From Macrostomum lignano (taxonomy: Eukaryota): a DNA stretch of 64,000 bases. The notes beneath the pieces were generated by a model. It was given only the letters and a program-made list of their open reading frames with translations. It did not search any database and was not told the DNA's origin. Numbering within the stretch: position 1 is the first letter of the stretch; each line of letters begins with the position of its first letter. Below, piece after piece: positions 1 through 64,000 of the stretch. The position numbers and the translations under genes were made by a program. Location of the stretch: contig NIVC01000020.1 of assembly GCA_002269645.1 (NCBI GenBank), positions 62,001-126,000 on the forward strand, read 5' to 3'.

Positions 1-596
1 AGCATGTCGCTGCCCGGCTCCGCAACCTGCGGGTCCCACAGCTGCTTCCAGCGGAATTCCAGCTGCCGCTGCCGGGCCAACCGCTTCTTCACCGAGTAGT
101 GCACCCGCTGGACCAGCTGGCGCCGGAAGCCGGCCTTCCGGTAGATGTAGGACAGGCTGCTGGAGTGGCCGAACGGGTCGATCTGCCAGGACGAGTTGGG
201 CCGCACGCCGATGTGCTTCTCCAGCCACTGGTGGCCCTCCACCAGCTGGTCCACCAGGGCGAAGTAGTGACTGTTGGCCTCGTCCGGCATCACCCAGCCG
301 CCGCTGACGATCTCCAGCCGGCCGGAGCCGATCAGCTGCTTGGCGGTGTCCCGCTGCTGGTTGGACAGCTCCGACCACCACATGGACAGGAAGGACACCT
401 CGGCGTAGATAAAGGTCATGCGGGGTAAGTTGGGCAGGCTGCTCAGCATGCCATTGAGCAGGTTAACGGTCTCCGTGCGGTAATACTCATCCAGGGTATT
501 GCGCCAGCCGGGGTCATTGTGGCTGTGCGGCACCACAATGACCTGCAGCTTGTTGGCGGGGGTGAACCGCTGGGGATCGAAGGTCACCTGCCAGCC
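1..596 (-). CDS. MAN2A: Golgi alpha-mannosidase II (GH38 N-terminal catalytic domain), exon 2; continues beyond the window edge
   Basis: Manual minus-strand translation gives GWQVTFDPQRFTPANKLQVIVVPHSHNDPGWRNTLDEYY...FIYAEVSFLSMWW...GRLEIVSGGWVMPDEANSHY...SWQIDPFGHS...QRVHYSVKK, the GH38 motifs. Acceptor cgcag| precedes 596. Confidence 0.95.
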
Positions 597-654
597 CTGC
601 GGAGTTCATGGCGAGCAGCGAGTGGTTCATGTTTAGCGACTGGTGGCTTGAGTT

Positions 655-1300
655 CCTGCTCATCGATGTCTGTAACCCACTGACAATGCTCATCGATACC
701 TGTAACCCACCGGCTGACAATGCTCATCGATACCTGTAACCCACGGGCTGACAATGCTCATCGATACCTGTAACCCACCCACTGACAGTGCTCATCGATA
801 CCTGTAACCCACCCACTGACAATGCTCATTGATACCTGTAACCCACTGACTGACAATGCTCATCGATACCTGTAACCCACTGACTGACAATGCTCATCAA
901 TACCTGTAACCCACTGACTGACAATGCTCATCAATACCTGTAACCCATCGACTGACAATGCTCATTGATACCTGTAACCCACCCACTGACAATGCTCATT
1001 GATACCTGTAACCCACCCACTGACAATGCTCATTGATACCTGTAACCCACCCACTGACAATGCTCATCGATACCTGTAACCCACCGACTGACAGTGCTCA
1101 TCGATACCTGTAACCCACCGACTGACAATGCTCATCGATACTTGTAACCCACCGACTGACAATGCTCATCGATACCTGTAACCCACCGACTGACAATGCT
1201 CATCAATACCTGTAACCCATCGACTGACAATGCTCATCGATACCTGTAGCTAACTGACTGACAATGCTCATCAATACTTGTAGCCCACCGACTGACACCT
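655..1300. repeat. 34-bp minisatellite filling the MAN2A intron (597-1381)
   Basis: Unit tgacaatgctcatcgatacctgtaacccaccgac repeated about 18-19 times. On the gene strand each unit contains TTACAG|GTAT. Confidence 0.95.
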
Positions 1301-1381
1301 GTAGCCGCACTGCGCCACTAAGTATTCTCAAAGCTGTGGAGTCGTGGACTCTCAAACCACAGCTGGACAGAAAATCCTCAC

Positions 1382-1918
1382 CTGCTTCCACGGACCGCCG
1401 TCGGGATTGTCGAAGCTGATCTCGCTGTACAGTCGGGACATCGGCAGGTCCGCCCGGTGCTGCCGGTTCAGCAGCGCCGACCAGGGCGCCGGGCAGGTGC
1501 GCAACGCGTTGACCGCCAGCTGCGGCACGGGAATTTGCTGCTGCTGCTGCTGGCCGGCTGCTGCAACGCCAGGCGGCGGCTGCAGGGCGCCCTTGAGCGC
1601 GCCGTGCAGATCAGCGAGGGCGGCGTTGCCCGCCCCCAGCTGGCCGTTGGCGTTGAGGTGCGCCAGCAGGCTGTCGATCTTGGCGTTGCCGGACCGGCCG
1701 GCCGTGATCTCCTGCACTGCCTCCCGGATGAGGCGCAGCGCCTCGCGAGTCAGCTTGAGCTGCGACTCAAACTTGCGCACCTGCTCCTCCATGGCGGCCA
1801 GGTCCGACTGCGAGATCTGGCCGGGCTCGGGCGAGGCCGTCCGGTCCAGCATGTTGTAGAACAGGAAGAGCAGCAGCAAGAAGACGGCCAAGTAGTACTT
1901 GAGGTAGCGCCAGCGCAT
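1382..1918 (-). CDS. MAN2A: Alpha-mannosidase II exon 1 (type II membrane anchor and stem)
   Basis: ATG at 1918 (MRWRYLKYYLAVFLLLLFLFYNML, a transmembrane segment) and a coiled stem ending DNPDGGPWKQ. Donor CAG|GTGAG at 1381 joins in frame to GW, giving the conserved DGGxWKQGW. Confidence 0.9.
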
Positions 1919-1984
1919 AGTGGCTGCCGGCGCTGCAATGGGTGCGGATTCGGCTGGGCTCAACTGGCCAGGGCGACTGGGGCG

Positions 1985-2430
1985 GCTGCTCAGCCTGAGG
2001 ATCTGGGAGGGCCGCTGCTCAGCCTGAGGATCTGGGGCCGCTGCTCAGCCTGAGGATCTGGGAGGGCCGCTGCTCAGCCTGAGGATCTGGGAGGCTGGCT
2101 GCTCAGTCTGAGGATCTGGGAGGCTGGCTGCTCAGTCTGAGGATCTGGGAGGCTGGCTGCTCAGCCTGAGGATCTGGGAGGCTGGCTGCTCATACTGAGG
2201 ATCTGGGAGCCTGGCTGCTCAGTCTGATGATCTGGGAGGCTGGCTGCTCAGACTGAGGACCTGGGAGCCTGGCTGCTCAGTCTGATGATCTGGGAGGCTG
2301 GCTGCTCAGCATGAGGATCTGGGAGCCTGGCTGCTCAGTCTGATGATCTGGGAGGCTGGCTGCTCAGACTGAGGATCTGGGAGGCTGGCTGCTCAGCCTG
2401 AGGATCTGGGAGGGCGGCTGCTCAGCCCGA
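1985..2430. repeat. 29-bp minisatellite upstream of MAN2A
   Basis: Unit gctgctcagcctgaggatctgggaggctg, about 15 copies, no spacers. Confidence 0.95.
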
Positions 2431-3057
2431 GGACTCATAGAGCTAACAGACAGCTCCCAGCTTCGGCAGGCACAGAGCAAATGGGTCAGTGACGAGAGCA
2501 GCAAATAGGATTTGTGTAAAAGCCAGCAGTAACAGGGGCTGGAGGGGACCAGAGCTCGGGGAACTGAGCAGCTAGATGAAAGGCCGGACAAATCTGGACT
2601 GTGGGGAGAGTTAAGGCACAACGGCTGCCCTCTGATTGCTAGGAAAACAGGCCTGTCTTTTATTAGAGAATTCGGTGGCGTGAGCCCAGATACGTTCTAT
2701 GAATATACTGTCAGAAAAATAATGAACAAGAACTCAACGTTATGGCTGCGTCAGAGATGCCTCTGAGCACATGAGCGCCGGGAACTCAGCATTTGGCATT
2801 TATATAAGCACTATCATGTACACAGAAAGTCCAGAGTAATAAACAGATCAGGTTAAGCAACCACAAAGGACCGATTTGCGTCAGATTTGTGTGAGCGTAC
2901 ACAGAAGCACAAAAGCTGCATGCAGTCAACAGCAGTAGCTTCGAGGCAACAAGCAATGCGCTTTAATAGAAATGCACATTTGTTTGTTTATAGCATACTG
3001 CTAATTTGTCTACCAATCAGACCGTTGCAGAATCCACAGTCGGCTGTCCGAGCTTCA

Positions 3058-3444
3058 TCAGCTCTCCACGGCAACGCTAAACGTCTTGACGCAGGCGGCG
3101 TCCCTGGCGTCGTGGTATTTGTCCCGGTCGGCGCCGTAGGCCAGCAGGTAGCAGCGGGGGTGCCAGGCCAGCGTGAAGGAGGAGTTGTTGGTGGCGTGCT
3201 GCAGCACCTGCTCACCTGTGGCCGAGTGCGAGATGTCGATGAAGTGGTCCTCGGAGCCGGCGGCCAGCAGCTGGCCATCGTGGCTGAAGCTGATGGTGCG
3301 CACCGGCCACTCCAGGCGGCCGGAGGCGGCCAGCGGCGCCAGTTCGGTGGCGGACCAGATCGTCACCAGGGCGTCCGCGGCTCCAGTGGCGAAGTAGCGG
3401 CCGGTGCGGTCGAAGTCCAGACAGATGCAGTTGGTGGGGTGTGC
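3058..3444 (-). CDS. THOC3: THO complex subunit 3 (WD40, Tex1), exon 2
   Basis: AHPTNCICLDFDRTGRYFATGAADALVTIW...RLEWPVRTISFSHDGQLLAAGSEDHFIDI...AWHPRCYLLAY...DRDKY. Acceptor ctccag| at 3445. Confidence 0.92.
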   Translation of the reverse strand, partial: AHPTNCICLDFDRTGRYFATGAADALVTIWSATELAPLAASGRLEWPVRTISFSHDGQLLAAGSEDHFIDISHSATGEQVLQHATNNSSFTLAWHPRCYLLAYGADRDKYHDARDAACVKTFSVAVES

Positions 3445-3526
3445 CTGGAGGGCGGGGCGGCGATGGGGCCAATAATGAGCGATTCGAACAGCCATTGAAG
3501 CCATTGAGATCAGACTGGCAGCTCGG

Positions 3527-3757
3527 CAGGGGCGTAGCCAGGAGTTTTCATTGGGTGTCTTTGGGGACCAAAGGCGCCAGCACCAAAGGCGCCAGCACCA
3601 AAGGCACGAGCACCAAAGGCGCCAGCACCAAAGGCGCCAGCACCAAAGGCGCCAGCACCAAAGGCGCCAGCACCAAAGGCACCAGCACCAAAGGCGCCAG
3701 CACCAAAGGCGCCAGCACCAAAGGCGCCAGCACCAAAGGCGCCAGCACCAAAGGCAC
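3527..3757. repeat. MITE-like end (caggggcgtagccagg) followed by a 15-bp minisatellite inside the THOC3 intron
   Basis: Unit caccaaaggcgccag, about 12 copies. The start resembles the TIR of the 61540-61749 element. Confidence 0.85.
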
Positions 3758-3952
3758 CACGCGCTCGATGTTGTATTTTAACTATCAGTGCGCAAGCTTT
3801 TTGCACACATAAAAGAGATTTGCTTCATATTCTTTCCATGCTACTCATCAGTAGGCAGTATCGTAATTTCAAGCCAAAATCTTCCAGAAATGGCAATGGC
3901 AGCCGGGAAAGACAGAAGCAGTAAAACTGCCGATCAGCAGTTTCGAACCTAC

Positions 3953-4621
3953 CTGCAAGGTGGTCTCCAGCTGCATGTCCGGATACGAGAACACCTGCAC
4001 GCTGCCAAGCCCGGTTGTCATGAAGAAGGCGTCCCCGGTGCAGTTCCAGGACACCTCGTTCACCTCCAGCTTGAACTGCTCCTCGCGGGCCACCTTGCGC
4101 GTCTTCACGTCAACAAAGGAGACGAGGTCCTCCTTGTTGCCCACGGCGATGCACTCGCCATTGGGCGACCAGGTCACGTTGATGTTCTCGCCGCGGAGCA
4201 CCAGCGTGGCCACCGAGTGCTGCGTGCGGGCGTCCCACAGGCGCAGCGACTTGTCCGAGCTGGCGGTGGCCAGCAGGCTGGGGTGGCGCGGGTTCCAGCA
4301 CAGCTGGTCCACACTGCCCGTGTGGCCCTTGAATGTGACGTCCTTGGACAGGCGGCCGGAGTCCAGGGAGAACAGGTTGACGACGCGGTCTACGGAGCCT
4401 GTAGCCAGCCGGGAGCCGTCGCTGCTCCACTTGAGGGTGTGGATCTTGCCGGAGTAGGAGTTGTACTCCCGGCTGCGGCTGGGGCCGCGCAGCAGGGCGC
4501 GCAGGCCTGCCAGGGAGTCCACTGTGGGCGGTGGCGGCGGCGGCGACATTGAGGGCTGGAGGCCGCTGGGCTGCGGGGTGGGAGAAATGTCAGGCTTAGT
4601 GGTGGATTGTTGAGCCAGCAT
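3953..4621 (-). CDS. THOC3: THOC3 exon 1 (start at ATG 4621 or 4549)
   Basis: WD40 repeats KIHTLKWSSDGSRLATGSVD, KGHTGSVDQLCWNP...LLATASSDKSLRLWD, GENINVTWSPNG, EVNEVSWN. Donor CAG|GTAGG at 3952, phase 0. Confidence 0.92.
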
Positions 4622-4929
4622 GCACTCTACCCTACATTCTACATAACAATGATCAATGTCCTGGCTATGGTTTTCAAGTTATATTGCACAAATTATTTTA
4701 GAACAGAATATTTAGGCCACGATCATACATGCGCAACTGCTGGCCGACCTGGCCGATCTGGCCACCGTAAATCGTGGCTGACCAGGGGTAAGTCGCAAAA
4801 TTGAGTCAACCAAAAACAGAAAAACACAAAAACCAAGAAAGGCAAGAGGAAAGCGAAAGAAAGAGCAGTTCAGGGAAAATGGTGAAGCAAAAGAAAAACA
4901 ATTCGCAAAAGAAGCAAACTAAGTTGTAA

Positions 4930-5690
4930 AAATAATCAGGTAAGTCGCAAAAAGGATCAGGTAAGTCGCAAAAGAAGCAAACTAAGTCGCAAAAAGGATC
5001 AGGTAAGTTGCAAAAAGGATCAGGTAAGTCGCAAAAGGGTTAGGTAAGTCGCAAAAGGGTTAGGTAAGTCGCAAAAGGGTTAGGTAAGTCGCAAAAGGGT
5101 TAGGTAAGTCGCAAAAGGATCAGCTAAGTCGCAAAAATGATCAGGTAAGTCGCAAAAGGGTTAGGTAAGTCGCAAAAGGGTTAGGTAAGTCGCAAAAGGG
5201 TTAGGTAAGTCGCAAAAGGGTTAGGTAAGTCGCAAAAGGGTTAGGTAAGTCGCAAAAGGGTTAGGTAAGTCGCAAAAAGGATCAGGTAAGTCGCAAAAAG
5301 GATCAGGTAAGTCGCAAAAGGGTTAGGTAAGTCGCAAAAGGGTTAGGTAAGTCGCAAAAGGGTTAGGTAAGTCGCAAAAAGGATCAGGTAAGTCGCAAAA
5401 AGGATCAGGTAAGTCGCAAAAGGGTTAGGTAAGTCGCAAAAGGGTTAGGTAAGTCGCAAAAGGATCAGCTAAGTCGCAAAAAGGATTAGGTAAGTCGCAA
5501 AAAGGATTAGGTAAGTCACAAAGGGTTAGGTAAGTCGCAAAAGGATTAAGTAAGTCGCAAAAAGGATTAGGTAAGTCACAAAGGGTTAGGTAAGTCGCAA
5601 AAGGATTAGGTAAGTTGCAAAAAGGATTAAGTAAGTCGCAAAAAGGATTAAGTAAGTCGCAAAAAGGATTAGGTAAGTCGCAAAAAGAAG
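4930..5690 (+). repeat. 20-21-bp minisatellite GTAAGTCGCAAAAGGGTTAG / GTAAGTCGCAAAAAGGATCAG
   Basis: About 35 tandem copies inside the hAT-like element. Confidence 0.95.
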
Positions 5691-5969
5691 CAACTAAATC
5701 GCAATAAGAGGGAAGTAAGTCACAATCAGAGGCAATCAGGGGGTAGTAGGTGCAAGTGTGGCAGGAGAGCAAAAACAGAATAGAAGCCTTCAACCACAGA
5801 CAAGATCTTTGAAATCAGAAGCCCGCGTCAACAGTTTCCCATTGATTTCTTAAACTCTGGAGCAGGGGTTGGCAAACTCCGGCTCGCGAAGCCCCTCTAT
5901 CTGGCCCTCGCCCCTCGGGTTCTTTGAAACTTCCTAACTACGAGTAGCAAGGTTGGTGTCTCTTCAACT

Positions 5970-6640
5970 CTCATCTCTCTCTTCTTCTCTACCTTGCCTC
6001 CCCTCTTCTCTCTCTCCCCCTTTTCCCTCTTCTCTCTCCTCTCATTTTTACTCTCCTCTCTTCTCCCCCTTTCTCTCTACCCTTTCTCCTCAATGCCCTC
6101 TTCTCTCCTCTTATCTTCAGCAAAAATATGTGCATATTTTCTTACTTCAAAGTAGAGGGAATAGAAGATTAGAGATAAGCAAACAGAGGAGAGGCGAGCG
6201 ATGCGATGGGAGAAAAGATAGAAGAGGAGAGAAAAGCTGAGGGAGGAAAAAGAGATAAGAGAGAAGAGGAGATGAGAGGAAAGAGGAAAGAAAAGATGAT
6301 GGATGAGATCAGAAGAGAGGAAAGAGGAGAGGAGAGAGTAGATGAGAGAAGAGAGGATAAAGAGGAGATGAGAGGAGAGATGAGAGAGTAGAAAAGAGAG
6401 GAGAGATAAGATGAGAGAGTAGAGTGGAGAGAGACGAGAGGGAAGATAAGATGAGAGAGTAGAGTGGAATGGATAGAGACGAGAGAAGAGATAAGAATGT
6501 AGTGAGGAGACAGAAGAGATAGGAGAGGAGAGGAAAGAGAGGAGAGAGGAGAGGAAAGAGAGGAGAGAGGAGAGGAAAGAGAGAAGGGATAAGGGATGAG
6601 AGAGAAAAGAAAAAGAGGATGAGAAGATTGAGGAATGGAG
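5970..6640. repeat. Low-complexity polypyrimidine tract (5970-6120) followed by a polypurine tract (6150-6640)
   Basis: CT-rich then GA-rich sequence. The ORFs here are compositional artefacts. Confidence 0.9.
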
Positions 6641-8044
6641 AGAATTTGCAAAGGCCTCAAATCTTAGTTTAACATGCATTACTCCCATCTTTGCCTTTTT
6701 CCTAACTGTTAACAAGTTTTTGTTTGAGCATGACTTCAAATTTAGAATCTATGCAAAAATAGTTCCGGGAATTAGAATTCAGTGGTTTAAAAATCTGTGG
6801 ATTTTCACAGCTTGTATCTCTACTGGATTCGTATTCTGCATCTGATGAGCCATCTGAATCAGGGCTCTCATCTTCCATGCCAAATCGTCTAGCAAATCGT
6901 TCTTGAGCTATAGGTCACACTGTATTCACTTCACTTACTTCTGGACATTCATGAATCATGACTTTTGTAGTATGCTCACTACACTGTACTGACAATTTAC
7001 TAATTGCTTCATGCCGCCACTAGATGACATACTGATTAGCTGTTATAAAAACGCGGAATCTGCACGCAGCACTAATTAGCTGGCGAGGCATTTAGCTTTA
7101 AAAATATGGTCATAGTTACTCCTGCCGTTTACCTAAAGTTTTTGCTTGGCTCTTTCATAGGTAAGTCGCATTTTTTATCGAAAACTAAGTCGCACGGCCA
7201 GCGTAATTTCAGAAGTTGCGCATGTATGGCCACGATGATTATGCTTATTAATTTTTATCCCGAAATTCTTAATAATAAACATGACAAAATACCAAGTAGT
7301 CCATAAGCAATAACCTGCTAAGAGAACCTAACACCATAACTTTCTATATACAAGTATTATAAGAAACTAAGAGTAGCAATTTAAGTAACCAAGTTAGCTC
7401 TGATACAAACGTTTTTTTCTGAATTATAAGCCTAAATAATTGTTGTGAAATGCATTCCAATGTCATGTTCAATATAATAAAGACAAGAAAACCCACATCA
7501 GTGTGCCACCATTTGTCACCTGGCAATTGCTGGCAAGCGATTCAAAGAGGTAGTTGATGCTGTCCACAGAGCCTAGACGTTCTCTGACAGTCACAACATT
7601 AGAAAGCCCATTGGCATGGTAATAAAAGAAGGAAGGATACCAAATCAGACACCAAACCAGATGGGAAGGGAGTCCATCTGAATAGCCACTCTTATGTATG
7701 AAATTTGGAGCTTTGTGGATAGTGACAGGTGTGTGAGCATTGCCAAAAACTTTGAGATCTGTCATAACACAGCTTACATTGTCCTTCGTGGTGATTTAGA
7801 ATTTGTGAAAGTGGAAGCTTGCACTGAAGTGAAGTCTGTTTATTTGATTTAAGCATTAAATTATGCTTAAATCAGTATGAGATTTGAGATAAGGTATGAG
7901 ATTTCTAGTTAAATGCTTTTATGTTGCAATAAAATGTTTTATAACAATTATTTTGGAATAAACTTTCTGAGCTCATTTTTCTGAAAACATCCAAGTAATT
8001 ACAAACATTTTTAGATGCAACAGGACTCTACAACTTTCTACACT

Positions 8045-8320
8045 TTCTACAGGATTTCTACACTGTGCAAAGCTTACTTTGGCCAAATTCTAGCAGCTAA
8101 CTTCAGTCTTTACATTGCTCACTCCCAGACAATATGCAGATACCTCAAGATCATGTCAATATTCTACAATAAGTTTCCAAGGGGCTTGGTAGCTTCAGTG
8201 AACAACCAGTTGAATCAGCCCATAGTGACTTTGAAGCCACCTGGCAGTGCTATAAGTGCCCTTTTAATCATCTTCAATATATCTCAGTATTTTCCAATCC
8301 ACAATACCAAGTGGCAATAT
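8045..8320 (+). pseudogene. Decayed relic of the Chapaev-type transposase 3' end, inverted relative to the intact copy
   Basis: Aligns by eye to the coding strand of about 12240-12550, e.g. aaggggcttggtagcttcagtgaac...gaatcagcccatagtgactttgaagccacctggcagtgctataagtgccc. It carries internal deletions and many transitions. Confidence 0.9.
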
Positions 8321-9474
8321 AAGCAGATGCCTTTGAAGACTGCTAGACTAGCATACAAATTTTTAATTTAGTTATTCTGATATATGTTATGGCCTTCTTG
8401 GGGCTTAATCTGAAATATGATTGCCAAACAGAAAAAGTTCTAAAAATGGAAAAGATATTTTTGCAGCTATGGAAACCAAATAAGGTAACCAATATTAAAG
8501 TAAAAAACCTAGCTTGCATTCTGTTAGATTTTATTGCAAGATTTTCTTGCAATAACTAGTGCTAGTCTAGAACATAAGAAAAGAAAAATTTCTGACTTTT
8601 TCAACTGTCAGTTTTTCAACAAAATAAAAAATTAAGTCAATATAAAAGTTTTTAAGATGTTCTAATTGGTATTAGATATAAAAACATGAGTCTAATGCTA
8701 ATTAAAAAGCTACAATTCCTTCATATTTTTAATCTGCTATAACTTCAAAGTGTGCTAAACACAAGCATATTGTTAAAGCTAATAGTAGCATAAATAAGTA
8801 TAGACCAAGTCCTAGAGTCCAACCAAGCTTAGATTTTGGATAAGTCAAGGACTTGGTTGAGCATTTAGTTTTTTCAACCAATTCAATCAATAGTGATTAT
8901 TTTTATATAGCATATTTCATAGTTGATATTCATGCTGTATGCAGGTTTTTGGTTTGGTTTATGTGATTATATTTATATTTTAAAAAAAAAGATTGACCTT
9001 TGTCTAAAGATGAATTTTTTAACTTAATAGTTCATTTCAAATTTTAATTTTTTTTGATCTTCAAATACATGTTATATAAGTACTCAAACAACTATTTAAT
9101 GAGAATCATTAGTCTAAAGCTCACTTAAGTTGATTCTTTGACTTTACTGGGATGATGAAAAAGAAGCTATTGGCTGCCTGCCCTGTCATAATGTGCATAT
9201 ATATTGCAATTGTTACTCTCTGAGTATAGTGTGTTAGACATGCTAGGAGGTGCCACTATACATGCCTTTGTACTCTGGTGGGGGTTGAGATGTGGGGGTA
9301 TTAGCCATACTGGCTGGCTTAAAGCCTTTGCAACTAGCCTGGCTTGTCTCCATTACCGTTTCATAATTTTTTTATTCTCTTTTTTATAAACCAAATAATA
9401 ATTAGAATAATAATTAGAAACTTTTTTCAACAAATATGCTTTGCTTGATTCTATTAGGATCCACTTTCAATGAT

Positions 9475-9785
9475 AATGCCCATTCTACCAGTGATAGTGC
9501 CCATTCTACCAGTGATAGTGCCCATTCTACTAGTGATAATGCCTATTCTGCCAGTGACAGTGATGGCACCTATTCTGCCAATGATGGTGCCTATTCTGCC
9601 AGTGATGGCGCCTATTCTACTAGTGATAATGCCTATTCTGCTAGTGACAGTGATGGCACCTATTCTGCCAGTGATGGCACCTATTCTGCCAGTGATGGCA
9701 CCTATTCTGCCAGTGATGGCACCCATTCTGCCAGTGATGGCGCCTATTCTGCCAGTGATGGCGCCCATTCTGCCAGTGAGGGCCT
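9475..9785. repeat. Degenerate 21-bp minisatellite (cctattctgccagtgatggca)
   Basis: About 14 copies; produces spurious Ser/Asp-rich ORFs. Confidence 0.9.
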
Positions 9786-9949
9786 CTATTCTTCCAGTAA
9801 AGGCACCTCTGCTGGTGACCAAGCTACCAGTTCTACTTCTACATGCTCACTTTTGTAATCAAGCTATTATTTAGCATCTGCTATGAGATATTGGTCTTGC
9901 AATGCAAAAGTTGAATAACTTTTTAAGTGAAGAACAAATTTATTTTTGT

Positions 9950-10650
9950 AGCCATGGAGACCCATTCATGAAAATGATTACTTATTTTCTCTTTATCATG
10001 TTCAAAGGCATTCATATAAAAGAAAGCTGCTTTCCATGGTTGTTGCTAAGTAAAATTTTTAGATTAGAAGGTGCATTATGTACACCTTGTGTTCTTTTTT
10101 CCTTGGGCATTGGAGTTGATAGCCAGTTGTGGACAGAAAGCCTGTGCACTTGTTTCAATGCCTATATAGAGGTTTGATGATTTAACAGGAAAACAAAGTA
10201 TACTCTCACTGCATGAAAAAGTGCATGCCATATTGCAAACTATGAAAAAATGAAAGAGTTTGAGAGGCACATTCACAATGGAGAAAAAGACCAAGATATT
10301 CAATTGCAGCTTATGAATCAGCCACTTCTATTAGATGGTGGCAAGCCTGAAATGAACAATAGGAACTTTTGTGCACCATTGTGTTACCAAGCTTGAGGTG
10401 GCAATGCTAATCTTATAAACCAGGTAAGTCATGTAGCTGCTATTGCTAATGCTTATTATCTTTTTCCATAGAACTAGAATGAAGTTCTCAATATAGCCTT
10501 GAAGCTGCTAAGAGAGAAGATTATCTTGCAAGTTCAGAATGCTGAATGCTAGGCTTTGATAGTTGATGAGACTATGTATTTACAGAAAAGAGAGCAGCTT
10601 GTGATCATTGCCCATTACCTATCTACCATCCATTGACTGATGGCTTTGTG
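9950..10650 (+). mobile_element. Decayed hAT (ZMYM1/DUF4371-like) transposase relic
   Basis: Fragments FPWLLLSK...EGALCTPCVLF (TTF-type Zn finger) at about 10030-10100 and ALIVDETMYLQKREQLVIIAHYL (compare hAT DETTD...EQL...RY) at 10553-10621. Many stop codons. Confidence 0.6.
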
Positions 10651-11255
10651 CAGTGGAATAAAGACCCTGTGTTAAAGCTAGAGCTTGTATCTGAAATTAT
10701 TGGCAATACCAACTCATAGGAAGATATTTGGCTTAGTAGTAAAAAGATTGCTGTAACAATTTTTTGTTGGTTGGACTTTATGCTATGCATGGCTTAGTGC
10801 TATAATAGTGCCTCATCAATTAAATTGCTCATTGTAAAAGACACCTGATTCAAGGGCAAAAAGATGCTCATATAGTTTTTGGTGCAAGATTGTTGACTAG
10901 GCCTATTTGAGCTAAAAATGCAAGGTGATCAATTAAGTTTAAATGGCCTCTATAGTGCATAGTAGAACATCCCTTAAACTAGAAAAAATGATCTGGCAAT
11001 CTTTTACTTTACTGCATTTAAATATTTTTCACTTTTCTTTCTCATTTCAGCCAATTTACTTATAGCTAAAAGGCCTTTTGCACCTACTACAATTGTGCCC
11101 AAGGCCAATCTAAGGGCTAAGGCTAGCAGCCAAGCTGTGTGACATTGATATCATACTATGTGAGCTTGTGCTGCTGACGTCTAACAGCCAGAAAACTATT
11201 CACTGGCTGGCCACCCTACAGGCTATTGCAAAATTCTCGGGCATGTGAACAATGC

Positions 11256-14200
11256 CACGCCTCCCCTGAAGAGAGAGTTTGGTCAATGAAATATACCCTA
11301 AAAAATATTGATTTCCCATGAATCTATGACCCAACAGAAGTCCAAAAAAGCAATAGTTGAAATCCTATCGCATTGTCTGCATAGTGTACAGGTATGCTAA
11401 TTAGTACAGTGATTTTTAGTACCAGGTAGGTACTACAAGAAGAACAAGAAGGTCTGAGAGAACATGGCAACCATCCTGCAGCAACGAAAATGCTAAAACA
11501 AGGTAGAATTTACGTTTCTGTTCATTCTCTGTCACTTATGGTTCATTAATAGTATTTTTATTACCTGTCCATACCTGACTGAGATTAATTTACACATGGA
11601 GCTTGTGTTTTCCTAGTAACGTTTTCAATTTTTTAAAGTTTTTGGAGCAGTGAAGCGATAGACTGGCACTGAGAGTCAAAACAAAGCCAGTAACTATTGA
11701 AGAGAGAAAAGTTTCGCAAAAACAGAAAGCATAAGCAGAGGTCATTGGGAATTACAAGCTTATTTTGGCGGCAAATGACTACACGGGTAGAATAACTAGA
11801 GTAAAATAGCTAGAATAGTTGTTAAAGCTAGTACAATATTTAGTAAAACAGAAAGTTCTTGCAATTTGCGAAGACAAGCCTACAGAATTTCTGGAAACCT
11901 TGTGTGCTGCAGAATAAAAAAGACATGCATTGACTGATGTAGAGCAAACCCGAATTCAAGTTCCAGCTACTGTGATACAGTACCATTACATGTACTTCAA
12001 GCACTTCATTTCATAGAAGGCCTTAAAACCTGCGACAACTTTCTGCTTTACCCAATACAAACATACGAGTTTAGTGGGTTGTCAAAATACAAGCATTGAA
12101 TGTAACAGCAAAACCAATGTACTAACTACTAACTACTTTTTTCAACAGTTTACTTGTAGTTATCTTGGCAGTAGTAAATTGGAATTTGCAAGTTACAAGT
12201 TATGACATATTTGGCTCAGATGTGAAATGAATTATAGTTTATGATGGATTGCAGTAGACACGTGCTATACTGAGGATGATTTAGGGGGCGCTTATAGCGC
12301 TGCCAGGTGGCTTCGAAGTCACTGTGGGCTGATTCAACAGCCTGTTCACTGAAGCTGCCAAGCCCCTTGCCATACTTGCTGCAGAACGCTGGCACATGGT
12401 CAAAAAGCGCGTGCATCTTTGGCGTAACTGAAAGCTCGAGGTACCTACATGTCGTCTGGAAGCGAGCAATGTAGAGACTGTAATCATCTGCCAGACTTTG
12501 GCCAAAGCAAGCTTCGCGCACAGCGTTGAAGTCTTGAAGTGCTGTTGCGTAGAGCTTCAGGTGTGGAGGCAGCACGCTCCACAGCTCACTCGCCTTCAGA
12601 AGGAGCTTTTTGCACGCTGGGCCCTCCAGGCAACCTCCATGATACTGCTGCCTGCAGATGCCTGCTTCATAGGCCCACTCGTAGGCCTTGTTGCCACCCC
12701 AGCTTGCATTGAGAGCGTCAAGCAATCGGTTCACAATGCCAAGCATCATGTGCAGCTCTGGCGGTGGTACCACGTCCAGCAGTTCAGCAGAATCGCTCCC
12801 AGGTAGCAGTGGAGGCTGGACGCAGTTGGCAAAGTTTTTGGCTAGAGGCTGGTGTCCACCAGCTGCCTGAAACTCACTTGCCAGGTGTCGAATTGAGCCG
12901 AGCGTCCTCCTTTGTGCTGGTACTTCCCATGGAGGCCTGCCCTCACAGTACAGGCAGGGATGCGATGAAGAATGGCTCTGGATCCCGCTGATTATGTTTG
13001 CCAGTTTAAAATCGCAGGCCAACGTGAAGTTAATGGAGCTGATGTCGATGGTTGACATTAGTACACTAACGTTCTGGTAGCATTCTTTGACATCCTCAAC
13101 AAGGGCCAGGATGAGGATCTTTTTCACTCCAGAGTCCATAAATCGGTTAAATTGGGCAGACGAAGTGCATCCTCTGCCATCCACGGTAACGCTGACGCAC
13201 ACCTTTAAGGAATTGCCTCCTCCATCAATCGCAAGTTTCACTCTCTGGTGCATCTCAGCAGTGCCTCTCGAGTTACTGACATGCGCCAGAAAAGCGTATA
13301 CATCCCGGCAGAACACGACAGACCGTTTGATCACACACTCTTGTCCATTAGGCTGTTTGCGGAAAAACTGCCGCTGCTCAGCTGTAAAAAACTTGGCGAC
13401 ACTCTGACCTTCAGCAAACAGAAACTCCTTCAGCCCAGACTGCACGGCCTTTTTGCTGCCGGACGCTTCTCTGATCACTTGAGCCGCACGTAGCGTCTGA
13501 CTGGTGCTGAGGTTGAGTGCAGTCTTTACGGCTCGCATAGTGCTATGCTGGACCGACGCAATCTCGGTAGTTGATGTACCAGCCACTTGAACTTGGAGTG
13601 GGCGCCCACCTGTGCCAGAAGTCAGGCTTGCAGTTGCTAAGGAGCCAGAAGAGGTGGCTACACCCAGCTTCTCACGCAGAAGACCGCAGGCTACGTGCTC
13701 CCTTGAGTAGGGGCTTAGGGCATCAAGATAGCGCAGTTTTGCCGCCTGTCCACACTGGTGCCTCAATCCACGTGCCACTGGTGATGAGCACGTCTCACAG
13801 CGTTTGACGACACTGTCTTCCATCGGCCCAGGTGCCTTATTTGGAGGGCGACCAAGTGGCGTCGCAATACCAGCAGCAGACTCATCTGGCATGAAAGGGT
13901 GATATACAGCCACATTCTTGTTGGCTCTGCTGGAGCCCACATGGCACACCCAGCAGTTGCAATCGGGCGTTCGCGAGTGAGTGGCGGAAGACAGCGCAGA
14001 TCTGCAATAACTTGCTCGTAGGGCATTTTTGGCGGCAGAGGTGTTGGTGCAGGGCTGCTTTGTGACATCAGCTTGATTCTGCAGGAGTTGCAGATGCTTA
14101 AAGGCAGAAATCCACGATGGTCAGCGAAGCCTGGCAGCACATGGCATTCAATCAGCGCTTCAAGAGTGGCTGTCAGCGGTCGGTCTCCCTTCCGAAAGCA

Positions 14201-15152
14201 CAAGATGCACACACATCTTCGATTTTCTTCATGTGAGCGCTTGTTGTTTGGCATTGTTCTGGAGCAGCCAGTGTCGCGGTATTTTTTTATTATTCTTTCT
14301 TGTATTTCTACCTGCACGCTCAATTAGTCTTATATATTGCATGCATATTTATGTAGCTCATACGTACATTCCCCCAAATTATTGATCGCCCCACCCCATA
14401 TCACACTCAATCGTGTATTGTACGCTTTCACTCAGCTTATAAGTATCTCACTCAAATATACCCTTTTCATTTTCATAGCTAGTTGTCTCACTTACAGTAA
14501 CTTTAATTTCAGTAAAAGTTTAGTAAAAGTGTAGCAGCTGCTGCTTGCTATTTCTTTTTGTTCTGAAGAAAACACTGGAATTAACTTGTCTCCTAGTTCT
14601 GACTGCCTCATCATCTGGAGATGTCTGTGGGCCAAATAGCTTATTGAAACAGAAAGAAAAGTCTGCAGCCAGAATATTGAGTTCAATTTATTTTGAGCCA
14701 CGAGCATATACATGTAAATACGCTCGTACAATGATAAGTGTGAAGATACACGCCCTGGTGTGAATTCAGCACAATATAGTATGCAAAAACATAATTTTCA
14801 GGTGTACACAGGTATGGACAGGTAATCTAAATATACTAAATCTCTAATAAAAATACTATTAATGAACCATAAGTGACAGAGAATGAACAGAAACGTAAAT
14901 TCTACCTTGTTTTAGCATTTTCGTTGCTGCAGGATGGTTGCCATGTTCTCTCAGACCTTCTTGTTCTTCTTGTAGTACCTACCTGGTACTAAAAATCACT
15001 GTACTAATTAGCATACCTGTACACTATGCAGACAATGCGATAGGATTTCAACTATTGCTTTTTTGGACTTCTGTTGGGTCATAGATTCATGGGAAATCAA
15101 TATTTTTTAGGGTATATTTCATTGACCAAACTCTCTCTTCAGGGGAGGCGTG
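11256..15152 (-). mobile_element. Chapaev-type (CMC superfamily) DNA transposon, 3897 bp, apparently young
   Basis: Perfect 308-bp TIRs at 11256-11563 and 14845-15152 with CAC...GTG termini. 3-bp TSD TGC at 11253-11255 and 15153-15155. Internal transposase gene. Confidence 0.92.
12216..14254 (-). CDS. Chapaev-type DDE transposase (about 679 aa if one G is restored at 13965-13967)
   Basis: N-terminal Zn motifs H..RRCVCILC...ICNSC...DCNCWVC. Catalytic core AIDGGG, ACDFKL...HPCLYC, ELHMMLG, TPKMHALFDHV, SEQAVESAH. The two ORFs (13763-14323 and 12216-13949) join by a single -1 shift in a GGG run. Confidence 0.88.
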
Positions 15153-15390
15153 TGCCAGAACTACATTGTCATGAATTATTGACTTACCTTTGTCTACACT
15201 AATGACCCATTGATCTATACAAACACCATCAAGAGGTCGTGGGCCCATTTCAAGGCAAAGTTCCGGGTGATGCATGGCACTTCTGAAGCTTTGTTTGAAT
15301 CTCATCTCAATAAGTATCTCTGGCACTGGCTCTTTCCTAGAAAGGAGTTTGGCAACTTCCTATACTAGGTAGCTCATTATTACTGACTAA
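15153..15390 (+). mobile_element. Merlin/IS1595-like transposase relic; its left part lies at about 11190-11255 and is split off by the Chapaev insertion
   Basis: Removing the insertion gives one frame: FTGWPPYR...VMNY*LTFV...DPLIYTNTIKRSWAHFKAKFRVMHGTSEALFESHLNKYLW. This matches the ISXO2/Merlin pattern TDGW..Y...VNH..FV...HTNTIE..W...K...HG...HL.E..WR. Confidence 0.75.
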
Positions 15391-18117
15391 TTGACTTACT
15401 TGACACTTAAAGACACTTACCTTTTATCCTCCTACCATCTTTATGTTCTGAAATAAAAAAATGGTTAAATTAATTAAACGCAGTAAAGTAAAAGATTGCC
15501 AATGATCTAGGGGCCTATTAGTTTATAGTTTTGAGAGTCATACAAAGTCATACAAACTAGGCACCCCTTGCCCTGGCAATGGCACCCCTTCCTAAATAAT
15601 GGCACCTACTAAAGCCACACCCTCCCAAAAGAAAAACCCTGGCCATGGGAGTATAAGCTAGCTTCTAGTCTAGGACTTCTTGAACTAGGGTAGGCGGCGC
15701 GGCAGGTAGGCCTAGATAAAATTAATTCTTATGAAGAATGTCCCCCACCCTAAAATGCACAATTTCCCATGCCCTGGTTAGTGGCTTTAAGCTAAATATA
15801 GGGCTACTTGATTTAAATTAGGTCCCTATAAGCTACACCAAGAATGTCATGACTCAATGAATAAGGCTTAAATTTGAAATCAGCCTTATCAAAAGCCTCC
15901 AAACCAAAAGATACAAAAAGTCAAAAATCCTATCAAAAAAGCCTCTATTTTATCTACCTAAAGTTGAAGAAATTAATTGGCATCAAAGTATCATAGACAC
16001 AAGGTATCTGGCAAGTAAAGCCAAAACTTATAAGATTGACCTTCATATGTTACCTAACCTTTAAGTTCAACTAATTTACTAATCAATACTGGTAACTAGA
16101 CTCGCAACAATATAAATATTTTCAACATAGGTAATTAATATACGTAATATATTTTAGCCTTAATATGTCTCGTTCTTATTGCTGAATTCAGAAAGACAAA
16201 CCCATGGCCCATTGCAAAGCAAGCAAGAGTACGCGGGCCCCTTTGGCTTTTGAAGGACTGAGTTAGTCTTTTATTTTTTCCGGTTTATTTAAGAAAGCTC
16301 ATTTTAAACAAAGTTTGTTGCAACTGTTGAAAGTTCTTTTTATTTTTGTAAGTTTAAGCACTTAACGCACAGAAAATGAAAAAAAACATAGTTTAATAAT
16401 TAACTACATGTTATTGTAAATTAGCAATTATCGTGTTACCAAAAACGGTAAAAACCCTGAAGCCTGAGTAGTCCTGTCTAGAGCTCGAGATCTCAAATCA
16501 TTTTCCCTACCTGCCGGGATAATATGTATTGCTTACCAGTGATCTTAGGAATATTTTGTATCATAAAAACGAAATTCTTATATAGCCTGCATACCACAGA
16601 TGTTGCATAGATGCATGCCAGGCGAGGGAGCTGGGATCGATTTTTGGGGTATAAAAAATCGATATATAAAATAAATAAATGGGTATAATTTTGGTTAGAA
16701 GGTCTATAGTTCTTCGCTTTCGCCAATTTCAGTTAGGCGATTTTAAAAGTTTTAGTCAAAATACCGACAATAATGGGGCCGTCGATCAGAGCTCGACAGC
16801 TTGCCTTTATTATACAATATTTAAATGAGGAATACGATCTACTCAGTACCGGGCCTCGATAGCAAATTGCGCAGACTCCAGCATATCTAGACTAGTCGGG
16901 GACCCAGTTAATTTACAGTAAACAAGCCAGAATGCAATTGCCATGGGCTTCATGGCATGGGCTTCATATGGTACGGGAAAAAGTAATCATGTATAGGAGC
17001 CCAGTAATAATAATACTAATATAATAAAAATAATAATAAATATAATCCCTGCACCCATACTAAATGTCTTCATATATGGCAGTGTCTTCCAAATCCGCGG
17101 TGGCGCTGTCTCCCGATCAATTCAAGTAGTTACTTTTAAACGTACTGTAGAGATTTGCGTAAGTCCCGTTTCACAAGTCAGGTTTCGTTTGATAAGTTTG
17201 AGCGCTTCAGCCCTAAATCCGCGGGACCATACGCTATCATAAGTCTCATGTCATTTAAGAATTACACTTTAGATTGCTTAGTTTTGGGTGATGAATGTGC
17301 AGTTTTTTAGATTAAATTTGAAGTCTAGTTAGAAGTAGTCGAAATTGACCTCGACTTTAGCTCGCACGTAAGGGCTAAGGAAGATTCGGGTTATACTGTA
17401 GAGGGGAAGGAACGCAAAATACTCATAGTTATAAAGTCCTTTTCTTACGCTCGTAAAATGGCTTTGCGACAGAACCTCTTATTGGTGTCAATTCTTGATT
17501 AGATGAAAAGAGCTCAAACAAAATTGGAGGCCAAGGACTACTTAAGAAGTTACCGTTTTAACTTCGGTAATTTCATGATACATGTACATCGGTAACTTCT
17601 AGTGGCCCTTGGTGGAAAACACCGCAATGGTGCGTGGCAGCTTCCAGTTCCTAATCAATCACTTAATTCATCAATCTCTCGTCTACTCATTTTGATAATT
17701 TCTCTCGTTCTTCCGATAGTTTTGATAACTTACGAGATTGACCGCTAAAGAAAATTAAGAGTAGAATGATCGAAAGCAAGAAAACCCTTATTGTCGGAAA
17801 ATCAATTTAGGTTAGGGATTTTGGAGTTTGCCATTCGTTTGTGGTGACAAAATATAAGGACGACTGACTTCCATTGCTTGCTTTTATAGAGCTTTTTTCA
17901 AAAATTTTATTGTACTCATATTTCATCATCTATTCATGTGGCTGATCCGAAATTCTGCTTTTGTTGAATTTTCTGTAATTACTCGAATTACTCAAGCAAA
18001 CAACAATTTGTGTCTTCGGTCGAAGATCATATGCGGCAGATTTTGAGTTCAGGAGATTATAAAATACTCAATGTACAGCTGCTGTGAGCCTGTCTTGTAT
18101 TTGGTGAAATACTAATA

Positions 18118-19456
18118 GTAAACTGAGTAGGTAAGCTGAGCAGATGAACTGAGTGGGTAAACTGAGTAGATAAACTGAGTAGGTAAACTGAGTAGATAAA
18201 CTGAGCAGATGAACTGAGTGGGTAAACTGAGTGGGTAAACTGAGTAGATAAACTGAGTGGGTAAACTGGGCAGGTAAACTGAGTAGATAAACTGAGCAGG
18301 TAAGCTGAGCAGGTAAACTGAGTAGGTAAGCTGAGCAGGTAAACTGAGCAGGTAAACTGGGCAGGTAAACTGAGCAGGTAAACTGAGCAGGTAAACTGAG
18401 CAGGTAAACTGAGCAGGTAAACTGAGCAGGTAAACTGAGTAGGTAAACTGGGCAGGTAAACTGAGTAGGTAAACTGGGCAGGTAAACTGAGTAGGTAAAC
18501 TGGGCAGGTAAACTGAGCAGGTAAACTGAGTAGGTAAACTGAGCAGGTAAGCTGAGCAGGTAAACTGAGTAGGTAAGCTGAGCAGGTAAACTGAGCAGGT
18601 AAACTGGGCAGGTAAACTGAGCAGGTAAACTGAGCAGGTAAACTGAGCAGGTAAACTGAGCAGGTAAACTGAGCAGGTAAACTGAGTAGGTAAACTGGGC
18701 AGGTAAACTGAGTAGGTAAACTGGGCAGGTAAACTGAGTAGGTAAACTGGGCAGGTAAACTGAGTAGGTAAACTGGGCAGGTAAACTGAGCAGGTAAACT
18801 GGGCAGGTAAACTGAGCAGGTAAACTGGGCAGGTAAACTGAGCAGGTAAACTGAGCAGGTAAACTGAGCAGGTAAACTGAGCAGGTAAACTGAGCAGGTA
18901 AACTGAGTAGGTAAACTGGGCAGGTAAACTGAGTAGGTAAACTGGGCAGGTAAACTGAGTAGGTAAACTGGGCAGGTAAACTGAGTAGGTAAACTGGGCA
19001 GGTAAACTGAGCAGGTAAACTGGGCAGGTAAACTGAGCAGGTAAACTGGGCAGGTAAACTGAGTAGGTAAACTGGGCAGGTAAACTGAGTAGGTAAACTG
19101 AGTAGGTAAACTGAGCAGGTAAACTGAGTAGGTAAACTGAGCAGGTAAACTGAGCAGGTAAACTGAGCAGGTAAACTGAGTAGGTAAACTGGGCAGGTAA
19201 ACTGAGTAGGTAAACTGGGCAGGTAAACTGAGTAGGTAAACTGGGCAGGTAAACTGAGTAGGTAAACTGGGCAGGTAAACTGAGCAGGTAAACTGGGCAG
19301 GTAAACTGAGTAGGTAAACTGGGCAGGTAAACTGAGCAGGTAAACTGGGCAGGTAAACTGAGTAGGTAAACTGAGTAGGTAAACTGGGCAGGTAAACTGA
19401 GTAGGTAAACTGAGTAGGTAAACTGAGTAGGTAAACTGAGCAGGTAAACTGAGTAG
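18118..19456 (+). repeat. 13-bp minisatellite GTAAACTG(A/G)G(C/T)AG, about 103 units
   Basis: 1339 bp equals 13 x 103. The long minus-strand ORFs are repeat artefacts. Confidence 0.97.
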
Positions 19457-20605
19457 GTGAAAGTCTGAGTCTGCGCACATGGATGCAGCCGGAATATAAA
19501 ATTTATTTGCCATGGCCACCGTATAAAAAAGTATCCAAGTATCCAAATATTAATAAACACACAGCACAGCCAACTGCAAAATATTATATGAGTTATCAAA
19601 ACAATTCAATTACGTTGAGTGCAGCGAATGAGCTGGGGGGGGGGAGTAGAAATGAGCAGCTGACAATAATTTTCACCCCAGCGATCTTAAAGCAGTAGCA
19701 CGCCCGCCCAGTCTGATGTTTTCGACTGCAAAGGGTCTGAGAAAGCAAAGCAATTAATATTTTTTCAGTTATGCGCTTCTGGTGTCCAAGCCGACTTTTC
19801 CGTATCATTATAGCTGTGATGTTGGTAAAGATGGTCGGCACCTAGCGAGACACTGCTGAGCAGGTGCCACTGTCTCACCGCATTTTCTGCCTATTTGAAT
19901 ACTGCATATTTGGGTGTCTGTCTACGGACATATGATTCGAGCTCAGCCCCTGCGGCGCCACTGACAGACAGAATGAGCCACTATTGTTCAGTTTATTGCA
20001 GGGCGTCTATTCTTTTTTTAGAGCAAAACACAATAATATGAGCTATGTAGCAGTGGCACAATTGGCTGTCTTGAAAAAAACATCAACACCAAAATGAACT
20101 TCGGGCTGCATGGCTAGCAGCGGCTCCTGGAGGGGATGAAAAAAAACGAAAACTTAGTGCAGACACAGCCAAGAAAATAAAATTCTGTGTGATAATAATG
20201 GAAGCATATATCTCGCAGACTTCAGCAGCAGTAAGGGTTAGAAGCTAAGCATATAAATGTTATTGTTAATGTGTGCACTGGCAGCCAATTTTCAGCGATT
20301 TCAGTCAACCTTGCTCGTAGTAACGTTACGAGTTGCTTAAAAAAGTGAAGAATTAACTGTACAAAAAACTGAAAGCTCACTACTGAGCACTGTGATAAAA
20401 CAGATGCAGCAGCTTTGAGCATTCCAGAGGCTTTAGCAACGCTGCTCCAACTAAACCCATTCGCAGCAATTATAAAATGAAATCCGAGTGCAAAAAGAAA
20501 AAAAAGGAAAATTTAAGTTCAATAATCAATAAAAAGTGTACGGGTAACAAAAGTACATGACGCACTCACAGAGTAGTTGTCATGAAACGAAAGTTTATCT
20601 TTTCA

Positions 20606-23600
20606 TCACTTAAGCTCACGGTTTTCCTGTTCACCTGTGGGCGTGTTGTCAGTGGGTTGCTCTGGAGTTTTCCTGGGCAGCAGCGAGGTGAGGTACAGGT
20701 TCAGCGCCAGGTCGCTGCCCGCCAGGTTCGCATTGAAGCTGCCCAAACACCTGGGACACCTGGCCTCCAGCGTGTGTCCCGAGAACTCCGACACCAGGGA
20801 CTCCCTTTTGCACAGCGGGCACCCGTACTTGCATGTCTGCAGACCCTTCAGTGAGGCGAACAGCTTTTCAGCGACGCCCGGTCCGCGCTCTTTGAAGGCG
20901 GCTCTCTCGGCCTCAGTCAGCTGCTCCTCGGTCCAGAACACATCGATGAACTTCATCCTGAGCACGGCTGCGCTCTGCACTCTGAAGAAGCCGCCGTCGC
21001 CCCAGCCGGAGCCCACGAGTTCATCAGCCTCAGGCTGTGTCTGTCGAAGCTCATCAGCACCACCGCGTGTCCGAAAGTCTTCTGTGCAACGGGTCTTTGG
21101 CTGATGTCGATTTCCGACTTTGTGAGAATGCCTTCGGGATTCTGCTTGAAGAACTGCTTGAAGCTGCCCCACTCGCTCTTAGTGAGGTGGAACCTCGCCA
21201 CGACTGGCTGCTTGGCGATGACGGCGTCCAGCGCGGCTCTCTCATCGACCTCCTTGCACTGCAGCCGGTACTCCGGACACACTGTCCGCAGCACCTCGAC
21301 TGTGCGGGCTCTGCGCTGTCCGAACTGAGCGACGATCTCGTCTCTGAGCTGGAAGAAGTCTGGATATCCGCCGTCCCGACCCACAACCCTGAGCATGCTC
21401 AGGTGCATGACGGTCGCCGACGCGACTGCATAGCAGGTGAGCTCCGACTGTCGCTGCGGCTCGAAGCCCTCGTTGGCCCTGTTGATGTACAGGTCGAGGT
21501 CCACGTCGGCCAGCACGTCCGACAGCGCGTCCTGCGAGCACACGCAGCTCTTGGCGATGTCGCAGACCTCGTCGATGAGGTCGGGGTGATTGATCTGGAA
21601 GAACAGTCGGGTTTCATTGTTGTCGGTGTCGATTGTCCAGCCCTTTCGGGTGAACAGGGTTCTGGGGACCTTCTGGGTGGAGACTGTCGAAGCCATGTGG
21701 AACATAGTCTTCGCTGCTTTTTCCCACTCCTCGCAATCCGAGCTGTAGAGGCGACGCGGTTCACGCATGTCTGTCTTTGTAATGTAGCAGGATACAATTG
21801 TGACCTCTGCGTCCTGAAGTTGCTTCAACAGAGCTTTCTGGTCGAACCTTTTTAAATCGGCAGGTTCGCCGTCGGATAAAACGAATAAAAGTTTATCGTT
21901 CTTTCGTGTTTTGCAGACATGGCGTTTAAAAAGACCAATCGAGTTGTACATTGCCTCCATCAGCGGAGTTCCTCCGTAAATGTAGGGCTCCAAGGCTTCC
22001 ACCAGCTCGTCGATGTCCTGATCCGTCAGCTCCGTCTCGCCATCGGCGCAGGTGCGCAGAATAGTTTTGGCTTCCTTTGCACTGAATATGGACTTTTGCG
22101 ACATGTGAAGAAGTTGTTTAGGTGGAAACTGATTTTTCCATTTCTTTTTAATATAGTCTCTGCACTTCTGTACGACATCCCTCACGGACTCCTCAGTGGC
22201 TCCGCTCACACGACTGTCAGTAGATTTCTCTGCACCTTGAACAGCAGCAGCGGCTACACCTGCTGCGAGTGGCAGAGCTGCTCCTCCTGTTACCGGGACT
22301 GCTAACAATCCACCACCTATGAGTAAAGCTTTACCTATCGTTGCTCCAATTTTGGCTTTGGTCCATCCCCTCTTGGCCATTTCTGAGTCACGATTCTTAC
22401 ATTCTGCAGGAATGAACTCGTTCACGACTCTCTTCAAGAAGTCATTATTGGCTTCAAGCGCCTTGTAAATCTGTTTGGCGGCATCTAGAGTTACCAAATT
22501 TTGAAAGTCGATTTCGTGAAGCTTGTCGCTCAGCTTTGGCGAACCATTTTTTTCGAGTATTGATATAGCTTCCTTTACAATGTCTGCAAGTAGTCCCTGC
22601 CTGTGCTCATGATCCAATTCATTTTGCGTAAGCCTTTTGAGTTCTTTAATGGTTCTATGTACAGCCGCACTCGTTGCCGCGGTCTTCACTTCTTTTGCAA
22701 GAGGAATCTGAGAACAAAATCGTAAGTGTTCGTGATAGAAATCGGGAAAATCAATGTCCGCAAGAGCCGGTCCTTCATTATTATCCTTCCGCATTATCCA
22801 ACGGACTCCTCCTACTGCTGCTGCTGCTGCTGCAGCTTCTGGCATGAGCATTAGTGTGGCCCATGTTGGAGCTGGTGCAGCTATTTCTCTTACACTGCTT
22901 TGAATTTTCTGCTCAAATAATTCTTGCAATTTTTTACTTCGTCTCTTACATTCTTCAGGAATCAGTTTGTTTGTTGCCTTTTCCAAAAAGTCTTTATTAT
23001 TTTGAAGCTGATTCAGAATCGCAGCGGCACTGTCAAAGTTGACCATCTGGCCGATGTCAATTTCCATGAGTTCTGAACTCAGATCGGGAGCTCCGTTTTG
23101 CTCTAGAAGCTTTATTGCTTGGTCAATAAGGCTCTTCATTAGATAGGCTTTGCATTTTTCAATCACACGTTTTGCAGCATTGGTTGTAGCAGTTTTTTTC
23201 ACTTCATCTGAGGCACTCAAAGGCTGATTTAGTTTTGCCACGGTTCTCCGCGCACTGCTAGAAGGGTTTCTGCATTCGTCTGGAAGAAATTCCATGGCCA
23301 TTTTATGCCGAAAGTCTTCGTCCGTCTTGAGATGGTCAAGAATCTGATATGCAACGTGGAGATCCACAGCTTTGTGCATGATGTCCATTCTGCCCCAGAA
23401 TCGGATTTCTGTTGCACCTTCATTTTCTAGTATGGAGAATGCTTCATCAAATACTTCGACCTTTCCGGGGTAACTCCGCCACAGTTCGCGCACCCCCTGC
23501 ATTCTCACCCGGATGGCCTCGATTTCAGGTCTCCTTTCATCGAGCGAAGCGAGAATGTCAAAGACCACTGGGGACTGCGGAATGCCTTCCGCTCTATCCT

Positions 23601-24171
23601 CGGCTCCAACGCCGATCGCAAACACGCGGCTCTCCTCCGGTGCGTCCTGCTCGATCAGCTGATCAGCAACTCTGAAGATGGAGCGAACCCACTTGTTACG
23701 AACTACGTATCCCACTGCCTCGGCAGCCTTCTCCGAGCTGAAGCTTTCTTTCATTGACCCCGACACGTCCAGCAGCACTCCAGTCAGCACCGACCTTGCT
23801 GGGCTGGCCTCCGCTTCAGGTGGTGCTTCAGCCTCCGCTTCAGGTGGTGCTCCAGCCTCCGCTTCAGGTGGTGTTTCAGCCTCCGCTTCAGGTGGTGCTC
23901 CAGCCTCCGCTTCAGGCGGTGCTCCAGCCTCCGCTTCAGGTGGTGCTCCAGCCTCCGCTTCAGGCGGTGCTCCAGCCTCCACTTCAGGCGGTGCTTCAGC
24001 CTCCGCTTCAGGCTGTGCTTCAGCCTCCGCTTCAGGCGGTGCTCCAGCCTCCGCTTCAGGTGGTGCTCCAGCCTCCGCTTCAGGCGGTGCTCCAGCCTCC
24101 ACTTCAGGCGGTGCTTCAGCCTCCGCTTCAGGCTGTGCTTCAGCCTCCGCGTCAGGTGGCGTTTCAGCCTC
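20606..24171 (-). CDS. vWA domain (split by three helical repeats) + papain-like cysteine peptidase + C-terminal CxxC..CxxC Zn ribbon; large last exon with one frameshift at 21012-21014
   Basis: MIDAS motifs VLLDVSGSM, GGTPL, FVLSDG. Peptidase motifs RQSELTCYAVASA (Cys), FGHAVVL (His), MNSW then GSGWGDGGFFRV after restoring one base. Ends CPLC...CPRC. Acceptor ctttgcag| at 24172. Confidence 0.85.
23800..24170 (-). repeat. 24-bp coding tandem repeat (PPEAEAGA)n at the 5' end of the large exon
   Basis: About 15 in-frame copies within the 1074-aa ORF. Confidence 0.9.
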
Positions 24172-25061
24172 CTGCAAAGTTAAGCAATTGCCAGGGCTAT
24201 GAAGGATGCTTTAACAGTTTCAATAGACTTATGAAAATGTTTGCCATTTCAAGAACAAATCGCATATGAATTCTATTAGCTTATTTGACTGCTTATTGAT
24301 AAAAATGATAAGCCTTAGTCAAAGGAACATAAAGATTGCGGCAACAGAAATACAGAAGATGAACACAACAGACAATATAGGCGAGTTTAAATTATATCTC
24401 ATCTAGTGTCTAATTAATTTTTAGTATGCAAAAGTTATAGCCCTGAGCCCTTTGAATTTAGCCCTTTGAATTTTGAATTTGAAATAAATTCTATTCGAGC
24501 TACTATAATTTTGTCAGCTACAGCTATGGATGTACAAAACTTCGAATAAATAAATGCATAGTGGAATAATACATAAATAAATAAATAAACGCAATAACTG
24601 CGGCTGAACTGTCGGTTGCACAGCAGCCTATTTGGGGCAGGTGTAATCAATTAATAAATTATTAGTATTTATTAACTAATTATTAACTAACTAAGCATTA
24701 AAACTTCAAAAAACTCAAGCGGGTTTTGTAGTCTTTCTGTTCGCGCATGAACAACTCAGGAGCTCCCGAACTGAAAATAAGTTGAAGCAAGCTTTCCATT
24801 GTTCGAAGCTAGAGCAGTTTTGAAACGGTACGTTTTTGTGGTACTCACGGAAAATTGACGCATTTAAACAAATTTTTTTATTCATTGACGATGCTCAGAT
24901 AATTTTCTTTCTTTCTTCCAATTAATATTAATATTGTGACAGTTCTAATTGAAATGCGTTTTTGTTATAAACGAATTTGTCTTTAAATTTGGTTTAAAAC
25001 TTGAGTCCCAACACCTACTTTGGTACGGAAATTGGTATAATTTCAACGCATGCAGGGGTAC

Positions 25062-25333
25062 CTGGTAAATGTCTGGTGTATGCACATTGGGTATGCTGGT
25101 ATGCTGACGTAGGTGAAAAAATGAATTCTCTTCATATCTTCTGAAATATTTCAGGCTTGGTTTGTTTGGTTTAGTTTGGTCTTTTGGTTTCGCTGTATTT
25201 TTGGGCAAAAGCCACTGAAGAATAGCTGAGGGAACTTCCGCAATGTCAGCGGTTCGTCCACCTCGGCGGTTTGTTTCCCGTCGTCCGCGAGGATCTGCTT
25301 GTCTGGGCTGCCTAACATTCCGTGAGAGCAGTT
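25062..25333 (-). CDS. Putative upstream exon of the vWA-peptidase gene
   Basis: Acceptor ctgcag| at 25334. Stop-free 272 nt (phase 1 in, phase 0 out). Donor CAG|GTACC at 25061 is phase-compatible with the 24171 exon. Confidence 0.5.
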
Positions 25334-25703
25334 CTGCAGTCCGAGGCCCTACCTGCAGTCCGAATCCCTACCTGCAGTCCGAATCCCTACCTGCAGTCCG
25401 AATCCCTACCTGCAGTCCGAATCCCTACCTGCAGTCCGAATCCCTACCTGCAGTCCGAATCCCTAATACGTGCAGTCCGAATCCCTACCTGCAGTCCGAA
25501 TCCCTAATACGTGCAGTCCGAATCCCTACCTGCAGTCCGAATCCCTACCTGCAGTCCGAATCCCTACCTGCAGTCCGAATCCCTAATACGTGCAGTCCGA
25601 ATCCCTACCTGCAGTCCGAATCCCTACCTGCAGTCCGAATCCCTACCTGCAGTCCGAATCCCTACCTGCAGTCCGAATCCCTACCTGCAATCCGAATCCC
25701 TAC
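25334..25703 (-). repeat. 19-bp minisatellite GTAGGGATTCGGACTGCAG coinciding with a predicted intron
   Basis: About 19 units. The first GT of the array is the donor at 25703 and the last CAG is the acceptor at 25334. Confidence 0.95.
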
Positions 25704-26139
25704 CTGAACTCCGAGGCCTCACTTGGCCACCGAGGGGCCGCAGTGTATCAGGTGGTGTTCGCTGTACGAAGCCGAGAGTTGAATTCTGACAGACTCGCTC
25801 GAATAGCAGGTTGATCAGCAATCTATCACCAACGTACACGTACAATGTACGGCACACAACGAACACGGTAAGAGATCCCAACTGAGTCCCTCTGAGCTCT
25901 CCAGTCAATCCAGTTTGTTTCAGTACCTGACAGGCAACAATGGAGCACGCAGAACAGGCAGTCCTCTCCTCAAATCCATCTCTCCATACGCACCAGCTTG
26001 GCACGGGATCGGCTTCTGTAAGTGTTTTGACGGTAAAAGAGTTCTGGACAGAGATGACAGCGGCGGCTTTACACTGAGTCTGTCTGGCATCATCCTGCTT
26101 TACATAGATTGACGTGTCTGTGCCGGAATCTAAATACAT
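25704..26139 (-). CDS. Putative first coding exon of the vWA-peptidase gene
   Basis: ATG at 26139, open frame to donor TCA G|GTAGG at 25703, phase 1 matching the next exon. No recognisable domain. Confidence 0.4.
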
Positions 26140-26477
26140 CCCAGCCGAGCAGGGGCACTAGAGTGAATCAGTGTCACTGAGAACATCTCCCGCACAGCAC
26201 GCTTCAATACATGCATGTCCGCTCTCCATTTGTGGACAATAATGGTAGACGGGTTCTGACGCAAGATACCGCAGTTTTCTCGTCTCTATTCGAGACCGTT
26301 CTTAGTTTATGTTCTACCTATTAGTTATGCTCTGCAAATTTGCTGGCGTTAGAGCAGCTCTTTAATTTAAAATATGCAAAAACGTCTGGTGATTTTGAGC
26401 ACTTCAGCTATAAACCTTTCCAGATCTTCCAGCTCAAACGAGTCTAATTTTCGCTAAAAATATCCTATGAGTGTAAA

Positions 26478-26786
26478 CAACAACAACAACAACAATCGGG
26501 GCTAGACCCCATCGGTGCTGGCCGCCAGTGCTAGACTGTCAGGCGTGGGGTGGAAGGTCCGCTGGCCACGGACACGAAAGCTGGAATAACGGCCCCTCTG
26601 CTGGGGTTGACCCTGGTGGACCTGGTGGCAGGCTCGCCGACATGCCCTCTGCACATTCACGCGGCGACGCGGTGGTGCAAGGCCCCTGTCCTATGGTGAG
26701 CGGGACAATGACGGCTGGTTGTGCCATGTTGCAGTCAGACCGTTCCCGTAGGCCCAATGACCAGGTGACCCAGCGGGGCCGTCATC

Positions 26787-26820
<34 letters not shown>

Positions 26821-27053
26821 GAATACGCAGTTAGCGTCACAGGGCGCGCCTCAAGGCCAGGTCGCGAACGAACGCTACGCCGCCGGCCGAATCCGGGGGC
26901 GCCGGCGTCAGCCAGCAGGCAGTCGACGAAACGCCGAGTGCGCGCCTGCCCCCGCCGGTAGGGTGCCTGCAGCGTCAGCAGCAGCACCTCCTGCACCGGC
27001 TCTGGGCAGTACGACTCGGCGCGGATGATGTGGCCTGCCAGCTGGAGTCTCCG
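26478..27053 (-). mobile_element. 5'-truncated RTE-like LINE 3' end with a (GTT)n tail, an extra segment of about 290 bp and a second (GTT)n tail
   Basis: RRLQLAGHIIRAESYCPEPVQEVLLLTLQAPYRRGQARTRRFVDCL matches the 59536-61114 element. Near-TSD atg(a/g)gtgtaaa at 26467-26477 and 27054-27064. Confidence 0.85.
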
Positions 27054-27897
27054 ATGGGTGTAAATGGGTGTAAAGTATGCATTTAAGTACATATAGTTGC
27101 GCCCATTTTAGGATTCCTTTTATTGTTAGGGAAATTTGATAAGTAAGAGTAGCTTTTTCGAGCACTTTTTCTAAGGGACTCTCTTTTAGAACTTCGGGGA
27201 ATCTTAGAATATACTCGTACCGATCGCTATGTACTTCAATTCTAGATGTTCCCCAGTCCTCTTGGTAATACCTCAGCATCATCTTGGCAGATCCTACCTC
27301 GCAAACGTAATTTTCCACATTTAGGGATTTGTTTAGGAATCAGTCTGGCATCGAGTGTGTCATGGGAGTCATTTATTGTAGCTAACTTCGCTGTGGCTGC
27401 TCAGCTAGATTCCGAGCAAAAATGCTTTATGCATGGAAGACTTGTACTCCTACTTTCGGTTTCAAAGCGACTAGTTGGAAGTTCCCTTTTGTTCTGGGTG
27501 TTTTCAGGGTACAGCAATATGTCTATGCATATTCAGCTCAATTGACCGGTTTCCAGGAAATTATTGAGTAAACCTAACCGAGGAAGTTCCCTTTTATGAG
27601 AACAAATTTTCTATAGCGACACTGGCATTTTGCTGGACTGCTTGGGGTAGAGAGAATGTACACATGTTTTGAAACCCAGGTAGTTCTTTTTCTTTCAACT
27701 AAATAGACTTGATGCACTGCTAGAGACTGTACAATTCACATGTAGCTGTACAAGCTCAGTTCGCTTTCAGTACAGGTTCTTTCCCACAGTATAAAAGAGA
27801 TAACAATGAAAAACTGCCGGAATTCCGCGTGCACTCAGGCTCTTCATTTTCTTGTTTACTGTTGTCAGGTTTCAATCCCAACGAAAAACTTAACAAT

Positions 27898-28221
27898 ATG
27901 TCTGACAATTTTCAAAGCTGGACAGACATCAGCATTCTTGGAAGTGGTGGCTTCGGAAAGGTGTGCAAAGTGTGCACTGACACCGGCTCAATATTGGCTG
28001 CCAAGTACATTGAGACCAGCGCGATGAGTGCAGACAGCCAGAGAGAAGTCCAGAATGAAGTATCAACTCTTCGGCAGCTGGACCATCCCAATATCGTTCG
28101 CTTCGTTACCGCAAAGCATCAGGGCAACAAGCTGGTTGTGTTCACCGAGTTGATTGAGGGTAGCGACCTGTCAGAGCTAGGACAACTCGCAGAACAAAGG
28201 GCTGTTGGCTTCTTGCATCAA
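27898..28221 (+). CDS. Ser/Thr protein kinase (STE/MAP3K-like), exon 1
   Basis: ATG at 27898; LGSGGFGKV, AAK, EV..L..LDHPNIVRF, VFTELIEG. Donor CAA|GTGAGT at 28222, phase 0. Confidence 0.9.
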
Positions 28222-28375
28222 GTGAGTATTTGGAATGGTGAAATAATTTTCTCAGTCTGGTACAGTAGCCTGATAATTAACTAACCATACCAGTCTTGTT
28301 TTATCGACACGTTTTGGAAGCATATATAAGCTATGCTGATTTTTAATGAAGCAACTTTATTATTCCTAAATTCAG

Positions 28376-28867
28376 ATCTGCAAGGGCCTCCTGTACTTGC
28401 ACACCCGGAACCCCCCGGTGCTGCATCGCGATCTCAAGGGCCAGAACATCATGGTGACTCGGGAAGGCATTGTGAAGATCATTGACTTCGGCCTCTCCAT
28501 CAAACTAAACATGGAAATGAAAAGGGGAATGCAGGCTACTGATATACTCATGACCTGCACCAACGCCTGCGGCACTCTACCGTTTATGGCCCCCGAAGTG
28601 TTCACTACTCGGCGCTTCAGCGTAAAGTCCGATGTGTGGGCCCTCGGCATCACAGTCTACCAGATGATCAGCGGTGCCGTGCCATTTTACACTAAATCCA
28701 CGACGGAAATCATTGACACTGTCACTGGTAGCGGAGCTCCCAGCAGACTGCCTGTCAAGTGTTCCGCGCAGCTGTCAGATTTCTACAGCAGCTGCACAGC
28801 CTTGGACCCAGGAAGGCGTCCTCCGGTGCGGGAACTGCTGCAGCACCCGATATTTTCAGGCTACTGA
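28376..28867 (+). CDS. Ser/Thr protein kinase, exon 2
   Basis: Acceptor ttcag|; ICKGLLYLH...HRDLKGQN...KIIDFG...GTLPFMAPE...KSDVWALG...RPPVRELLQHP, then stop. The protein is about 271 aa, catalytic domain only. Confidence 0.92.
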   Translation: MCKGLLYLHTRNPPVLHRDLKGQNIMVTREGIVKIIDFGLSIKLNMEMKRGMQATDILMTCTNACGTLPFMAPEVFTTRRFSVKSDVWALGITVYQMISGAVPFYTKSTTEIIDTVTGSGAPSRLPVKCSAQLSDFYSSCTALDPGRRPPVRELLQHPIFSGY

Positions 28868-30961
28868 CCAGATTGAAGCCCGCAGCAGACCTGCCTGTTG
28901 AATGTTTAACTAAAGACAAAAACAATTTTAGCTGCTTAACCGAGCTCAGTGACGATCTAATATATCGCTAGTGTTTTTATGATATTTCGCTAGTTTTTAG
29001 GAGCTATCTTATGGAAAAAGACAATAATGCTTCTGATTTTAACGCATCACAACTATTGAACAATAATTGACGAAATCGATTTAACGCTCCATTGGTACAC
29101 TACTTAAACACTTGATTGATTATTCTATTCAGACAAAATTCCGTCAGCCACCTCTACGATTTTAAGTAATATCTCTTTAAATACACATTTTAGATCCAAA
29201 TTCACCTTATGATAATATGATAAGACGCATCATATTAGTCTTAACGAAGCCCAGATTTTCAAAGGCTTAGTCAAAATGCGATCCATCGTTTGCCTTCAGA
29301 TAGAAACGCAGCGTCCTCAGTCCTCGATAGAAATCAATAGCGAGGGATGAGGAGGAAAATCGCTCAAACTGCAGCAGCAGGAATCTCGCTTGCTGCCACA
29401 GAATGAAGCGAATAAACGTGCTGCATTGGTGGGTGCAGCCCACTGTATTTTATTGTCACTAAATAATCTTCACTCGAATAAGGTCGTAATAATCAATAAT
29501 CATAAATCAATAATTGCAACGATTGATGGAAGCTCAATGAGGAAGAATCGCAAACGGCCGAGTTTGCGTTTTTGAATCACATTCTGATCGTTTTACTCTG
29601 CGCGCAAATGATGTTTTGCCATAAGCAATCCTGTACTATTGAGCGTGCAGAGCTGTCAAGTAAAACGAAAATGCTGCTTTTGTGTGTTCTGGGTGCTATT
29701 TTGTCTTTTGTGCTTTTTAGCTCATGAATTGTCGAATTTCCAATTTTTCCGAGTTTTCATTTTTATAATCTTGAAGTTTTCCAGAGAAGGACTGCAGATT
29801 TTGCTATTAAGTGCAAATAACATTGATCGCAATGTCACTTCACGGTAATGACCTCTGATTAATGAACGGTCATTATGGGTAAGAAAATTCAATCAATTCT
29901 TAACCTTCCATTTGTACTTCGTTATAATCAACGCATCACTGATTTCATTTCAAGTCATCGTAGATCTCTCACTCTGGATTAGTTATGTACAAGAGTGACT
30001 TGCTTCACACCTTTGCTACGCTAAATGAATTAAAAACTTAACCACACGCTGCTATCTGACTGTTACCTGCCCATTCAGGTTAGTTGTGTGCGGTAAGGCT
30101 GCAGGAATATTTTTAGTAGCTACGAGCTAGCACAATCCACCGAGAAAGTCCATTCTCAGAGCCTCTGGGTGTGCTTAAGTTTGTTAAGTACGAGCGACAA
30201 GCGTACAATGTGAAAGCGAAGTTCTCTTTCTAGTGTACATTTAGAAACCGCATATTCGTACAATATCTCAGAATTCTGTCATTGCGCCTGTTTTGTGTAG
30301 TTTGCTTCCATTTTCACTTACCTACCCGATAGTTGCACTCAGCGGCTCTCCAGATCTGTCTTATCAGAGACGCCGTCGTGTGATGCCAGGGTTGCATGCC
30401 AGATGTAGTGGCTTTCGTAAGTGAGTGTAAAGTTGTAGGCATTTTATACAGACAAGACTGACACACGTGACTAGAAATGAACTAAATTACAGCTGAGATC
30501 ATAAAATTTGAAAAAAAGAAAGCAGACAAATGAGCAAATCTGAGTTAGCTACAGAGCTACCGCAAAATTTAAAAGATTTGGCTGAAATATATGTAAGCTC
30601 ATAGCTAGAAAAGCCAGGAGAATGAAAGCAAAAACGAACATTAGCTTTGATTACAACGGTTTTAATATTACTTTTAATATTTAGAATACATTAATATACT
30701 CGATTTTCTGGTTGTGAGTACCCCAAGTCTGACCCGAACAGACCTTAGTACTCGTACGAGTATGCGTGGGCAAGCTGAATAAATGACCGGATAAGCTATA
30801 TATTAACTAAGTTACATTAAGGATTAACTAAGTCACACTACTATAAGTTAAGCTTTGTAGAAAGTATCAAAGTACAATAAGCATTGTTTTCTGCAACTAA
30901 GCTGGCCACAGAGAAGTTCAGAATCTTTCACTTTATTAAGCCATTGTTGTAGCCGGCTCAA

Positions 30962-32218
30962 TCATTTGTCTTTGCCTTCCTCGTCGTTGTCGGAGTCGCA
31001 GTCGCAGTCGCAGACGCTGAGAATTTGAACCAAAAGTGCATCGAAGAATGCTTTCTTAGTCGCGTCATCGAGCGGAACCGGAGCGCCATTGATCTCGTCA
31101 GTCACGACGTCTCCCATCGGGATGTGTTGCCCAACTTTCTTGCAGTTGCCGCAACGCGCCACGGCACGAAACTGTTGGCCGTCATACTCGATGGTGATCA
31201 TTCTGCTGGGAGCAGCACGCGGGTTGCCCCGGGCTTTGTGGAATTCATGCAGCGCGTGCTGCTCCGCGCAGCTCGGCTCACCTCCAGCCGAACCGCGGAC
31301 TTTAGGCGCTCCGTTCGGGAACTTTTCGTTCAGCATCCGCTGTGTGGTTGCTTCCTCGCCTTGGAAGGGATCCAGGCGCTGTGCCTTCCGAAGGCGGAAG
31401 GAATAGCCGGTGTATGCGGTACCTTCCACATCGATTACCATGGCGCACTTGGTTCCTTTGAGGCCTTCGGGGCCAGATTTTACAGCTTCCTTCATCTGTA
31501 GAGCGACATGCTGGATTTCTCGGACAATGACATCTACCGATTCTGCGCCCGCCAGTTCGAGTTTTCCCTGGCGAACTGCCTCGACGATTTCACTCTTCAT
31601 CTGTGCGTACGCAGCTCTTTTCGCTGTGAAATTCTCTACGGCCTTTGCACCGCGGTAACCTGCCACACCATCAAAAACAAACGTCACCACCCAGTCGAAG
31701 CCTTCTCCAGCTGACATTTTACTGTTGCGGAGTTGGTCTACTGCATGAAAGTGTCCGTACAGCCGCTTTTCGTTATGAAGAGCCGAATCAACTGCAGATA
31801 TGATCCCATCCATTGCTGCTCCCCCAGCAACTCCTCCGGCAACGGCTCCCGCGGGACCACAGGCAGCACAGCCAGCAATCCCACCTCCGAGAACGCCCAC
31901 TGAACGCGAGGCCGCCTTCATGGCTTTGTCACCGCCCTCTCTGTCACCGAATGCGTAATGGCCGGCACCTTTCACGTGGCCGAGAACTGGAACTGCATCG
32001 GCAAAGTCGGAAACTCCCTGAAGAAAGTAGAGTTGGGACTCTTTAGCAAATTCAGAATTACCGCTAGCAAGAGCGACAGTTGCCACAACCTGCGATACAA
32101 CAGGGCAACCCTTGACAAAGTTTTTTTGTGTTTGCTTGGCACCTTCGGTGTCGCCAGCAATCAGCTGGACCGCACTTTTTGTTTGGGAGATTACCGGCAG
32201 GCTGTCTGTATTTCCCAT
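30962..32218 (-). CDS. Intronless 418-aa protein: myristoylation signal, helical hairpin repeats, glycine zipper, and a C-terminal zinc-dependent nucleic-acid deaminase-fold domain (CAE...CxxC, YwqJ-like)
   Basis: MGNTDS start. Repeats PVISQ / PVVSQ / PVLGH. GVLGGGIAG...GPAGAVAGGVAGGAAMDG. Deaminase-like AYTGYS...SCAEQHAL...ARCGNC...MGDVVTD. Confidence 0.8.
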   Translation of the reverse strand: MGNTDSLPVISQTKSAVQLIAGDTEGAKQTQKNFVKGCPVVSQVVATVALASGNSEFAKESQLYFLQGVSDFADAVPVLGHVKGAGHYAFGDREGGDKAMKAASRSVGVLGGGIAGCAACGPAGAVAGGVAGGAAMDGIISAVDSALHNEKRLYGHFHAVDQLRNSKMSAGEGFDWVVTFVFDGVAGYRGAKAVENFTAKRAAYAQMKSEIVEAVRQGKLELAGAESVDVIVREIQHVALQMKEAVKSGPEGLKGTKCAMVIDVEGTAYTGYSFRLRKAQRLDPFQGEEATTQRMLNEKFPNGAPKVRGSAGGEPSCAEQHALHEFHKARGNPRAAPSRMITIEYDGQQFRAVARCGNCKKVGQHIPMGDVVTDEINGAPVPLDDATKKAFFDALLVQILSVCDCDCDSDNDEEGKDK

Positions 32219-33164
32219 TGTTACTCTTTATACGTTTGCCGGCTTCATCAGTGATAGCAATTTAAATCCGTCTGGAAAAATGGGGAGGTTTTTAGTAGAA
32301 GGCGCAACTTTTTAGTACAGCTCAAATTATGTTTCAATTAAAAATTATCTTAAAAATAGATAAAATCTTACCTTGCTCTAAGAAATTCTGATTCAGATTA
32401 TGGAGGGTGAGGACGGCTGTCTACATCTTTGAGTTAGTCTATATATAAAGAGACACTTGGTGTACAATCTTGCCACTATTATGCACGTAATAGGCAGCCA
32501 CCTCACCTTTGCTACTTGAAAAAAATTCGAGGCTCGTGCTTTGTACGTCTGTACTAGCTCCAGTGCGATTTTCAGTACTAGCTCCAGTGCGATTTTCAGT
32601 ACTAGCTCCAGTGCGATTTTCAGCATCTTTTGAGCATGGATATTAGCCACTCTCATACTACTCATAGCACGGATGACGAAAGTGAAAAAGCGTAGTACAG
32701 AGGCCGTCTACTCGAGTACATGTAGATCCCAGCTTTTCAGCAAGACACCAAAAGTACCAATAAAGCTTAGACAATAGCAGACTAGTTTGCTTTTTGTAGC
32801 TTATTTTGTACGATTACTTGCCTATGAACCACAAAGTCACAAACTTTATTCATTCATAGCTTGCTGATTGTCAGGCATCGGAGCACATTCGGTACAATGA
32901 CAACTAGGAACACTTCGTTATAGAGTCTAGTAGTCTAGTCTAGTAGTCCTTGATTCGGTGATGCAGATTTCTACATTTGCGACAGTGAGTAGGCAGCCCA
33001 GCCCTCTCGTGACTTAGCAATTTCAACCAATGCTCTCCTTCTGGTAATTTTTATACTATTGTTAGTAGCCTGGCCTTCACCATTCGCTTGGTCTACGACT
33101 AAGGACCGCTAAAATTTATCTGCGTGACAACCGACTGACAACAACTTGTGTCAGCCCTGGCTGT

Positions 33165-33520
33165 GCTGTCAGTCGGGACTGTGCTGTCTCAGGACTGTGC
33201 TGTCTCGGGACTGTGCTGTCAGTCGGGACTGCGCTGTCTCGGGGCTGTGCTGTCAGTCGGGACTGTGCTGTCTCGGGACTGTGCTGTCTCGGGACTGTGC
33301 TGTCTCGGGACTGTGCTGTCTCGGGGCTGTGCTGTCAGTCGGGACTGTGCTGTCAGTCGGGACTGTGCTGTCTCGGGACTGTGCTGTCTCGGGACTGCGC
33401 TGTCTCGGGACTGTGCTGTCAGTCGGGACTGTGCTGTCTCGGGGCTGTGCTGTCAGTCGGGACTGTGCTGTCTCGGGACTGTGCTGTCTCGGGACTGTGC
33501 TGTCTCGGGGCTGTGCTGGC
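33165..33520. repeat. 16/18-bp minisatellite gggactgtgctgtc(tc/agtc)
   Basis: About 21 copies. Confidence 0.95.
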
Positions 33521-36197
33521 TATATGGATATCAATACATATAGTTAGGAATTTCCACATTGGAATTGAGTACAGGCACCATTTTTACTTCAGAACCACCG
33601 GGAAACTTAAGCAACCAAGGATTCGCTGAGTTAATGCTAGTTGAGTAGTGGCTGCATTGCTCATACAGCAGACCGATGTCACTCGATGAAGCCATGGATC
33701 TCAGCCGCGGTCTCGCTGTCCCCGAGCAGCCAGGGTGATGGATTGATGGAACAGTGTTCTCGAGCTTGCGGAGGCTTGAGAGTCCCTAGGGGCGGTCAGG
33801 CCTGAGACAGAGAGAAAAGTATCAGTTTCAATTGGTCATCGGTCATGCACTGCTTACCTGCCCAAGCACTGGTATTGGTGAACGGATCCAGCCGAAATCT
33901 CATGAATTTGAAGTGCCTTAAGATCCGTGCTGCAAGTAAATTACCCACCCAATTCAGCTCCTACCAGCTGCCACTATTCGACCGGCTCTACCAGAGTCAA
34001 ATGCTTCAAAGCAATAATCACGGCAGTAGAGCCCAAGCGTATTCATGTTAATGGGGAAGATGCCTGCTGCTAAAGCGGCCTGATTTATAGGGCTCAAGTC
34101 CCGGACAAGCGAGCAAACCCCCCCCCCCCGAATGATCAGCCAAATACTTTGACTGTCTGCCCGCCGCGGCCGGCCGATCTCCAGCCAGATATTGAAAATA
34201 GATGGCCGAAGAATTTGATTTCCCAAGAGGCGGGGGAAGAGGTCAGATTGGGATCTCTGGCTGCAGCCGGGTTTCCCTTCGCGCGGATGCGGAGATGTCA
34301 GCTCAATCGGAGCTGCATTTTATTTTTATTCACCTGCCAATAAGGCGAACGGTTTCTCTTCCCAGATAGCTTGGCGAGACGCGGCTCTCCTGCTGCACTT
34401 CAAGCTGTCTCGGGCATTCGCGGGATTCCTGACGGCGGATTCCAGCTGAGTGGCAGCAGCAGCGGTCATCTGTTTTGAGTTGAATCTGCTTTTAGAGGAA
34501 GAAAAGCTTTTAAGTCTTCTGTTGCTTGGCGGACTGCTGCTTGCGAAGGCATTTCAGTTCAGGCATTTTTTTCCGGCACAGGTAGTGGTGCTGGACTGTG
34601 CGCGTTTCCCCGCTACCTGAGGAAATGCGAAATGCAAAAATCCGAAATCGCTGCTCTTTAGACTTGCCCGGGCAGTGGGGTTTGCAGCTGAGCACAAATT
34701 ATTTGTTGTATTGATTAAATTCACAAATCCAACCCAAGGCCAATCTGACTCCTTGGGGAATTTCAAGGATTTGGCTGGGAGCTGCACATCTCGAAATCTT
34801 CTTCAAAAACGTTGGTTGCAGAACGTTTTGCACTTTTAACCTTCTGGACGCCTTCCAGATCGACCAGTTTCCGGGCCGGCTGGCTCGTTAGCTGGCATTC
34901 TGCGACTCTTGGAGCTTAAGAGGAGGTTAAAAATTAAAGCTTGGGAGACGGGTAGAGTGACAATGAGTGCGATGGAGTGACAATATTTGCAAGATTGAGG
35001 CAGAGTGATGCAGGACGCTGAGAGACGGTGGCCGGGAGCCCAGCTGGTCGGACAGCTAATAAACAGCAAGTGGAGACTGCCGGGCCGCCGCTGCCCCGGT
35101 CAAACAGGGCCGCCGCAAAGAGTGGAAGGAAAACACGAGAAGGCAAAACGAAATCAGAGGCAGCGGGGTTTGCTGCGTGCGCACTTTGCCCCTCAGCCAG
35201 TCTTAAACAGTCCATGCCCAGGCCACGCACAGCTTCAGGAGATCCTCTTGGCAACTCAGCTGAGCCGCTACTTTCAACTTTGCCGTGTCGCCTGCACTGC
35301 GGTCGATTTGCGCAATTCTGCACCGGCTTGAGGCCCTGGGCGGCTGCAGTTTTCTTAGAAAACACTCACTTTCTCCGGCCAGCTCTGCTTCTGCATCGCG
35401 AAAGTTGAAAGTTGCGCTTCCGGGTGGTCGCTAACTGCTTCCCAGTTCTCCGGTTTCGCCCATTTGCCTCCATCCTCCACACCGTAGGGAGAAGGCGGAC
35501 TCAGCTGCCTGAGCCCTCGGACTTGCCGGAGACCTGCAAGCAGTCTCGCCAATAAAAAGATCGGAGCAGATCGGGCCGCCCCCCCCCAGCTCCCCACTCC
35601 AGCACGCCGCTGCCGCGCTCCTCCAGAAATTGACTAACAATTGTTTGCACTGGCGGCAATAGAGCGAGGCCCGCTGTGGGCTGCCAAGAGGCTCCGCAGA
35701 CAGCCGGTTCTCACAGCCCCTGTTGCTCTGCACTCTCAGTGACTTGCTGGGGTCAAACAGGAATTGATTCCCAGCCTGCCCCGGTCTGACTTCTTAACCG
35801 GCTACAGGGGTTGGGGGACTGCCTGGCAAGTGCCAACTGTCAGCAAGTCCAGAGCGCCAATGCAAGTGTTGCCAGCCGCTCGCCTGTTCAGTCATAGCCC
35901 GCCCCGCCCCATTGGAGTTGATGGCATTGAAATGCGCCATTGAGCTGGGCAAGTTTATGGCATCCCGCCGGACGAGCAGCTGACGCCAGCGCCGTCTCAC
36001 CAGCTGGCCGCGAGAGGGCTGGGATCGGCAGCGCAACCGCCACCGCGGCTGATTGGCCAACGGTCTGCCAGCCAATCAGAGTCGTCTGTGGCCGGCCGAA
36101 AGAATTTCCTTAGCAAAGAAGAGAACAACGAAGAAGCAAGCAAAGAAGACAAGGAGCAACAGAAAAGACGAAAAAACGGCGCCGGCGGCCACGAGAA

Positions 36198-38351
36198 ATG
36201 CCGGACCTGACAAAGCCTGGCCGTCGAGAGCTGCTGCTCAGCCGGCTGCGGCAGCTGCTTGGCAGCTCCACAGCTCACGGCGTGAACAAGCTGGTGCAGC
36301 AAGACACCAACTGGACGGTGCGCGTGATCTGGTTCACGATCTTTGTCAGCGCCGTCTGCGGGGTGACGCTGCACACGGCCACCGTCATTCGCCTGTACTT
36401 CAGCTACCCCGTCAGCTCCACGGTGCGCCAGGAGGTCAACGGATTCGAGTTCCCGGACGTCACCATCTGCGACACCATGCTGAAGAAGTTCTTCCTGTAC
36501 AATGTGTCCCACTATGACCGGCGCACTGAGGACCGCGCCTTCAGCCGCTTCTCCCAGGTGGTGCAGACGATGTTGGGCTACCAGTTCGGCTGGGAGTCCA
36601 AGAAGTTCCTGAAGGCCACCTACACGGCCTCCGGCCACATGTTCAACATGTCTGAGGTCAGCGCCAGGGCACAGGACTTTGTGCTGTACTGCGAGTTCGA
36701 CCAGAAGCCGTGCAGTCACAAAGACTTCGTCCTGTACTACGACAAAGAGTACGGCAACTGCTACACCTTCCAGCCGGCGTCCAGGCAGCTGGAGAAGGCG
36801 GGAGCAGAGATGGGTCTCATCATGGTACTGTACCCGCCCTCAGTCGATGCGAACTTCGAGGAGGACCGCATCATGAAGACGGCCACAGGCCTGGAGAGCA
36901 AAGGCTTCCAGGTGACGGTTCATCAGCGCAACACGCGGCCGGACCCGCACGAGTTCGGCATCACCGCCCCGGTCGGCATGCGCACCGACTTCGCGCTGTC
37001 GCAGGCGAAGATCCGCCTGGCCAACACGAACACGCGGCCCTGCGCCCCGGCCGGCGTGCGCCGCTTCTGGAACCCCTTCCTCCGCCTCCACCAGGAGTAC
37101 GAGGACCGCCTCTACAGCTGCGTGGAGAATGAGGACGCGCTGAGCCTGCTCAGAACCTGCCGCTGCACCATCGAAGGCCTGATACCAGCGGAGGAAAAAC
37201 GCCTGCTGCAGGCGGATTACTGCCACGACATCCTCGACATGCGGAACTTCAACAGCAGCCGCTTTGCCAGAGTCTCCAACCTGGTGCTCAACATGTGGCG
37301 CATCTTCTCCGAGGAGCGCAAGAGGAAGTACGCAGCCCTCATCGTCAAGGTGATCGGCGCCAAGATCATCGAGAAGTTTCCCGATCTCGGCGAGCGGCTC
37401 AACCGGGCTGAGTGCGCTTACAACTTCTCGCAGAAGCAGAGCCTCTCTCTGTGCCTGAACGAGTGCCAGTACAGCGAGTACTCGTCCGCCATTGCGCTGG
37501 CCGAATGGCCGGACCGAACTTTCGCCAGCCGAGGCAGCCTCATCCGCATCAAGAAGCTGGGCAGCATGCTCGCCGACTACATCTCTGTGGTGGCGAACCT
37601 GACGCCGCCTGCAGCTCTGGTCACTTCGCTGGGCATCTCCAATCGAAACGTGTCTAGCTGCCGGGAGGACATCCACCCCAACTACGACCCCGCGGCGCTG
37701 GAGGACACTGACTGCACGGACCTGCAGCGGTTCGTCAGCAACACGCTGGTGCAGGTGAGGGTCTACCCCAAGACGCTCACCGTGCGCCTGCTGATTGAGG
37801 AGCGGAGCTACGAGCTCGAGAAGCTCTTCTCAGACATTGGCGGCATCCTCGGCCTGTGGGTCGGCATCAGCGTCATCACCATCTTCGAGCTGGCGGAGAT
37901 CGCAGTGCTGTCTGCTGCCTTCCTCTACAACCTTATCAACAAGCCCGGCGGCGCCAGCGGCCAGCAGCAGCCGCCAAACTCGTCACCCACTCGCCGGGTC
38001 GATGAGGCACTCGAGGCTTCAGAACCGCCTCAGCGGCTGCTGCAGCGGCGAAGGCAGCGGCTTGACCCGCGAGATCAGGCCGAGTCACCGCCGCTGCTGC
38101 CACATCAAAATGGCAGCCTTCTTCGGCATCAGCAGCAGCAGCAGCAACAGCTTCAGCCACAGAAGCAACTACATCAAGAGCAAAGCCAGCAACAAGAACA
38201 ACTGCTGCCGCAGAGGCAACAAGCAGAGCAAGAACAGCAGAAGAAAAAGCAGCAGGACAGCCAAGAGCAATCGCAGCAGCAACGGCGTCACGTGATGTTG
38301 CAGCAGCGGAAGGACATCTGTTTAAACTACGATATTGAGACAACGCTGTGA
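36198..38351 (+). CDS. Intronless DEG/ENaC/ASIC-family sodium channel subunit (717 aa) with a Gln-rich C-terminal tail
   Basis: STAHGV (HG motif), TM1 VIWFTIFVSAVCGV, FPDVTIC, YGNCYTF, Cys-rich thumb, TM2 LFSDIGGILGLWVGISVITIFEL. Confidence 0.95.
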   Translation: MPDLTKPGRRELLLSRLRQLLGSSTAHGVNKLVQQDTNWTVRVIWFTIFVSAVCGVTLHTATVIRLYFSYPVSSTVRQEVNGFEFPDVTICDTMLKKFFLYNVSHYDRRTEDRAFSRFSQVVQTMLGYQFGWESKKFLKATYTASGHMFNMSEVSARAQDFVLYCEFDQKPCSHKDFVLYYDKEYGNCYTFQPASRQLEKAGAEMGLIMVLYPPSVDANFEEDRIMKTATGLESKGFQVTVHQRNTRPDPHEFGITAPVGMRTDFALSQAKIRLANTNTRPCAPAGVRRFWNPFLRLHQEYEDRLYSCVENEDALSLLRTCRCTIEGLIPAEEKRLLQADYCHDILDMRNFNSSRFARVSNLVLNMWRIFSEERKRKYAALIVKVIGAKIIEKFPDLGERLNRAECAYNFSQKQSLSLCLNECQYSEYSSAIALAEWPDRTFASRGSLIRIKKLGSMLADYISVVANLTPPAALVTSLGISNRNVSSCREDIHPNYDPAALEDTDCTDLQRFVSNTLVQVRVYPKTLTVRLLIEERSYELEKLFSDIGGILGLWVGISVITIFELAEIAVLSAAFLYNLINKPGGASGQQQPPNSSPTRRVDEALEASEPPQRLLQRRRQRLDPRDQAESPPLLPHQNGSLLRHQQQQQQQLQPQKQLHQEQSQQQEQLLPQRQQAEQEQQKKKQQDSQEQSQQQRRHVMLQQRKDICLNYDIETTL

Positions 38352-39249
38352 CAGCAAAGCCAAGCTGTAAATTTACCTGTCGCTTTAACTGTACGAGATG
38401 CTCGATCCCCAGTGCAATTGCTATTTCACAACCGACTGCCTTCACTACGGTAAGCTTTCGTAGGGCGACTTCAGGTTTGCACGCTGCACCTTGACTTTTC
38501 CTGGGAAAATTTTCCCCCAGCCCGATCGATATTATTTCTAAAAGGATGCGAATGTAAAAAGTAAATAGAATATAGAAGTACCGGAGGGAATCAGACTAAC
38601 GGGTATTGAACAGGTAAATCAGCGGCTTCAATGCTGCCAGCCTCCATGCTGTGCAGCATGGGGAGCAGAAAACTTCAGAAAACTGCCACCCCGCACTGTC
38701 ACCAGCACCCCTGCCCGCTCGTTCCCGCAGCCTTTAATCTTAGCTCGCCATCGCTGGTTCAAGGAGCTCCGTTGCGCCCCGCTGGCCCGTCAGTCTCCCA
38801 GCGCTTTGTTGCCAGAGAAAACTTTGACGCGATCCCCGTTTATCTGGCTCATTGGTCTCTCGTTCAAGCTGGAGGGGGAACCGGGCGCGCTTTGGGCAGC
38901 CACCCAGACTGGCGATCGATAGAGCTGGACAAAATACTAATTGGCTTTGTCTGTGCGATACTCAAGAATTTCAGCGACTGTCAAGCTCAGTGGCGCTGCC
39001 GCTGCAAAGCACTGTAGGTCCGTGTTCTAAAAGCAATTCCAGTAAGTAATTTGAGCTCCTGTAGACACTGGCTGCACAGCTAAAACTAGTTCAGCACTTT
39101 CTCATCAAATACCAGATTCCTAAAGTACATAGTGTCTCATCTTCTAATAGCCAAGCCTGCTGCACCAGACTATGGTGCTCCCTGGTTGCAGCAGGAGTCC
39201 TACTGAGTGAATTGCTTCATTCTTTGCATCCTTATTTTAGCTCGTACTC

Positions 39250-39470
39250 ATGTGATTCTTATGTGATCTTTATGTGATTCTTATGTGATTCTTATGTGAT
39301 CCTTTTGTGATTCTTATGTGATTCTCATGTGATTCTTATGTGATATTTATGCGATATATATGTGATCCTTTTCTGACCCTATGTGATCCTTATGTGATTC
39401 TCATGTGTTTCTTATGTGATTCTCATGTGATTCTTATGTGATCCTTATTTGACCTTATGTGATCCTGATG
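39250..39470. repeat. Degenerate 11-bp minisatellite (cttatgtgatt)
   Basis: About 19 copies. Confidence 0.9.
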
Positions 39471-40876
39471 TAATCAGATTTCAGTAGAAGTTTTGTATCT
39501 CTACAGCGAACAAATCGAATTGCAAGTTCCAGCCTCCATGACGCATCTATTAAACACTCCGCATAGCAAATCTTGTGGAGCTCTCAAAGTGCATTTTGAG
39601 CTTTGATCACGGCTGCGAGAGCAGACGCTGAGGCTCTGAGTATTTTTGCAGTTTCCCTCCCGTGGCTGTCTGTTGTTTATTCGCCTGCTAATGCTTTGAT
39701 AATGCTTTGATCATCTGACTCCCGCTATCCACTGGGACTGTTGAGTCGCCTGAGTTTCCGCGCATTCTTTCCACTATGGCTGATATTCACCTGTGCACTC
39801 CGAATTGGTAAATATACTGGGAGGCTGACCGATGCCCCTCGAACCGGTGAAGCCAGCGCTGTCTTGCCTTTCATTTTGCTGGTTAGTGATTGAGTGAGCA
39901 ATGCGGCATTAAGTAAGCAGGCCGGGGCCTCAATTATAGAGTTCGGTAGGCGTCTTGATAGTATACACATTCTTATTTAAAAACTGGAGACGGCATGCTG
40001 AAGACAGTATGAGTGCGTTCCTGCGCACGGTATTGGCCCTCTTGTATGGGTTCAGGAGTCACCGGTTCTGGGATCCTCCTGTCAGTACTTACTTTTGTAA
40101 TAAATGTAGGCAGTCCAAAGAGATCGTTGTTAAAGGCCAACAGTATTTGCAATGGCCGATGCTACAAGTTCTGCAGATTAGTCTAGTCACAGATTAGCAA
40201 GGATTTGCGCTGGCCGATGCTACAAGTTCTGCAGTTTAGTCTAGTCACATATTAGCAAGGATTTGCGCTAGCTTTGGCCTCCGTGGCACTAAGTTATTTT
40301 GGAGAGAAGACAGCGCCTTGCAAGGTTGTCTGTCAGGCAGCAGCTGGATGGGATCCTGCTCTGCTAAGCCGGAGTCGAATAGCAGTTTGCATTGCGGCTG
40401 AGCCCCACAGTTCCGCAGCAGATCGCTAACAGGATTAACTGCATGCACAGGCCAGTTAGCTCGTGTGCCAGTAGCCTTAGAAAGCATATGAGAGCAGACA
40501 GACCCAACCGCCGAGTGCTGCGAACAGACAGACTGTTTGAGCTTCAAATCTTCGACATTCTCTTGGGCCGAATCGCAAGTGGCAGCTGAGTTCAGATCGC
40601 TTTCGAACGGCGGTCTTTAAAGCGGATTTCGCTGAGAATCACACGGAACTCAGGCTTAGGAATGTCCTCCCTTCCTGAGATGGTCGAGAAAAGAGCTGAG
40701 CCTGACCAGAGCCTGTGGAGAGGGCTGCAGCCTGTAAAAAGCATCCTTTATCAGCGATGAAGCAACCTAAAAGGTCTGCATTTTTGTGGGGTTGATGCAG
40801 AATCTCGTCTCAAAGGTATTCTGAAAGTTCGAACCAGAGCAACGCAGATCAAATGTTACAGCTGGGCCTGAACGCT

Positions 40877-41894
40877 AAGCGCCTGCTGCAAGAGCCCATT
40901 GTACACACGAAGCGCCTGCTGCAAGAGCCCATTGTACACACGAAGCGCCTGCTGCAAGAGCCCATTGTACACACGAAGCGCCTGCTGCAAGAGCCCATTG
41001 TACACGCGAAGCGCCTGCTGCAAGAGCCCATTGTACACACGAAGCGCCTGCTGCAAGAGCCCATTGTACACACGAAGCGCCTGCTGCAAGAGCCCATTGT
41101 ACACGCGAAGCGCCTGCTGCAAGAGCCCATTGTACACACGAAGCGCCTGCTGCAAGAGCCCATTGTACACGCGAAGCGCCTGCTGCAAGAGCCCATTGTA
41201 CACACGAAGCGCCTGCTGCAAGAGCCCATTGTACACGCGAAGCGCCTGCTGCAAGAGCCCATTGTACACACGAAGCGCCTGCTGCAAGAGCCCATTGTAC
41301 ACGCGAAGCGCCTGCTGCAAGAGCCCATTGTACACACGAAGCGCCTGCTGCAAGAGCCCATTGTACACGCGAAGCGCCTGCTGCAAGAGCCCATTGTACA
41401 CGCGAAGCGCCTGCTGCAAGAGCCCATTGTACACGCGAAGCGCCTGCTGCAAGAGCCCATTGTACACACGAAGCGCCTGCTGCAAGAGCCCATTGTACAA
41501 GCGAAGCGCCTGCTGCAAGAGCCCATTGTACACACGAAGCGCCTGCTGCAAGAGCCCATTGTACACGCGAAGCGCCTGCTGCAAGAGCCCATTGTACACA
41601 CGAAGCGCCTGCTGCAAGAGCCCATTGTACAAGCGAAGCGACTGCTGCAAGAGCCCATTGTACACACGAAGCGCCTGCTGCAAGAGCCCATTGTACACGC
41701 GAAGCGCCTGCTGCAAGAGCCCATTGTACACACGAAGCGCCTGCTGCAAGAGCCCATTGTACACGCGAAGCGCCTGCTGCAAGAGCCCATTGTACACACG
41801 AAGCGCCTGCTGCAAGAGCCCATTGTACACGCGAAGCGCCTGCTGCAAGAGCCCATTGTACACGCGAAGCGCCTGCTGCAAGAGCCCATTGTAC
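40877..41894. repeat. 33-bp near-perfect minisatellite aagcgcctgctgcaagagcccattgtacac(a/g)cg, about 31 units
   Basis: Direct inspection. Two alternating variants. Confidence 0.97.
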
Positions 41895-42209
41895 TCGTTC
41901 GGGCCAAACAGCCGCCCCCAATGCAAATCCGCCGGTGGGCTGGGGCGGTCACGCACCGCTCTCTGCCAGCTCTACAGATCTGTCTGCGGTGGAGTGAGAG
42001 AGCTCTTAATTAAAAATCCCGGGAGCTGGAGTCATTTCTGCTGCAATAGGTCTTGGAGTCAGGAAAGCAAAGCAATTTCTGTGTTTTGGAAGGAGAGACG
42101 GACCAGAGGGCCGGAATGTTCCTGAGCTGAAATTATTTGTGCTTTGGCGTGCAAGTATGCGGCTCGTGCTATCTACATGTATCACCCTGTCCTCAGATCT
42201 AAGCAAATC

Positions 42210-43290
42210 CTCCGAATATAGACAAGCCTCCAAATCTAGACACCCCTCCGAATCTAGACACCCCTCCGAATCTAGACACTCCTCCTAATCTAGACACCCC
42301 TCCTAATCTAGACACCCCTCCTAATCTAGACACCCCTCCGAATCTAGACACCCCTCCTAATCTAGACACCCCTCCGAATCTAGACACCCCTCCGAATCTA
42401 GACACCCCTCCGAATCTAGACACCCCTCCGAATCTAGACACCCCTCCTAATCTAGACACCCCTCCTAATCTAGACACCCCTCCGAATCTAGACACCCCTC
42501 CTAATCTAGACACCCCTCCTAATCTAGACACCCCTCCTAATCTAGACACCCCTCCTAATCTAGACACCCCTCCAAATCTAGACACCCCTCCGAATCTAGA
42601 CACCCCTCCTAATCTAGACACCCCTCCTAATCTAGACACCCCTCCTAATCTAGACACCCCTCCGAATCTAGACACCCCTCCTAATCTAGACACCCCTCCT
42701 AATCTAGACACCCCTCCTAATCTAGACACCCCTCCGAATCTAGACACCCCTCCGAATCTAGACACCCCTCCTAATCTAGACACCCCTCCTAATCTAGACA
42801 CCCCTCCGAATCTAGACACCCCTCCGAATGTAGACAACCCTCCGAATCTAGACACCCTCTGAATCTGGACACCCCTCCAAATCTAGACACCCCTCCGAAT
42901 CTAGACACCCTCCAAATCTAGACACCCTCCGAATCTAGACACCCTCCGAATCTAGACACCCTCCGAATCTAGACACCCTCCGAAGCTAGACAATCCCTCC
43001 AAATCTATAGACACCCCTCCGAATCTAAACACCTCTCCAAATCTAGACACCCCTCCGAGTCTAGACACCCCTCCTAATCTAGACACCCTCCAAATCTAGA
43101 CACCCTCCGAATCTAGACACCCTCCGAATCTAGACACCCTCCGAATCTAGACACCCTCCGAAGCTAGACAATCCCTCCAAATCTATAGACACCCCTCCGA
43201 ATCTAAACACCTCTCCAAATCTAGACACCCCTCCGAGTCTAAACACCTCTCCAAATCTATAGACACCCCTCCGAAGCTAGACACCCCTTT
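42210..43290. repeat. 17-18-bp minisatellite aatctagacacccctcc(g/t)
   Basis: About 60 copies, degenerating at the right end. Confidence 0.95.
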
Positions 43291-43924
43291 AAATCCAGAA
43301 ACTACTCGGAATCCAGACAAATCCAGATCTATTCCGTCTAGCCACCAATGCCTCGCATTGAATGGATGCAAGCACCTCCCTCCACCAAGAAAGGCCGCGC
43401 AGAAGCTGTTGGCAAGCTTCACTTTGCATGCCAAGTTTGCCAAACTCGTAAAACAGCTCTCACGGAATGTGACAGTGCTTGGTGTTCGAGAATTGCGAAC
43501 GGAAAGTTGTCTTGCAAGTCATAAAAAAGCAACGGTACACGGCCAGAAAAAGCCGCGGTCTTAATGGCTTTTGCCACAACTGTGCAGTGGCTGTAATTTT
43601 TTTCCCTAAATGCGAGTCGAACGACTTGGTTGCTGGCCGGGACCAGCCGATTGCAGAAAGCGTGTCCGTTAAAAGCAGCGCTCGGTCCCAGCCGCTTCAG
43701 CAGCAGCCGAAGGCTGGCTTTCTTTGATGGAGACAGCCCGCCAAAATGGCAAAATTGTCAACTCAGCTGCAGCCGAGCTGAATGCTTACTCAGTACTGAT
43801 TCTCGATGTCAAAGGCGGGTCCTACGCGAAAATACGCCAACACGACAGTAAGGAATATAGCTTATTTGACACTAAAATATCAGCTGTTTTTACTTGAGGC
43901 AGCCCGTTTTGTCAAATTTCATTT

Positions 43925-44122
43925 CGACTACATGTTATGCTACATGCTACCTCAATTACCCCAGCTAATGCTGGCACCCATTTTACAGCTGAGTGAACTG
44001 AAGCAATGCAGAGTTTCAGTGTCTTGCTCAAGGACACAAATTGTTCAACTGGGATCGGGAATCGAACCCCCAACCTTCAAGTCATGAGTCCGACGCTCTG
44101 ACCACTAGGCTACAACCACCGC
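43925..44122 (-). mobile_element. tRNA-derived SINE with a CORE-like central domain
   Basis: A box TAGCCTAGTGG, B box GGTTCGATTCC and a Met-like CTCATGA loop, followed by tgtgtccttgagcaagacactg...cagctgtaaaatggg, which resembles the MIR/CORE domain. Confidence 0.75.
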
Positions 44123-44574
44123 AAAGACAGCTGGTATTTTATTCAAACCCAGCTTATGCAGATGTAATAAAACTTGTCTATAAATAGTGCCGTCCTCGCA
44201 CTGGGCCGCGGTTCAGACTGCGTGTGATGCTGCGGAATGCGACGCCACAGACAGTTTGTCACCGCGATGCCCTTAAGCGTCATCACAGGGCCGGACCGGA
44301 TTGCAGCTGCGACTGCAGGCCCAGACACACAAGGATAAAAAAGTTTTCTTAAAGCGGCATTACCGCCCAGGCGATCCCAGGCGCTCAGAAGCCGCCGGCC
44401 GTAATTTAGATTTCGAATTTGATTAGGCCGCCGCTGCTGCCAGTGCATTCGGCAAATATTAAACTGGCTTTGGCGTTCGCTGCGCACTAAGAGCGACTTT
44501 GGCCTCCGTAAAACTCAAAATGAACTTTAAGAGCCATTGTGCAACGCTGATTTTCCCTGTCAAAGACTGAGCCC

Positions 44575-45590
44575 TGTACCAGAAACCCTATCCCTGAACC
44601 AGAAACCCTATCCCTGAACCAGAAACCCTATCCCTGAACCAGAAACCCTAGCCCTGAACCAGAAACCCTATCCCTGAACCAGAAACCCTATCCCTGAACC
44701 AGAAACCCTATCCCTGAACCAGAAACCCTAGCCTTGAACCAGAAACCCTAGCATTGAACCAGAAACCCTAGCCCTGAACCAGAAACCCTAGCCCTGAACC
44801 AGAAACCCTAGCCCTGAACCAGAAACCCTAGCCCTGAACCAGAAACCCTAGCCTTGAACCAGAAACCCTATCCCTGAACCAGAAACCCTAGCCCTGAACC
44901 AGAAACCTCAGGCCTGAACCAGAAACCTCAGCCCTGAACCAGAAACCTCAGGCCTGAACCAGAAACCCTAGCCCTGAACCAGTAACTTCAGCCCTGAACC
45001 AGAAACCCTAGCCCTGAACCAGAAACCTCAGGCCTGAACCAGAAACCTCAGGCCTGAACCAGAAACCCTAGCCCTGAACCAGAAACCTCAGGCCTAAACC
45101 AGAAACCCCAGCCCTGAACCAGAAACCCTAGCTTTGAACCGGAAACATCAGGCCTGAACCAGATACCCTAAGCCCCTGAACCAGAAACCCTATCCCTGAA
45201 CCAGAAACCCTATCCCTGAACCAGAAACCCTAGCTCTGAACCAGAAACCTAAGGCCTGAACCAGAAACCCCAGGCCTAAACCAGAAACCCTAGCCCTGAA
45301 CCAGTAACCTCAGCCCTGATCCAGAAACCCTAGCCCTGAACCAGAAACCTCAGCCCTGAACCAGAAACCTCAGGCCTGAACCAGTAACCTCAGCCCTGAA
45401 CCAGAAACCCTAGCCCTGAACCAGAAACCTCAGCCCTGAACCAGAAACCTCAGGCCTAAACCAGAAACCCTAGCCCTGAACCAGAAACCCTATCCCTGAA
45501 CCAGAAACCCTATCCCTGAACCAGAAACCCTAGCCCTGAACCAGAAACCTAAGGCCTGAACCAGAAACCCCAGGCCTAAACCAGAAACCT
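44575..45590. repeat. 20-bp minisatellite gaaccagaaaccctagccct
   Basis: About 50 copies with variants. Confidence 0.95.
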
Positions 45591-45917
45591 GTGCCAAGAA
45601 ACTGTTAATTACACTTGACTTCCAGAGCATCAAATGACCAAACAAATGCCAAGAACTGCAGTTCAATTGCTAGTGTTTGGATTTCAAATTAGCCATGCAA
45701 AATGAAAGGCAATATAAACAACTCGAATGATTAATAATGTATAATTAATGCCATTGCAGGACAATAAACATTTGATTAAACAGGACAGAAGCAAAACAAA
45801 AGAGATCTAAGCAAAGTTCTTTAAGTGAAAAAGCAAAAAAGATAAGATATTGTAGATATCATGCGTCCTGTGACGAGATGGATCGGGCGGATCCAGACAC
45901 AGCTATAAAACATTGAG

Positions 45918-46302
45918 CTCTGAGTGCTCAAATCTCATGGAGACCGAGTGCTCAAATCTCATGGAGACCGAGTGCTCAAATCTCATGGAGACCGAGTGCT
46001 CAAATCTCATGGAGACCGAGTGCTCAAATCTCATGGAGACCGAGTGCTCAAATCTCATGGAGACCCATGCTGTGGGGAGCTCTGAGTGCTCAAATCTCAT
46101 GGAGACCCGTGCTGTGGGGAGCTCTGAGTGCTCAAATCTCAAGGACATGGGGACCCGTACTGTGGGGAGCTCTGAGTGCTCAAATCTCAAGGACATGGGG
46201 ACTCGTACTGTAGGAAGCTCTGAGTGCTCAAATCTCGTGGAGACCCATGCTGTGGGGAGCTCTGAGTGCTCAAATCTCATGGAGACTCATGCTGTGGGGA
46301 GC
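45918..46302. repeat. Compound 24/39/42-bp minisatellite (core gagtgctcaaatctc)
   Basis: Direct inspection; lies just 3' of the CNP stop codon. Confidence 0.9.
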
Positions 46303-46428
46303 TAAGAGACAGTTCAGCCACTAATCACCGAGGACTTTAACAACATTGATCAAAGCTAAACAGAGAAAGCCTGTACATACTTCTCTATGCGGCAATAATC
46401 TTATAATGCGCTGACCAGGCTACTGCAG

Positions 46429-46746
46429 TCAGTAGGCAGACGCAAAAATGGTGTCCAGAGCGATCGGCTCGTCCAGGGTGAGCAGGCAGGTGTCGGGGCC
46501 GCAGCCGCGGGCGAAGCCCCACTCGGTCATGAGGACGAGCTCATCCGGCCCGGGCTCCGGCTCCTGGCTGGCCTGCTGCAGCGCGGCCAGCAAGTCGAGA
46601 CCGGCCTGCTTTGCGGGCACCCGGGGCGCCGTTGCTATGGTGACGTGGGCCCGCGACCCCGCCGGCAGACGCGGCGAGCCTGGCGGAGCCTCATTCTCCG
46701 AGACGTCATGGTCCCACAGGGCCAGCTGCTGCTCCGAGAGGTCCAT
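46429..46746 (-). CDS. CNP: 2',3'-cyclic-nucleotide 3'-phosphodiesterase, exon 3
   Basis: MDLSEQQLALW...LPAGSRAHVTIA...QAGLDLL (second HxT; compare vertebrate LSEQQLQLW...LPRGSRAHITL...QTGLDLL). Ends IFASAY. Acceptor ttgcag|. Confidence 0.88.
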   Translation of the reverse strand: MDLSEQQLALWDHDVSENEAPPGSPRLPAGSRAHVTIATAPRVPAKQAGLDLLAALQQASQEPEPGPDELVLMTEWGFARGCGPDTCLLTLDEPIALDTIFASAY

Positions 46747-46774
46747 CTGCAACCCAGTCGGAATTACTGAATTT

Positions 46775-47040
46775 GATTTCAGTGCCGATATGTATAGAAA
46801 ATCAACACTGAATCTGATTTCAGCCGATATGTATAGAAAATCAACACTGAATCTGATTTCAGCCGATATGTATAGAAAATCAACACTGAATCTGATTTCA
46901 GCGGATATGTATAGAAAATCAACACTGAATCTGATTTCAGCCGATATGTATAGAAAATCAACACTGAATCTGATTTCAGCCGATATGTATAGAAAATCAA
47001 CACTGAATCTGATTTCAGCCGATATGTATAGAAATCAACA
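46775..47040. repeat. 39-bp minisatellite filling a CNP intron (46747-47062)
   Basis: Unit gatttcagccgatatgtatagaaaatcaacactgaatct, about 6.5 copies. Confidence 0.95.
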
Positions 47041-47062
47041 TAACTACAAAATCGAGCCGAAC

Positions 47063-47521
47063 CTTAAAGCTGACGGTGCGGGTGGTGACGCAGATGGCGG
47101 ACACCGCGGTGTGGAACACGCGGCCCAGCGCGGCCTGCACATCCGGCCTGTTGTGGTAGTCTATCTGGCTCACCAGCTCCTGCTGGCTGGCGCCCCGGCG
47201 GCCGCAGAACTTGGCGGTGGCGTGCAGCAGCGGCGGCGCGGGCGACTGAGGCGGAGACGCGGACCGCTGCTTGCGAGACTTGGACCTCCGGCCTGAGGAA
47301 GCTGGCACTGGAGGCTCCGCGGTGGCGACCCCGGCGGGCAGCTGCGGCAACGGCTCCGGTGCGCCTGTGGAGGAGGAGGCCAGGCAGTCGAGGAAGTCGC
47401 GGGCCAGGCGGAACAGGCGGGCAGCATCGGCGGACTGCAGGAACCAGGCGTAGTAGGTGGGGTGCGCCGCCTCCCAGCTGGACAGCCGCTGCTCGATGAT
47501 CTCGAGGGGCACCGAGTGCAG
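47063..47521 (-). CDS. CNP: CNPase exon 2
   Basis: LHSVPLEII...PTYYAWFL...LHATAKFCG (first HxT; compare LHCTTKFC)...AVSAICVTTRT. 459 nt, phase 0 at both ends, canonical AG and GT. Confidence 0.88.
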
Positions 47522-47557
47522 CTGCGGGGTAGGATAAGAAAATAGAGGCTAGATGAT

Positions 47558-48006
47558 TCCCAGCTACTCATAGTAGTATGCGGTCCGCAGCTCCCGGCAA
47601 ATCCCCAGCTACTCATAGTAGTATGCAGTCCGCAGCTCCCGGCAAATCCCCAGCTACTCATAGTAGTATGCGGTCCGCAGCTCCCGGCAAATCCCCAGCT
47701 ACTCATAGTAGTATGCGGTCCGCAGCTCCCGGCAAATCCCCAGCTACTCATAGTAGTATGCGGTCCGCAGCTCCCGGCAAATCCCCAGCTACTCATAGTA
47801 GTATGCGGTCCGCAGCTCCCGGCAAATCCCCAGCTACTCATAGTAGTATGCGGTCCGCAGCTCCCGGCAAATCCCCAGCTACTCATAGTAGTATGCGGTC
47901 CGCAGCTCCCGGCAAATCCCCAGCTACTCATAGTAGTATGCGGTCCGCAGCTCCCGGCAAATCCCCAGCTACTCATAGTAGTATGCGGTCCGCAGCTCCC
48001 GGCAAC
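47558..48006. repeat. 45-bp minisatellite filling a CNP intron (47522-48010)
   Basis: Unit cagctactcatagtagtatgcggtccgcagctcccggcaaatccc, 10 near-identical copies abutting the donor site. Confidence 0.95.
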
Positions 48007-48010
48007 CAAC

Positions 48011-48664
48011 CGTGCGATTGGCGAGCTGCTGAGCGTCGAAGCGCCAGGGAGTCTTGGGCACAACCAGCAGCAGCACGTAGCCGAAGCGGGTGGCCAGGTC
48101 GACGTAGAACTGGAACTCCCAGCGGCGCACATTAGTGTTGTCCACAATCACTGGCGACTTGCCGCAGCTCATGGCCTCGTAGGCCCGGTTGTTGCAGGCC
48201 TCGTGGGCGTCCTTCAGCCTGTCAGCGTCGAACTGGAAGGCGCCGCTGGCCGGGTCGATGAAGAAGAGGTCGGCAGAGCAGACGGTGCTGCCGGGGTACA
48301 GCTGGCAGAGCAGGCGGGTGAGGGTGGACTTGCCGGAGCCGGGCAGGCCGCGCATGAGGAACAGGACCCGGTTGGCGCGCAGCCAGGCCAGGCTGGCCTC
48401 CTCCGCGGTGAAGGGGAAGGCGGCGTGGGCCAGCAGGCGGGCGCCGCTGCTGGGCACCAGCGACTCCGACTCGGTGGAGCCGACGGCCTCGCCAGCGGCG
48501 CTGCCGTTGACAGGCGCGGCCTCGGAGCCGGGGGTGGCGGCCGAATCAGAGACGTCGTCAACTGCTACGACCAGCCGGGAGCCGAAGTCGAAGGCGCCAT
48601 CGTTGCCGGGGCAGTCGGCCTCGCCGCGGAGGCAGCGCTTGCAGGCGCTGTTGCTGTTGCCCAT
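48011..48664 (-). CDS. CNP: CNPase exon 1 (P-loop polynucleotide-kinase-like domain)
   Basis: MGNSNSAC start; LMRGLPGSGKST, VCSAD, IVDNTN..WE, PKTPW. Donor ACG|GTTGG at 48010. Possible 5'UTR exon ending at 50826 (G|GTGAG) spliced to the acceptor at 48688. Confidence 0.88.
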
Positions 48665-49066
48665 GGCGACGGGGTCGGCGGGTGCAGCTGTCGGTGGGGG
48701 GGGGGGGGGGGTCAGGATTGATTGACAGGCTAAATAAAAGGCGGCGCTTGAGGGCCTGTGGAGCACATAGATCCCACAGGATGCTCTGAATGTGTTTTGT
48801 ATTTGCCCTGTTTGCTCTTGCACTAGGGTGGGTCAGGGTAGGACAGGTAGACTAGCTTAGACACGATGTTAGGAGAAACTGGGATGATACTGGGCCACAG
48901 CAATCATTTATAGATGAGAAAACTTGTAGATTCAACCAGAAATTTACATTGGATAAAATCAATATCATGTGACTCTTGGCCAACAGTGACTTGCATGTGT
49001 TCCAAGATTCCTGGATCCTAGGATTTGGCCTCTAAATCTAGGATATCCCAAAACAGATATCTAGGA

Positions 49067-49393
49067 TCCTAAGATTATCCTAGAATTTAAAACAAACTTT
49101 GTGGCTTTGGGATCACTAGAATCAGAAGACTACAAGAATTTTGTCTTCCTTTTTTGTCAGTAGAAATGGCTAGATGATATGTAGAGTCACGATGATGCTA
49201 GACAGAAATGGATTTCATTCTAGTGACTAGAAATTGGAATTAGAAATCTATTTTTTGTCTAGCATCATCGTGACTCTGCATATCATCTAGCCATTTCTAC
49301 TGACAAAAAAGGAAGACAAAATACTTGTAGGTTTCTGATTCTAGTGATCCCAAAGCCACAAAGTTTGTTTTAAATTCTAGGATAATCTTAGGA
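49067..49393. repeat. Long near-perfect inverted repeat (foldback), arms of about 140 bp
   Basis: 49067-49204 is the reverse complement of 49256-49393 with a few mismatches. Confidence 0.92.
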
Positions 49394-51240
49394 CTTAGTA
49401 TAATCTAGGACTGGTGTAGATAGTGCAAAAGTAGGATATCTATTACCATTTCTAGCAGATGGTACAAAGCAAAATACAAGTATCTATTAAATAAATTTAA
49501 AAAAGTAATATACTTGTAACATGAACTATCTCTTTGTGCAAATAACTAAGTTTTCTTATAAAGATAATATATCATTTTGATTATCAAATGATTCTAAAAG
49601 TTGCATACTATATATATATATATCTATTAGAACACTTAGAATTAAGGACTATATATAAGATAAATGAGAGAACAATTTTATATTACTATTTAGCAAATTA
49701 ATTTAATCATTTGCTTTTTATTTTTATTATTTTAAACAGCTTTAGTGTTTAATATTTTTGCAAAAATAGTTCCAGGGATTAGAATTTCATAGATTCAAAA
49801 TCCACAGCTTTTAATAGTTTGTTATTAAGCCTTATTTAATTTCAAGTTTTAAATAAAAAAATTAATCCGAGACTTTCTTGATTTGAGATAAGAATCTATT
49901 GAGAAATAGACAAGTATTAAATAGAATATAAGTCTAAACTTAGATTATAAGGCCTAGATAGATCTAAAAAATTATAATTCATAGATAAATATGGCATAAG
50001 TCTAGGTATTATATTTATAGGCTTAATGCATTAAGGATTTGTCAAAATTATAGAACAAACTACACTTGTGACTTGATCTTAAGTTAGACCTACTAGGCTT
50101 ATCATTATCAATTTCTATTTAACACCTAGCATAACCTAGGCCTAGTCATTAGGTCTAGTCTTAAGATAGCATGATTTTATTTTATTTTATTGGAATTTAG
50201 TTAAGCCAAAATTAAGAAATAAAAAATTATACTATAGGTTGTAAAATGCAAATGAAATAGAAGTGAGAAGGGCTAGGCTAATTGGCTGCAAAGAGAGAGG
50301 GGACACAATGTACAGTGGCCAGTTTGCAGAGAGTAGGCCCTTACAAATCAAGCTGCACAATGCCTATGGCTAGGCTATGGCCGCTATGCCATGTCTAATA
50401 GGCCTAAGGCTAAAATTAATTTTTCAATCCTTTTAAAATGTTTTAACTAGGGCTGGGGCCTACCTTGTAGCAGTCAGCTCTTTGCAATTGCAGACAAGCA
50501 AATTCTTACAAAACTTTAAGCCTAGGCCCTAAATCTCTCTCTATCCCTCCTTTTCCAGTCTTGACCCTCTATTAGTAGAGTCTAGGATCTGCCTTTTTCA
50601 ACAAATTTCTGGTTGGAACACTGGCATAAGCATGTCCAAGACTTAATGCCTAAAGCCTTAAAGCCTACCATGCACCACTAGGCCTAGGCTAGGCCTATAA
50701 TTAACAGCCCAAGCATTATTGTTAAAATCAAATGTAAGCAAAGGCCTAAAATAAATTCTAGAAGCTAGTCTGCTAGACTGACTGAATTTTTACACAGGGC
50801 CTAGGCTAGGCTGTAAGATGCTCACCTTCTGCTTCTTTAAGGGCAAACTCGGTGTCACTTTTCAGTCGATGTGAAACATCGACCAATGCTAGCGCTGCTA
50901 GCTTTTCTGCTGCGTGATCCGTTCTCCGTTGTTAGGGTCTACTCGATGAGTCGATTAATTAGGCCCTACGATTTGAATCCACAAAACGTTTTCTAGGAAT
51001 TCGGTAATCTAAGACTTACAAAATTCAAGACTTACGAAGTATTAGAATTGCGTTTGACTTTGGCCTATAAATAAACACAACTAAGCGCTTGACGGTTCTT
51101 GGTTTACACAATGTGTCGCATCGTTATGTATCATTTAATGAAATAATTCTTATCATTTCATTTAAATATCATGAACTATCCAGATACACTACTGGTATCA
51201 GTAGCACTGATAGAAAATTTACGTTTTACAAGAGCTATTG

Positions 51241-51926
51241 CAATTGGGGTGCTTTCACAAGGTCGAAACTTCACAAGGTCGAAATTTCACAACATCGAAA
51301 ACTTTAGCAAGAGACTTCATAAGGTCGAAATTTCATAAGGTCGAAATTTCACAACATCGAAAACTCAAATAGCAGCCACTTTCACAAGGTCGAAACTTCA
51401 CAAGGTCGAAATTTCACAACATCGAAAAATCTAGCAAGAGATTTCATAAGGTCGAAATTTCATAACATCGAAAACTCAAGTGCAGCCACTTTCACAAGGT
51501 CGAAACTTCATAAGCTCGAAATTTCACAAAGTCGAAAATTTTTCTATATCAAGAACCATACAGTAGTTTTCTACGTTGTGAAATTTCGACCTTATGAAAT
51601 TTCGACCTTATGAAGTCTCTTGCTAAAATTTTCGATGTTGTGAAATTTCGACCTTGTGAAGTTTCGACCTTATGAAAGTGGCTGCTGTTTAACTTTTCTA
51701 CGTTGTGAAATTTCGACCTTGTGAAATTTCGACCTTATGAAGTCCTTTGCTAAAGCTTTCGATGTTGTGAAATTTCGACCTTGTGAAGTTTCGACCTTGT
51801 GAAAGTGGCTGCTATTTGAGTTTTCGATGTTATGAAATTTCGACCTTGTGAAATTTCGACCTTGTGAAAGAAGGTGCTTTCGACGTTGTGAAATTTCGAG
51901 TTTGTGAAACCCCCCCTTGCAATTGA
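51241..51926. mobile_element. Foldback/MITE-like element built from inverted arrays of tttcacaaggtcgaaa sub-repeats
   Basis: The left half carries tttcacaaggtcgaaa units and the right half carries tttcgaccttgtgaaa units. Ends resemble ttgcaa-G-run / C-run-ttgcaa. Confidence 0.7.
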
Positions 51927-52214
51927 AGTCTAGTAAGATTAGACTTTCTAGTTCGCCAGTTTTTAGAATTCGCTATTGGAATCTTGGAGTCCATTTGCTA
52001 TCTTATTATGTAAAAACGAGACTTAATAGATAGTAGGTCAAAGGGACAAGTTGTAAAGTAAGAAAAGCATTTTGACCGAGCCAATTTTATATTAGCTACA
52101 ATTTTATACATATTTTCGTATTTACAGCAACAATGAAAACCAGCACGAAAAGAAAGCATTTAGCTTGATTAGATGCATATAGAATATGAGTTAGACACTC
52201 AGTTTCCACTACAG

Positions 52215-52583
52215 TTATATGTAGTGGTTTTTTAGAGGCAGGGGGTTGTGTGCACCTTGGCGCACTTTAAGCGACATAGGCACACAACCGGCGAGAGGCA
52301 ATACTTGCCCATTCCGCCGACTCCCCTGAGCAGGCATACAAGCGCGCGGATACGTACGCAGGCACACACTCACACAGGATTGTACAGCGGCCCTCACTTT
52401 ATTTTATCGTTAGGCATGTACACTTCACTGCGCCTTGGGGGGTTGGCTCTCAAGGCCGTTAATTGCACGAGCAGAGCCAAGTCGAGATTCCAATTCAGCC
52501 CCAAATTAATGTGACTGCACTTGGAATCGAGCCTGGGTCGCTGGCACACCAGAGCAGCTGCGCTACCGCTGGGCTACGGCCCC
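52215..52583 (-). mobile_element. Probable tRNA-derived SINE (head at 52514-52583; 3' limit uncertain)
   Basis: GGGGCCGTAGCCCAGCGGTAGCGC (A box) ... GGCTCGATTCC (B box), continuing into non-tRNA sequence. Confidence 0.55.
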
Positions 52584-52670
52584 CTTTATATACATGGTTG
52601 GATTTAGCACAAATTAATAGTCAAAGTCTCTTCTGCAACCGCCGTACATTCTGTTGGAAGTCCTCAGTGA

Positions 52671-53177
52671 CTAGTGTCTCCGCCATTCACTGTTCCTGCG
52701 CTTCTGCTTCCTGGCCTCCAGTTCGTAGTCAATGAAGTCGCTCTCTCGTACGTGCCAGCTCCAAGCGAAGGTTCCGCAACTCTTACCAACTTTGGACAGA
52801 TTCACCGGGCTTTCAGGCTCCTGCTGATCCAGTTTCTTCCGTTCTCTGACCTGATTACGACTCTCGTAGTCGTCAGCCTCCCGAAGCGCCCTGTGCGTCT
52901 CGTTCTGCTCCTGAAGTATCGCGAAGTGAATACTTATGAGGTGACGCTCGCTACTTGTCAGCTGACGAGGCTCAGCTTCCTGCTGCCCGACCTGTGTGCT
53001 TTTGCTTTCGCTTGACAAACCGTCCGAATTGGAGAGCCCGAGGGAGGCTGGCAAGGTGGTAGCTTCGCTGTCGCTGCTACTGCTGAGGTAGCCGAAGTCC
53101 TTGCGTTGCCGTCGAATGAAGCTCTGAAGCTTGTTGGTGACGGTAAAGAGTCGAGACTTGGACTTGTGGCTTGGCAT
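52671..53177 (-). CDS. Hypothetical 168-aa protein, no recognised domain
   Basis: ATG start, non-repetitive open frame, charged/coiled composition, upstream pyrimidine-rich acceptor-like site. Confidence 0.4.
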   Translation of the reverse strand: MPSHKSKSRLFTVTNKLQSFIRRQRKDFGYLSSSSDSEATTLPASLGLSNSDGLSSESKSTQVGQQEAEPRQLTSSERHLISIHFAILQEQNETHRALREADDYESRNQVRERKKLDQQEPESPVNLSKVGKSCGTFAWSWHVRESDFIDYELEARKQKRRNSEWRRH

Positions 53178-54319
53178 AGTGAGAGCTGGCGGGCTGGCCG
53201 TGCGATGGGCGCTGCGGTATCGCCCAGATAAATAGTCTGAGGGGCGTCAGGTATAGAAAATCTGCGGTTTCTCTGAAGGCACCAAATCGTCATCGTTATT
53301 TTTTCGGTGAATTCTTTTCCAAGGAAAATCCAGCAGATTGCAGGACCTTCCGCGAATTGTGTAAATCGCTAAAAATAGATTCCATACCTTGGCATTATTT
53401 TCACTGCTTGGTGTGCAAGAACGAGTGGGTTGCGGCTCGAAAGAAAACTCACACTTGTCTGCGTACGTTAATGTACATTTTGAGTACAATGTCGAGTGCA
53501 CACCGTATGAAGAAATTTGAGCAGTCCTTCATCGTTCGTTGCAGACCTCTATTTCACCAGGCCTGCATGAGTCAGTTTAGCACTATTGATGCAGTACATG
53601 CACAAGAAAACATCCAGTGCGTGTATATATCTGGGATATTTACATGAAATTTGTTCTCACTTAATATTCGACATAAGGCTAATTCTAATTATAATAATAG
53701 AAGCGGTGCTAACTTTTCTGTATCTTCTGATGACGTCAGGAGAGAATTAAGAAAGGCTGTCGGTTCGCTCGTATTTAATAAGCAATTAAGCTGCAAAACT
53801 AAGAAAACATTTCGAGGACAGAATTTCCAGCGTAAAGAGAAAGACGCAATGAACTCACCATTTGAGCAGCCTCTGTTTCCACCATTTTTGGGCTTCAAGG
53901 CAGCCATTGCATTGGCCATGGAGTGTGACGATATTGTTATAAAAGCCGGCTTTCTTGCCTTAGATCATGCACAATATCCTGGCTTTACTGCTAGTGGCTC
54001 CTCTGCCTCTAACATGACTTGCTTTTTGGTAAGCAGAATGAGAGATGGATGCCCTACAAGCAGTCGTGCGTTTAGCAGCTCGTATAAACAATAGCCGTGA
54101 AATTTATCGTGCTCCTGTTTATTATTTAAATAAATTTTTAGATCTAAAGATTTAATAGTTTAAATTTTGCTATAAATATCAGTTCGTTTCTAAGTTCAAA
54201 TTCTATAGGATAGATAAAATACAATAGTAGTATACACAGTTTGACAAGAGCTATAGAGTATTTAAAACAGTTTAGGCTATAAAAGCCTTGCATTTGTTCG
54301 GAATGAAGTCTTTGTAGAA

Positions 54320-55699
54320 TCAACAAAGGCTCCTCTCGGACACGGACACGAAGACCCCGGCGCACCTGGTGCTCCGGCCGCTGTTCCAAGCGTAGCTCGC
54401 CGCCTTCACAAGTCGCGGCAGAAGCTTCGGATCGGCGCCAGTTGCTTCGGCGCTGCTGATCCTCGCGAACACCCGCATGCCTTGGCTCAGAACGCGCAGC
54501 AGCTGCGCTCGGACGGTCGGCCGGCCAGACAGGAGGCGTCCGAAAGTGACAGCTGAGAGTCCGTGACGAAGGCGGCTGCCGGCTTTGAGAGAGAGGACTC
54601 GGCCGAACAGCGGAAAGCGCCGGGCACCGGGCCGCGGCTGTACGGCGAGCTCCACTGCGCGCTGACCTCCGCCGGAGCTGCGGGTCAGAAACTGACGAAC
54701 AGAGCCGCTGCCAAACTGTTGCCATGACAACCCGTTCACTCTTCCGGGCTGTCCAACAAGACGCCACGGAGACCAACTAATAGAGGCAGTAGATGTGGGG
54801 AGCTTCTTAGTAGAGCAAGTCTTCACAGATTTCGTCCTCGGATTTATTGATTTGGTCGCCACAGCAGTGATCTTGGTTGTCTTCTTCGCCTTCACTGGAG
54901 TCCTTTTGGTTGCCACCTTGGCCATCTTAGCTTTTATAGTTTTTGTCGCAGAGCTCACCGTGGCCGCTGCTTTGGTGGACCCAGCAGCAGAGGTGGCAGA
55001 CGCTCTCTTCACGAGTCCCAGCATGCGACTTACGTCACCAGGCAGAGCCGGGCCATCCCTTGTGCGCACCTCGTGCTCGTAAATGTCCTGAAGAGCGTCG
55101 GAGCTGCACTCTCGGTATGCGATGGCCATCAGGAAGTCGCAAACTCCGCGAATCTCGGCGAGCGGCAGGCGCAGACCAGCCGTCACTTTGGCTACGTGAT
55201 CCATAAACCTGGTTGCCTGATCGTCCGCTGAACGGCACTGCACACAGTACACGGTCACTCCAAGCTAGCGCAGCAGCTCAACCTCAGCCTTCCAGTCAAT
55301 GCTATATTTGTTCCTGCTGCTGCCGACCTCATGTGGATACGAGTCGCCAATCAGCACCAGAGCTCGAGTGCTGTTCTTGCGCCACGTGAGGTGAGTTCTC
55401 GCCTGCTGCAGCACCAGCTCGTAGCACTCTGGCCTGTCCGAGCCACCTGTACTCGACACGGTCTTAGCGAATTTCACCAGATCAGCGGTTGAGGTGCCAA
55501 AGTCCCGTATCTCAGTTTCATAAATGTCACCGTAGTCGCCATGAGCGATGAGAGCCACGCGGATCTCCGGGATGTCCGCGCTGAGTCGCTCCAGCATCTC
55601 AGCAATATTCTTGCGCACTTCATCAAGCACTGAGCACATGGAGCCGGTGGTGTCAAAAGAGAAGGCCAGGTCGAGCGGCATCAGGCCAGGATGAGCCAT
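54320..55699 (-). CDS. vWA-domain protein with a Lys/Thr/Ala-rich tract and a C-terminal domain ending YAWN; one in-frame TAG at 55265-55267 (readthrough, pseudogene or error)
   Basis: LDLAFSFDTTGSM, IAHGDY, TGGSD.PECYEL and LVLIGD..PH are vWA MIDAS motifs. ORFs 55265-55699 and 54320-55258 share a frame and the vWA fold continues across the stop (ELLR*LGVTVYCVQC). Confidence 0.75.
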
Positions 55700-58589
55700 G
55701 GTTCAGTTAACTAAACCGTTTGGATATTTGATGCTGATTCTTTAGTCAGTTCTTGGTTCTGCTGCTCTGAGTAGGGAATGAGTCGCCTACTTTTATAGAC
55801 CCGAGATGCCTTTGCTTCGCATGTGGCCACACGCGAGCCTGCCTTGCTCTTGGTCTATTTTTATCGCAGCATTATGCTCTCCCAAGTGCAGCCACTGTAC
55901 TCCTGTACGCCTCGTCTCCTCTGACCGTGACAAGCATTGTCAGTTCATGCGCGCACTTCCTGTTGACCCCACTGTCTGCTACTTGCCATTGGCAGTACGC
56001 AGCATTCTGTCAGATTTTGAATGTACTTTTGCATAAAAACTTTCATCTCCGTTCCGGTCGGCATGGTAAGCAGTGCAAACCATTTAGAGGATGCTGAAAG
56101 ACCTAGCGTGCACCACAAATACAGATGGTGCACAAAAGCACAAAAGCACTGGCAGAACAGAAGCTGATTCCATAGCTATGGATGGACTGTGGCCTCTGAT
56201 ACACAAAATGGGCCTCTGTTTGTCTATCAATCTGTCAATCAGGAGCAATATCGCATGATTAGTCAACAGTTAAATTGAGGTTATCTTATGATTTGCCACA
56301 ACTATAGGTAATCAGTTTAAAATAATTTCCAAAACAATCTGTTTTTTTGTTTTGTTTTGGAAATTTCAACTTGTCCCGGATAATCTTGAAAAGAAACTCC
56401 AAGAGATGGCTTGCGATTGCTGCTCTCTAATTCCTAAAGAGGCTGTTGTCCTTCTTTTTGTGAATTCTAACGACTATTGGTAATCAGTTCTGAGACTGAC
56501 ATTGGCAAATACTGTTGCATGATGTTGAGAAGGCACCTAGCGCATCCCTTCTTTTGTTCCAACTCAATATATCCCATTCTTTGGACTCTCTCCAACTCAG
56601 CCAAAGCGTTCAGCGACTTCCTTTAGGAACATCGTATTTCCACGTTTCCACTGATTCCAAGGAAATTCTTGAAGCCAGCAGCAACTAACACAGGCCTGTG
56701 ATTTGCAGAGCCTTGCAGATAAAGTCAACTACATATGCCTGGTTCAACTCAGCTCAAAAGTTGTTGTCACTCAAGCTGATATATCAAGACCTTCGACACG
56801 TTGCAGAAAACTTGAGTATCTGCGTAGGAAGGTGGCTCATTTTGTCACAAACTTAAAAACCCCACTAGCCTTAAATGTTCCTGACATTACATGCTGGTGG
56901 TGACCTCATTAAAGCTCTTCTGCTGTGGTCATGATTGAAGGTTAAAGAAGGCCAAGTTAAAGAATTTCGGTCACATTAGACATGGCATCAAGGCAGCTGG
57001 AAGGTAGCGGGCTCCTTGCTGGCTGACCGAGCTTCTGCTGACCCAGATGATCTTCTGAAATTCACAATCTCAGTTAACCAATTCATTAGGAATAGAGGGT
57101 GGCCCGGCGTTCTGGAAATCCCCGCTACAACCGCCAAATCGCTATACTTTCATAAGCGCCGAATTTCATAAACGCGAAACAGTTTCTTCTGCGTGGTAAA
57201 ACTTCATGTTAATGAAACTTAGGTATCTGCAAGAGGCTGCAAATCATATATATTCGGATTTATAAAACTACAGTCTATAAAAGCAATGAAGGTTTGGTGG
57301 TTAGAACGATTGAAGATCCAAGTCGAAGTTCCCGTCTCTCAAATGAACGCACTGTTGCACTGTACTTGTACGGAACTAAATAAACAAAATGCAACAAAAC
57401 AGGCGGCCGGTTAAGTCTGGTTGAAATATTTAACATTTTTCTAACCCGTAGGATCCCCCTCCGTAGCCCTGTTCATTCGGTAACAAACTATACTATAGTA
57501 TCCCTGGCCTGAGCGCCAAGTAAAACTGATTTTCACAAGTGCTGTTTTGAAGCTCTGCTTACCAAGCCGACCGGAACGGAAAGTGGCGGACCATAGACTA
57601 CACAGGGCTCGCCTTGGCCCAAGATAGTTCTAGACTGCAACTTGGGTGCGGGCGTGGTAAGCACTGCTTACCATCAGACTTTTGGAGGTTTTAAACGGGC
57701 TCTGGGTGAAGTTTATAATGTACGTTGTACACGCATTTTGATTTTGAATGCACCGAGGTCGCGCTATCAAAATTTACATTCGACTGTAAGATACAATACG
57801 ACTGTATCTTACGACTGTAAATTTACATTCGATTGTAAGGTTGAGATCTTCAAACACAGAGCCTAAACGGTTTATGATCTCTCTCGAAGCTCGTGAACGG
57901 AACGGAAGCCCTGGTGATCAATCAATCTTTAGCTGTTCGTCAACATGCATAGCTTCCAAATGGCGGCAAACAATTGTTGCTTTTTTCAATGCATCTCGAA
58001 ATTAGTATGCTTTGGCGCCCAAACAAGCAGGAATTTGCTGTTACTCGTTACTAATTAAGGCATCAGTTTAAATAGCCATGCATTGATTCAGGATGGTAAG
58101 CATGGGGTATACATGTAGTCCAGTGCTACGTGTTTGACGTAACCTGGGCTGCATGAAAAACCTGTGCAGACCCCTGGGCTCTGGCGCAGAAAAGTACAGC
58201 CGCCAGGCCTCTCCCCTAGACTTTGTCCACTTCTGGATGGTGCAGTAGCTGACATTGCGGCCAAGATCCCATTATCTAGACAACGGGCCCGAGTTGTTTG
58301 AAGGTACACGCCAAGGCGTGGCCGCCACCATGAGGATTACCTGTGCAGGAGTACACCTGGTAAAAACTCTCACTAAGGAGACGGGACTCCCGGTCTGTAA
58401 CAGACTAAGCTTCTTGACCCCAACTGTACTAGAAATGGCCGCGATTAAGGGACTCTATGCGAGTCATACAAGGAAGTCTATTTAGTGCTGGAAACGAGGG
58501 CTTTTGCATTAGGGGATCGATCTTTTAGCTGGTGGGCGACTCTGCGCTACAATTCCCTTCTCACTGAAGACCGAGGTGCTGATTTTGCC

Positions 58590-59160
58590 GGCTGACATCC
58601 CAGACGGGCAGACGACCAGGCTTGCACGCTGCCAGCGGTTCAACTAACTCGGCGATCTGGTGCCTCACGTGGAGGAGGACCTCCTGCGGCGCAGAGGACT
58701 TGCATGGAGGCCTTCCGTTCGATCCGGGCCGTCGTCCAGTCCGAAGCCTTTCCCGACCGCCAGAGGGCTCAGCTGTGGCAGACGGTGGTCGTAACCGCCC
58801 TGCTCTACAACGCCGAGACGTGGACGCTGACGGCTACGCTAGAGCGGCAGCTGGACTCGGTGCACTCAGGGCTGCTCCGTGCGGCCTTTCGAGCTGAAGA
58901 GAGCGTCGGGACCGAGGCCCTGTACGCTCGAGTCAAGCTGCAGCGCCCGTCCATCATTCTGCGCCGGCGGTGACCTCAACTGGCGGGCCACGTGATCCGG
59001 GCCGAGGGCTACTGCCCCCAACCTGTTCAGGACATCCTGTTGCTCACCTTGCAGGGCCCGTTCAGGCGGGGTCAGGCCCGAACCAGTCGATACGTGGACT
59101 GCCTGCTGTGACGACGCTGGGGCGCCCGACACTGCCAACGGAGCGGACTTCGTTCGCTCC
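58590..59160 (+). mobile_element. Decayed RTE-like LINE 3' fragment (related subfamily)
   Basis: LLYNAETWTLTATLERQLD..H..LLRAAF and QLAGHVIRAEGYCPQPVQDILLLTLQGPFRRGQAR. Contains stops and frameshifts. Confidence 0.85.
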
Positions 59161-59535
59161 CAGGCTATGCCCTGGATTTCTGGCCCCGAATTCTGACACT
59201 AATAATTCAGTTAATTATTAAGGTGGGATAGATTGAGAATGAATATTAGAAGGTGGTGAAAAATAGGGGGCGGGGGTGGCAATACCCAAAGACAGTGCAA
59301 AGGAGGAAACTACCTTATTAGACGGTGGCGGCTGCAGTCACAATGATCCGGGCGACTCAACGTGATGACCGGAAGTCTCAAATGGGGGTGGGCGTTAGAG
59401 GGAGGTCGCAAAAGATGGGGAAGGGGAGGACAGTTAGCAGATGTCTATTGGGAAGATTCTGAGTATCTAGGATTAATCGAAATGGTTAGGGGAATTTAGC
59501 TTGGTCCTAGGGGGGATCATCGATTTGGGTACTCA

Positions 59536-61114
59536 AAAACAACAACAGAATACGCAGTTAGCGTCACAGGGCGCGCTTCAAGGCCAGGTCGCGAATGAAC
59601 GCCACGCCGTCAGCCGAATCCGGGGCGCCGGCGTCAGCCAGCAGGCAGTCGACGAAACGCCGAGTGCGCGCCTGCTCCCGCCGGTAGGGTGCCTGCAGCG
59701 TTAGCAACAGCACCTCCTGCACAGGCTCTGGGCAGTACGACTCGGCGCGGATGATGTGGCCTGCCAGCTGGAGTCGCCGACGGCGTAACAGGTCGCTGGA
59801 CGGATTAGGCCGGCGCGGCGATACAAAGCCGCGTTGGTCACTCGCTCGTAGCCGATCTTGAAGGCGGCGCGCAGCAGGCCAGCGTGCGCCGCGTCAACTT
59901 GCTGCTCGAGCGACTCCGTCAGCGTCGATGTCTCGGCGTTGTACAGCAGGACGGTCTCGATCACCGCCTGGAACAACGCCGCCCTCTGGCCTCGGACTGC
60001 AGGACTGCCCTCACGGCTCACAGAACAAAAGGCAGCCCAGGCAAGCCCGTGGCGACGCCGCAAATCATCGCGGAAGATGGGAACCAGACCGTCGAGGTAG
60101 ACGAACTGCTGACAACGCGGAAGCTCTGTCGCCTGTCCATCAGCGCCTCGGCACAAAATCGCTGCCTCGATGTCGTCCGGCACGCAGAGCGTGTTGACCA
60201 CCAGGCCGACACTCGCCGCAACAGCAACTGGCTTGTCCAGTTGTCGCTGGGCGCCCTCGACAGTTGAGGAACAGCAGGGCGAGGTCGTCGACGTAGCAAA
60301 GCACGCTGAGCCGCCTCTCCGGTTGACGTCGACCCACGTGTCGCCGCAACAGAAAGCCGTCGTCGCTGGTAGGAAGAGCGGTCCGCAACACCCAGTCAAG
60401 CACGAGAACAAACAAAAACGGCGCAAGCGTATCCCCCTGAAGCACCCCGGAGGATGTCTCAAAGAAGTCCGATAGGCCGTCCGGTGTTAAAACAGCAGCT
60501 TTCGTATCATGCAGTACATCACCATGATGGCGGAAATCAGCTGCTCTGGCACGTTGTATGCACGGAGCACCTTTGGGAGTAACAGACCTGACGACCGAGT
60601 CGAATGCCTTTATGAAATCTATGAAGTTAACAATCAGGATCGACTGGCGTATCCGTGCTTCCTCGATGACTCGCCGAAGAGCCAGGATCTGCGTCACTGT
60701 GCCGCGATGGGGCCGGAAGCCGTTCTGCTCAGGATGCAGGTACGGATCCAGCACGGGCTGCAACCGCGATAACAGCATCCGATTGAACAGCTTCGCAGCG
60801 CAGGGCTGAAGGCAGATGCCTCGATGCTCCTCAAGCCTCGTGGTGCCCGGCTTCTTAGGAACTGCGACGATGTGCGCCGTGGTCCATTCGTTGGGTGCCT
60901 CCTCACCAGAGAGCACGCGATTCATCACTCTGGCGACCTCACTGGCCACACAGTGGATGCGCAGCGCCTCGATGGGCACCTCGTCCGGACCCAGCGCTTT
61001 CCCGCCCGGTGACTGTTGGGGGAGCCTCACAACATCGGCTATGCTGACTGGTGCTAGGCTGAAGCTCTCCTCTGCCGGCAACGGCATCTCCGGCGGCAGC
61101 CTCAGACTGTCTGA
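59536..61114 (-). mobile_element. 5'-truncated RTE-like non-LTR retrotransposon with a frameshifted RT
   Basis: KALGPD, EQNGFRPHR, FIDFIKAFDSV, GVLQGDTLAPFLF, YVDD. gttgtt tail. 9-bp TSD GGGTACTCA at 59527-59535 and 61115-61123. Confidence 0.93.
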
Positions 61115-61539
61115 GGGTACTCAGTACTGCGTGATATTGAAGGCCGTGACCTGTTCTTGACCTCCGTTACCCAGCAACCCCTGATGACGTCACCCACCAT
61201 CCGCGCTGTGATTTTACGAAAAATTGGGGTGGGGCGTAGCGGAGAAAATGATTTATGATGGGGGATTACATAACAGGCGGGAAAAAGCTTGGGGAGATAA
61301 GGGGTCATAGAGTCATCCCAATGAGTTATCACGGAGACACAGGGAAGAGGGAAAATTTTTGGGGAGGCCAAAGGAAGTGCCTACATCATGTTGTCATTCG
61401 ATAATCCCTCTTCGCACTGCATGGCCCAATAGAGGCCTGGGGATTTGACAACTTTGGCAAGATCATCATCGCTGTTCGCTTGCTAGATTACATGTACGAG
61501 GTCGTAAATTAACTTACATTTATAATTCCGATCCAGGAC

Positions 61540-61749
61540 CAGGGCCGTAGCCAGGGGAGGGGGCAAAGGGAGCCGTGCCCTCAATAGGCTGGCAAAAATT
61601 ATGGTGCCTCCCTTGCCCACTGAGTTGGCGCCGTCTTCACAGGTTAGGCGCCCGGGCCTGTTTAGCAGTTCCCCAAGATTGCTGGCGCCCCACGATGGCG
61701 TCCTTTGATGCTGACGCCCATCCCCCAAAAAATCCTGGTTACGCCCCTG
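61540..61749. mobile_element. 210-bp hAT-type MITE
   Basis: TIRs cagggccgtagccagg / cctggttacgcccctg. 8-bp TSD TCCAGGAC at 61532-61539 and 61750-61757. Confidence 0.85.
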
Positions 61750-62259
61750 TCCAGGACGCGAGACTTTAGTGGAGAATTCGCGGTGACTCATTACATGCAA
61801 GTGGCTCACGATTTCCAAAGTAGACACGAATTACATGGACTTGTACATGTACATATCAGTCTGTCTATTAGCGCTAGACTTTCCCCCAAGCCGAAACCCT
61901 TACTAACGCAGGTGACTTCTCTAGCAGCTTATAATTTTGTTAATATATACCCCAAGCATGGCCGGACTTTAGACTATTGCTGGACTTATGTTTGTAAAGC
62001 TGCAGTATGAAATATCTAAATATGTTTCTAAAGCTGCAGTATGAAATATATACTCTACTATATCTTCTCTATAATTGAATACACTGTGCCGCATGCCGAG
62101 GGAAAGCCGCCAAGGCCGGCCGTAACTCCCCCCAATCGATCCCACAAAATTAATCCTCAAAACCGAGCTCCTCCAAAAATAAATCAAAGATGTAACCAAA
62201 CTCGACGAGTGAAAGGAGCTCAGCTTTCACCTCCGCTTGGACGTGGCGTAGACCGGCCT

Positions 62260-62935
62260 AGGAGACAGGGTTTGGGGCGCCCACCCAGGAGACAGGGTTT
62301 GGGGCGCCCACCCAGGAGACAGGGTTTGGGGCGCCCACCCAGGAGACAGGGTTTGGGGCGCCCACCCAGGAGACAGGGTTTGGGGCGCCCACCCAGGAGA
62401 CAGGGTTTGGGGCGCCCACCAAGGAGACAGGGTTAGGGGCGCCCCGCTAGGAGACAGGGTTAGGGGGCGCCCACCTAGGAGACAGGGTTAGGGGGCGCTC
62501 ACCTAGGAGACAGGGTTAGGGGGCGCTCACCTAGGAGACAGGGTTAGGGGGCGCTCACCTAGGAGACAGGGTTAGGGGGCGCTCACCTAGGAGACAGGGT
62601 TAGGGGGCGCTCACCTAGGAGACAGGGTTAGGGGCGCCCCGCTAGGAGACAGGGTTAGGGGGCGCCCACCTAGGAGACAGGGTTAGGGGGCGCTCCACGA
62701 TACAGGGTTAGGGGGCGCCCACCTAGGAGACAGGGTTAGGGGGCGCTCACCTAGGAGACAGGGTTAGGGGGCGCTCACCTAGGAGACAGGGTTAGGGGGC
62801 GCTCACCTAGGAGACAGGGTTAGGGGGCGCTCACCTAGGAGACAGGGTTAGGGGGGCGCTCACGTAGGAGACAGGGTTAGGGGGGCGCTCACGTAGGAGA
62901 CAGGGTTAGGGGGGCGCTCACGTAGGAGATAGGGT
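62260..62935. repeat. 27-29-bp G-rich minisatellite ggagacagggttagggggcgctcaccta
   Basis: About 24 copies in two or three variant blocks. Confidence 0.95.
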
Positions 62936-63815
62936 GCCAATCAAGTGATAGGGGCGCCAACCTAGGAGATAGGGGCGCCAACCAAGAGACAGTGGCGCCC
63001 ACCACGACACTAAATATCGGCGCCCCTTCGGGCCGTGACTCCTATATAATCAAACTTATTGTATGTCACTGTATTGATACACTCAGCAACATGTTAAGGT
63101 TTCCACCCCGAAACCAATGGTTCTCAGCTGTCAGCCCCAAGTGACGCAATGTATACCAACGCCTGCGGTCCTATTCTTAACTGCAGGTAAGGCTGGCTGG
63201 CTAGCTTAGGCAGGTGAGAAGAGAGCGGAGACTTATGGCAAGAGTTGGATTAAAGCTTCTACTTGTTGACCAGTGGTTTCTGAGTGCATACAGCAAGCAC
63301 GCAATACTCGTAATTTGCACTCTGCAGTTGTACAGTGTATGTATGACCAGCCACACGGAGACAGGAATCCAACCTTTCTTGGAGGCTAACAGTATGAGCT
63401 AATGTACAGAAGCAGCCAATTCTCTCCTTAGCCCAATGTTTACGAGTTGCTATCTAAATGTCTACTTAAATAAGAACAAATAAGTTCTGCCTTCATTAAT
63501 ATTCAGATAATAAACAAAAAATCCAAGCTTCTATGACCCAATGTACATTTGAATTTACAGTTTTTTGTAAACAAAACAACGGTAGAAAAGTGGTGCGGGA
63601 TTTAAATATTTATTTTTAGACGCAGTTCAGTACATTGAAAAGAGTAAATAACTTCCGTTTTTTACAGACTATACCGAAAAAACCAGCAAATTTGTATCTG
63701 CTTGGCGTGTTGAATGCTGTAGTAAAAAATTAATTGGTTATTAAATTCGTTATTCGCATCGTTTTCTGAATAAAATAAAACCAACTAATTATACATAGTT
63801 AGGTTTAAGTAAATC

Positions 63816-64000
63816 TGTGTGCTGGAGTGAACCTGTGTGTGTGCTGGAGTGAACCTGTGTGCTGGAGTGAACCGGTGTGCTGGAGTGAACCTGTGTGTGT
63901 GCTGGAGTGAACCTGTGTGCTGGAGTGAACCGGTGTGCTGGAGTGAACCTGTGTGCTGGAGTGAACCTGTGTGCTGGAGTGAACCTGTGTGCTGGAGTGA
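63816..64000. repeat. 18-22-bp minisatellite gtgctggagtgaacctgt, running off the window
   Basis: About 9 copies. Confidence 0.93.

What the first reader, a model, noticed from the sequence alone, without database searches (positions are those of the whole stretch)
20606..24171. vWA / triple helical repeat / papain-like protease / Zn-ribbon fusion protein
Seen: the vWA MIDAS DxSxS is separated from its T and D by about 550 aa. This insert holds three roughly 60-aa repeats (AFSILENEG...FLPDECRN; AIKLLEQNG...LIPEECKR; AISILEKNG...FIPAECKN) and hydrophobic glycine-zipper segments (IGATIGKALLIGGGLLAVPVTGGAALPLAAGVAAA). An intact Q/C/H/N papain catalytic set and a CxxC..CxxC ribbon follow, with no signal peptide or cathepsin prodomain evident. 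Inference: this is a cytosolic sensor-protease, possibly releasing a membrane-active helical module as in immune or conflict effectors.
Basis: partly seen in the sequence, partly recalled or inferred. Interest (0 to 1): 0.7.

Follow-up and report, generated by a model that had tools for sequence, protein, structure and literature searches.

The report
Uncharacterised split-vWA papain-like protease gene
This flatworm-type gene encodes a large protein, apparently cytosolic, that joins a metal-dependent binding domain (vWA, split by three copies of an undescribed helical module) to a papain-like protease and a zinc ribbon. It belongs to a large, unstudied eukaryotic family, and this copy has a broken reading frame in the assembly.

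Summary
They are a vWA domain with a complete MIDAS motif, three ~65-aa helical modules and two Gly/Ala-rich hydrophobic stretches inserted in that domain, a papain-type Q/C/H/N set, and a four-Cys zinc ribbon.

The reading frame changes by one base at 21013, inside the NSW|G motif. The exon has no ATG before the MIDAS motif.

The protein belongs to a large family with 1590 representative clusters. Named members come from cnidarians, echinoderms, annelids, molluscs, a nematode, a tardigrade, a teleost, a ciliate, a foraminiferan and a fungus. All are annotated only as uncharacterised or with automatic domain names. Most have one helical module. The closest relative is a Macrostomum lignano paralog with a nearly identical protease domain and an intact frame.

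MIDAS, catalytic and zinc residues are nearly invariant across 39 diverse members. AlphaFold plus Foldseek confirms the papain and vWA folds. The helical module matches nothing solved. One relative carries two N-terminal Death domains and another a C-terminal WD40 propeller.

Best reading: a ligand- or assembly-gated cytosolic cysteine protease. Release of a membrane-active module is not supported, because the hydrophobic linker is the least conserved part.

The parts
24172..24177 (-). TTGCAG, a possible cis- or trans-splice acceptor immediately before the first codon of the exon (GAG at 24171)
   Evidence: Sequence read and located. It matches the M. lignano trans-splice acceptor motif [T/C]TNCAG (PMC8629364). 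It is a short motif, so the evidence is weak.
23806..24171 (-). Acidic low-complexity N-terminal region (EAEAGAPP)n, encoded by a 24-bp minisatellite with 15 copies
   Evidence: TRF and translation. No relative has a counterpart. Other frames are also open here, so coding is not certain.
23527..23793 (-). N-terminal part of the vWA domain (strand 1, DxSxS loop, helix 1, strands 2-3). DVSGS is at 23755-23769.
   Evidence: Alignment with relatives; D, S, S conserved in 39, 39 and 38 of 39 members; strand and helix order from the AF2 model of relative P0003.
23263..23457 (-). Helical module copy R1, the canonical copy, which keeps the R-x-W motif
   Evidence: 64.5 bits, E 4e-22 against an HMM built from relatives only; alignment A5.
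22936..23136 (-). Helical module copy R2, a derived copy that has lost R-x-W
   Evidence: 40.1 bits, E 1e-14; alignment A5.
22792..22884 (-). First hydrophobic, Ala-rich linker stretch, including a poly-Ala run from a (CTG)9 repeat at 22815-22841
   Evidence: Hydropathy maximum 1.45; TRF.
22387..22584 (-). Helical module copy R3, a derived copy that has lost R-x-W
   Evidence: 43.8 bits, E 1e-15. The AF2 model of this unit has helices 2-81 with block-mean pLDDT above 90 to about residue 70.
22237..22353 (-). Second hydrophobic Gly/Ala/Pro-rich stretch (KIGATIGKALLIGGGLLAVPVTGGAALPLAAGVAAAAVQ)
   Evidence: Hydropathy maximum 1.83. AF2 predicts coil with pLDDT about 50. No Pfam glycine-zipper match. 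Similar stretches occur at the same relative position in about 12-13 of 90 relatives.
21562..22104 (-). C-terminal part of the vWA domain. MIDAS Thr is at 21967-21969 and MIDAS Asp at 21871-21873.
   Evidence: Alignment; T in 34/39 and D in 37/39 members; profile hits to solved vWA domains, E 6e-9 to 8e-3.
21013..21489 (-). Papain-like (C1-type) peptidase domain up to the frame break. Gln 21448-21450, Cys 21433-21435, His 21067-21069, Asn 21019-21021.
   Evidence: Alignments; Q 36/39, C 38/39, H 39/39, N 38/39; fold confirmed on relative P0003.
21011..21016 (-). Frame break. The Trp codon of NSW and the Gly codon of GSGWG share base 21013. If read without a shift, the frame ends after 19 further codons (stop at 20953-20955).
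   Evidence: All eight relatives switch frame at 21010-21013 in tblastn. The M. lignano paralog P0006 reads NSWGSGWGDGGFFRV without a break.
20933..21013 (-). Last strands of the papain-like domain in the second frame (GSGWGDGGFFRVQSAAVLRMKFIDVFW)
   Evidence: Alignment. This is the segment that matches papain and mexicain best.
20729..20836 (-). Four-Cys zinc ribbon (CPLC...CPRC). Cys codons at 20819-21, 20810-12, 20756-58 and 20747-49.
   Evidence: The four Cys are conserved in 39, 39, 39 and 38 of 39 members. Pfam zinc-ribbon matches are weak.
20606..20716 (-). Conserved C-terminal amphipathic helix (SDLALNLYLTSLL, 20678-20716), a short non-conserved tail, and the stop codon at 20606-20608
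   Evidence: Alignment; helix 694-709 in the AF2 model of P0003.

Best explanation
The locus encodes, or recently encoded, one paralog of a large, uncharacterised eukaryotic protein family.

Shown:
- The protein has a vWA domain with a complete metal-ion-dependent adhesion site (MIDAS).
- That domain is interrupted just before the MIDAS-Thr loop by a ~65-aa helical-bundle module, a variable linker and further helices.
- A papain (C1)-type cysteine peptidase domain follows. It has the Gln/Cys/His/Asn set but no signal peptide or prodomain, and lacks the extra Cys of papain's GSCGSCW motif.
- After that come a four-Cys zinc ribbon and a terminal amphipathic helix.
- In this copy the module-linker-helix unit is present three times. 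Two linkers are Gly/Ala-rich and hydrophobic.

Inferred mechanism:
- The protein is cytosolic and works as a gated protease.
- The vWA MIDAS face, with the inserted modules emerging next to it, binds a partner or assembles a complex.
- The papain-like domain is the output and cleaves substrates or itself.
- Extra modules change what is bound or its valency.
- Death-domain and WD40 fusions in relatives suggest a role in cell-death or innate-immunity-type signalling.

Whether this copy is expressed intact is open. The assembly shows a one-base frame break in the protease domain, and the exon lacks its own ATG. That ATG could come from an upstream exon or from the M. lignano spliced leader, which ends in ATG and would be in frame at 24171.
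For: Architecture:
- The window aligns collinearly with relatives of 678-710 aa.
- A 39-member profile hits solved vWA domains (PTMP1 6e-9, collagen VI 2e-7, TRAP 9e-5, TFIIH p44 5e-3). It also hits papain-family enzymes (mexicain 5e-6, papain 2e-5), with the family Gln and Cys on papain's NQGSCGSCW motif.
- The AF2 model of relative P0003 has pLDDT 79.8 and pTM 0.71.
- Foldseek matches it to xylellain, papain and cathepsins K/S/L (E 4e-5 to 1e-3, probability 1.0). It also matches vWA domains (E 0.02-0.04, probability 0.96-1.0).

Active-site conservation: MIDAS D/S/S/T/D in 39/39/38/34/37 of 39, Q/C/H/N in 36/38/39/38 of 39, zinc Cys in 39/39/39/38 of 39.

Family size and spread:
- There are 1590 representatives at E<=1e-3 and 381 at E<=1e-30.
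- Named taxa include animals, Paramecium, a foraminiferan and a fungus.

Signalling link:
- P0028 has two N-terminal Death domains (PF00531, 8e-17). It is recovered identically from two independent SRA assemblies.
- The P0139 cluster has a C-terminal WD40 propeller.

Domain-specific variation:
- The peptidase domain is the most conserved (0.42 pairwise identity) and the linker the least (0.12; 0-95 aa).
- The window and its M. lignano paralog are 97-100% identical in the peptidase domain but only about 45-60% in the vWA half. The paralog has one module and the window three.
- Module copy number also varies elsewhere (2, 3, 4 and 6 copies).

Start codon: TTGCAG at 24172-24177 fits the trans-splice acceptor motif, and the spliced leader ends in ATG.
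Against: - No biochemical or expression data exist for any member. Protease activity, metal binding, ligand and cellular location are all inferred.
- The window sequence itself does not reach Pfam thresholds for vWA or Peptidase_C1. The fold evidence comes from a relative with 37-38% identity to the window.
- Death and WD40 fusions were found in only two clusters among 275 sequences examined. They may not reflect the function of the whole family.
- The window copy has a frame break and no ATG of its own, so it may be a pseudogene.
- I could not inspect model coordinates. The position of the modules relative to MIDAS and to the active site is inferred from topology only.
- The acceptor motif is short. 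I estimate a chance in-frame occurrence in the ~40-nt interval at a few percent.
Confidence: 0.5

Rival explanations
1. First reader's model. On activation, the protease cuts out the insert, and its hydrophobic glycine-zipper segments attack a membrane, as a gasdermin-like or conflict effector would.
For: A 39-aa Gly/Ala/Pro-rich hydrophobic stretch follows module R3 (hydropathy 1.83). Comparable stretches occur at the same position in about 12-13 of 90 relatives, including a fungal one. The linker is predicted to be disordered, so it could be accessible to a protease.
Against: The linker is the least conserved element, ranges from 0 to 95 aa, and most members have no hydrophobic stretch. The conserved modules are compact amphipathic bundles, not membrane segments. 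The insert lies inside the vWA fold, so release needs two cuts and destroys the domain. There is no fold or sequence similarity to any pore former. The first hydrophobic stretch is largely a trinucleotide-repeat poly-Ala run.
Confidence: 0.08
2. The hydrophobic stretches are re-entrant hairpin anchors. They hold this paralog, and the minority of relatives that have them, on a cytosolic membrane face. Both flanks stay in the cytosol, and the protease acts there.
For: The stretch is about 39 aa with a central PVTGG break. Being inside a domain loop, both ends must emerge on the same side of a membrane. It recurs at the same position in a subset of relatives.
Against: Hydropathy is only borderline (1.83; the first stretch 1.45). 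AF2 gives coil at pLDDT about 50. No family-wide conservation. No localisation data.
Confidence: 0.15
3. This copy is a pseudogene with no function of its own. It is a decaying paralog whose start was overrun by a minisatellite and whose protease domain is frameshifted.
For: Frame break at 21013. No in-frame ATG before the MIDAS motif, and a 24-bp minisatellite sits where relatives have their start codon. The genome region is crowded with minisatellites and a reverse-transcriptase fragment.
Against: There is only one break in about 3.5 kb. Each frame segment is otherwise free of stops over 1053 and 135 codons, and all catalytic, MIDAS and zinc residues are intact. The break lies in a G run, a typical site of long-read assembly error (general knowledge; PMC8629364 mentions PacBio data for M. 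lignano). An in-frame ATG could be supplied by the spliced leader.
Confidence: 0.3
4. The papain-like domain is not a general protease. It is an isopeptidase for ubiquitin-like or other protein modifiers, with the zinc ribbon and vWA domain acting as modifier- or substrate-binding parts.
For: vWA plus zinc-finger combinations occur in ubiquitin- and transcription-linked proteins, and TFIIH p44 is among the vWA hits. The protein is apparently cytosolic, and the zinc ribbon is invariant.
Against: The closest sequence and fold matches are classical C1 endopeptidases (papain, cathepsins, xylellain), not deubiquitinase families. Zinc-ribbon matches to ubiquitin-binding fingers are insignificant (E 0.04-0.08).
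Confidence: 0.1

Closest known systems
Papain family (MEROPS C1, clan CA): papain, cathepsins K/L/S, xylellain; bleomycin hydrolase as a cytosolic example
   Same: Gln/Cys/His/Asn arrangement; the H...NSWGxxWGxxG[FY]FR motif; papain fold by Foldseek (probability 1.0) on a relative.
   Different: No signal peptide or I29 prodomain. The Cys paired with the nucleophile in papain's GSCGSCW is absent (GGTCYA). Gln lies 5 residues before Cys rather than 6. Fused downstream of a vWA domain and upstream of a zinc ribbon. Pfam scores are only at threshold.
Complement factor B / C2 (vWA followed by a protease domain); CLCA proteins (protease plus vWA)
   Same: A MIDAS-bearing vWA domain in one chain with a protease. 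In factor B, ligand binding at the MIDAS controls the protease (established knowledge). That is the working model adopted here.
   Different: Those proteins are secreted and use serine or metallo-proteases. Their vWA domain has no helical insert, and there is no zinc ribbon. No sequence relationship beyond the generic vWA fold.
Death-fold-linked proteases (caspases, MALT1 paracaspase)
   Same: One relative (P0028) places two Death domains in front of the vWA-protease core. This suggests recruitment-driven activation.
   Different: The protease fold is papain-like, not caspase-like. The window protein has no Death domain.
Prokaryotic MoxR-vWA conflict systems with C-terminal effectors (Kaur et al. 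2020, PMC7159879; 2021, PMC8195603)
   Same: A vWA domain followed in the same chain by a helical linker and an effector domain, often a peptidase. Association with Death-like adaptor domains.
   Different: No MoxR partner can be assessed in a eukaryote. No prokaryotic relative was found with two family peptide patterns. PADLOC and NCBIfam gave only weak generic vWA hits. The helical module lies inside the vWA domain, not after it.
TFIIH p44/Ssl1 and similar intracellular vWA plus zinc-finger proteins
   Same: An intracellular vWA domain combined with Cys4 zinc-binding modules; p44 appears among the profile and fold hits.
   Different: p44 has no protease and no helical insert. Similarity is at fold level only (E 5e-3).

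Membership tests
vWA domain with MIDAS | DxSxS ... T ... D metal-site motif | tested here: met
   DVSGS at residues 135-139, T735, D767 in the window. Conserved in 39/39/38/34/37 of 39 members.
vWA domain with MIDAS | Alpha/beta Rossmann-like vWA fold | tested here: met
   Tested on relative P0003, not on the window protein. AF2 strand and helix order. Foldseek hits to TRAP, ANTXR2, MDN1, Ku80 and integrin I domains at E 0.02-0.04. Family profile against solved vWA domains down to 6e-9.
vWA domain with MIDAS | Pfam VWA / VWA_2 gathering score reached by the window sequence | tested here: not met
   Window: VWA_2 at E 0.21, 12.6 bits against a cutoff of 27. Some relatives pass (P0121 34.0, P0042 29.2, P0163 28.8 bits against 23.8). 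The large insert splits the domain.
vWA domain with MIDAS | Divalent-cation-dependent ligand binding | not testable with these tools
   Needs biochemistry.
Peptidase C1 (papain family) | Catalytic Cys and His with oxyanion Gln and orienting Asn in papain order | tested here: met
   Q908, C913, H1035, N1051. Gln and Cys align on papain's NQGSCGSCW in a sub-significant stretch. H..NSW aligns at E 2e-5 to 5e-6. Conservation is 36-39 of 39.
Peptidase C1 (papain family) | Papain fold (L and R sub-domains) | tested here: met
   Tested on relative P0003. Foldseek hits to xylellain, papain and cathepsins at E 4e-5 to 1e-3, probability 1.0, target TM 0.4-0.59. In the window, the last strands lie beyond the frame break.
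Peptidase C1 (papain family) | Pfam PF00112 gathering score | tested here: inconclusive
   The window pieces give no hit. Four of six A1 members hit, best E 1.7e-6. Relatives score 21.2-23.7 bits against a cutoff of 20.7.
Peptidase C1A (secreted/lysosomal cathepsin type) | Signal peptide, I29-type prodomain, conserved disulfides | tested here: not met
   Relatives start with vWA strand 1. A vWA domain precedes the peptidase, with no I29 hit. GGTCYA lacks papain's second Cys. So this is not a cathepsin-type C1A member.
Peptidase C1 (papain family) | Proteolytic activity | not testable with these tools
   Needs an enzyme assay.
Zinc ribbon | Two CxxC knuckles about 17-20 residues apart | tested here: met
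   CPLC ...17 aa... CPRC. The four Cys are conserved in 39/39/39/38 of 39. Short strands are predicted around them. Pfam zinc-ribbon models hit only weakly (E 0.016-0.14).
Death-domain signalling proteins | A Death-fold domain in the protein | tested here: not met
   None in the window protein. Present only in relative P0028.
Pore-forming / membrane-active effectors (gasdermin-like, glycine-zipper families) | Recognisable pore-forming or glycine-zipper domain | tested here: not met
   No PDB or viral fold match for the module-linker unit. No Pfam match for six hydrophobic linkers.

The most novel reading that the evidence does not exclude
The family is an unrecognised class of eukaryotic cytosolic proteases gated by a vWA/MIDAS sensor. 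It would act in cell-death or innate-immune signalling, a papain-fold counterpart of caspases, paracaspases and factor B. The helical insert would be a new ligand-recognition fold, diversified by copy number and by exchange between paralogs.
Probability: 0.2. Interest if true: 0.8.

Novelty: new variant of a known kind. Interest (0 to 1): 0.55.

Why it matters
Proteases coupled to recognition domains drive complement, apoptosis and inflammasome signalling. This is a large and taxonomically broad family with intact metal-binding and catalytic sites. It has a helical insert with no solved relative, and occasional Death-domain or WD40 fusions. No study of it turned up in the library I searched. 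If it is a gated protease, it adds a papain-fold branch to eukaryotic cell-death and immune machinery. It would also give invertebrate models such as Macrostomum a tractable entry point. The window copy also illustrates how such genes vary: module triplication, near-identity of the protease domain between otherwise diverged paralogs, and minisatellite invasion of the 5' end.

Tried and rejected
- Pfam on the two window pieces gave nothing significant. Domain calls needed family profiles.
- The first homolog search returned only 4 proteins and missed the closest paralog, P0006. I suspect the query's low-complexity words filled the candidate list. The exhaustive representative search corrected this.
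- A search with the Death-plus-vWA N-terminus of P0028 returned nothing, not even P0028 itself, so it is uninformative.
- The prokaryote scan failed twice for lack of conserved columns. With A3 it then found no relative. Its sensitivity is limited to two peptide patterns.
- An exact look-up of the neighbouring ASC-channel ORF, meant to identify the organism, found nothing.
- Rfam found nothing in the window. No SL RNA gene is present in the window.
- PADLOC and NCBIfam gave only weak generic vWA hits.
- The PDB hit 6h9l_A to the module region (E 1.6e-3 with the 6-sequence profile) did not recur at E<=0.01 with the 39-sequence profile. No paper in the library mentions 6H9L. I treat the hit as spurious.
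- Alignment A4 (insert alone against full-length relatives) was visibly misaligned and was discarded.
- An intron at the frame break is rejected, because the two frames overlap by one base and the paralog is collinear.
- Programmed -1 frameshifting is rejected as unlikely, because I see no X_XXY_YYZ slippery heptamer in the sequence read.
- Three literature searches found no description of this architecture.
Full report
**What is in the sequence**

The gene lies on the minus strand. One frame is open from 24210 to 20953 and was listed as a 1074-aa ORF. It ends ...FGHAVVLMSFDRHSLRLMNSW, followed by 19 residues unrelated to the family and a stop.

A second frame (20606-21172) carries GSGWGDGGFFRVQ..., a CPLC...CPRC pair and the stop at 20606-20608. 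The Trp codon (21015-21013) and the Gly codon (21013-21011) share one base. All relatives read NSWGxxWGxxGFFRV without interruption. Eight relatives used as tblastn queries all change frame at 21010-21013. I analysed the two pieces separately.

The exon also has no in-frame ATG between the upstream stop (24213-24211) and the Met of DVSGSM. Its first ~122 codons, (EAEAGAPP)n, are a 24-bp minisatellite with 15 copies. Relatives start 3-15 residues before LLDVSGSM.

**Check of the listed features**

Residue numbers count from codon 24171.
- The MIDAS residues are D135-x-S-x-S139, T735 and D767.
- An HMM built from 37 relatives' modules, none from the window, finds three copies in the window protein. 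They score 64.5, 40.1 and 43.8 bits, with E 4e-22 to 1e-14.
- Copy R1 keeps the family's R-x-W motif. R2 and R3 have lost it.
- The repeated unit is module plus linker plus an 'ATxxxV..K' helix.
- The hydrophobic stretch after R3 (residues 607-645) peaks at hydropathy 1.83. The stretch after R2 peaks at 1.45 and is partly a poly-Ala run from a (CTG)9 repeat.
- The catalytic residues are Q908, C913, H1035 and N1051. The four zinc Cys are in place.

**Relatives and source organism**

A single-sequence search found only four relatives of 678-710 aa, at 37-39% identity. They come from a crinoid (Anneissia japonica), a soft coral (Dendronephthya gigantea) and two ENA assembly contigs. An exhaustive profile search of 1.84 billion representatives found 1590 at E<=1e-3, 1080 at E<=1e-10 and 381 at E<=1e-30.

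Named members come from these taxa:
- Animals: Macrostomum lignano, Dendronephthya, Anneissia, Holothuria, Owenia, Saccostrea, Mya, Panagrolaimus, Paramacrobiotus and the teleost Coilia grayii.
- Non-animals: Paramecium primaurelia, the foraminiferan Bolivina and an ascomycete fungus.

Every name is 'uncharacterized', 'hypothetical' or an automatic domain label. Two peptide patterns found no prokaryotic relative.

The closest relative is the first ~810 residues of an M. lignano model, P0006. That model is 3511 aa and labelled 'ribonuclease H'. Its peptidase domain is 97-100% identical to the window over about 230 residues. Its vWA half is only about 45-60% identical, it has one module rather than three, and its frame is intact. 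The window therefore most likely comes from M. lignano or a very close relative, and the two paralogs appear to have exchanged their protease-coding part. The window's density of minisatellites is compatible with that source.

**Domain identity**

- Individual Pfam scans are marginal. Peptidase_C1 hits four of six members (best E 1.7e-6) and VWA_2 hits four of six (best 6e-4). The window pieces themselves score nothing significant.
- A 39-member profile is clearer. It hits solved vWA domains from 6e-9 (PTMP1) to 8e-3, and papain-family enzymes at 5e-6 to 2e-5. The family Gln and Cys align on papain's NQGSCGSCW.
- The AlphaFold2 model of relative P0003 has pLDDT 79.8 and pTM 0.71. It shows vWA strand and helix order, interrupted after strand 3 and a short helix by the helical module (residues 87-149, pLDDT about 90). 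A low-confidence linker follows (159-210), then three helices that lead into the MIDAS-Thr loop.
- Foldseek places the C-terminal domain with xylellain, papain and cathepsins (E 4e-5 to 1e-3, probability 1.0). It places the N-terminal domain with TRAP, ANTXR2, MDN1, Ku80 and integrin vWA domains (E 0.02-0.04).
- Across 39 diverse members, the MIDAS, catalytic and zinc residues are conserved in 34-39 sequences each.
- Relatives begin directly with vWA strand 1. Nothing resembles a signal peptide or an I29 prodomain, and the GGTCYA motif lacks papain's disulfide Cys. I infer a cytosolic location.

**The helical module**

A model of the window's R3 unit has a helical module (helices 2-81) with block-mean pLDDT above 90 to about residue 70. 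It also gives a coil at pLDDT about 50 for the hydrophobic stretch, and a confident helix after it. Foldseek finds no significant match in the PDB (best E 4.7) or in BFVD. Sequence searches of the PDB and Pfam find nothing either. One weak PDB hit did not survive a deeper profile.

Most relatives have one module. Copy number reaches 2, 3, 4 and 6 in a few, notably in Owenia.

**Variation along the protein**

- Pairwise identity is highest in the peptidase domain (0.42) and the zinc ribbon (0.38).
- It is lower in the module (0.22) and lowest in the linker (0.12), whose length ranges from 0 to 95 aa.
- Gly/Ala/Pro-rich stretches of TM-like hydropathy follow the module in about 12-13 of 90 full-length representatives, including the fungal one.
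- They match no Pfam glycine-zipper family.

**Functional clues from fusions**

- P0028 carries two N-terminal Death domains (PF00531, 8e-17) before an otherwise canonical core. The identical ORF occurs in two independent SRA assemblies.
- The P0139 cluster (three members, from an AT-rich and probably protist source) carries a C-terminal WD40 propeller.
- Only these two clusters and one unannotated N-terminal extension were found among 275 sequences.

**Mechanism**

The shown part is the architecture and the conservation of the functional residues. The inferred part is a gated cytosolic protease:
- The MIDAS face and the adjacent inserted module(s) bind a partner or drive assembly.
- The papain-like domain is the output.
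- The zinc ribbon and terminal helix add a further contact.

The insert's C-terminal helix ends five residues before the MIDAS Thr. It therefore exits at the metal-site face. This is a topological inference, because I could not inspect coordinates. Functional analogues are factor B/C2 and Death-fold-recruited proteases. They are not relatives.

The conserved repeats are soluble-type bundles. The hydrophobic element is optional and hypervariable. The insert is embedded in the vWA fold. A hairpin-anchor role for the hydrophobic linker in the subset that has it is at least as plausible.

**Is this copy functional?**

- For decay: the frame break, the missing ATG and the minisatellite at the 5' end.
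- Against decay: there is a single break in about 3.5 kb of otherwise open frame, with every key residue intact. The break lies in a G run.
- The hexamer TTGCAG at 24172-24177 fits the M. lignano trans-splice acceptor motif [T/C]TNCAG. The 35-nt spliced leader ends in ATG (PMC8629364). Joined at 24171, that ATG would be in frame.
- The motif is short, so this is a testable suggestion and not a finding.

**Comparison and novelty**

- The protein meets the sequence and fold criteria of a vWA/MIDAS domain, a C1-type papain fold and a zinc ribbon.
- It fails the criteria of secreted C1A cathepsins.
- It is not a member of any Death-domain, pore-forming or known defence family tested.
- Three literature searches found no description of this architecture. 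The library is incomplete, so this is absence of evidence only.

I rate it a new variant of a known kind, a recognition-domain-coupled protease, and of moderate interest.

Noticed in passing
window 30962-32218 (-): An intronless 418-aa ORF on the same strand, 6.8 kb upstream. It starts MGNTDS (myristoylation-like) and has a Gly/Ala-rich hydrophobic stretch (SVGVLGGGIAGCAACGPAGAVAGGVAGGAAM) resembling the one in the finding. It also has a C-terminal C-A-E ...36 aa... C-G-N-C pattern with deaminase-like spacing. No Pfam or PDB sequence match.
   Followed up: partly
window 36198-38351 (+): An intronless 717-aa ORF for an amiloride-sensitive sodium channel (DEG/ENaC; PF00858, E 1.9e-60). The exact protein is not on record in the assembly collection.
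   Followed up: partly
window 3869-4621 (-), 60140-61087 (-), 12216-13949 (-): A THOC3-like WD40 ORF, a reverse-transcriptase fragment (RVT_1, 2e-17), and a 577-aa ORF with no Pfam match.
   Followed up: no
whole window, e.g. 18118-19458, 40877-41894, 42209-43288, 44570-45589: An unusually high density of minisatellites, with 34 TRF rows at score >=200 in 64 kb. Several create long spurious ORFs in multiple frames.
   Followed up: no
window 21013-21700 (-) against P0006: The peptidase domain is 97-100% identical to an M. lignano paralog whose vWA half is only about 45-60% identical and which has one module instead of three. This mosaic suggests gene conversion or exon exchange between paralogs.
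   Followed up: partly
L002 10612-12630 and 18726-19816: The Anneissia japonica locus carries a second, partial match about 6 kb downstream of P0001 at about 80% identity, which looks like a tandem paralog.
   Followed up: no
P0028 (L003, L004) and the P0139 cluster: Family members with two N-terminal Death domains, or with a C-terminal WD40 propeller.
   Followed up: partly
family profile positions 193-260 (P0003 about 213-275): HMMER aligns the helices after the linker to the helix 1 / strand 2-3 region of the PTMP1 vWA domain. This hints at a partial internal duplication of vWA elements around the insert. It remains unexplained.
   Followed up: no

Follow-up and report, generated by a model that had tools for sequence, protein, structure and literature searches.

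We propose that an open reading frame (ORF) on the minus strand of a Macrostomum lignano scaffold encodes a membrane-tethered zinc deaminase that most likely serves as a conflict or immune effector and takes as its substrate a base in a nucleic acid or nucleotide, a reading to which we give a probability of roughly 0.55. We hold with considerably greater confidence that the gene is real and that it encodes, behind a conserved eukaryotic N-module, a zinc-deaminase fold whose active site is intact.

The reading frame and its locus

The coding sequence (CDS) occupies 30962..32218 (-) of the window, by which we mean the whole 64,000-nucleotide stretch of DNA that was analysed. The ORF listing gives it as a complete single exon of 418 codons running uninterrupted from an ATG start to a TGA stop, and reading of the sequence placed an in-frame TAA at 32228-32230, 12 nt 5' of the ATG. 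The same reading yielded a putative polyadenylation-type signal, AATAAA (30932..30937, -), about 25 nt past the stop codon, and a candidate splice or trans-splice acceptor, TTTTTCCAG (32272..32280, -), about 54 nt 5' of the ATG. The first-pass annotation, made from the sequence before this analysis, had reported the ORF without its strand; the intact 418-aa frame on the minus strand bears out that report, and all the motifs that it had listed were located (MGNTDS, the PV repeats, the glycine zipper, YTGYS, CAEQHAL, RCGNC and MGDVVTD). The window is rich in minisatellites, which give rise to spurious long ORFs; the deaminase ORF itself is not repeat-derived. An Rfam scan of the window returned zero matches, and a literature search on the locus tag and the protein family found nothing.

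The same annotation had placed the gene in an animal genome, and we were able to uphold this by mapping the exact product to M. lignano assembly GCA_002269645.1, scaffold NIVC01000020.1, and by finding an intact animal ion-channel gene of the DEG/ENaC type 4 kb from the deaminase ORF. A second, collinear M. lignano copy of the CDS is 99.1% identical, with 11 substitutions and zero indels, and the flanks are rich in indels; both copies are intact, and each sits on an M. lignano scaffold between flanks of the M. lignano type. Rotaria has full-length homologs that are 50-59% identical to the protein, and those recovered from oyster, mussel and fish are 35-41% identical; the metagenomic contigs that bear homologs are eukaryotic in appearance. 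The ORF and its motifs are far beyond chance, with 914 cluster representatives and motif residues that are invariant across the homologs.

We considered that the gene might be non-functional: the frame could have arisen by chance, come from a contaminant, be what is left of a decaying horizontal transfer, or encode a catalytically dead zinc-ribbon-like domain. The spurious ORFs generated by the minisatellites of the window would favor such an origin, as would one family member (P0105) that has lost the CAE motif, but the frame is not made of repeats, it has homologs in 914 clusters, its catalytic residues are invariant and it is present in two intact copies, the flanks being of M. lignano type and an animal ion-channel gene lying nearby. 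A non-functional gene, to which we give only a minute probability, is for the most part already refuted.

The deaminase domain and its clade

The deaminase domain (residues 220-395; 31034..31561, -) was modelled with AF2 at a pLDDT of 87.7 and a pTM of 0.83. The elements of the model run a1-b1-b2-[insert]-a2(CAE)-b3-[hairpin]-a3(CxxC)-b4-b5 and include, in order, the b1-b2-a2-b3-a3-b4-b5 core of the deaminase superfamily. A Foldseek search against the PDB gave 15 matches at E<=1e-3 (best 1.4e-4, probability ~1, TM to target up to 0.64), and the best 50 PDB matches were all CDA or blasticidin-S deaminases (BSD) of the Cys-Cys-Cys type; the full-length model gave the same result. The BFVD fold search returned weak dCMP-deaminase-type matches only. 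At the sequence level, phmmer and hmmsearch against PDB sequences produced no match for the full protein, the deaminase profile or the N-module profile, and direct annotation of the protein by Pfam, NCBIfam and PADLOC scans gave nothing significant.

The putative active site is formed by two short motifs. C317-A318-E319 (31262..31270, -), at the start of helix 2, is predicted to supply the first Zn ligand and the catalytic glutamate and aligns to C53-A54-E55 of 1jtk, and R355-C356-G357-N358-C359 (31142..31156, -), at the start of helix 3, is predicted to supply the second and third Zn ligands, aligned to C86/C89 of the same structure. This register comes from an hhalign comparison, which set CAE and CxxC against Cys53/Glu55 and Cys86/Cys89 of B. 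subtilis CDA (1jtk) at a marginal probability of 13%. In the AF2 model C317 and E319 stand before helix 99-111 or at its start, and C356 and C359 on either side of the start of helix 138-144 (both helices in domain numbering). The deaminase fold proposed in the first-pass annotation is supported by this model, by the Foldseek matches in the PDB and by the CxE and CxxC motifs opening helices 2 and 3. Conservation of the catalytic residues among homologs was checked as well and was found to hold: C317, E319, A322, R355, C356, C359, G369 and D374 are invariant in 22 homolog domains of 18-55% identity. The helix-2 motif reads CAE in 20 of the 22, CSE in one and CGE in one, and A318 is kept in at least 90%.

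An arginine (R355) stands in place of the canonical proline of PCxxC. The motif MGDVVTD (residues 368-374; 31097..31117, -) lies in the b4-b5 hairpin and is specific to the clade, with G369 and D374 invariant and M368 and V371 nearly so; the other motifs fall at residues 268-272 (YTGYS), 317-323 (CAEQHAL) and 355-359 (RCGNC). The protein ends in an acidic, Cys-rich tail (residues 396-418, ...VCDCDCDSDNDEEGKDK; 30965..31033, -) that is disordered in the model (pLDDT <50 for residues 385-418) and carries a CDCD motif common to the rotifer-like homologs P0002-P0010.

The C-terminal-hairpin division of deaminases is defined by strands 4 and 5 forming an antiparallel hairpin without helix 4 (PMC3239186). 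According to DSSP, what follows helix 3 in the AF2 model is limited to short b elements and a turn of three residues, and b4 and b5 are joined without a helix. We place the M. lignano domain in this division because the model is without helix 4 and the best fold matches are CDA and BSD. CxE together with CxxC is general in the division, ordinary CDA included (Iyer 2011, PMC3239186), and the earlier statement that it marks the YwqJ clade was therefore imprecise. Within the division, the C[H]AE feature of CDD/CDA helix 2 is present. The PCxxCR motif of CDA is absent and is replaced by an invariant RCxNC with no conserved R after it in the 22 domains; the CDA Glu at the end of strand 5 is absent too, and D374 is invariant instead. 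Neither PF00383 nor PF08211 matched above gathering score: the query had no match, and the best was PF00383 in one of the 22 members at 17.4 bits vs 25. The weak Pfam matches to PF00383 and PF14431 span the catalytic core. In its fold, strand and helix order, Cys3 zinc site (predicted here) and lack of helix 4, the domain resembles CDD/CDA and blasticidin-S deaminases (1jtk, 4f3w, 1wn6, 2z3g), but it shares only 12-16% identity with them, has RCxNC for PCxxCR and the clade-specific MGxVxTD, and is fused behind a 195-residue N-module. The M. lignano substrate is probably not a free nucleoside; CDA and BSD, the closest solved structures, act on free nucleosides or an antibiotic and not on nucleic acids, which speaks against our preferred reading.

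The first-pass annotation had assigned the domain to the YwqJ clade and had compared the N-terminus with the PT-TG pre-toxin domain, which together would make the protein a YwqJ-clade tip that came down from a bacterial polymorphic toxin, its N-terminus being a pre-toxin or translocation module like PT-TG. A constant N-terminus followed by a variable C-terminus, as in polymorphic toxins, is consistent with such an origin, as is a single register-correct match to PF14431 (YwqJ). That match was obtained with one of the 22 members at E 0.057 and 14 bits, under the cut-off of 25.9; the other 21 members missed the profile, and the query had no match to it at E<=10. Two of the three synapomorphies of the YwqJ clade also failed. 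[quoted passage not shown] The third, an insert between strand 3 and CxxC, is present as an extra b-hairpin (domain residues 127-135). Because two of the three synapomorphies and the Pfam threshold failed, we do not consider the domain to be a member of the YwqJ clade. Like the YwqJ toxin deaminases (PF14431; PMC3239186), it belongs to the same fold division, allows CxE, has inserts at the same two positions and sits C-terminally in a modular protein with swappable cargo; unlike them, the M. lignano clade is without LXG, WXG, RHS or PT domains or an immunity gene and is so far found in eukaryotes only.

The PT-TG HMM (PF14449) gave no match in the query (E<=10), in 42 members (E<=0.01) or in 91 members (E<=0.001), and the proposed PT-TG-like N-terminus was abandoned since the profile is unmatched in the query and 133 relatives. 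Pattern scans with A5 and A7 in 185,579 GTDB species genomes gave pattern matches but no confirmed prokaryotic relative of either module, and the A5 scan of IMG/VR likewise gave pattern matches of which none was confirmed; both relied on short conserved peptides and tblastn at E<=1e-3, which distant relatives would escape. A profile search with the deaminase alignment in a set of 5.8 billion proteins added two further members only, both N-module-linked, and no other architecture was found for the deaminase clade, which was seen only behind the eukaryotic N-module. The suggested bacterial-toxin origin thus found no prokaryotic relative of either module in these scans to support it, and we judge descent from a YwqJ/PT-TG toxin to be very unlikely.

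The view that the protein lies outside the AID/APOBEC and ADAR families agrees with its CxE rather than HxE motif and its lack of helix 4, and no AID/APOBEC-like deaminase was among the top fold or Pfam matches. The AID/APOBEC-like and secreted SNAD/NAD deaminases (Krishnan et al. 2018, PMC5889660) offer a parallel as animal zinc deaminases of patchy phyletic spread that are thought to be conflict-system-derived; the M. lignano protein differs from them in having CxE and RCxNC and no helix 4. [quoted passage not shown]

The N-module and its predicted membrane features

The N-module (residues 1-195; 31634..32218, -) is the constant, eukaryote-wide part of the family, and nearly all of the 914 representatives align to residues ~1-200 alone. 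Its alignment (A5) has 20 invariant columns, and no sequence match to it was found in Pfam, NCBIfam or the PDB. The three PV-headed helical hairpins described in the first-pass annotation were recovered as three helix-turn-helix units, on the evidence of the family consensus and the AF2 helices, and are headed by PVISQ (8-12), PVVSQ (39-43) and PVLGH (77-81). Repeat 1 (residues 7-37; 32108..32200, -) is a PVISQ..GDTEGA..TQ..F hairpin with AF2 helices at 8-20 and 24-37 and a family consensus of PVxSQxKSxVQxxxGDxEGAxxTQxxF. This consensus recurs in Repeat 2 (residues 38-75; 31994..32107, -), a PVVSQ..G(D/N)..A..(T/S)Q..F hairpin with AF2 helices at 39-51 and 55-74. Repeat 3 (residues 76-105; 31904..31993, -), PVLGHVKGAGHYAFGDREGGDKAMKAASRS, is the most conserved stretch of the N-module, with an AF2 helix at 77-89, a next helix from 93, and P77, G80, H81, K83, G84 and H87 invariant in A5.

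At the N-terminus, MGNTDSL (32198..32218, -) fits the PROSITE N-myristoylation pattern MG{EDRKHPFYW}xx[STAGCN]{P} with G2 and S6, and this agrees with the consensus noted earlier, the lipidation itself being predicted. The closest homologs keep an MGN[TV][DN]S start. Myristoylation would not be family-wide, because only 76 of 192 members begin with MG (59 of these 76 have S at position 6). N-myristoylation is a mark of cytosolic proteins, and the protein has no signal peptide.

The three repeats are followed by a glycine-zipper hairpin (residues 106-138; 31805..31903, -) with two GxxxG arms around G121-P122, of which G121 is invariant in A5. The long glycine zipper of the first-pass annotation corresponds to residues 106-136, a 31-residue uncharged Gly/Ala stretch with GxxxG spacing on either side of G121-P122; residues 105-147 contain 12 Gly and 11 Ala. 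The predicted insertion dG of the Gly segment was +5.3 kcal/mol, against -2.9 for the control, on scale values that reportedly go back to Hessa et al. in 2005. With a dG of +5.3 kcal/mol the segment is not a classical translocon-type TM helix, and the value fits synthesis in the cytosol. On this predicted insertion energy we rejected the idea that the Gly-rich segment is a type-II signal anchor.

We also compared the segment with C19orf12 (PF20721), a membrane protein with a glycine zipper that is found in mitochondria, ER and MAM (PMC4470416). PF20721 matched the glycine-zipper segment weakly in three members (best 17 bits vs a cut-off of 30). In hhalign the N-module glycine zipper matched C19orf12 at P=5e-5, with P=1.6e-4 for reversed C19orf12, and the real sequence scored 34.9, with 14.4±4 for segment shuffles. 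Homology to C19orf12 was downgraded to a motif-level likeness after these reversed and shuffled controls, because the reversed control scores almost equally and the match thus reflects a shared motif. The hairpin pattern G(D/E)xxMKAA...GGxVGGPxGxAxGGxxGG is common to both; the three PVxSQ repeats and the enzymatic cargo of the M. lignano protein are not part of C19orf12.

The fold and the glycine zipper together raise the possibility of a housekeeping or metabolic enzyme that deaminates a small molecule (a nucleoside, a nucleotide or a blasticidin-like xenobiotic) and is anchored to an organelle by its C19orf12-like segment. The solved structures nearest in fold all belong to blasticidin-S deaminases or to CDA, which acts on free nucleosides, and share the Cys3 zinc site, a G-x-N/S motif after strand 2 recalls the CDA 'GxNxEN' (seen in the 1jtk sequence), the glycine-zipper segment is like that of ER/mitochondrial C19orf12 (PMC4470416), and the N-module has the non-toxin partners RING, VPS9 and KH. 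We nevertheless regard this possibility as rather unlikely, given that the CDA synapomorphies are missing (RCxNC for PCxxCR and no conserved Glu after strand 5), that the pocket, like that of toxin clades, has the ~45-residue insert as a cap and that the likeness to C19orf12 is equalled by the reversed-sequence control and so is motif-level only. Patchy phyletic spread and highly polymorphic cargo are also atypical for housekeeping enzymes, and ART and nuclease domains that target DNA are found among the sibling cargoes.

Exchange of cargoes and the effector reading

The N-module family comprises 914 cluster representatives (50% identity clusters) at E<=1e-3 in animals and algae and, by sequence comparison, appears to be a large family without prior annotation. 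Among 137 representatives there are at least 61 unrelated C-terminal cargo clusters, with Pfam matches to Scabin-like (ADP-ribosyltransferase), Endonuclea_NS_2, LRAT, Lipase_3 and GH18+Chitin_bind_1 and a weak match to PBECR1. VPS9, KH and Ig domains are further partners, a RING or U-box may be placed N-terminal to the N-module, and stand-alone N-modules of ~190-330 aa are common. A constant N-module with this many swapped enzymatic cargoes follows the toxin- or effector-like logic that the first-pass annotation had suggested. Bacterial polymorphic toxins (Zhang et al. 2012, PMC3482391) likewise join a constant N-module to a recombining C-terminal repertoire of deaminase, ART, nuclease, lipase and glycosidase domains. 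The present family differs from them in being eukaryotic, in having no secretion-system leader and an N-module unrelated to known trafficking or pre-toxin domains, and in that the N-module is also found alone or behind RING domains. No conserved neighboring immunity-like gene was found across three loci.

We favor a conflict or immune effector because the N-module elsewhere carries a Scabin-like DNA ADP-ribosyltransferase, a non-specific nuclease, lipases and a chitinase; a nucleic-acid substrate and a defence-effector role are what we infer for the M. lignano protein. The protein would be synthesized in the cytosol, N-myristoylated and held at the cytosolic face of a membrane, where the glycine zipper might provide additional membrane contact or oligomerization. 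As suggested by the fold, the motif register and the invariance of the residues, C317, C356 and C359 would ligate Zn and E319 would act as the proton shuttle, and the deaminase, a hydrolytic enzyme by this reading, would then act at the membrane surface on a base in a nucleic acid (or nucleotide). The N-module could instead be a general membrane or organelle anchor and not an effector carrier, since RING/U-box, VPS9 and KH partners and stand-alone modules exist.

The cargo composition also bears on where the protein acts. GH18 with a hevein-type chitin-binding domain is normally extracellular, and such a cargo fits poorly with a purely cytosolic model. We therefore weighed the possibility that the protein is an exported toxin, whose membrane-active N-module (a glycine-zipper pore or translocator) takes an unconventional route to bring the deaminase or other cargoes out of the producer or into target cells (prey, competitors or pathogens). 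The common stand-alone N-modules (~190-330 aa) imply an activity of their own, the GH18 plus hevein-type chitin-binding, Ig and lipase domains are typical of extracellular attack proteins, and the glycine-zipper segments have weak matches to the MccV, Bacteriocin_IIc and RTX-N families. Parallels are provided by bacteriocins with a glycine zipper and by TelE, an LXG effector whose toxicity is reported to need its glycine zipper (PMC10434224). Set against an exported toxin are the lack of a signal peptide and of a translocon TM helix in the Gly segment, the cytosolic character that goes with N-myristoylation, the low-complexity nature of the bacteriocin matches, which lie far under threshold, and the lack of any identified secretion or processing site. 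We find export unlikely on balance and retain the membrane-tethered effector as the preferred reading.

A broader and more tentative proposal, which we put forward as a possibility rather than as our expectation, is that the N-module marks out a polymorphic effector system, present across eukaryotes and not described before, that would be a functional analogue of bacterial polymorphic toxins. In such a system a lipid-anchorable glycine-zipper carrier would target membranes (e.g. pathogen-containing compartments or target cells) and display interchangeable enzymatic warheads. In M. lignano the warhead would be a DNA/RNA cytosine deaminase from a new clade, whose origin was independent of the known bacterial toxin clades as well as of AID/APOBEC and ADAR.

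Should the domain prove active on polynucleotides, nucleic-acid editors and mutators, of which few sources are known, would gain a compact (~170 aa) lineage of Cys3-zinc deaminases, with a bearing on the evolution of innate immunity and on the discovery of base editors. Whatever the substrate, residues 1-195 reveal a large unannotated family of 914 clusters in animals and algae, and its modular cargo (ADP-ribosyltransferase, nuclease, lipases, chitinase and deaminase) points to an unrecognised eukaryotic effector or conflict system, for which M. lignano offers a transgenic-tractable host in which the gene can be studied.

The gene and its surroundings

We confirmed that the ORF at positions 30962-32218 of the window (minus strand) is real and intact, with an ATG start and a product of 418 aa. 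All motifs quoted in the first-pass annotation (MGNTDS, PVISQ, PVVSQ, PVLGH, YTGYS, CAEQHAL, RCGNC and MGDVVTD) were found in the protein, as was the glycine zipper, a Gly/Ala stretch at residues 106-136 in which GxxxG spacing flanks G121-P122 on either side. Reading of the minus strand placed an in-frame TAA four codons 5' of the ATG, an acceptor-like site (TTTTTCCAG) about 54 nt 5' of the ATG and an AATAAA about 25 nt past the TGA. A ~24-nt unit, aaaatcgcactggagctagtactg, occurs three times in tandem at 32540-32640 (minus strand), ~330-420 nt upstream of the ATG; the array may be promoter-proximal.

The protein matched scaffold NIVC01000020.1 of the M. lignano assembly GCA_002269645.1 exactly, and a second copy with a 98% identical protein and collinear flanks was recovered on NIVC01001366.1 of the same assembly, consistent with a duplicated or partly polyploid genome. 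Both copies are intact, and their coding sequences differ by 11 substitutions and no indels (four synonymous and seven non-synonymous codon differences). We regard it as very improbable that the ORF is non-functional. The flanks are 97-99% identical, yet carry indels throughout; the first 500 bp upstream of the gene is the most indel-rich stretch, with 76 gap positions.

The rest of the window is typical animal DNA. An intact, single-exon ORF of 717 aa at 36198-38351 (plus strand), 4 kb from the deaminase gene, matched the Pfam ASC (amiloride-sensitive Na+ channel) model over its full length (E=1.9e-60) and is a bona fide animal DEG/ENaC gene. The ORF at 60140-61087 (minus strand), which matched the reverse-transcriptase model RVT_1 (E=2e-17), is probably a retroelement fragment. 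Minisatellites are very dense, for example at 657-1297, 4938-5708, 18118-19458, 40877-41894, 42209-43288, 44570-45589 and 62257-62935; their periods span 15-45 bp and their copy numbers reach 60. They give rise to most other long ORFs in all frames, and generated the spurious DBINO and collagen matches at 40853-42013 and 47170-48147. The exact scaffold match, the two copies and the animal-type surroundings exclude contamination or a chance origin of the ORF. No conserved immunity-type neighbour gene was found across the three loci compared.

The predicted C-terminal deaminase domain

Searches of Pfam, NCBIfam and PDB sequences with the protein returned nothing significant, nor did a PDB sequence search with a 22-sequence profile of the domain. 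The full-length model (17-sequence alignment) reached pLDDT 80-90 across residues ~220-385, and a domain-only model built from 22 sequences had a mean pLDDT of 87.7 and a pTM of 0.83. When the domain model was compared with the PDB by Foldseek, the first 50 matches were all homotetrameric-type cytidine deaminases (CDA) or blasticidin-S deaminases, 15 of them at E<=1e-3, with probability ~1.0 and target-normalised TM up to 0.64. The full-length model gave the same outcome, while a viral fold library yielded weak matches only, the named top ones being CMP/dCMP-type deaminases.

The predicted elements run a1, b1, b2, a ~45-residue insert, a2, b3, a small extra hairpin, a3, b4 and b5. In the model, C317-A-E319 opens a2, C356 stands just before a3 and C359 lies in its first turn. 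C317, E319, A322, R355, C356, C359, G369 and D374 are invariant in the 22 domains, which are 18-55% identical to the M. lignano domain. We verified that the B. subtilis CDA sequence is identical to PDB 1jtk, and took a 1jtk/2d30 alignment as register partner; hhalign of the 22-sequence domain alignment placed CAE on Cys53-Ala54-Glu55 and RCxNC on Cys86/Cys89, a weak match (P=0.0023, probability 13%). The structural matches and the invariance of the catalytic and zinc residues (C, E, C, C) uphold the earlier proposal of a deaminase fold, and the C-terminus very probably adopts the fold of a zinc deaminase and keeps its active site intact. Predicted fold and conservation together suggest deaminase activity, and the likely substrate would be a base in nucleic acid, or a nucleotide. 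A membrane-anchored deaminase acting on a small molecule is a minority possibility.

One metagenomic homolog, P0105, in which the N-terminal module described below is joined to the deaminase, has lost the CAE motif (…SICNVYQ…) and retained CxxC-like residues; it is possibly a pseudo-enzyme inside the clade. The mussel Sinanodonta woodiana carries two paralogous genes of the same architecture (P0016/P0017) on one 112.7-Mb contig of chromosome scale. Their locus tags differ by 65, which suggests that the deaminase-bearing form was duplicated locally.

The domain model has no helix between b4 and b5, which places it in the 'C-terminal hairpin division' of deaminases, defined by strands 4 and 5 without an intervening helix (Iyer et al. 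2011, PMC3239186). CxE plus CxxC had been read as a YwqJ-clade signature, which is imprecise, since it is the common state of that entire division, ordinary CDA included (PMC3239186). Assignment to YwqJ did not hold: the Gx[CH]xE of that clade is missing. Its insert ahead of CxxC is present. Two members gave sub-threshold Pfam matches over the catalytic core (PF00383, 17.4 bits; PF14431, 14 bits). CAE is common to CDD/CDA and the present clade, but an invariant R-C-x-N-C stands where CDA has PCxxCR, and conservation of the Glu that follows strand 5 is lost. Because the domain fits neither set of synapomorphies, it is best treated as a new clade of the division. Its fold and chemistry are already known.

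Homolog and profile searches found no case of the clade without the N-terminal module (residues 1-195, hereafter N-module). A profile search with the deaminase alignment carries little weight, as it returned two proteins from 1615 scored candidates and missed the alignment's own source proteins. No prokaryotic relatives were found in one genome per species from 185,579 species, a scan insensitive to distant relatives.

The N-module and its cargoes

Residues ~1-195 are the only region common to most BLAST matches of the protein. In a phmmer search of 1.84 billion representatives, 914 proteins matched at E<=1e-3 (131 at E<=1e-30), almost all over residues ~1-195 only. The consensus is internally triplicated (PVxSQxKSxVQxxxGDxEGAxxTQxxF twice, then PVVGHxKGxxHYAxGDxEGGDxAMKAASR), each repeat being a helical hairpin in the AF2 model, and continues with GGxxGFxVGGPxGAxAGGxxGGxAMD and a tail conserved as FD...DG..G. 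Among 22 sequences of 39-65% identity, 20 alignment columns do not vary.

The family counts among its named members flatworm, bdelloid rotifers, oyster, mussel, sponge, one fish, nematodes, springtails, mirid bug, moth, krill and prawns; further records come from MMETSP algal transcriptomes and one glomeromycete. Homolog-bearing metagenomic contigs are eukaryotic in appearance, and searches of limited sensitivity through prokaryotic genomes and the viral contigs of IMG/VR confirmed no relatives. The N-module falls outside all Pfam models, and PT-TG (PF14449), suggested for the N-terminus by the first-pass annotation, never matched the protein or any scanned family member. We consider the first-pass reading of the gene as a derivative of a YwqJ/PT-TG-type bacterial toxin improbable.

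Stand-alone N-module proteins are ~190-330 aa long, and RING or U-box domains precede the module in some members. The C-termini of 137 representatives fall into at least 61 unrelated sequence clusters. Recognisable cargoes, the domains behind the module, include Scabin-like ADP-ribosyltransferase, Endonuclea_NS_2, LRAT, Lipase_3, GH18 with a chitin-binding domain, and Ig domains, along with a weak BECR-type RNase signal; in the homolog P0129, a deaminase of the present type is followed by two Ig I-set domains. Two more recurrent cargo families (P0038, P0042-P0045 and P0022/P0024/P0047) are unannotated in Pfam. The C-terminal sequence is ...FGQHD..GF...YD..EF.PNT.AID in one and ...EIITAF in the other, which also gave a weak match to PBECR1, a BECR-fold RNase toxin (E=0.02). 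Each is a candidate for a new effector domain.

Predicted membrane association and the proposed effector family

As proposed earlier, MGNTDSL satisfies the N-myristoylation pattern. An MG start was found in 76 of 192 members, 59 of these 76 with S at position 6; other members start MD(W/A)xP, which precludes myristoylation. The best 19-mer of the Gly/Ala segment had a predicted insertion dG of ~+5.3 kcal/mol, compared to -2.9 for the glycophorin A control, on scale values reportedly those of Hessa et al. from 2005. This rules out a translocon-type TM helix and makes a signal-anchor topology unlikely. Read most simply, these predictions suggest a protein made in the cytosol that associates with membranes peripherally or after translation. 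That the protein is instead an exported toxin, its glycine-zipper module itself membrane-active, appears unlikely.

The Gly/Ala segment is similar to the glycine-zipper hairpin in C19orf12, which is found in mitochondria, ER and MAM (PMC4470416). PF20721 matched three N-module members weakly, and hhalign against verified human C19orf12 gave P=5e-5, with a score of 34.9 compared to 14.4±4 for segment shuffles. Since reversed C19orf12 scored nearly as well (P=1.6e-4), we downgraded homology to a shared motif. The acidic Cys-rich tail (VCDCDCDSDNDEEGKDK; residues 396-418, 30965-31033, minus strand) is disordered in the model; it could serve for palmitoylation or for metal binding. Its CDCD core is conserved in rotifer-like homologs (xCDCDNPH...), not in those of mollusc or fish.

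We found no paper on the locus, the deaminase clade or the N-module. The N-module is a larger finding than the deaminase domain and, as far as our searches go, defines an undescribed modular eukaryotic family. In our preferred reading, to which we assign a probability of roughly 55%, the M. lignano protein would be made in the cytosol, N-myristoylated and associated with membrane, and, as a member of a eukaryotic family of polymorphic effectors, would carry its new-clade deaminase as an enzymatic warhead.
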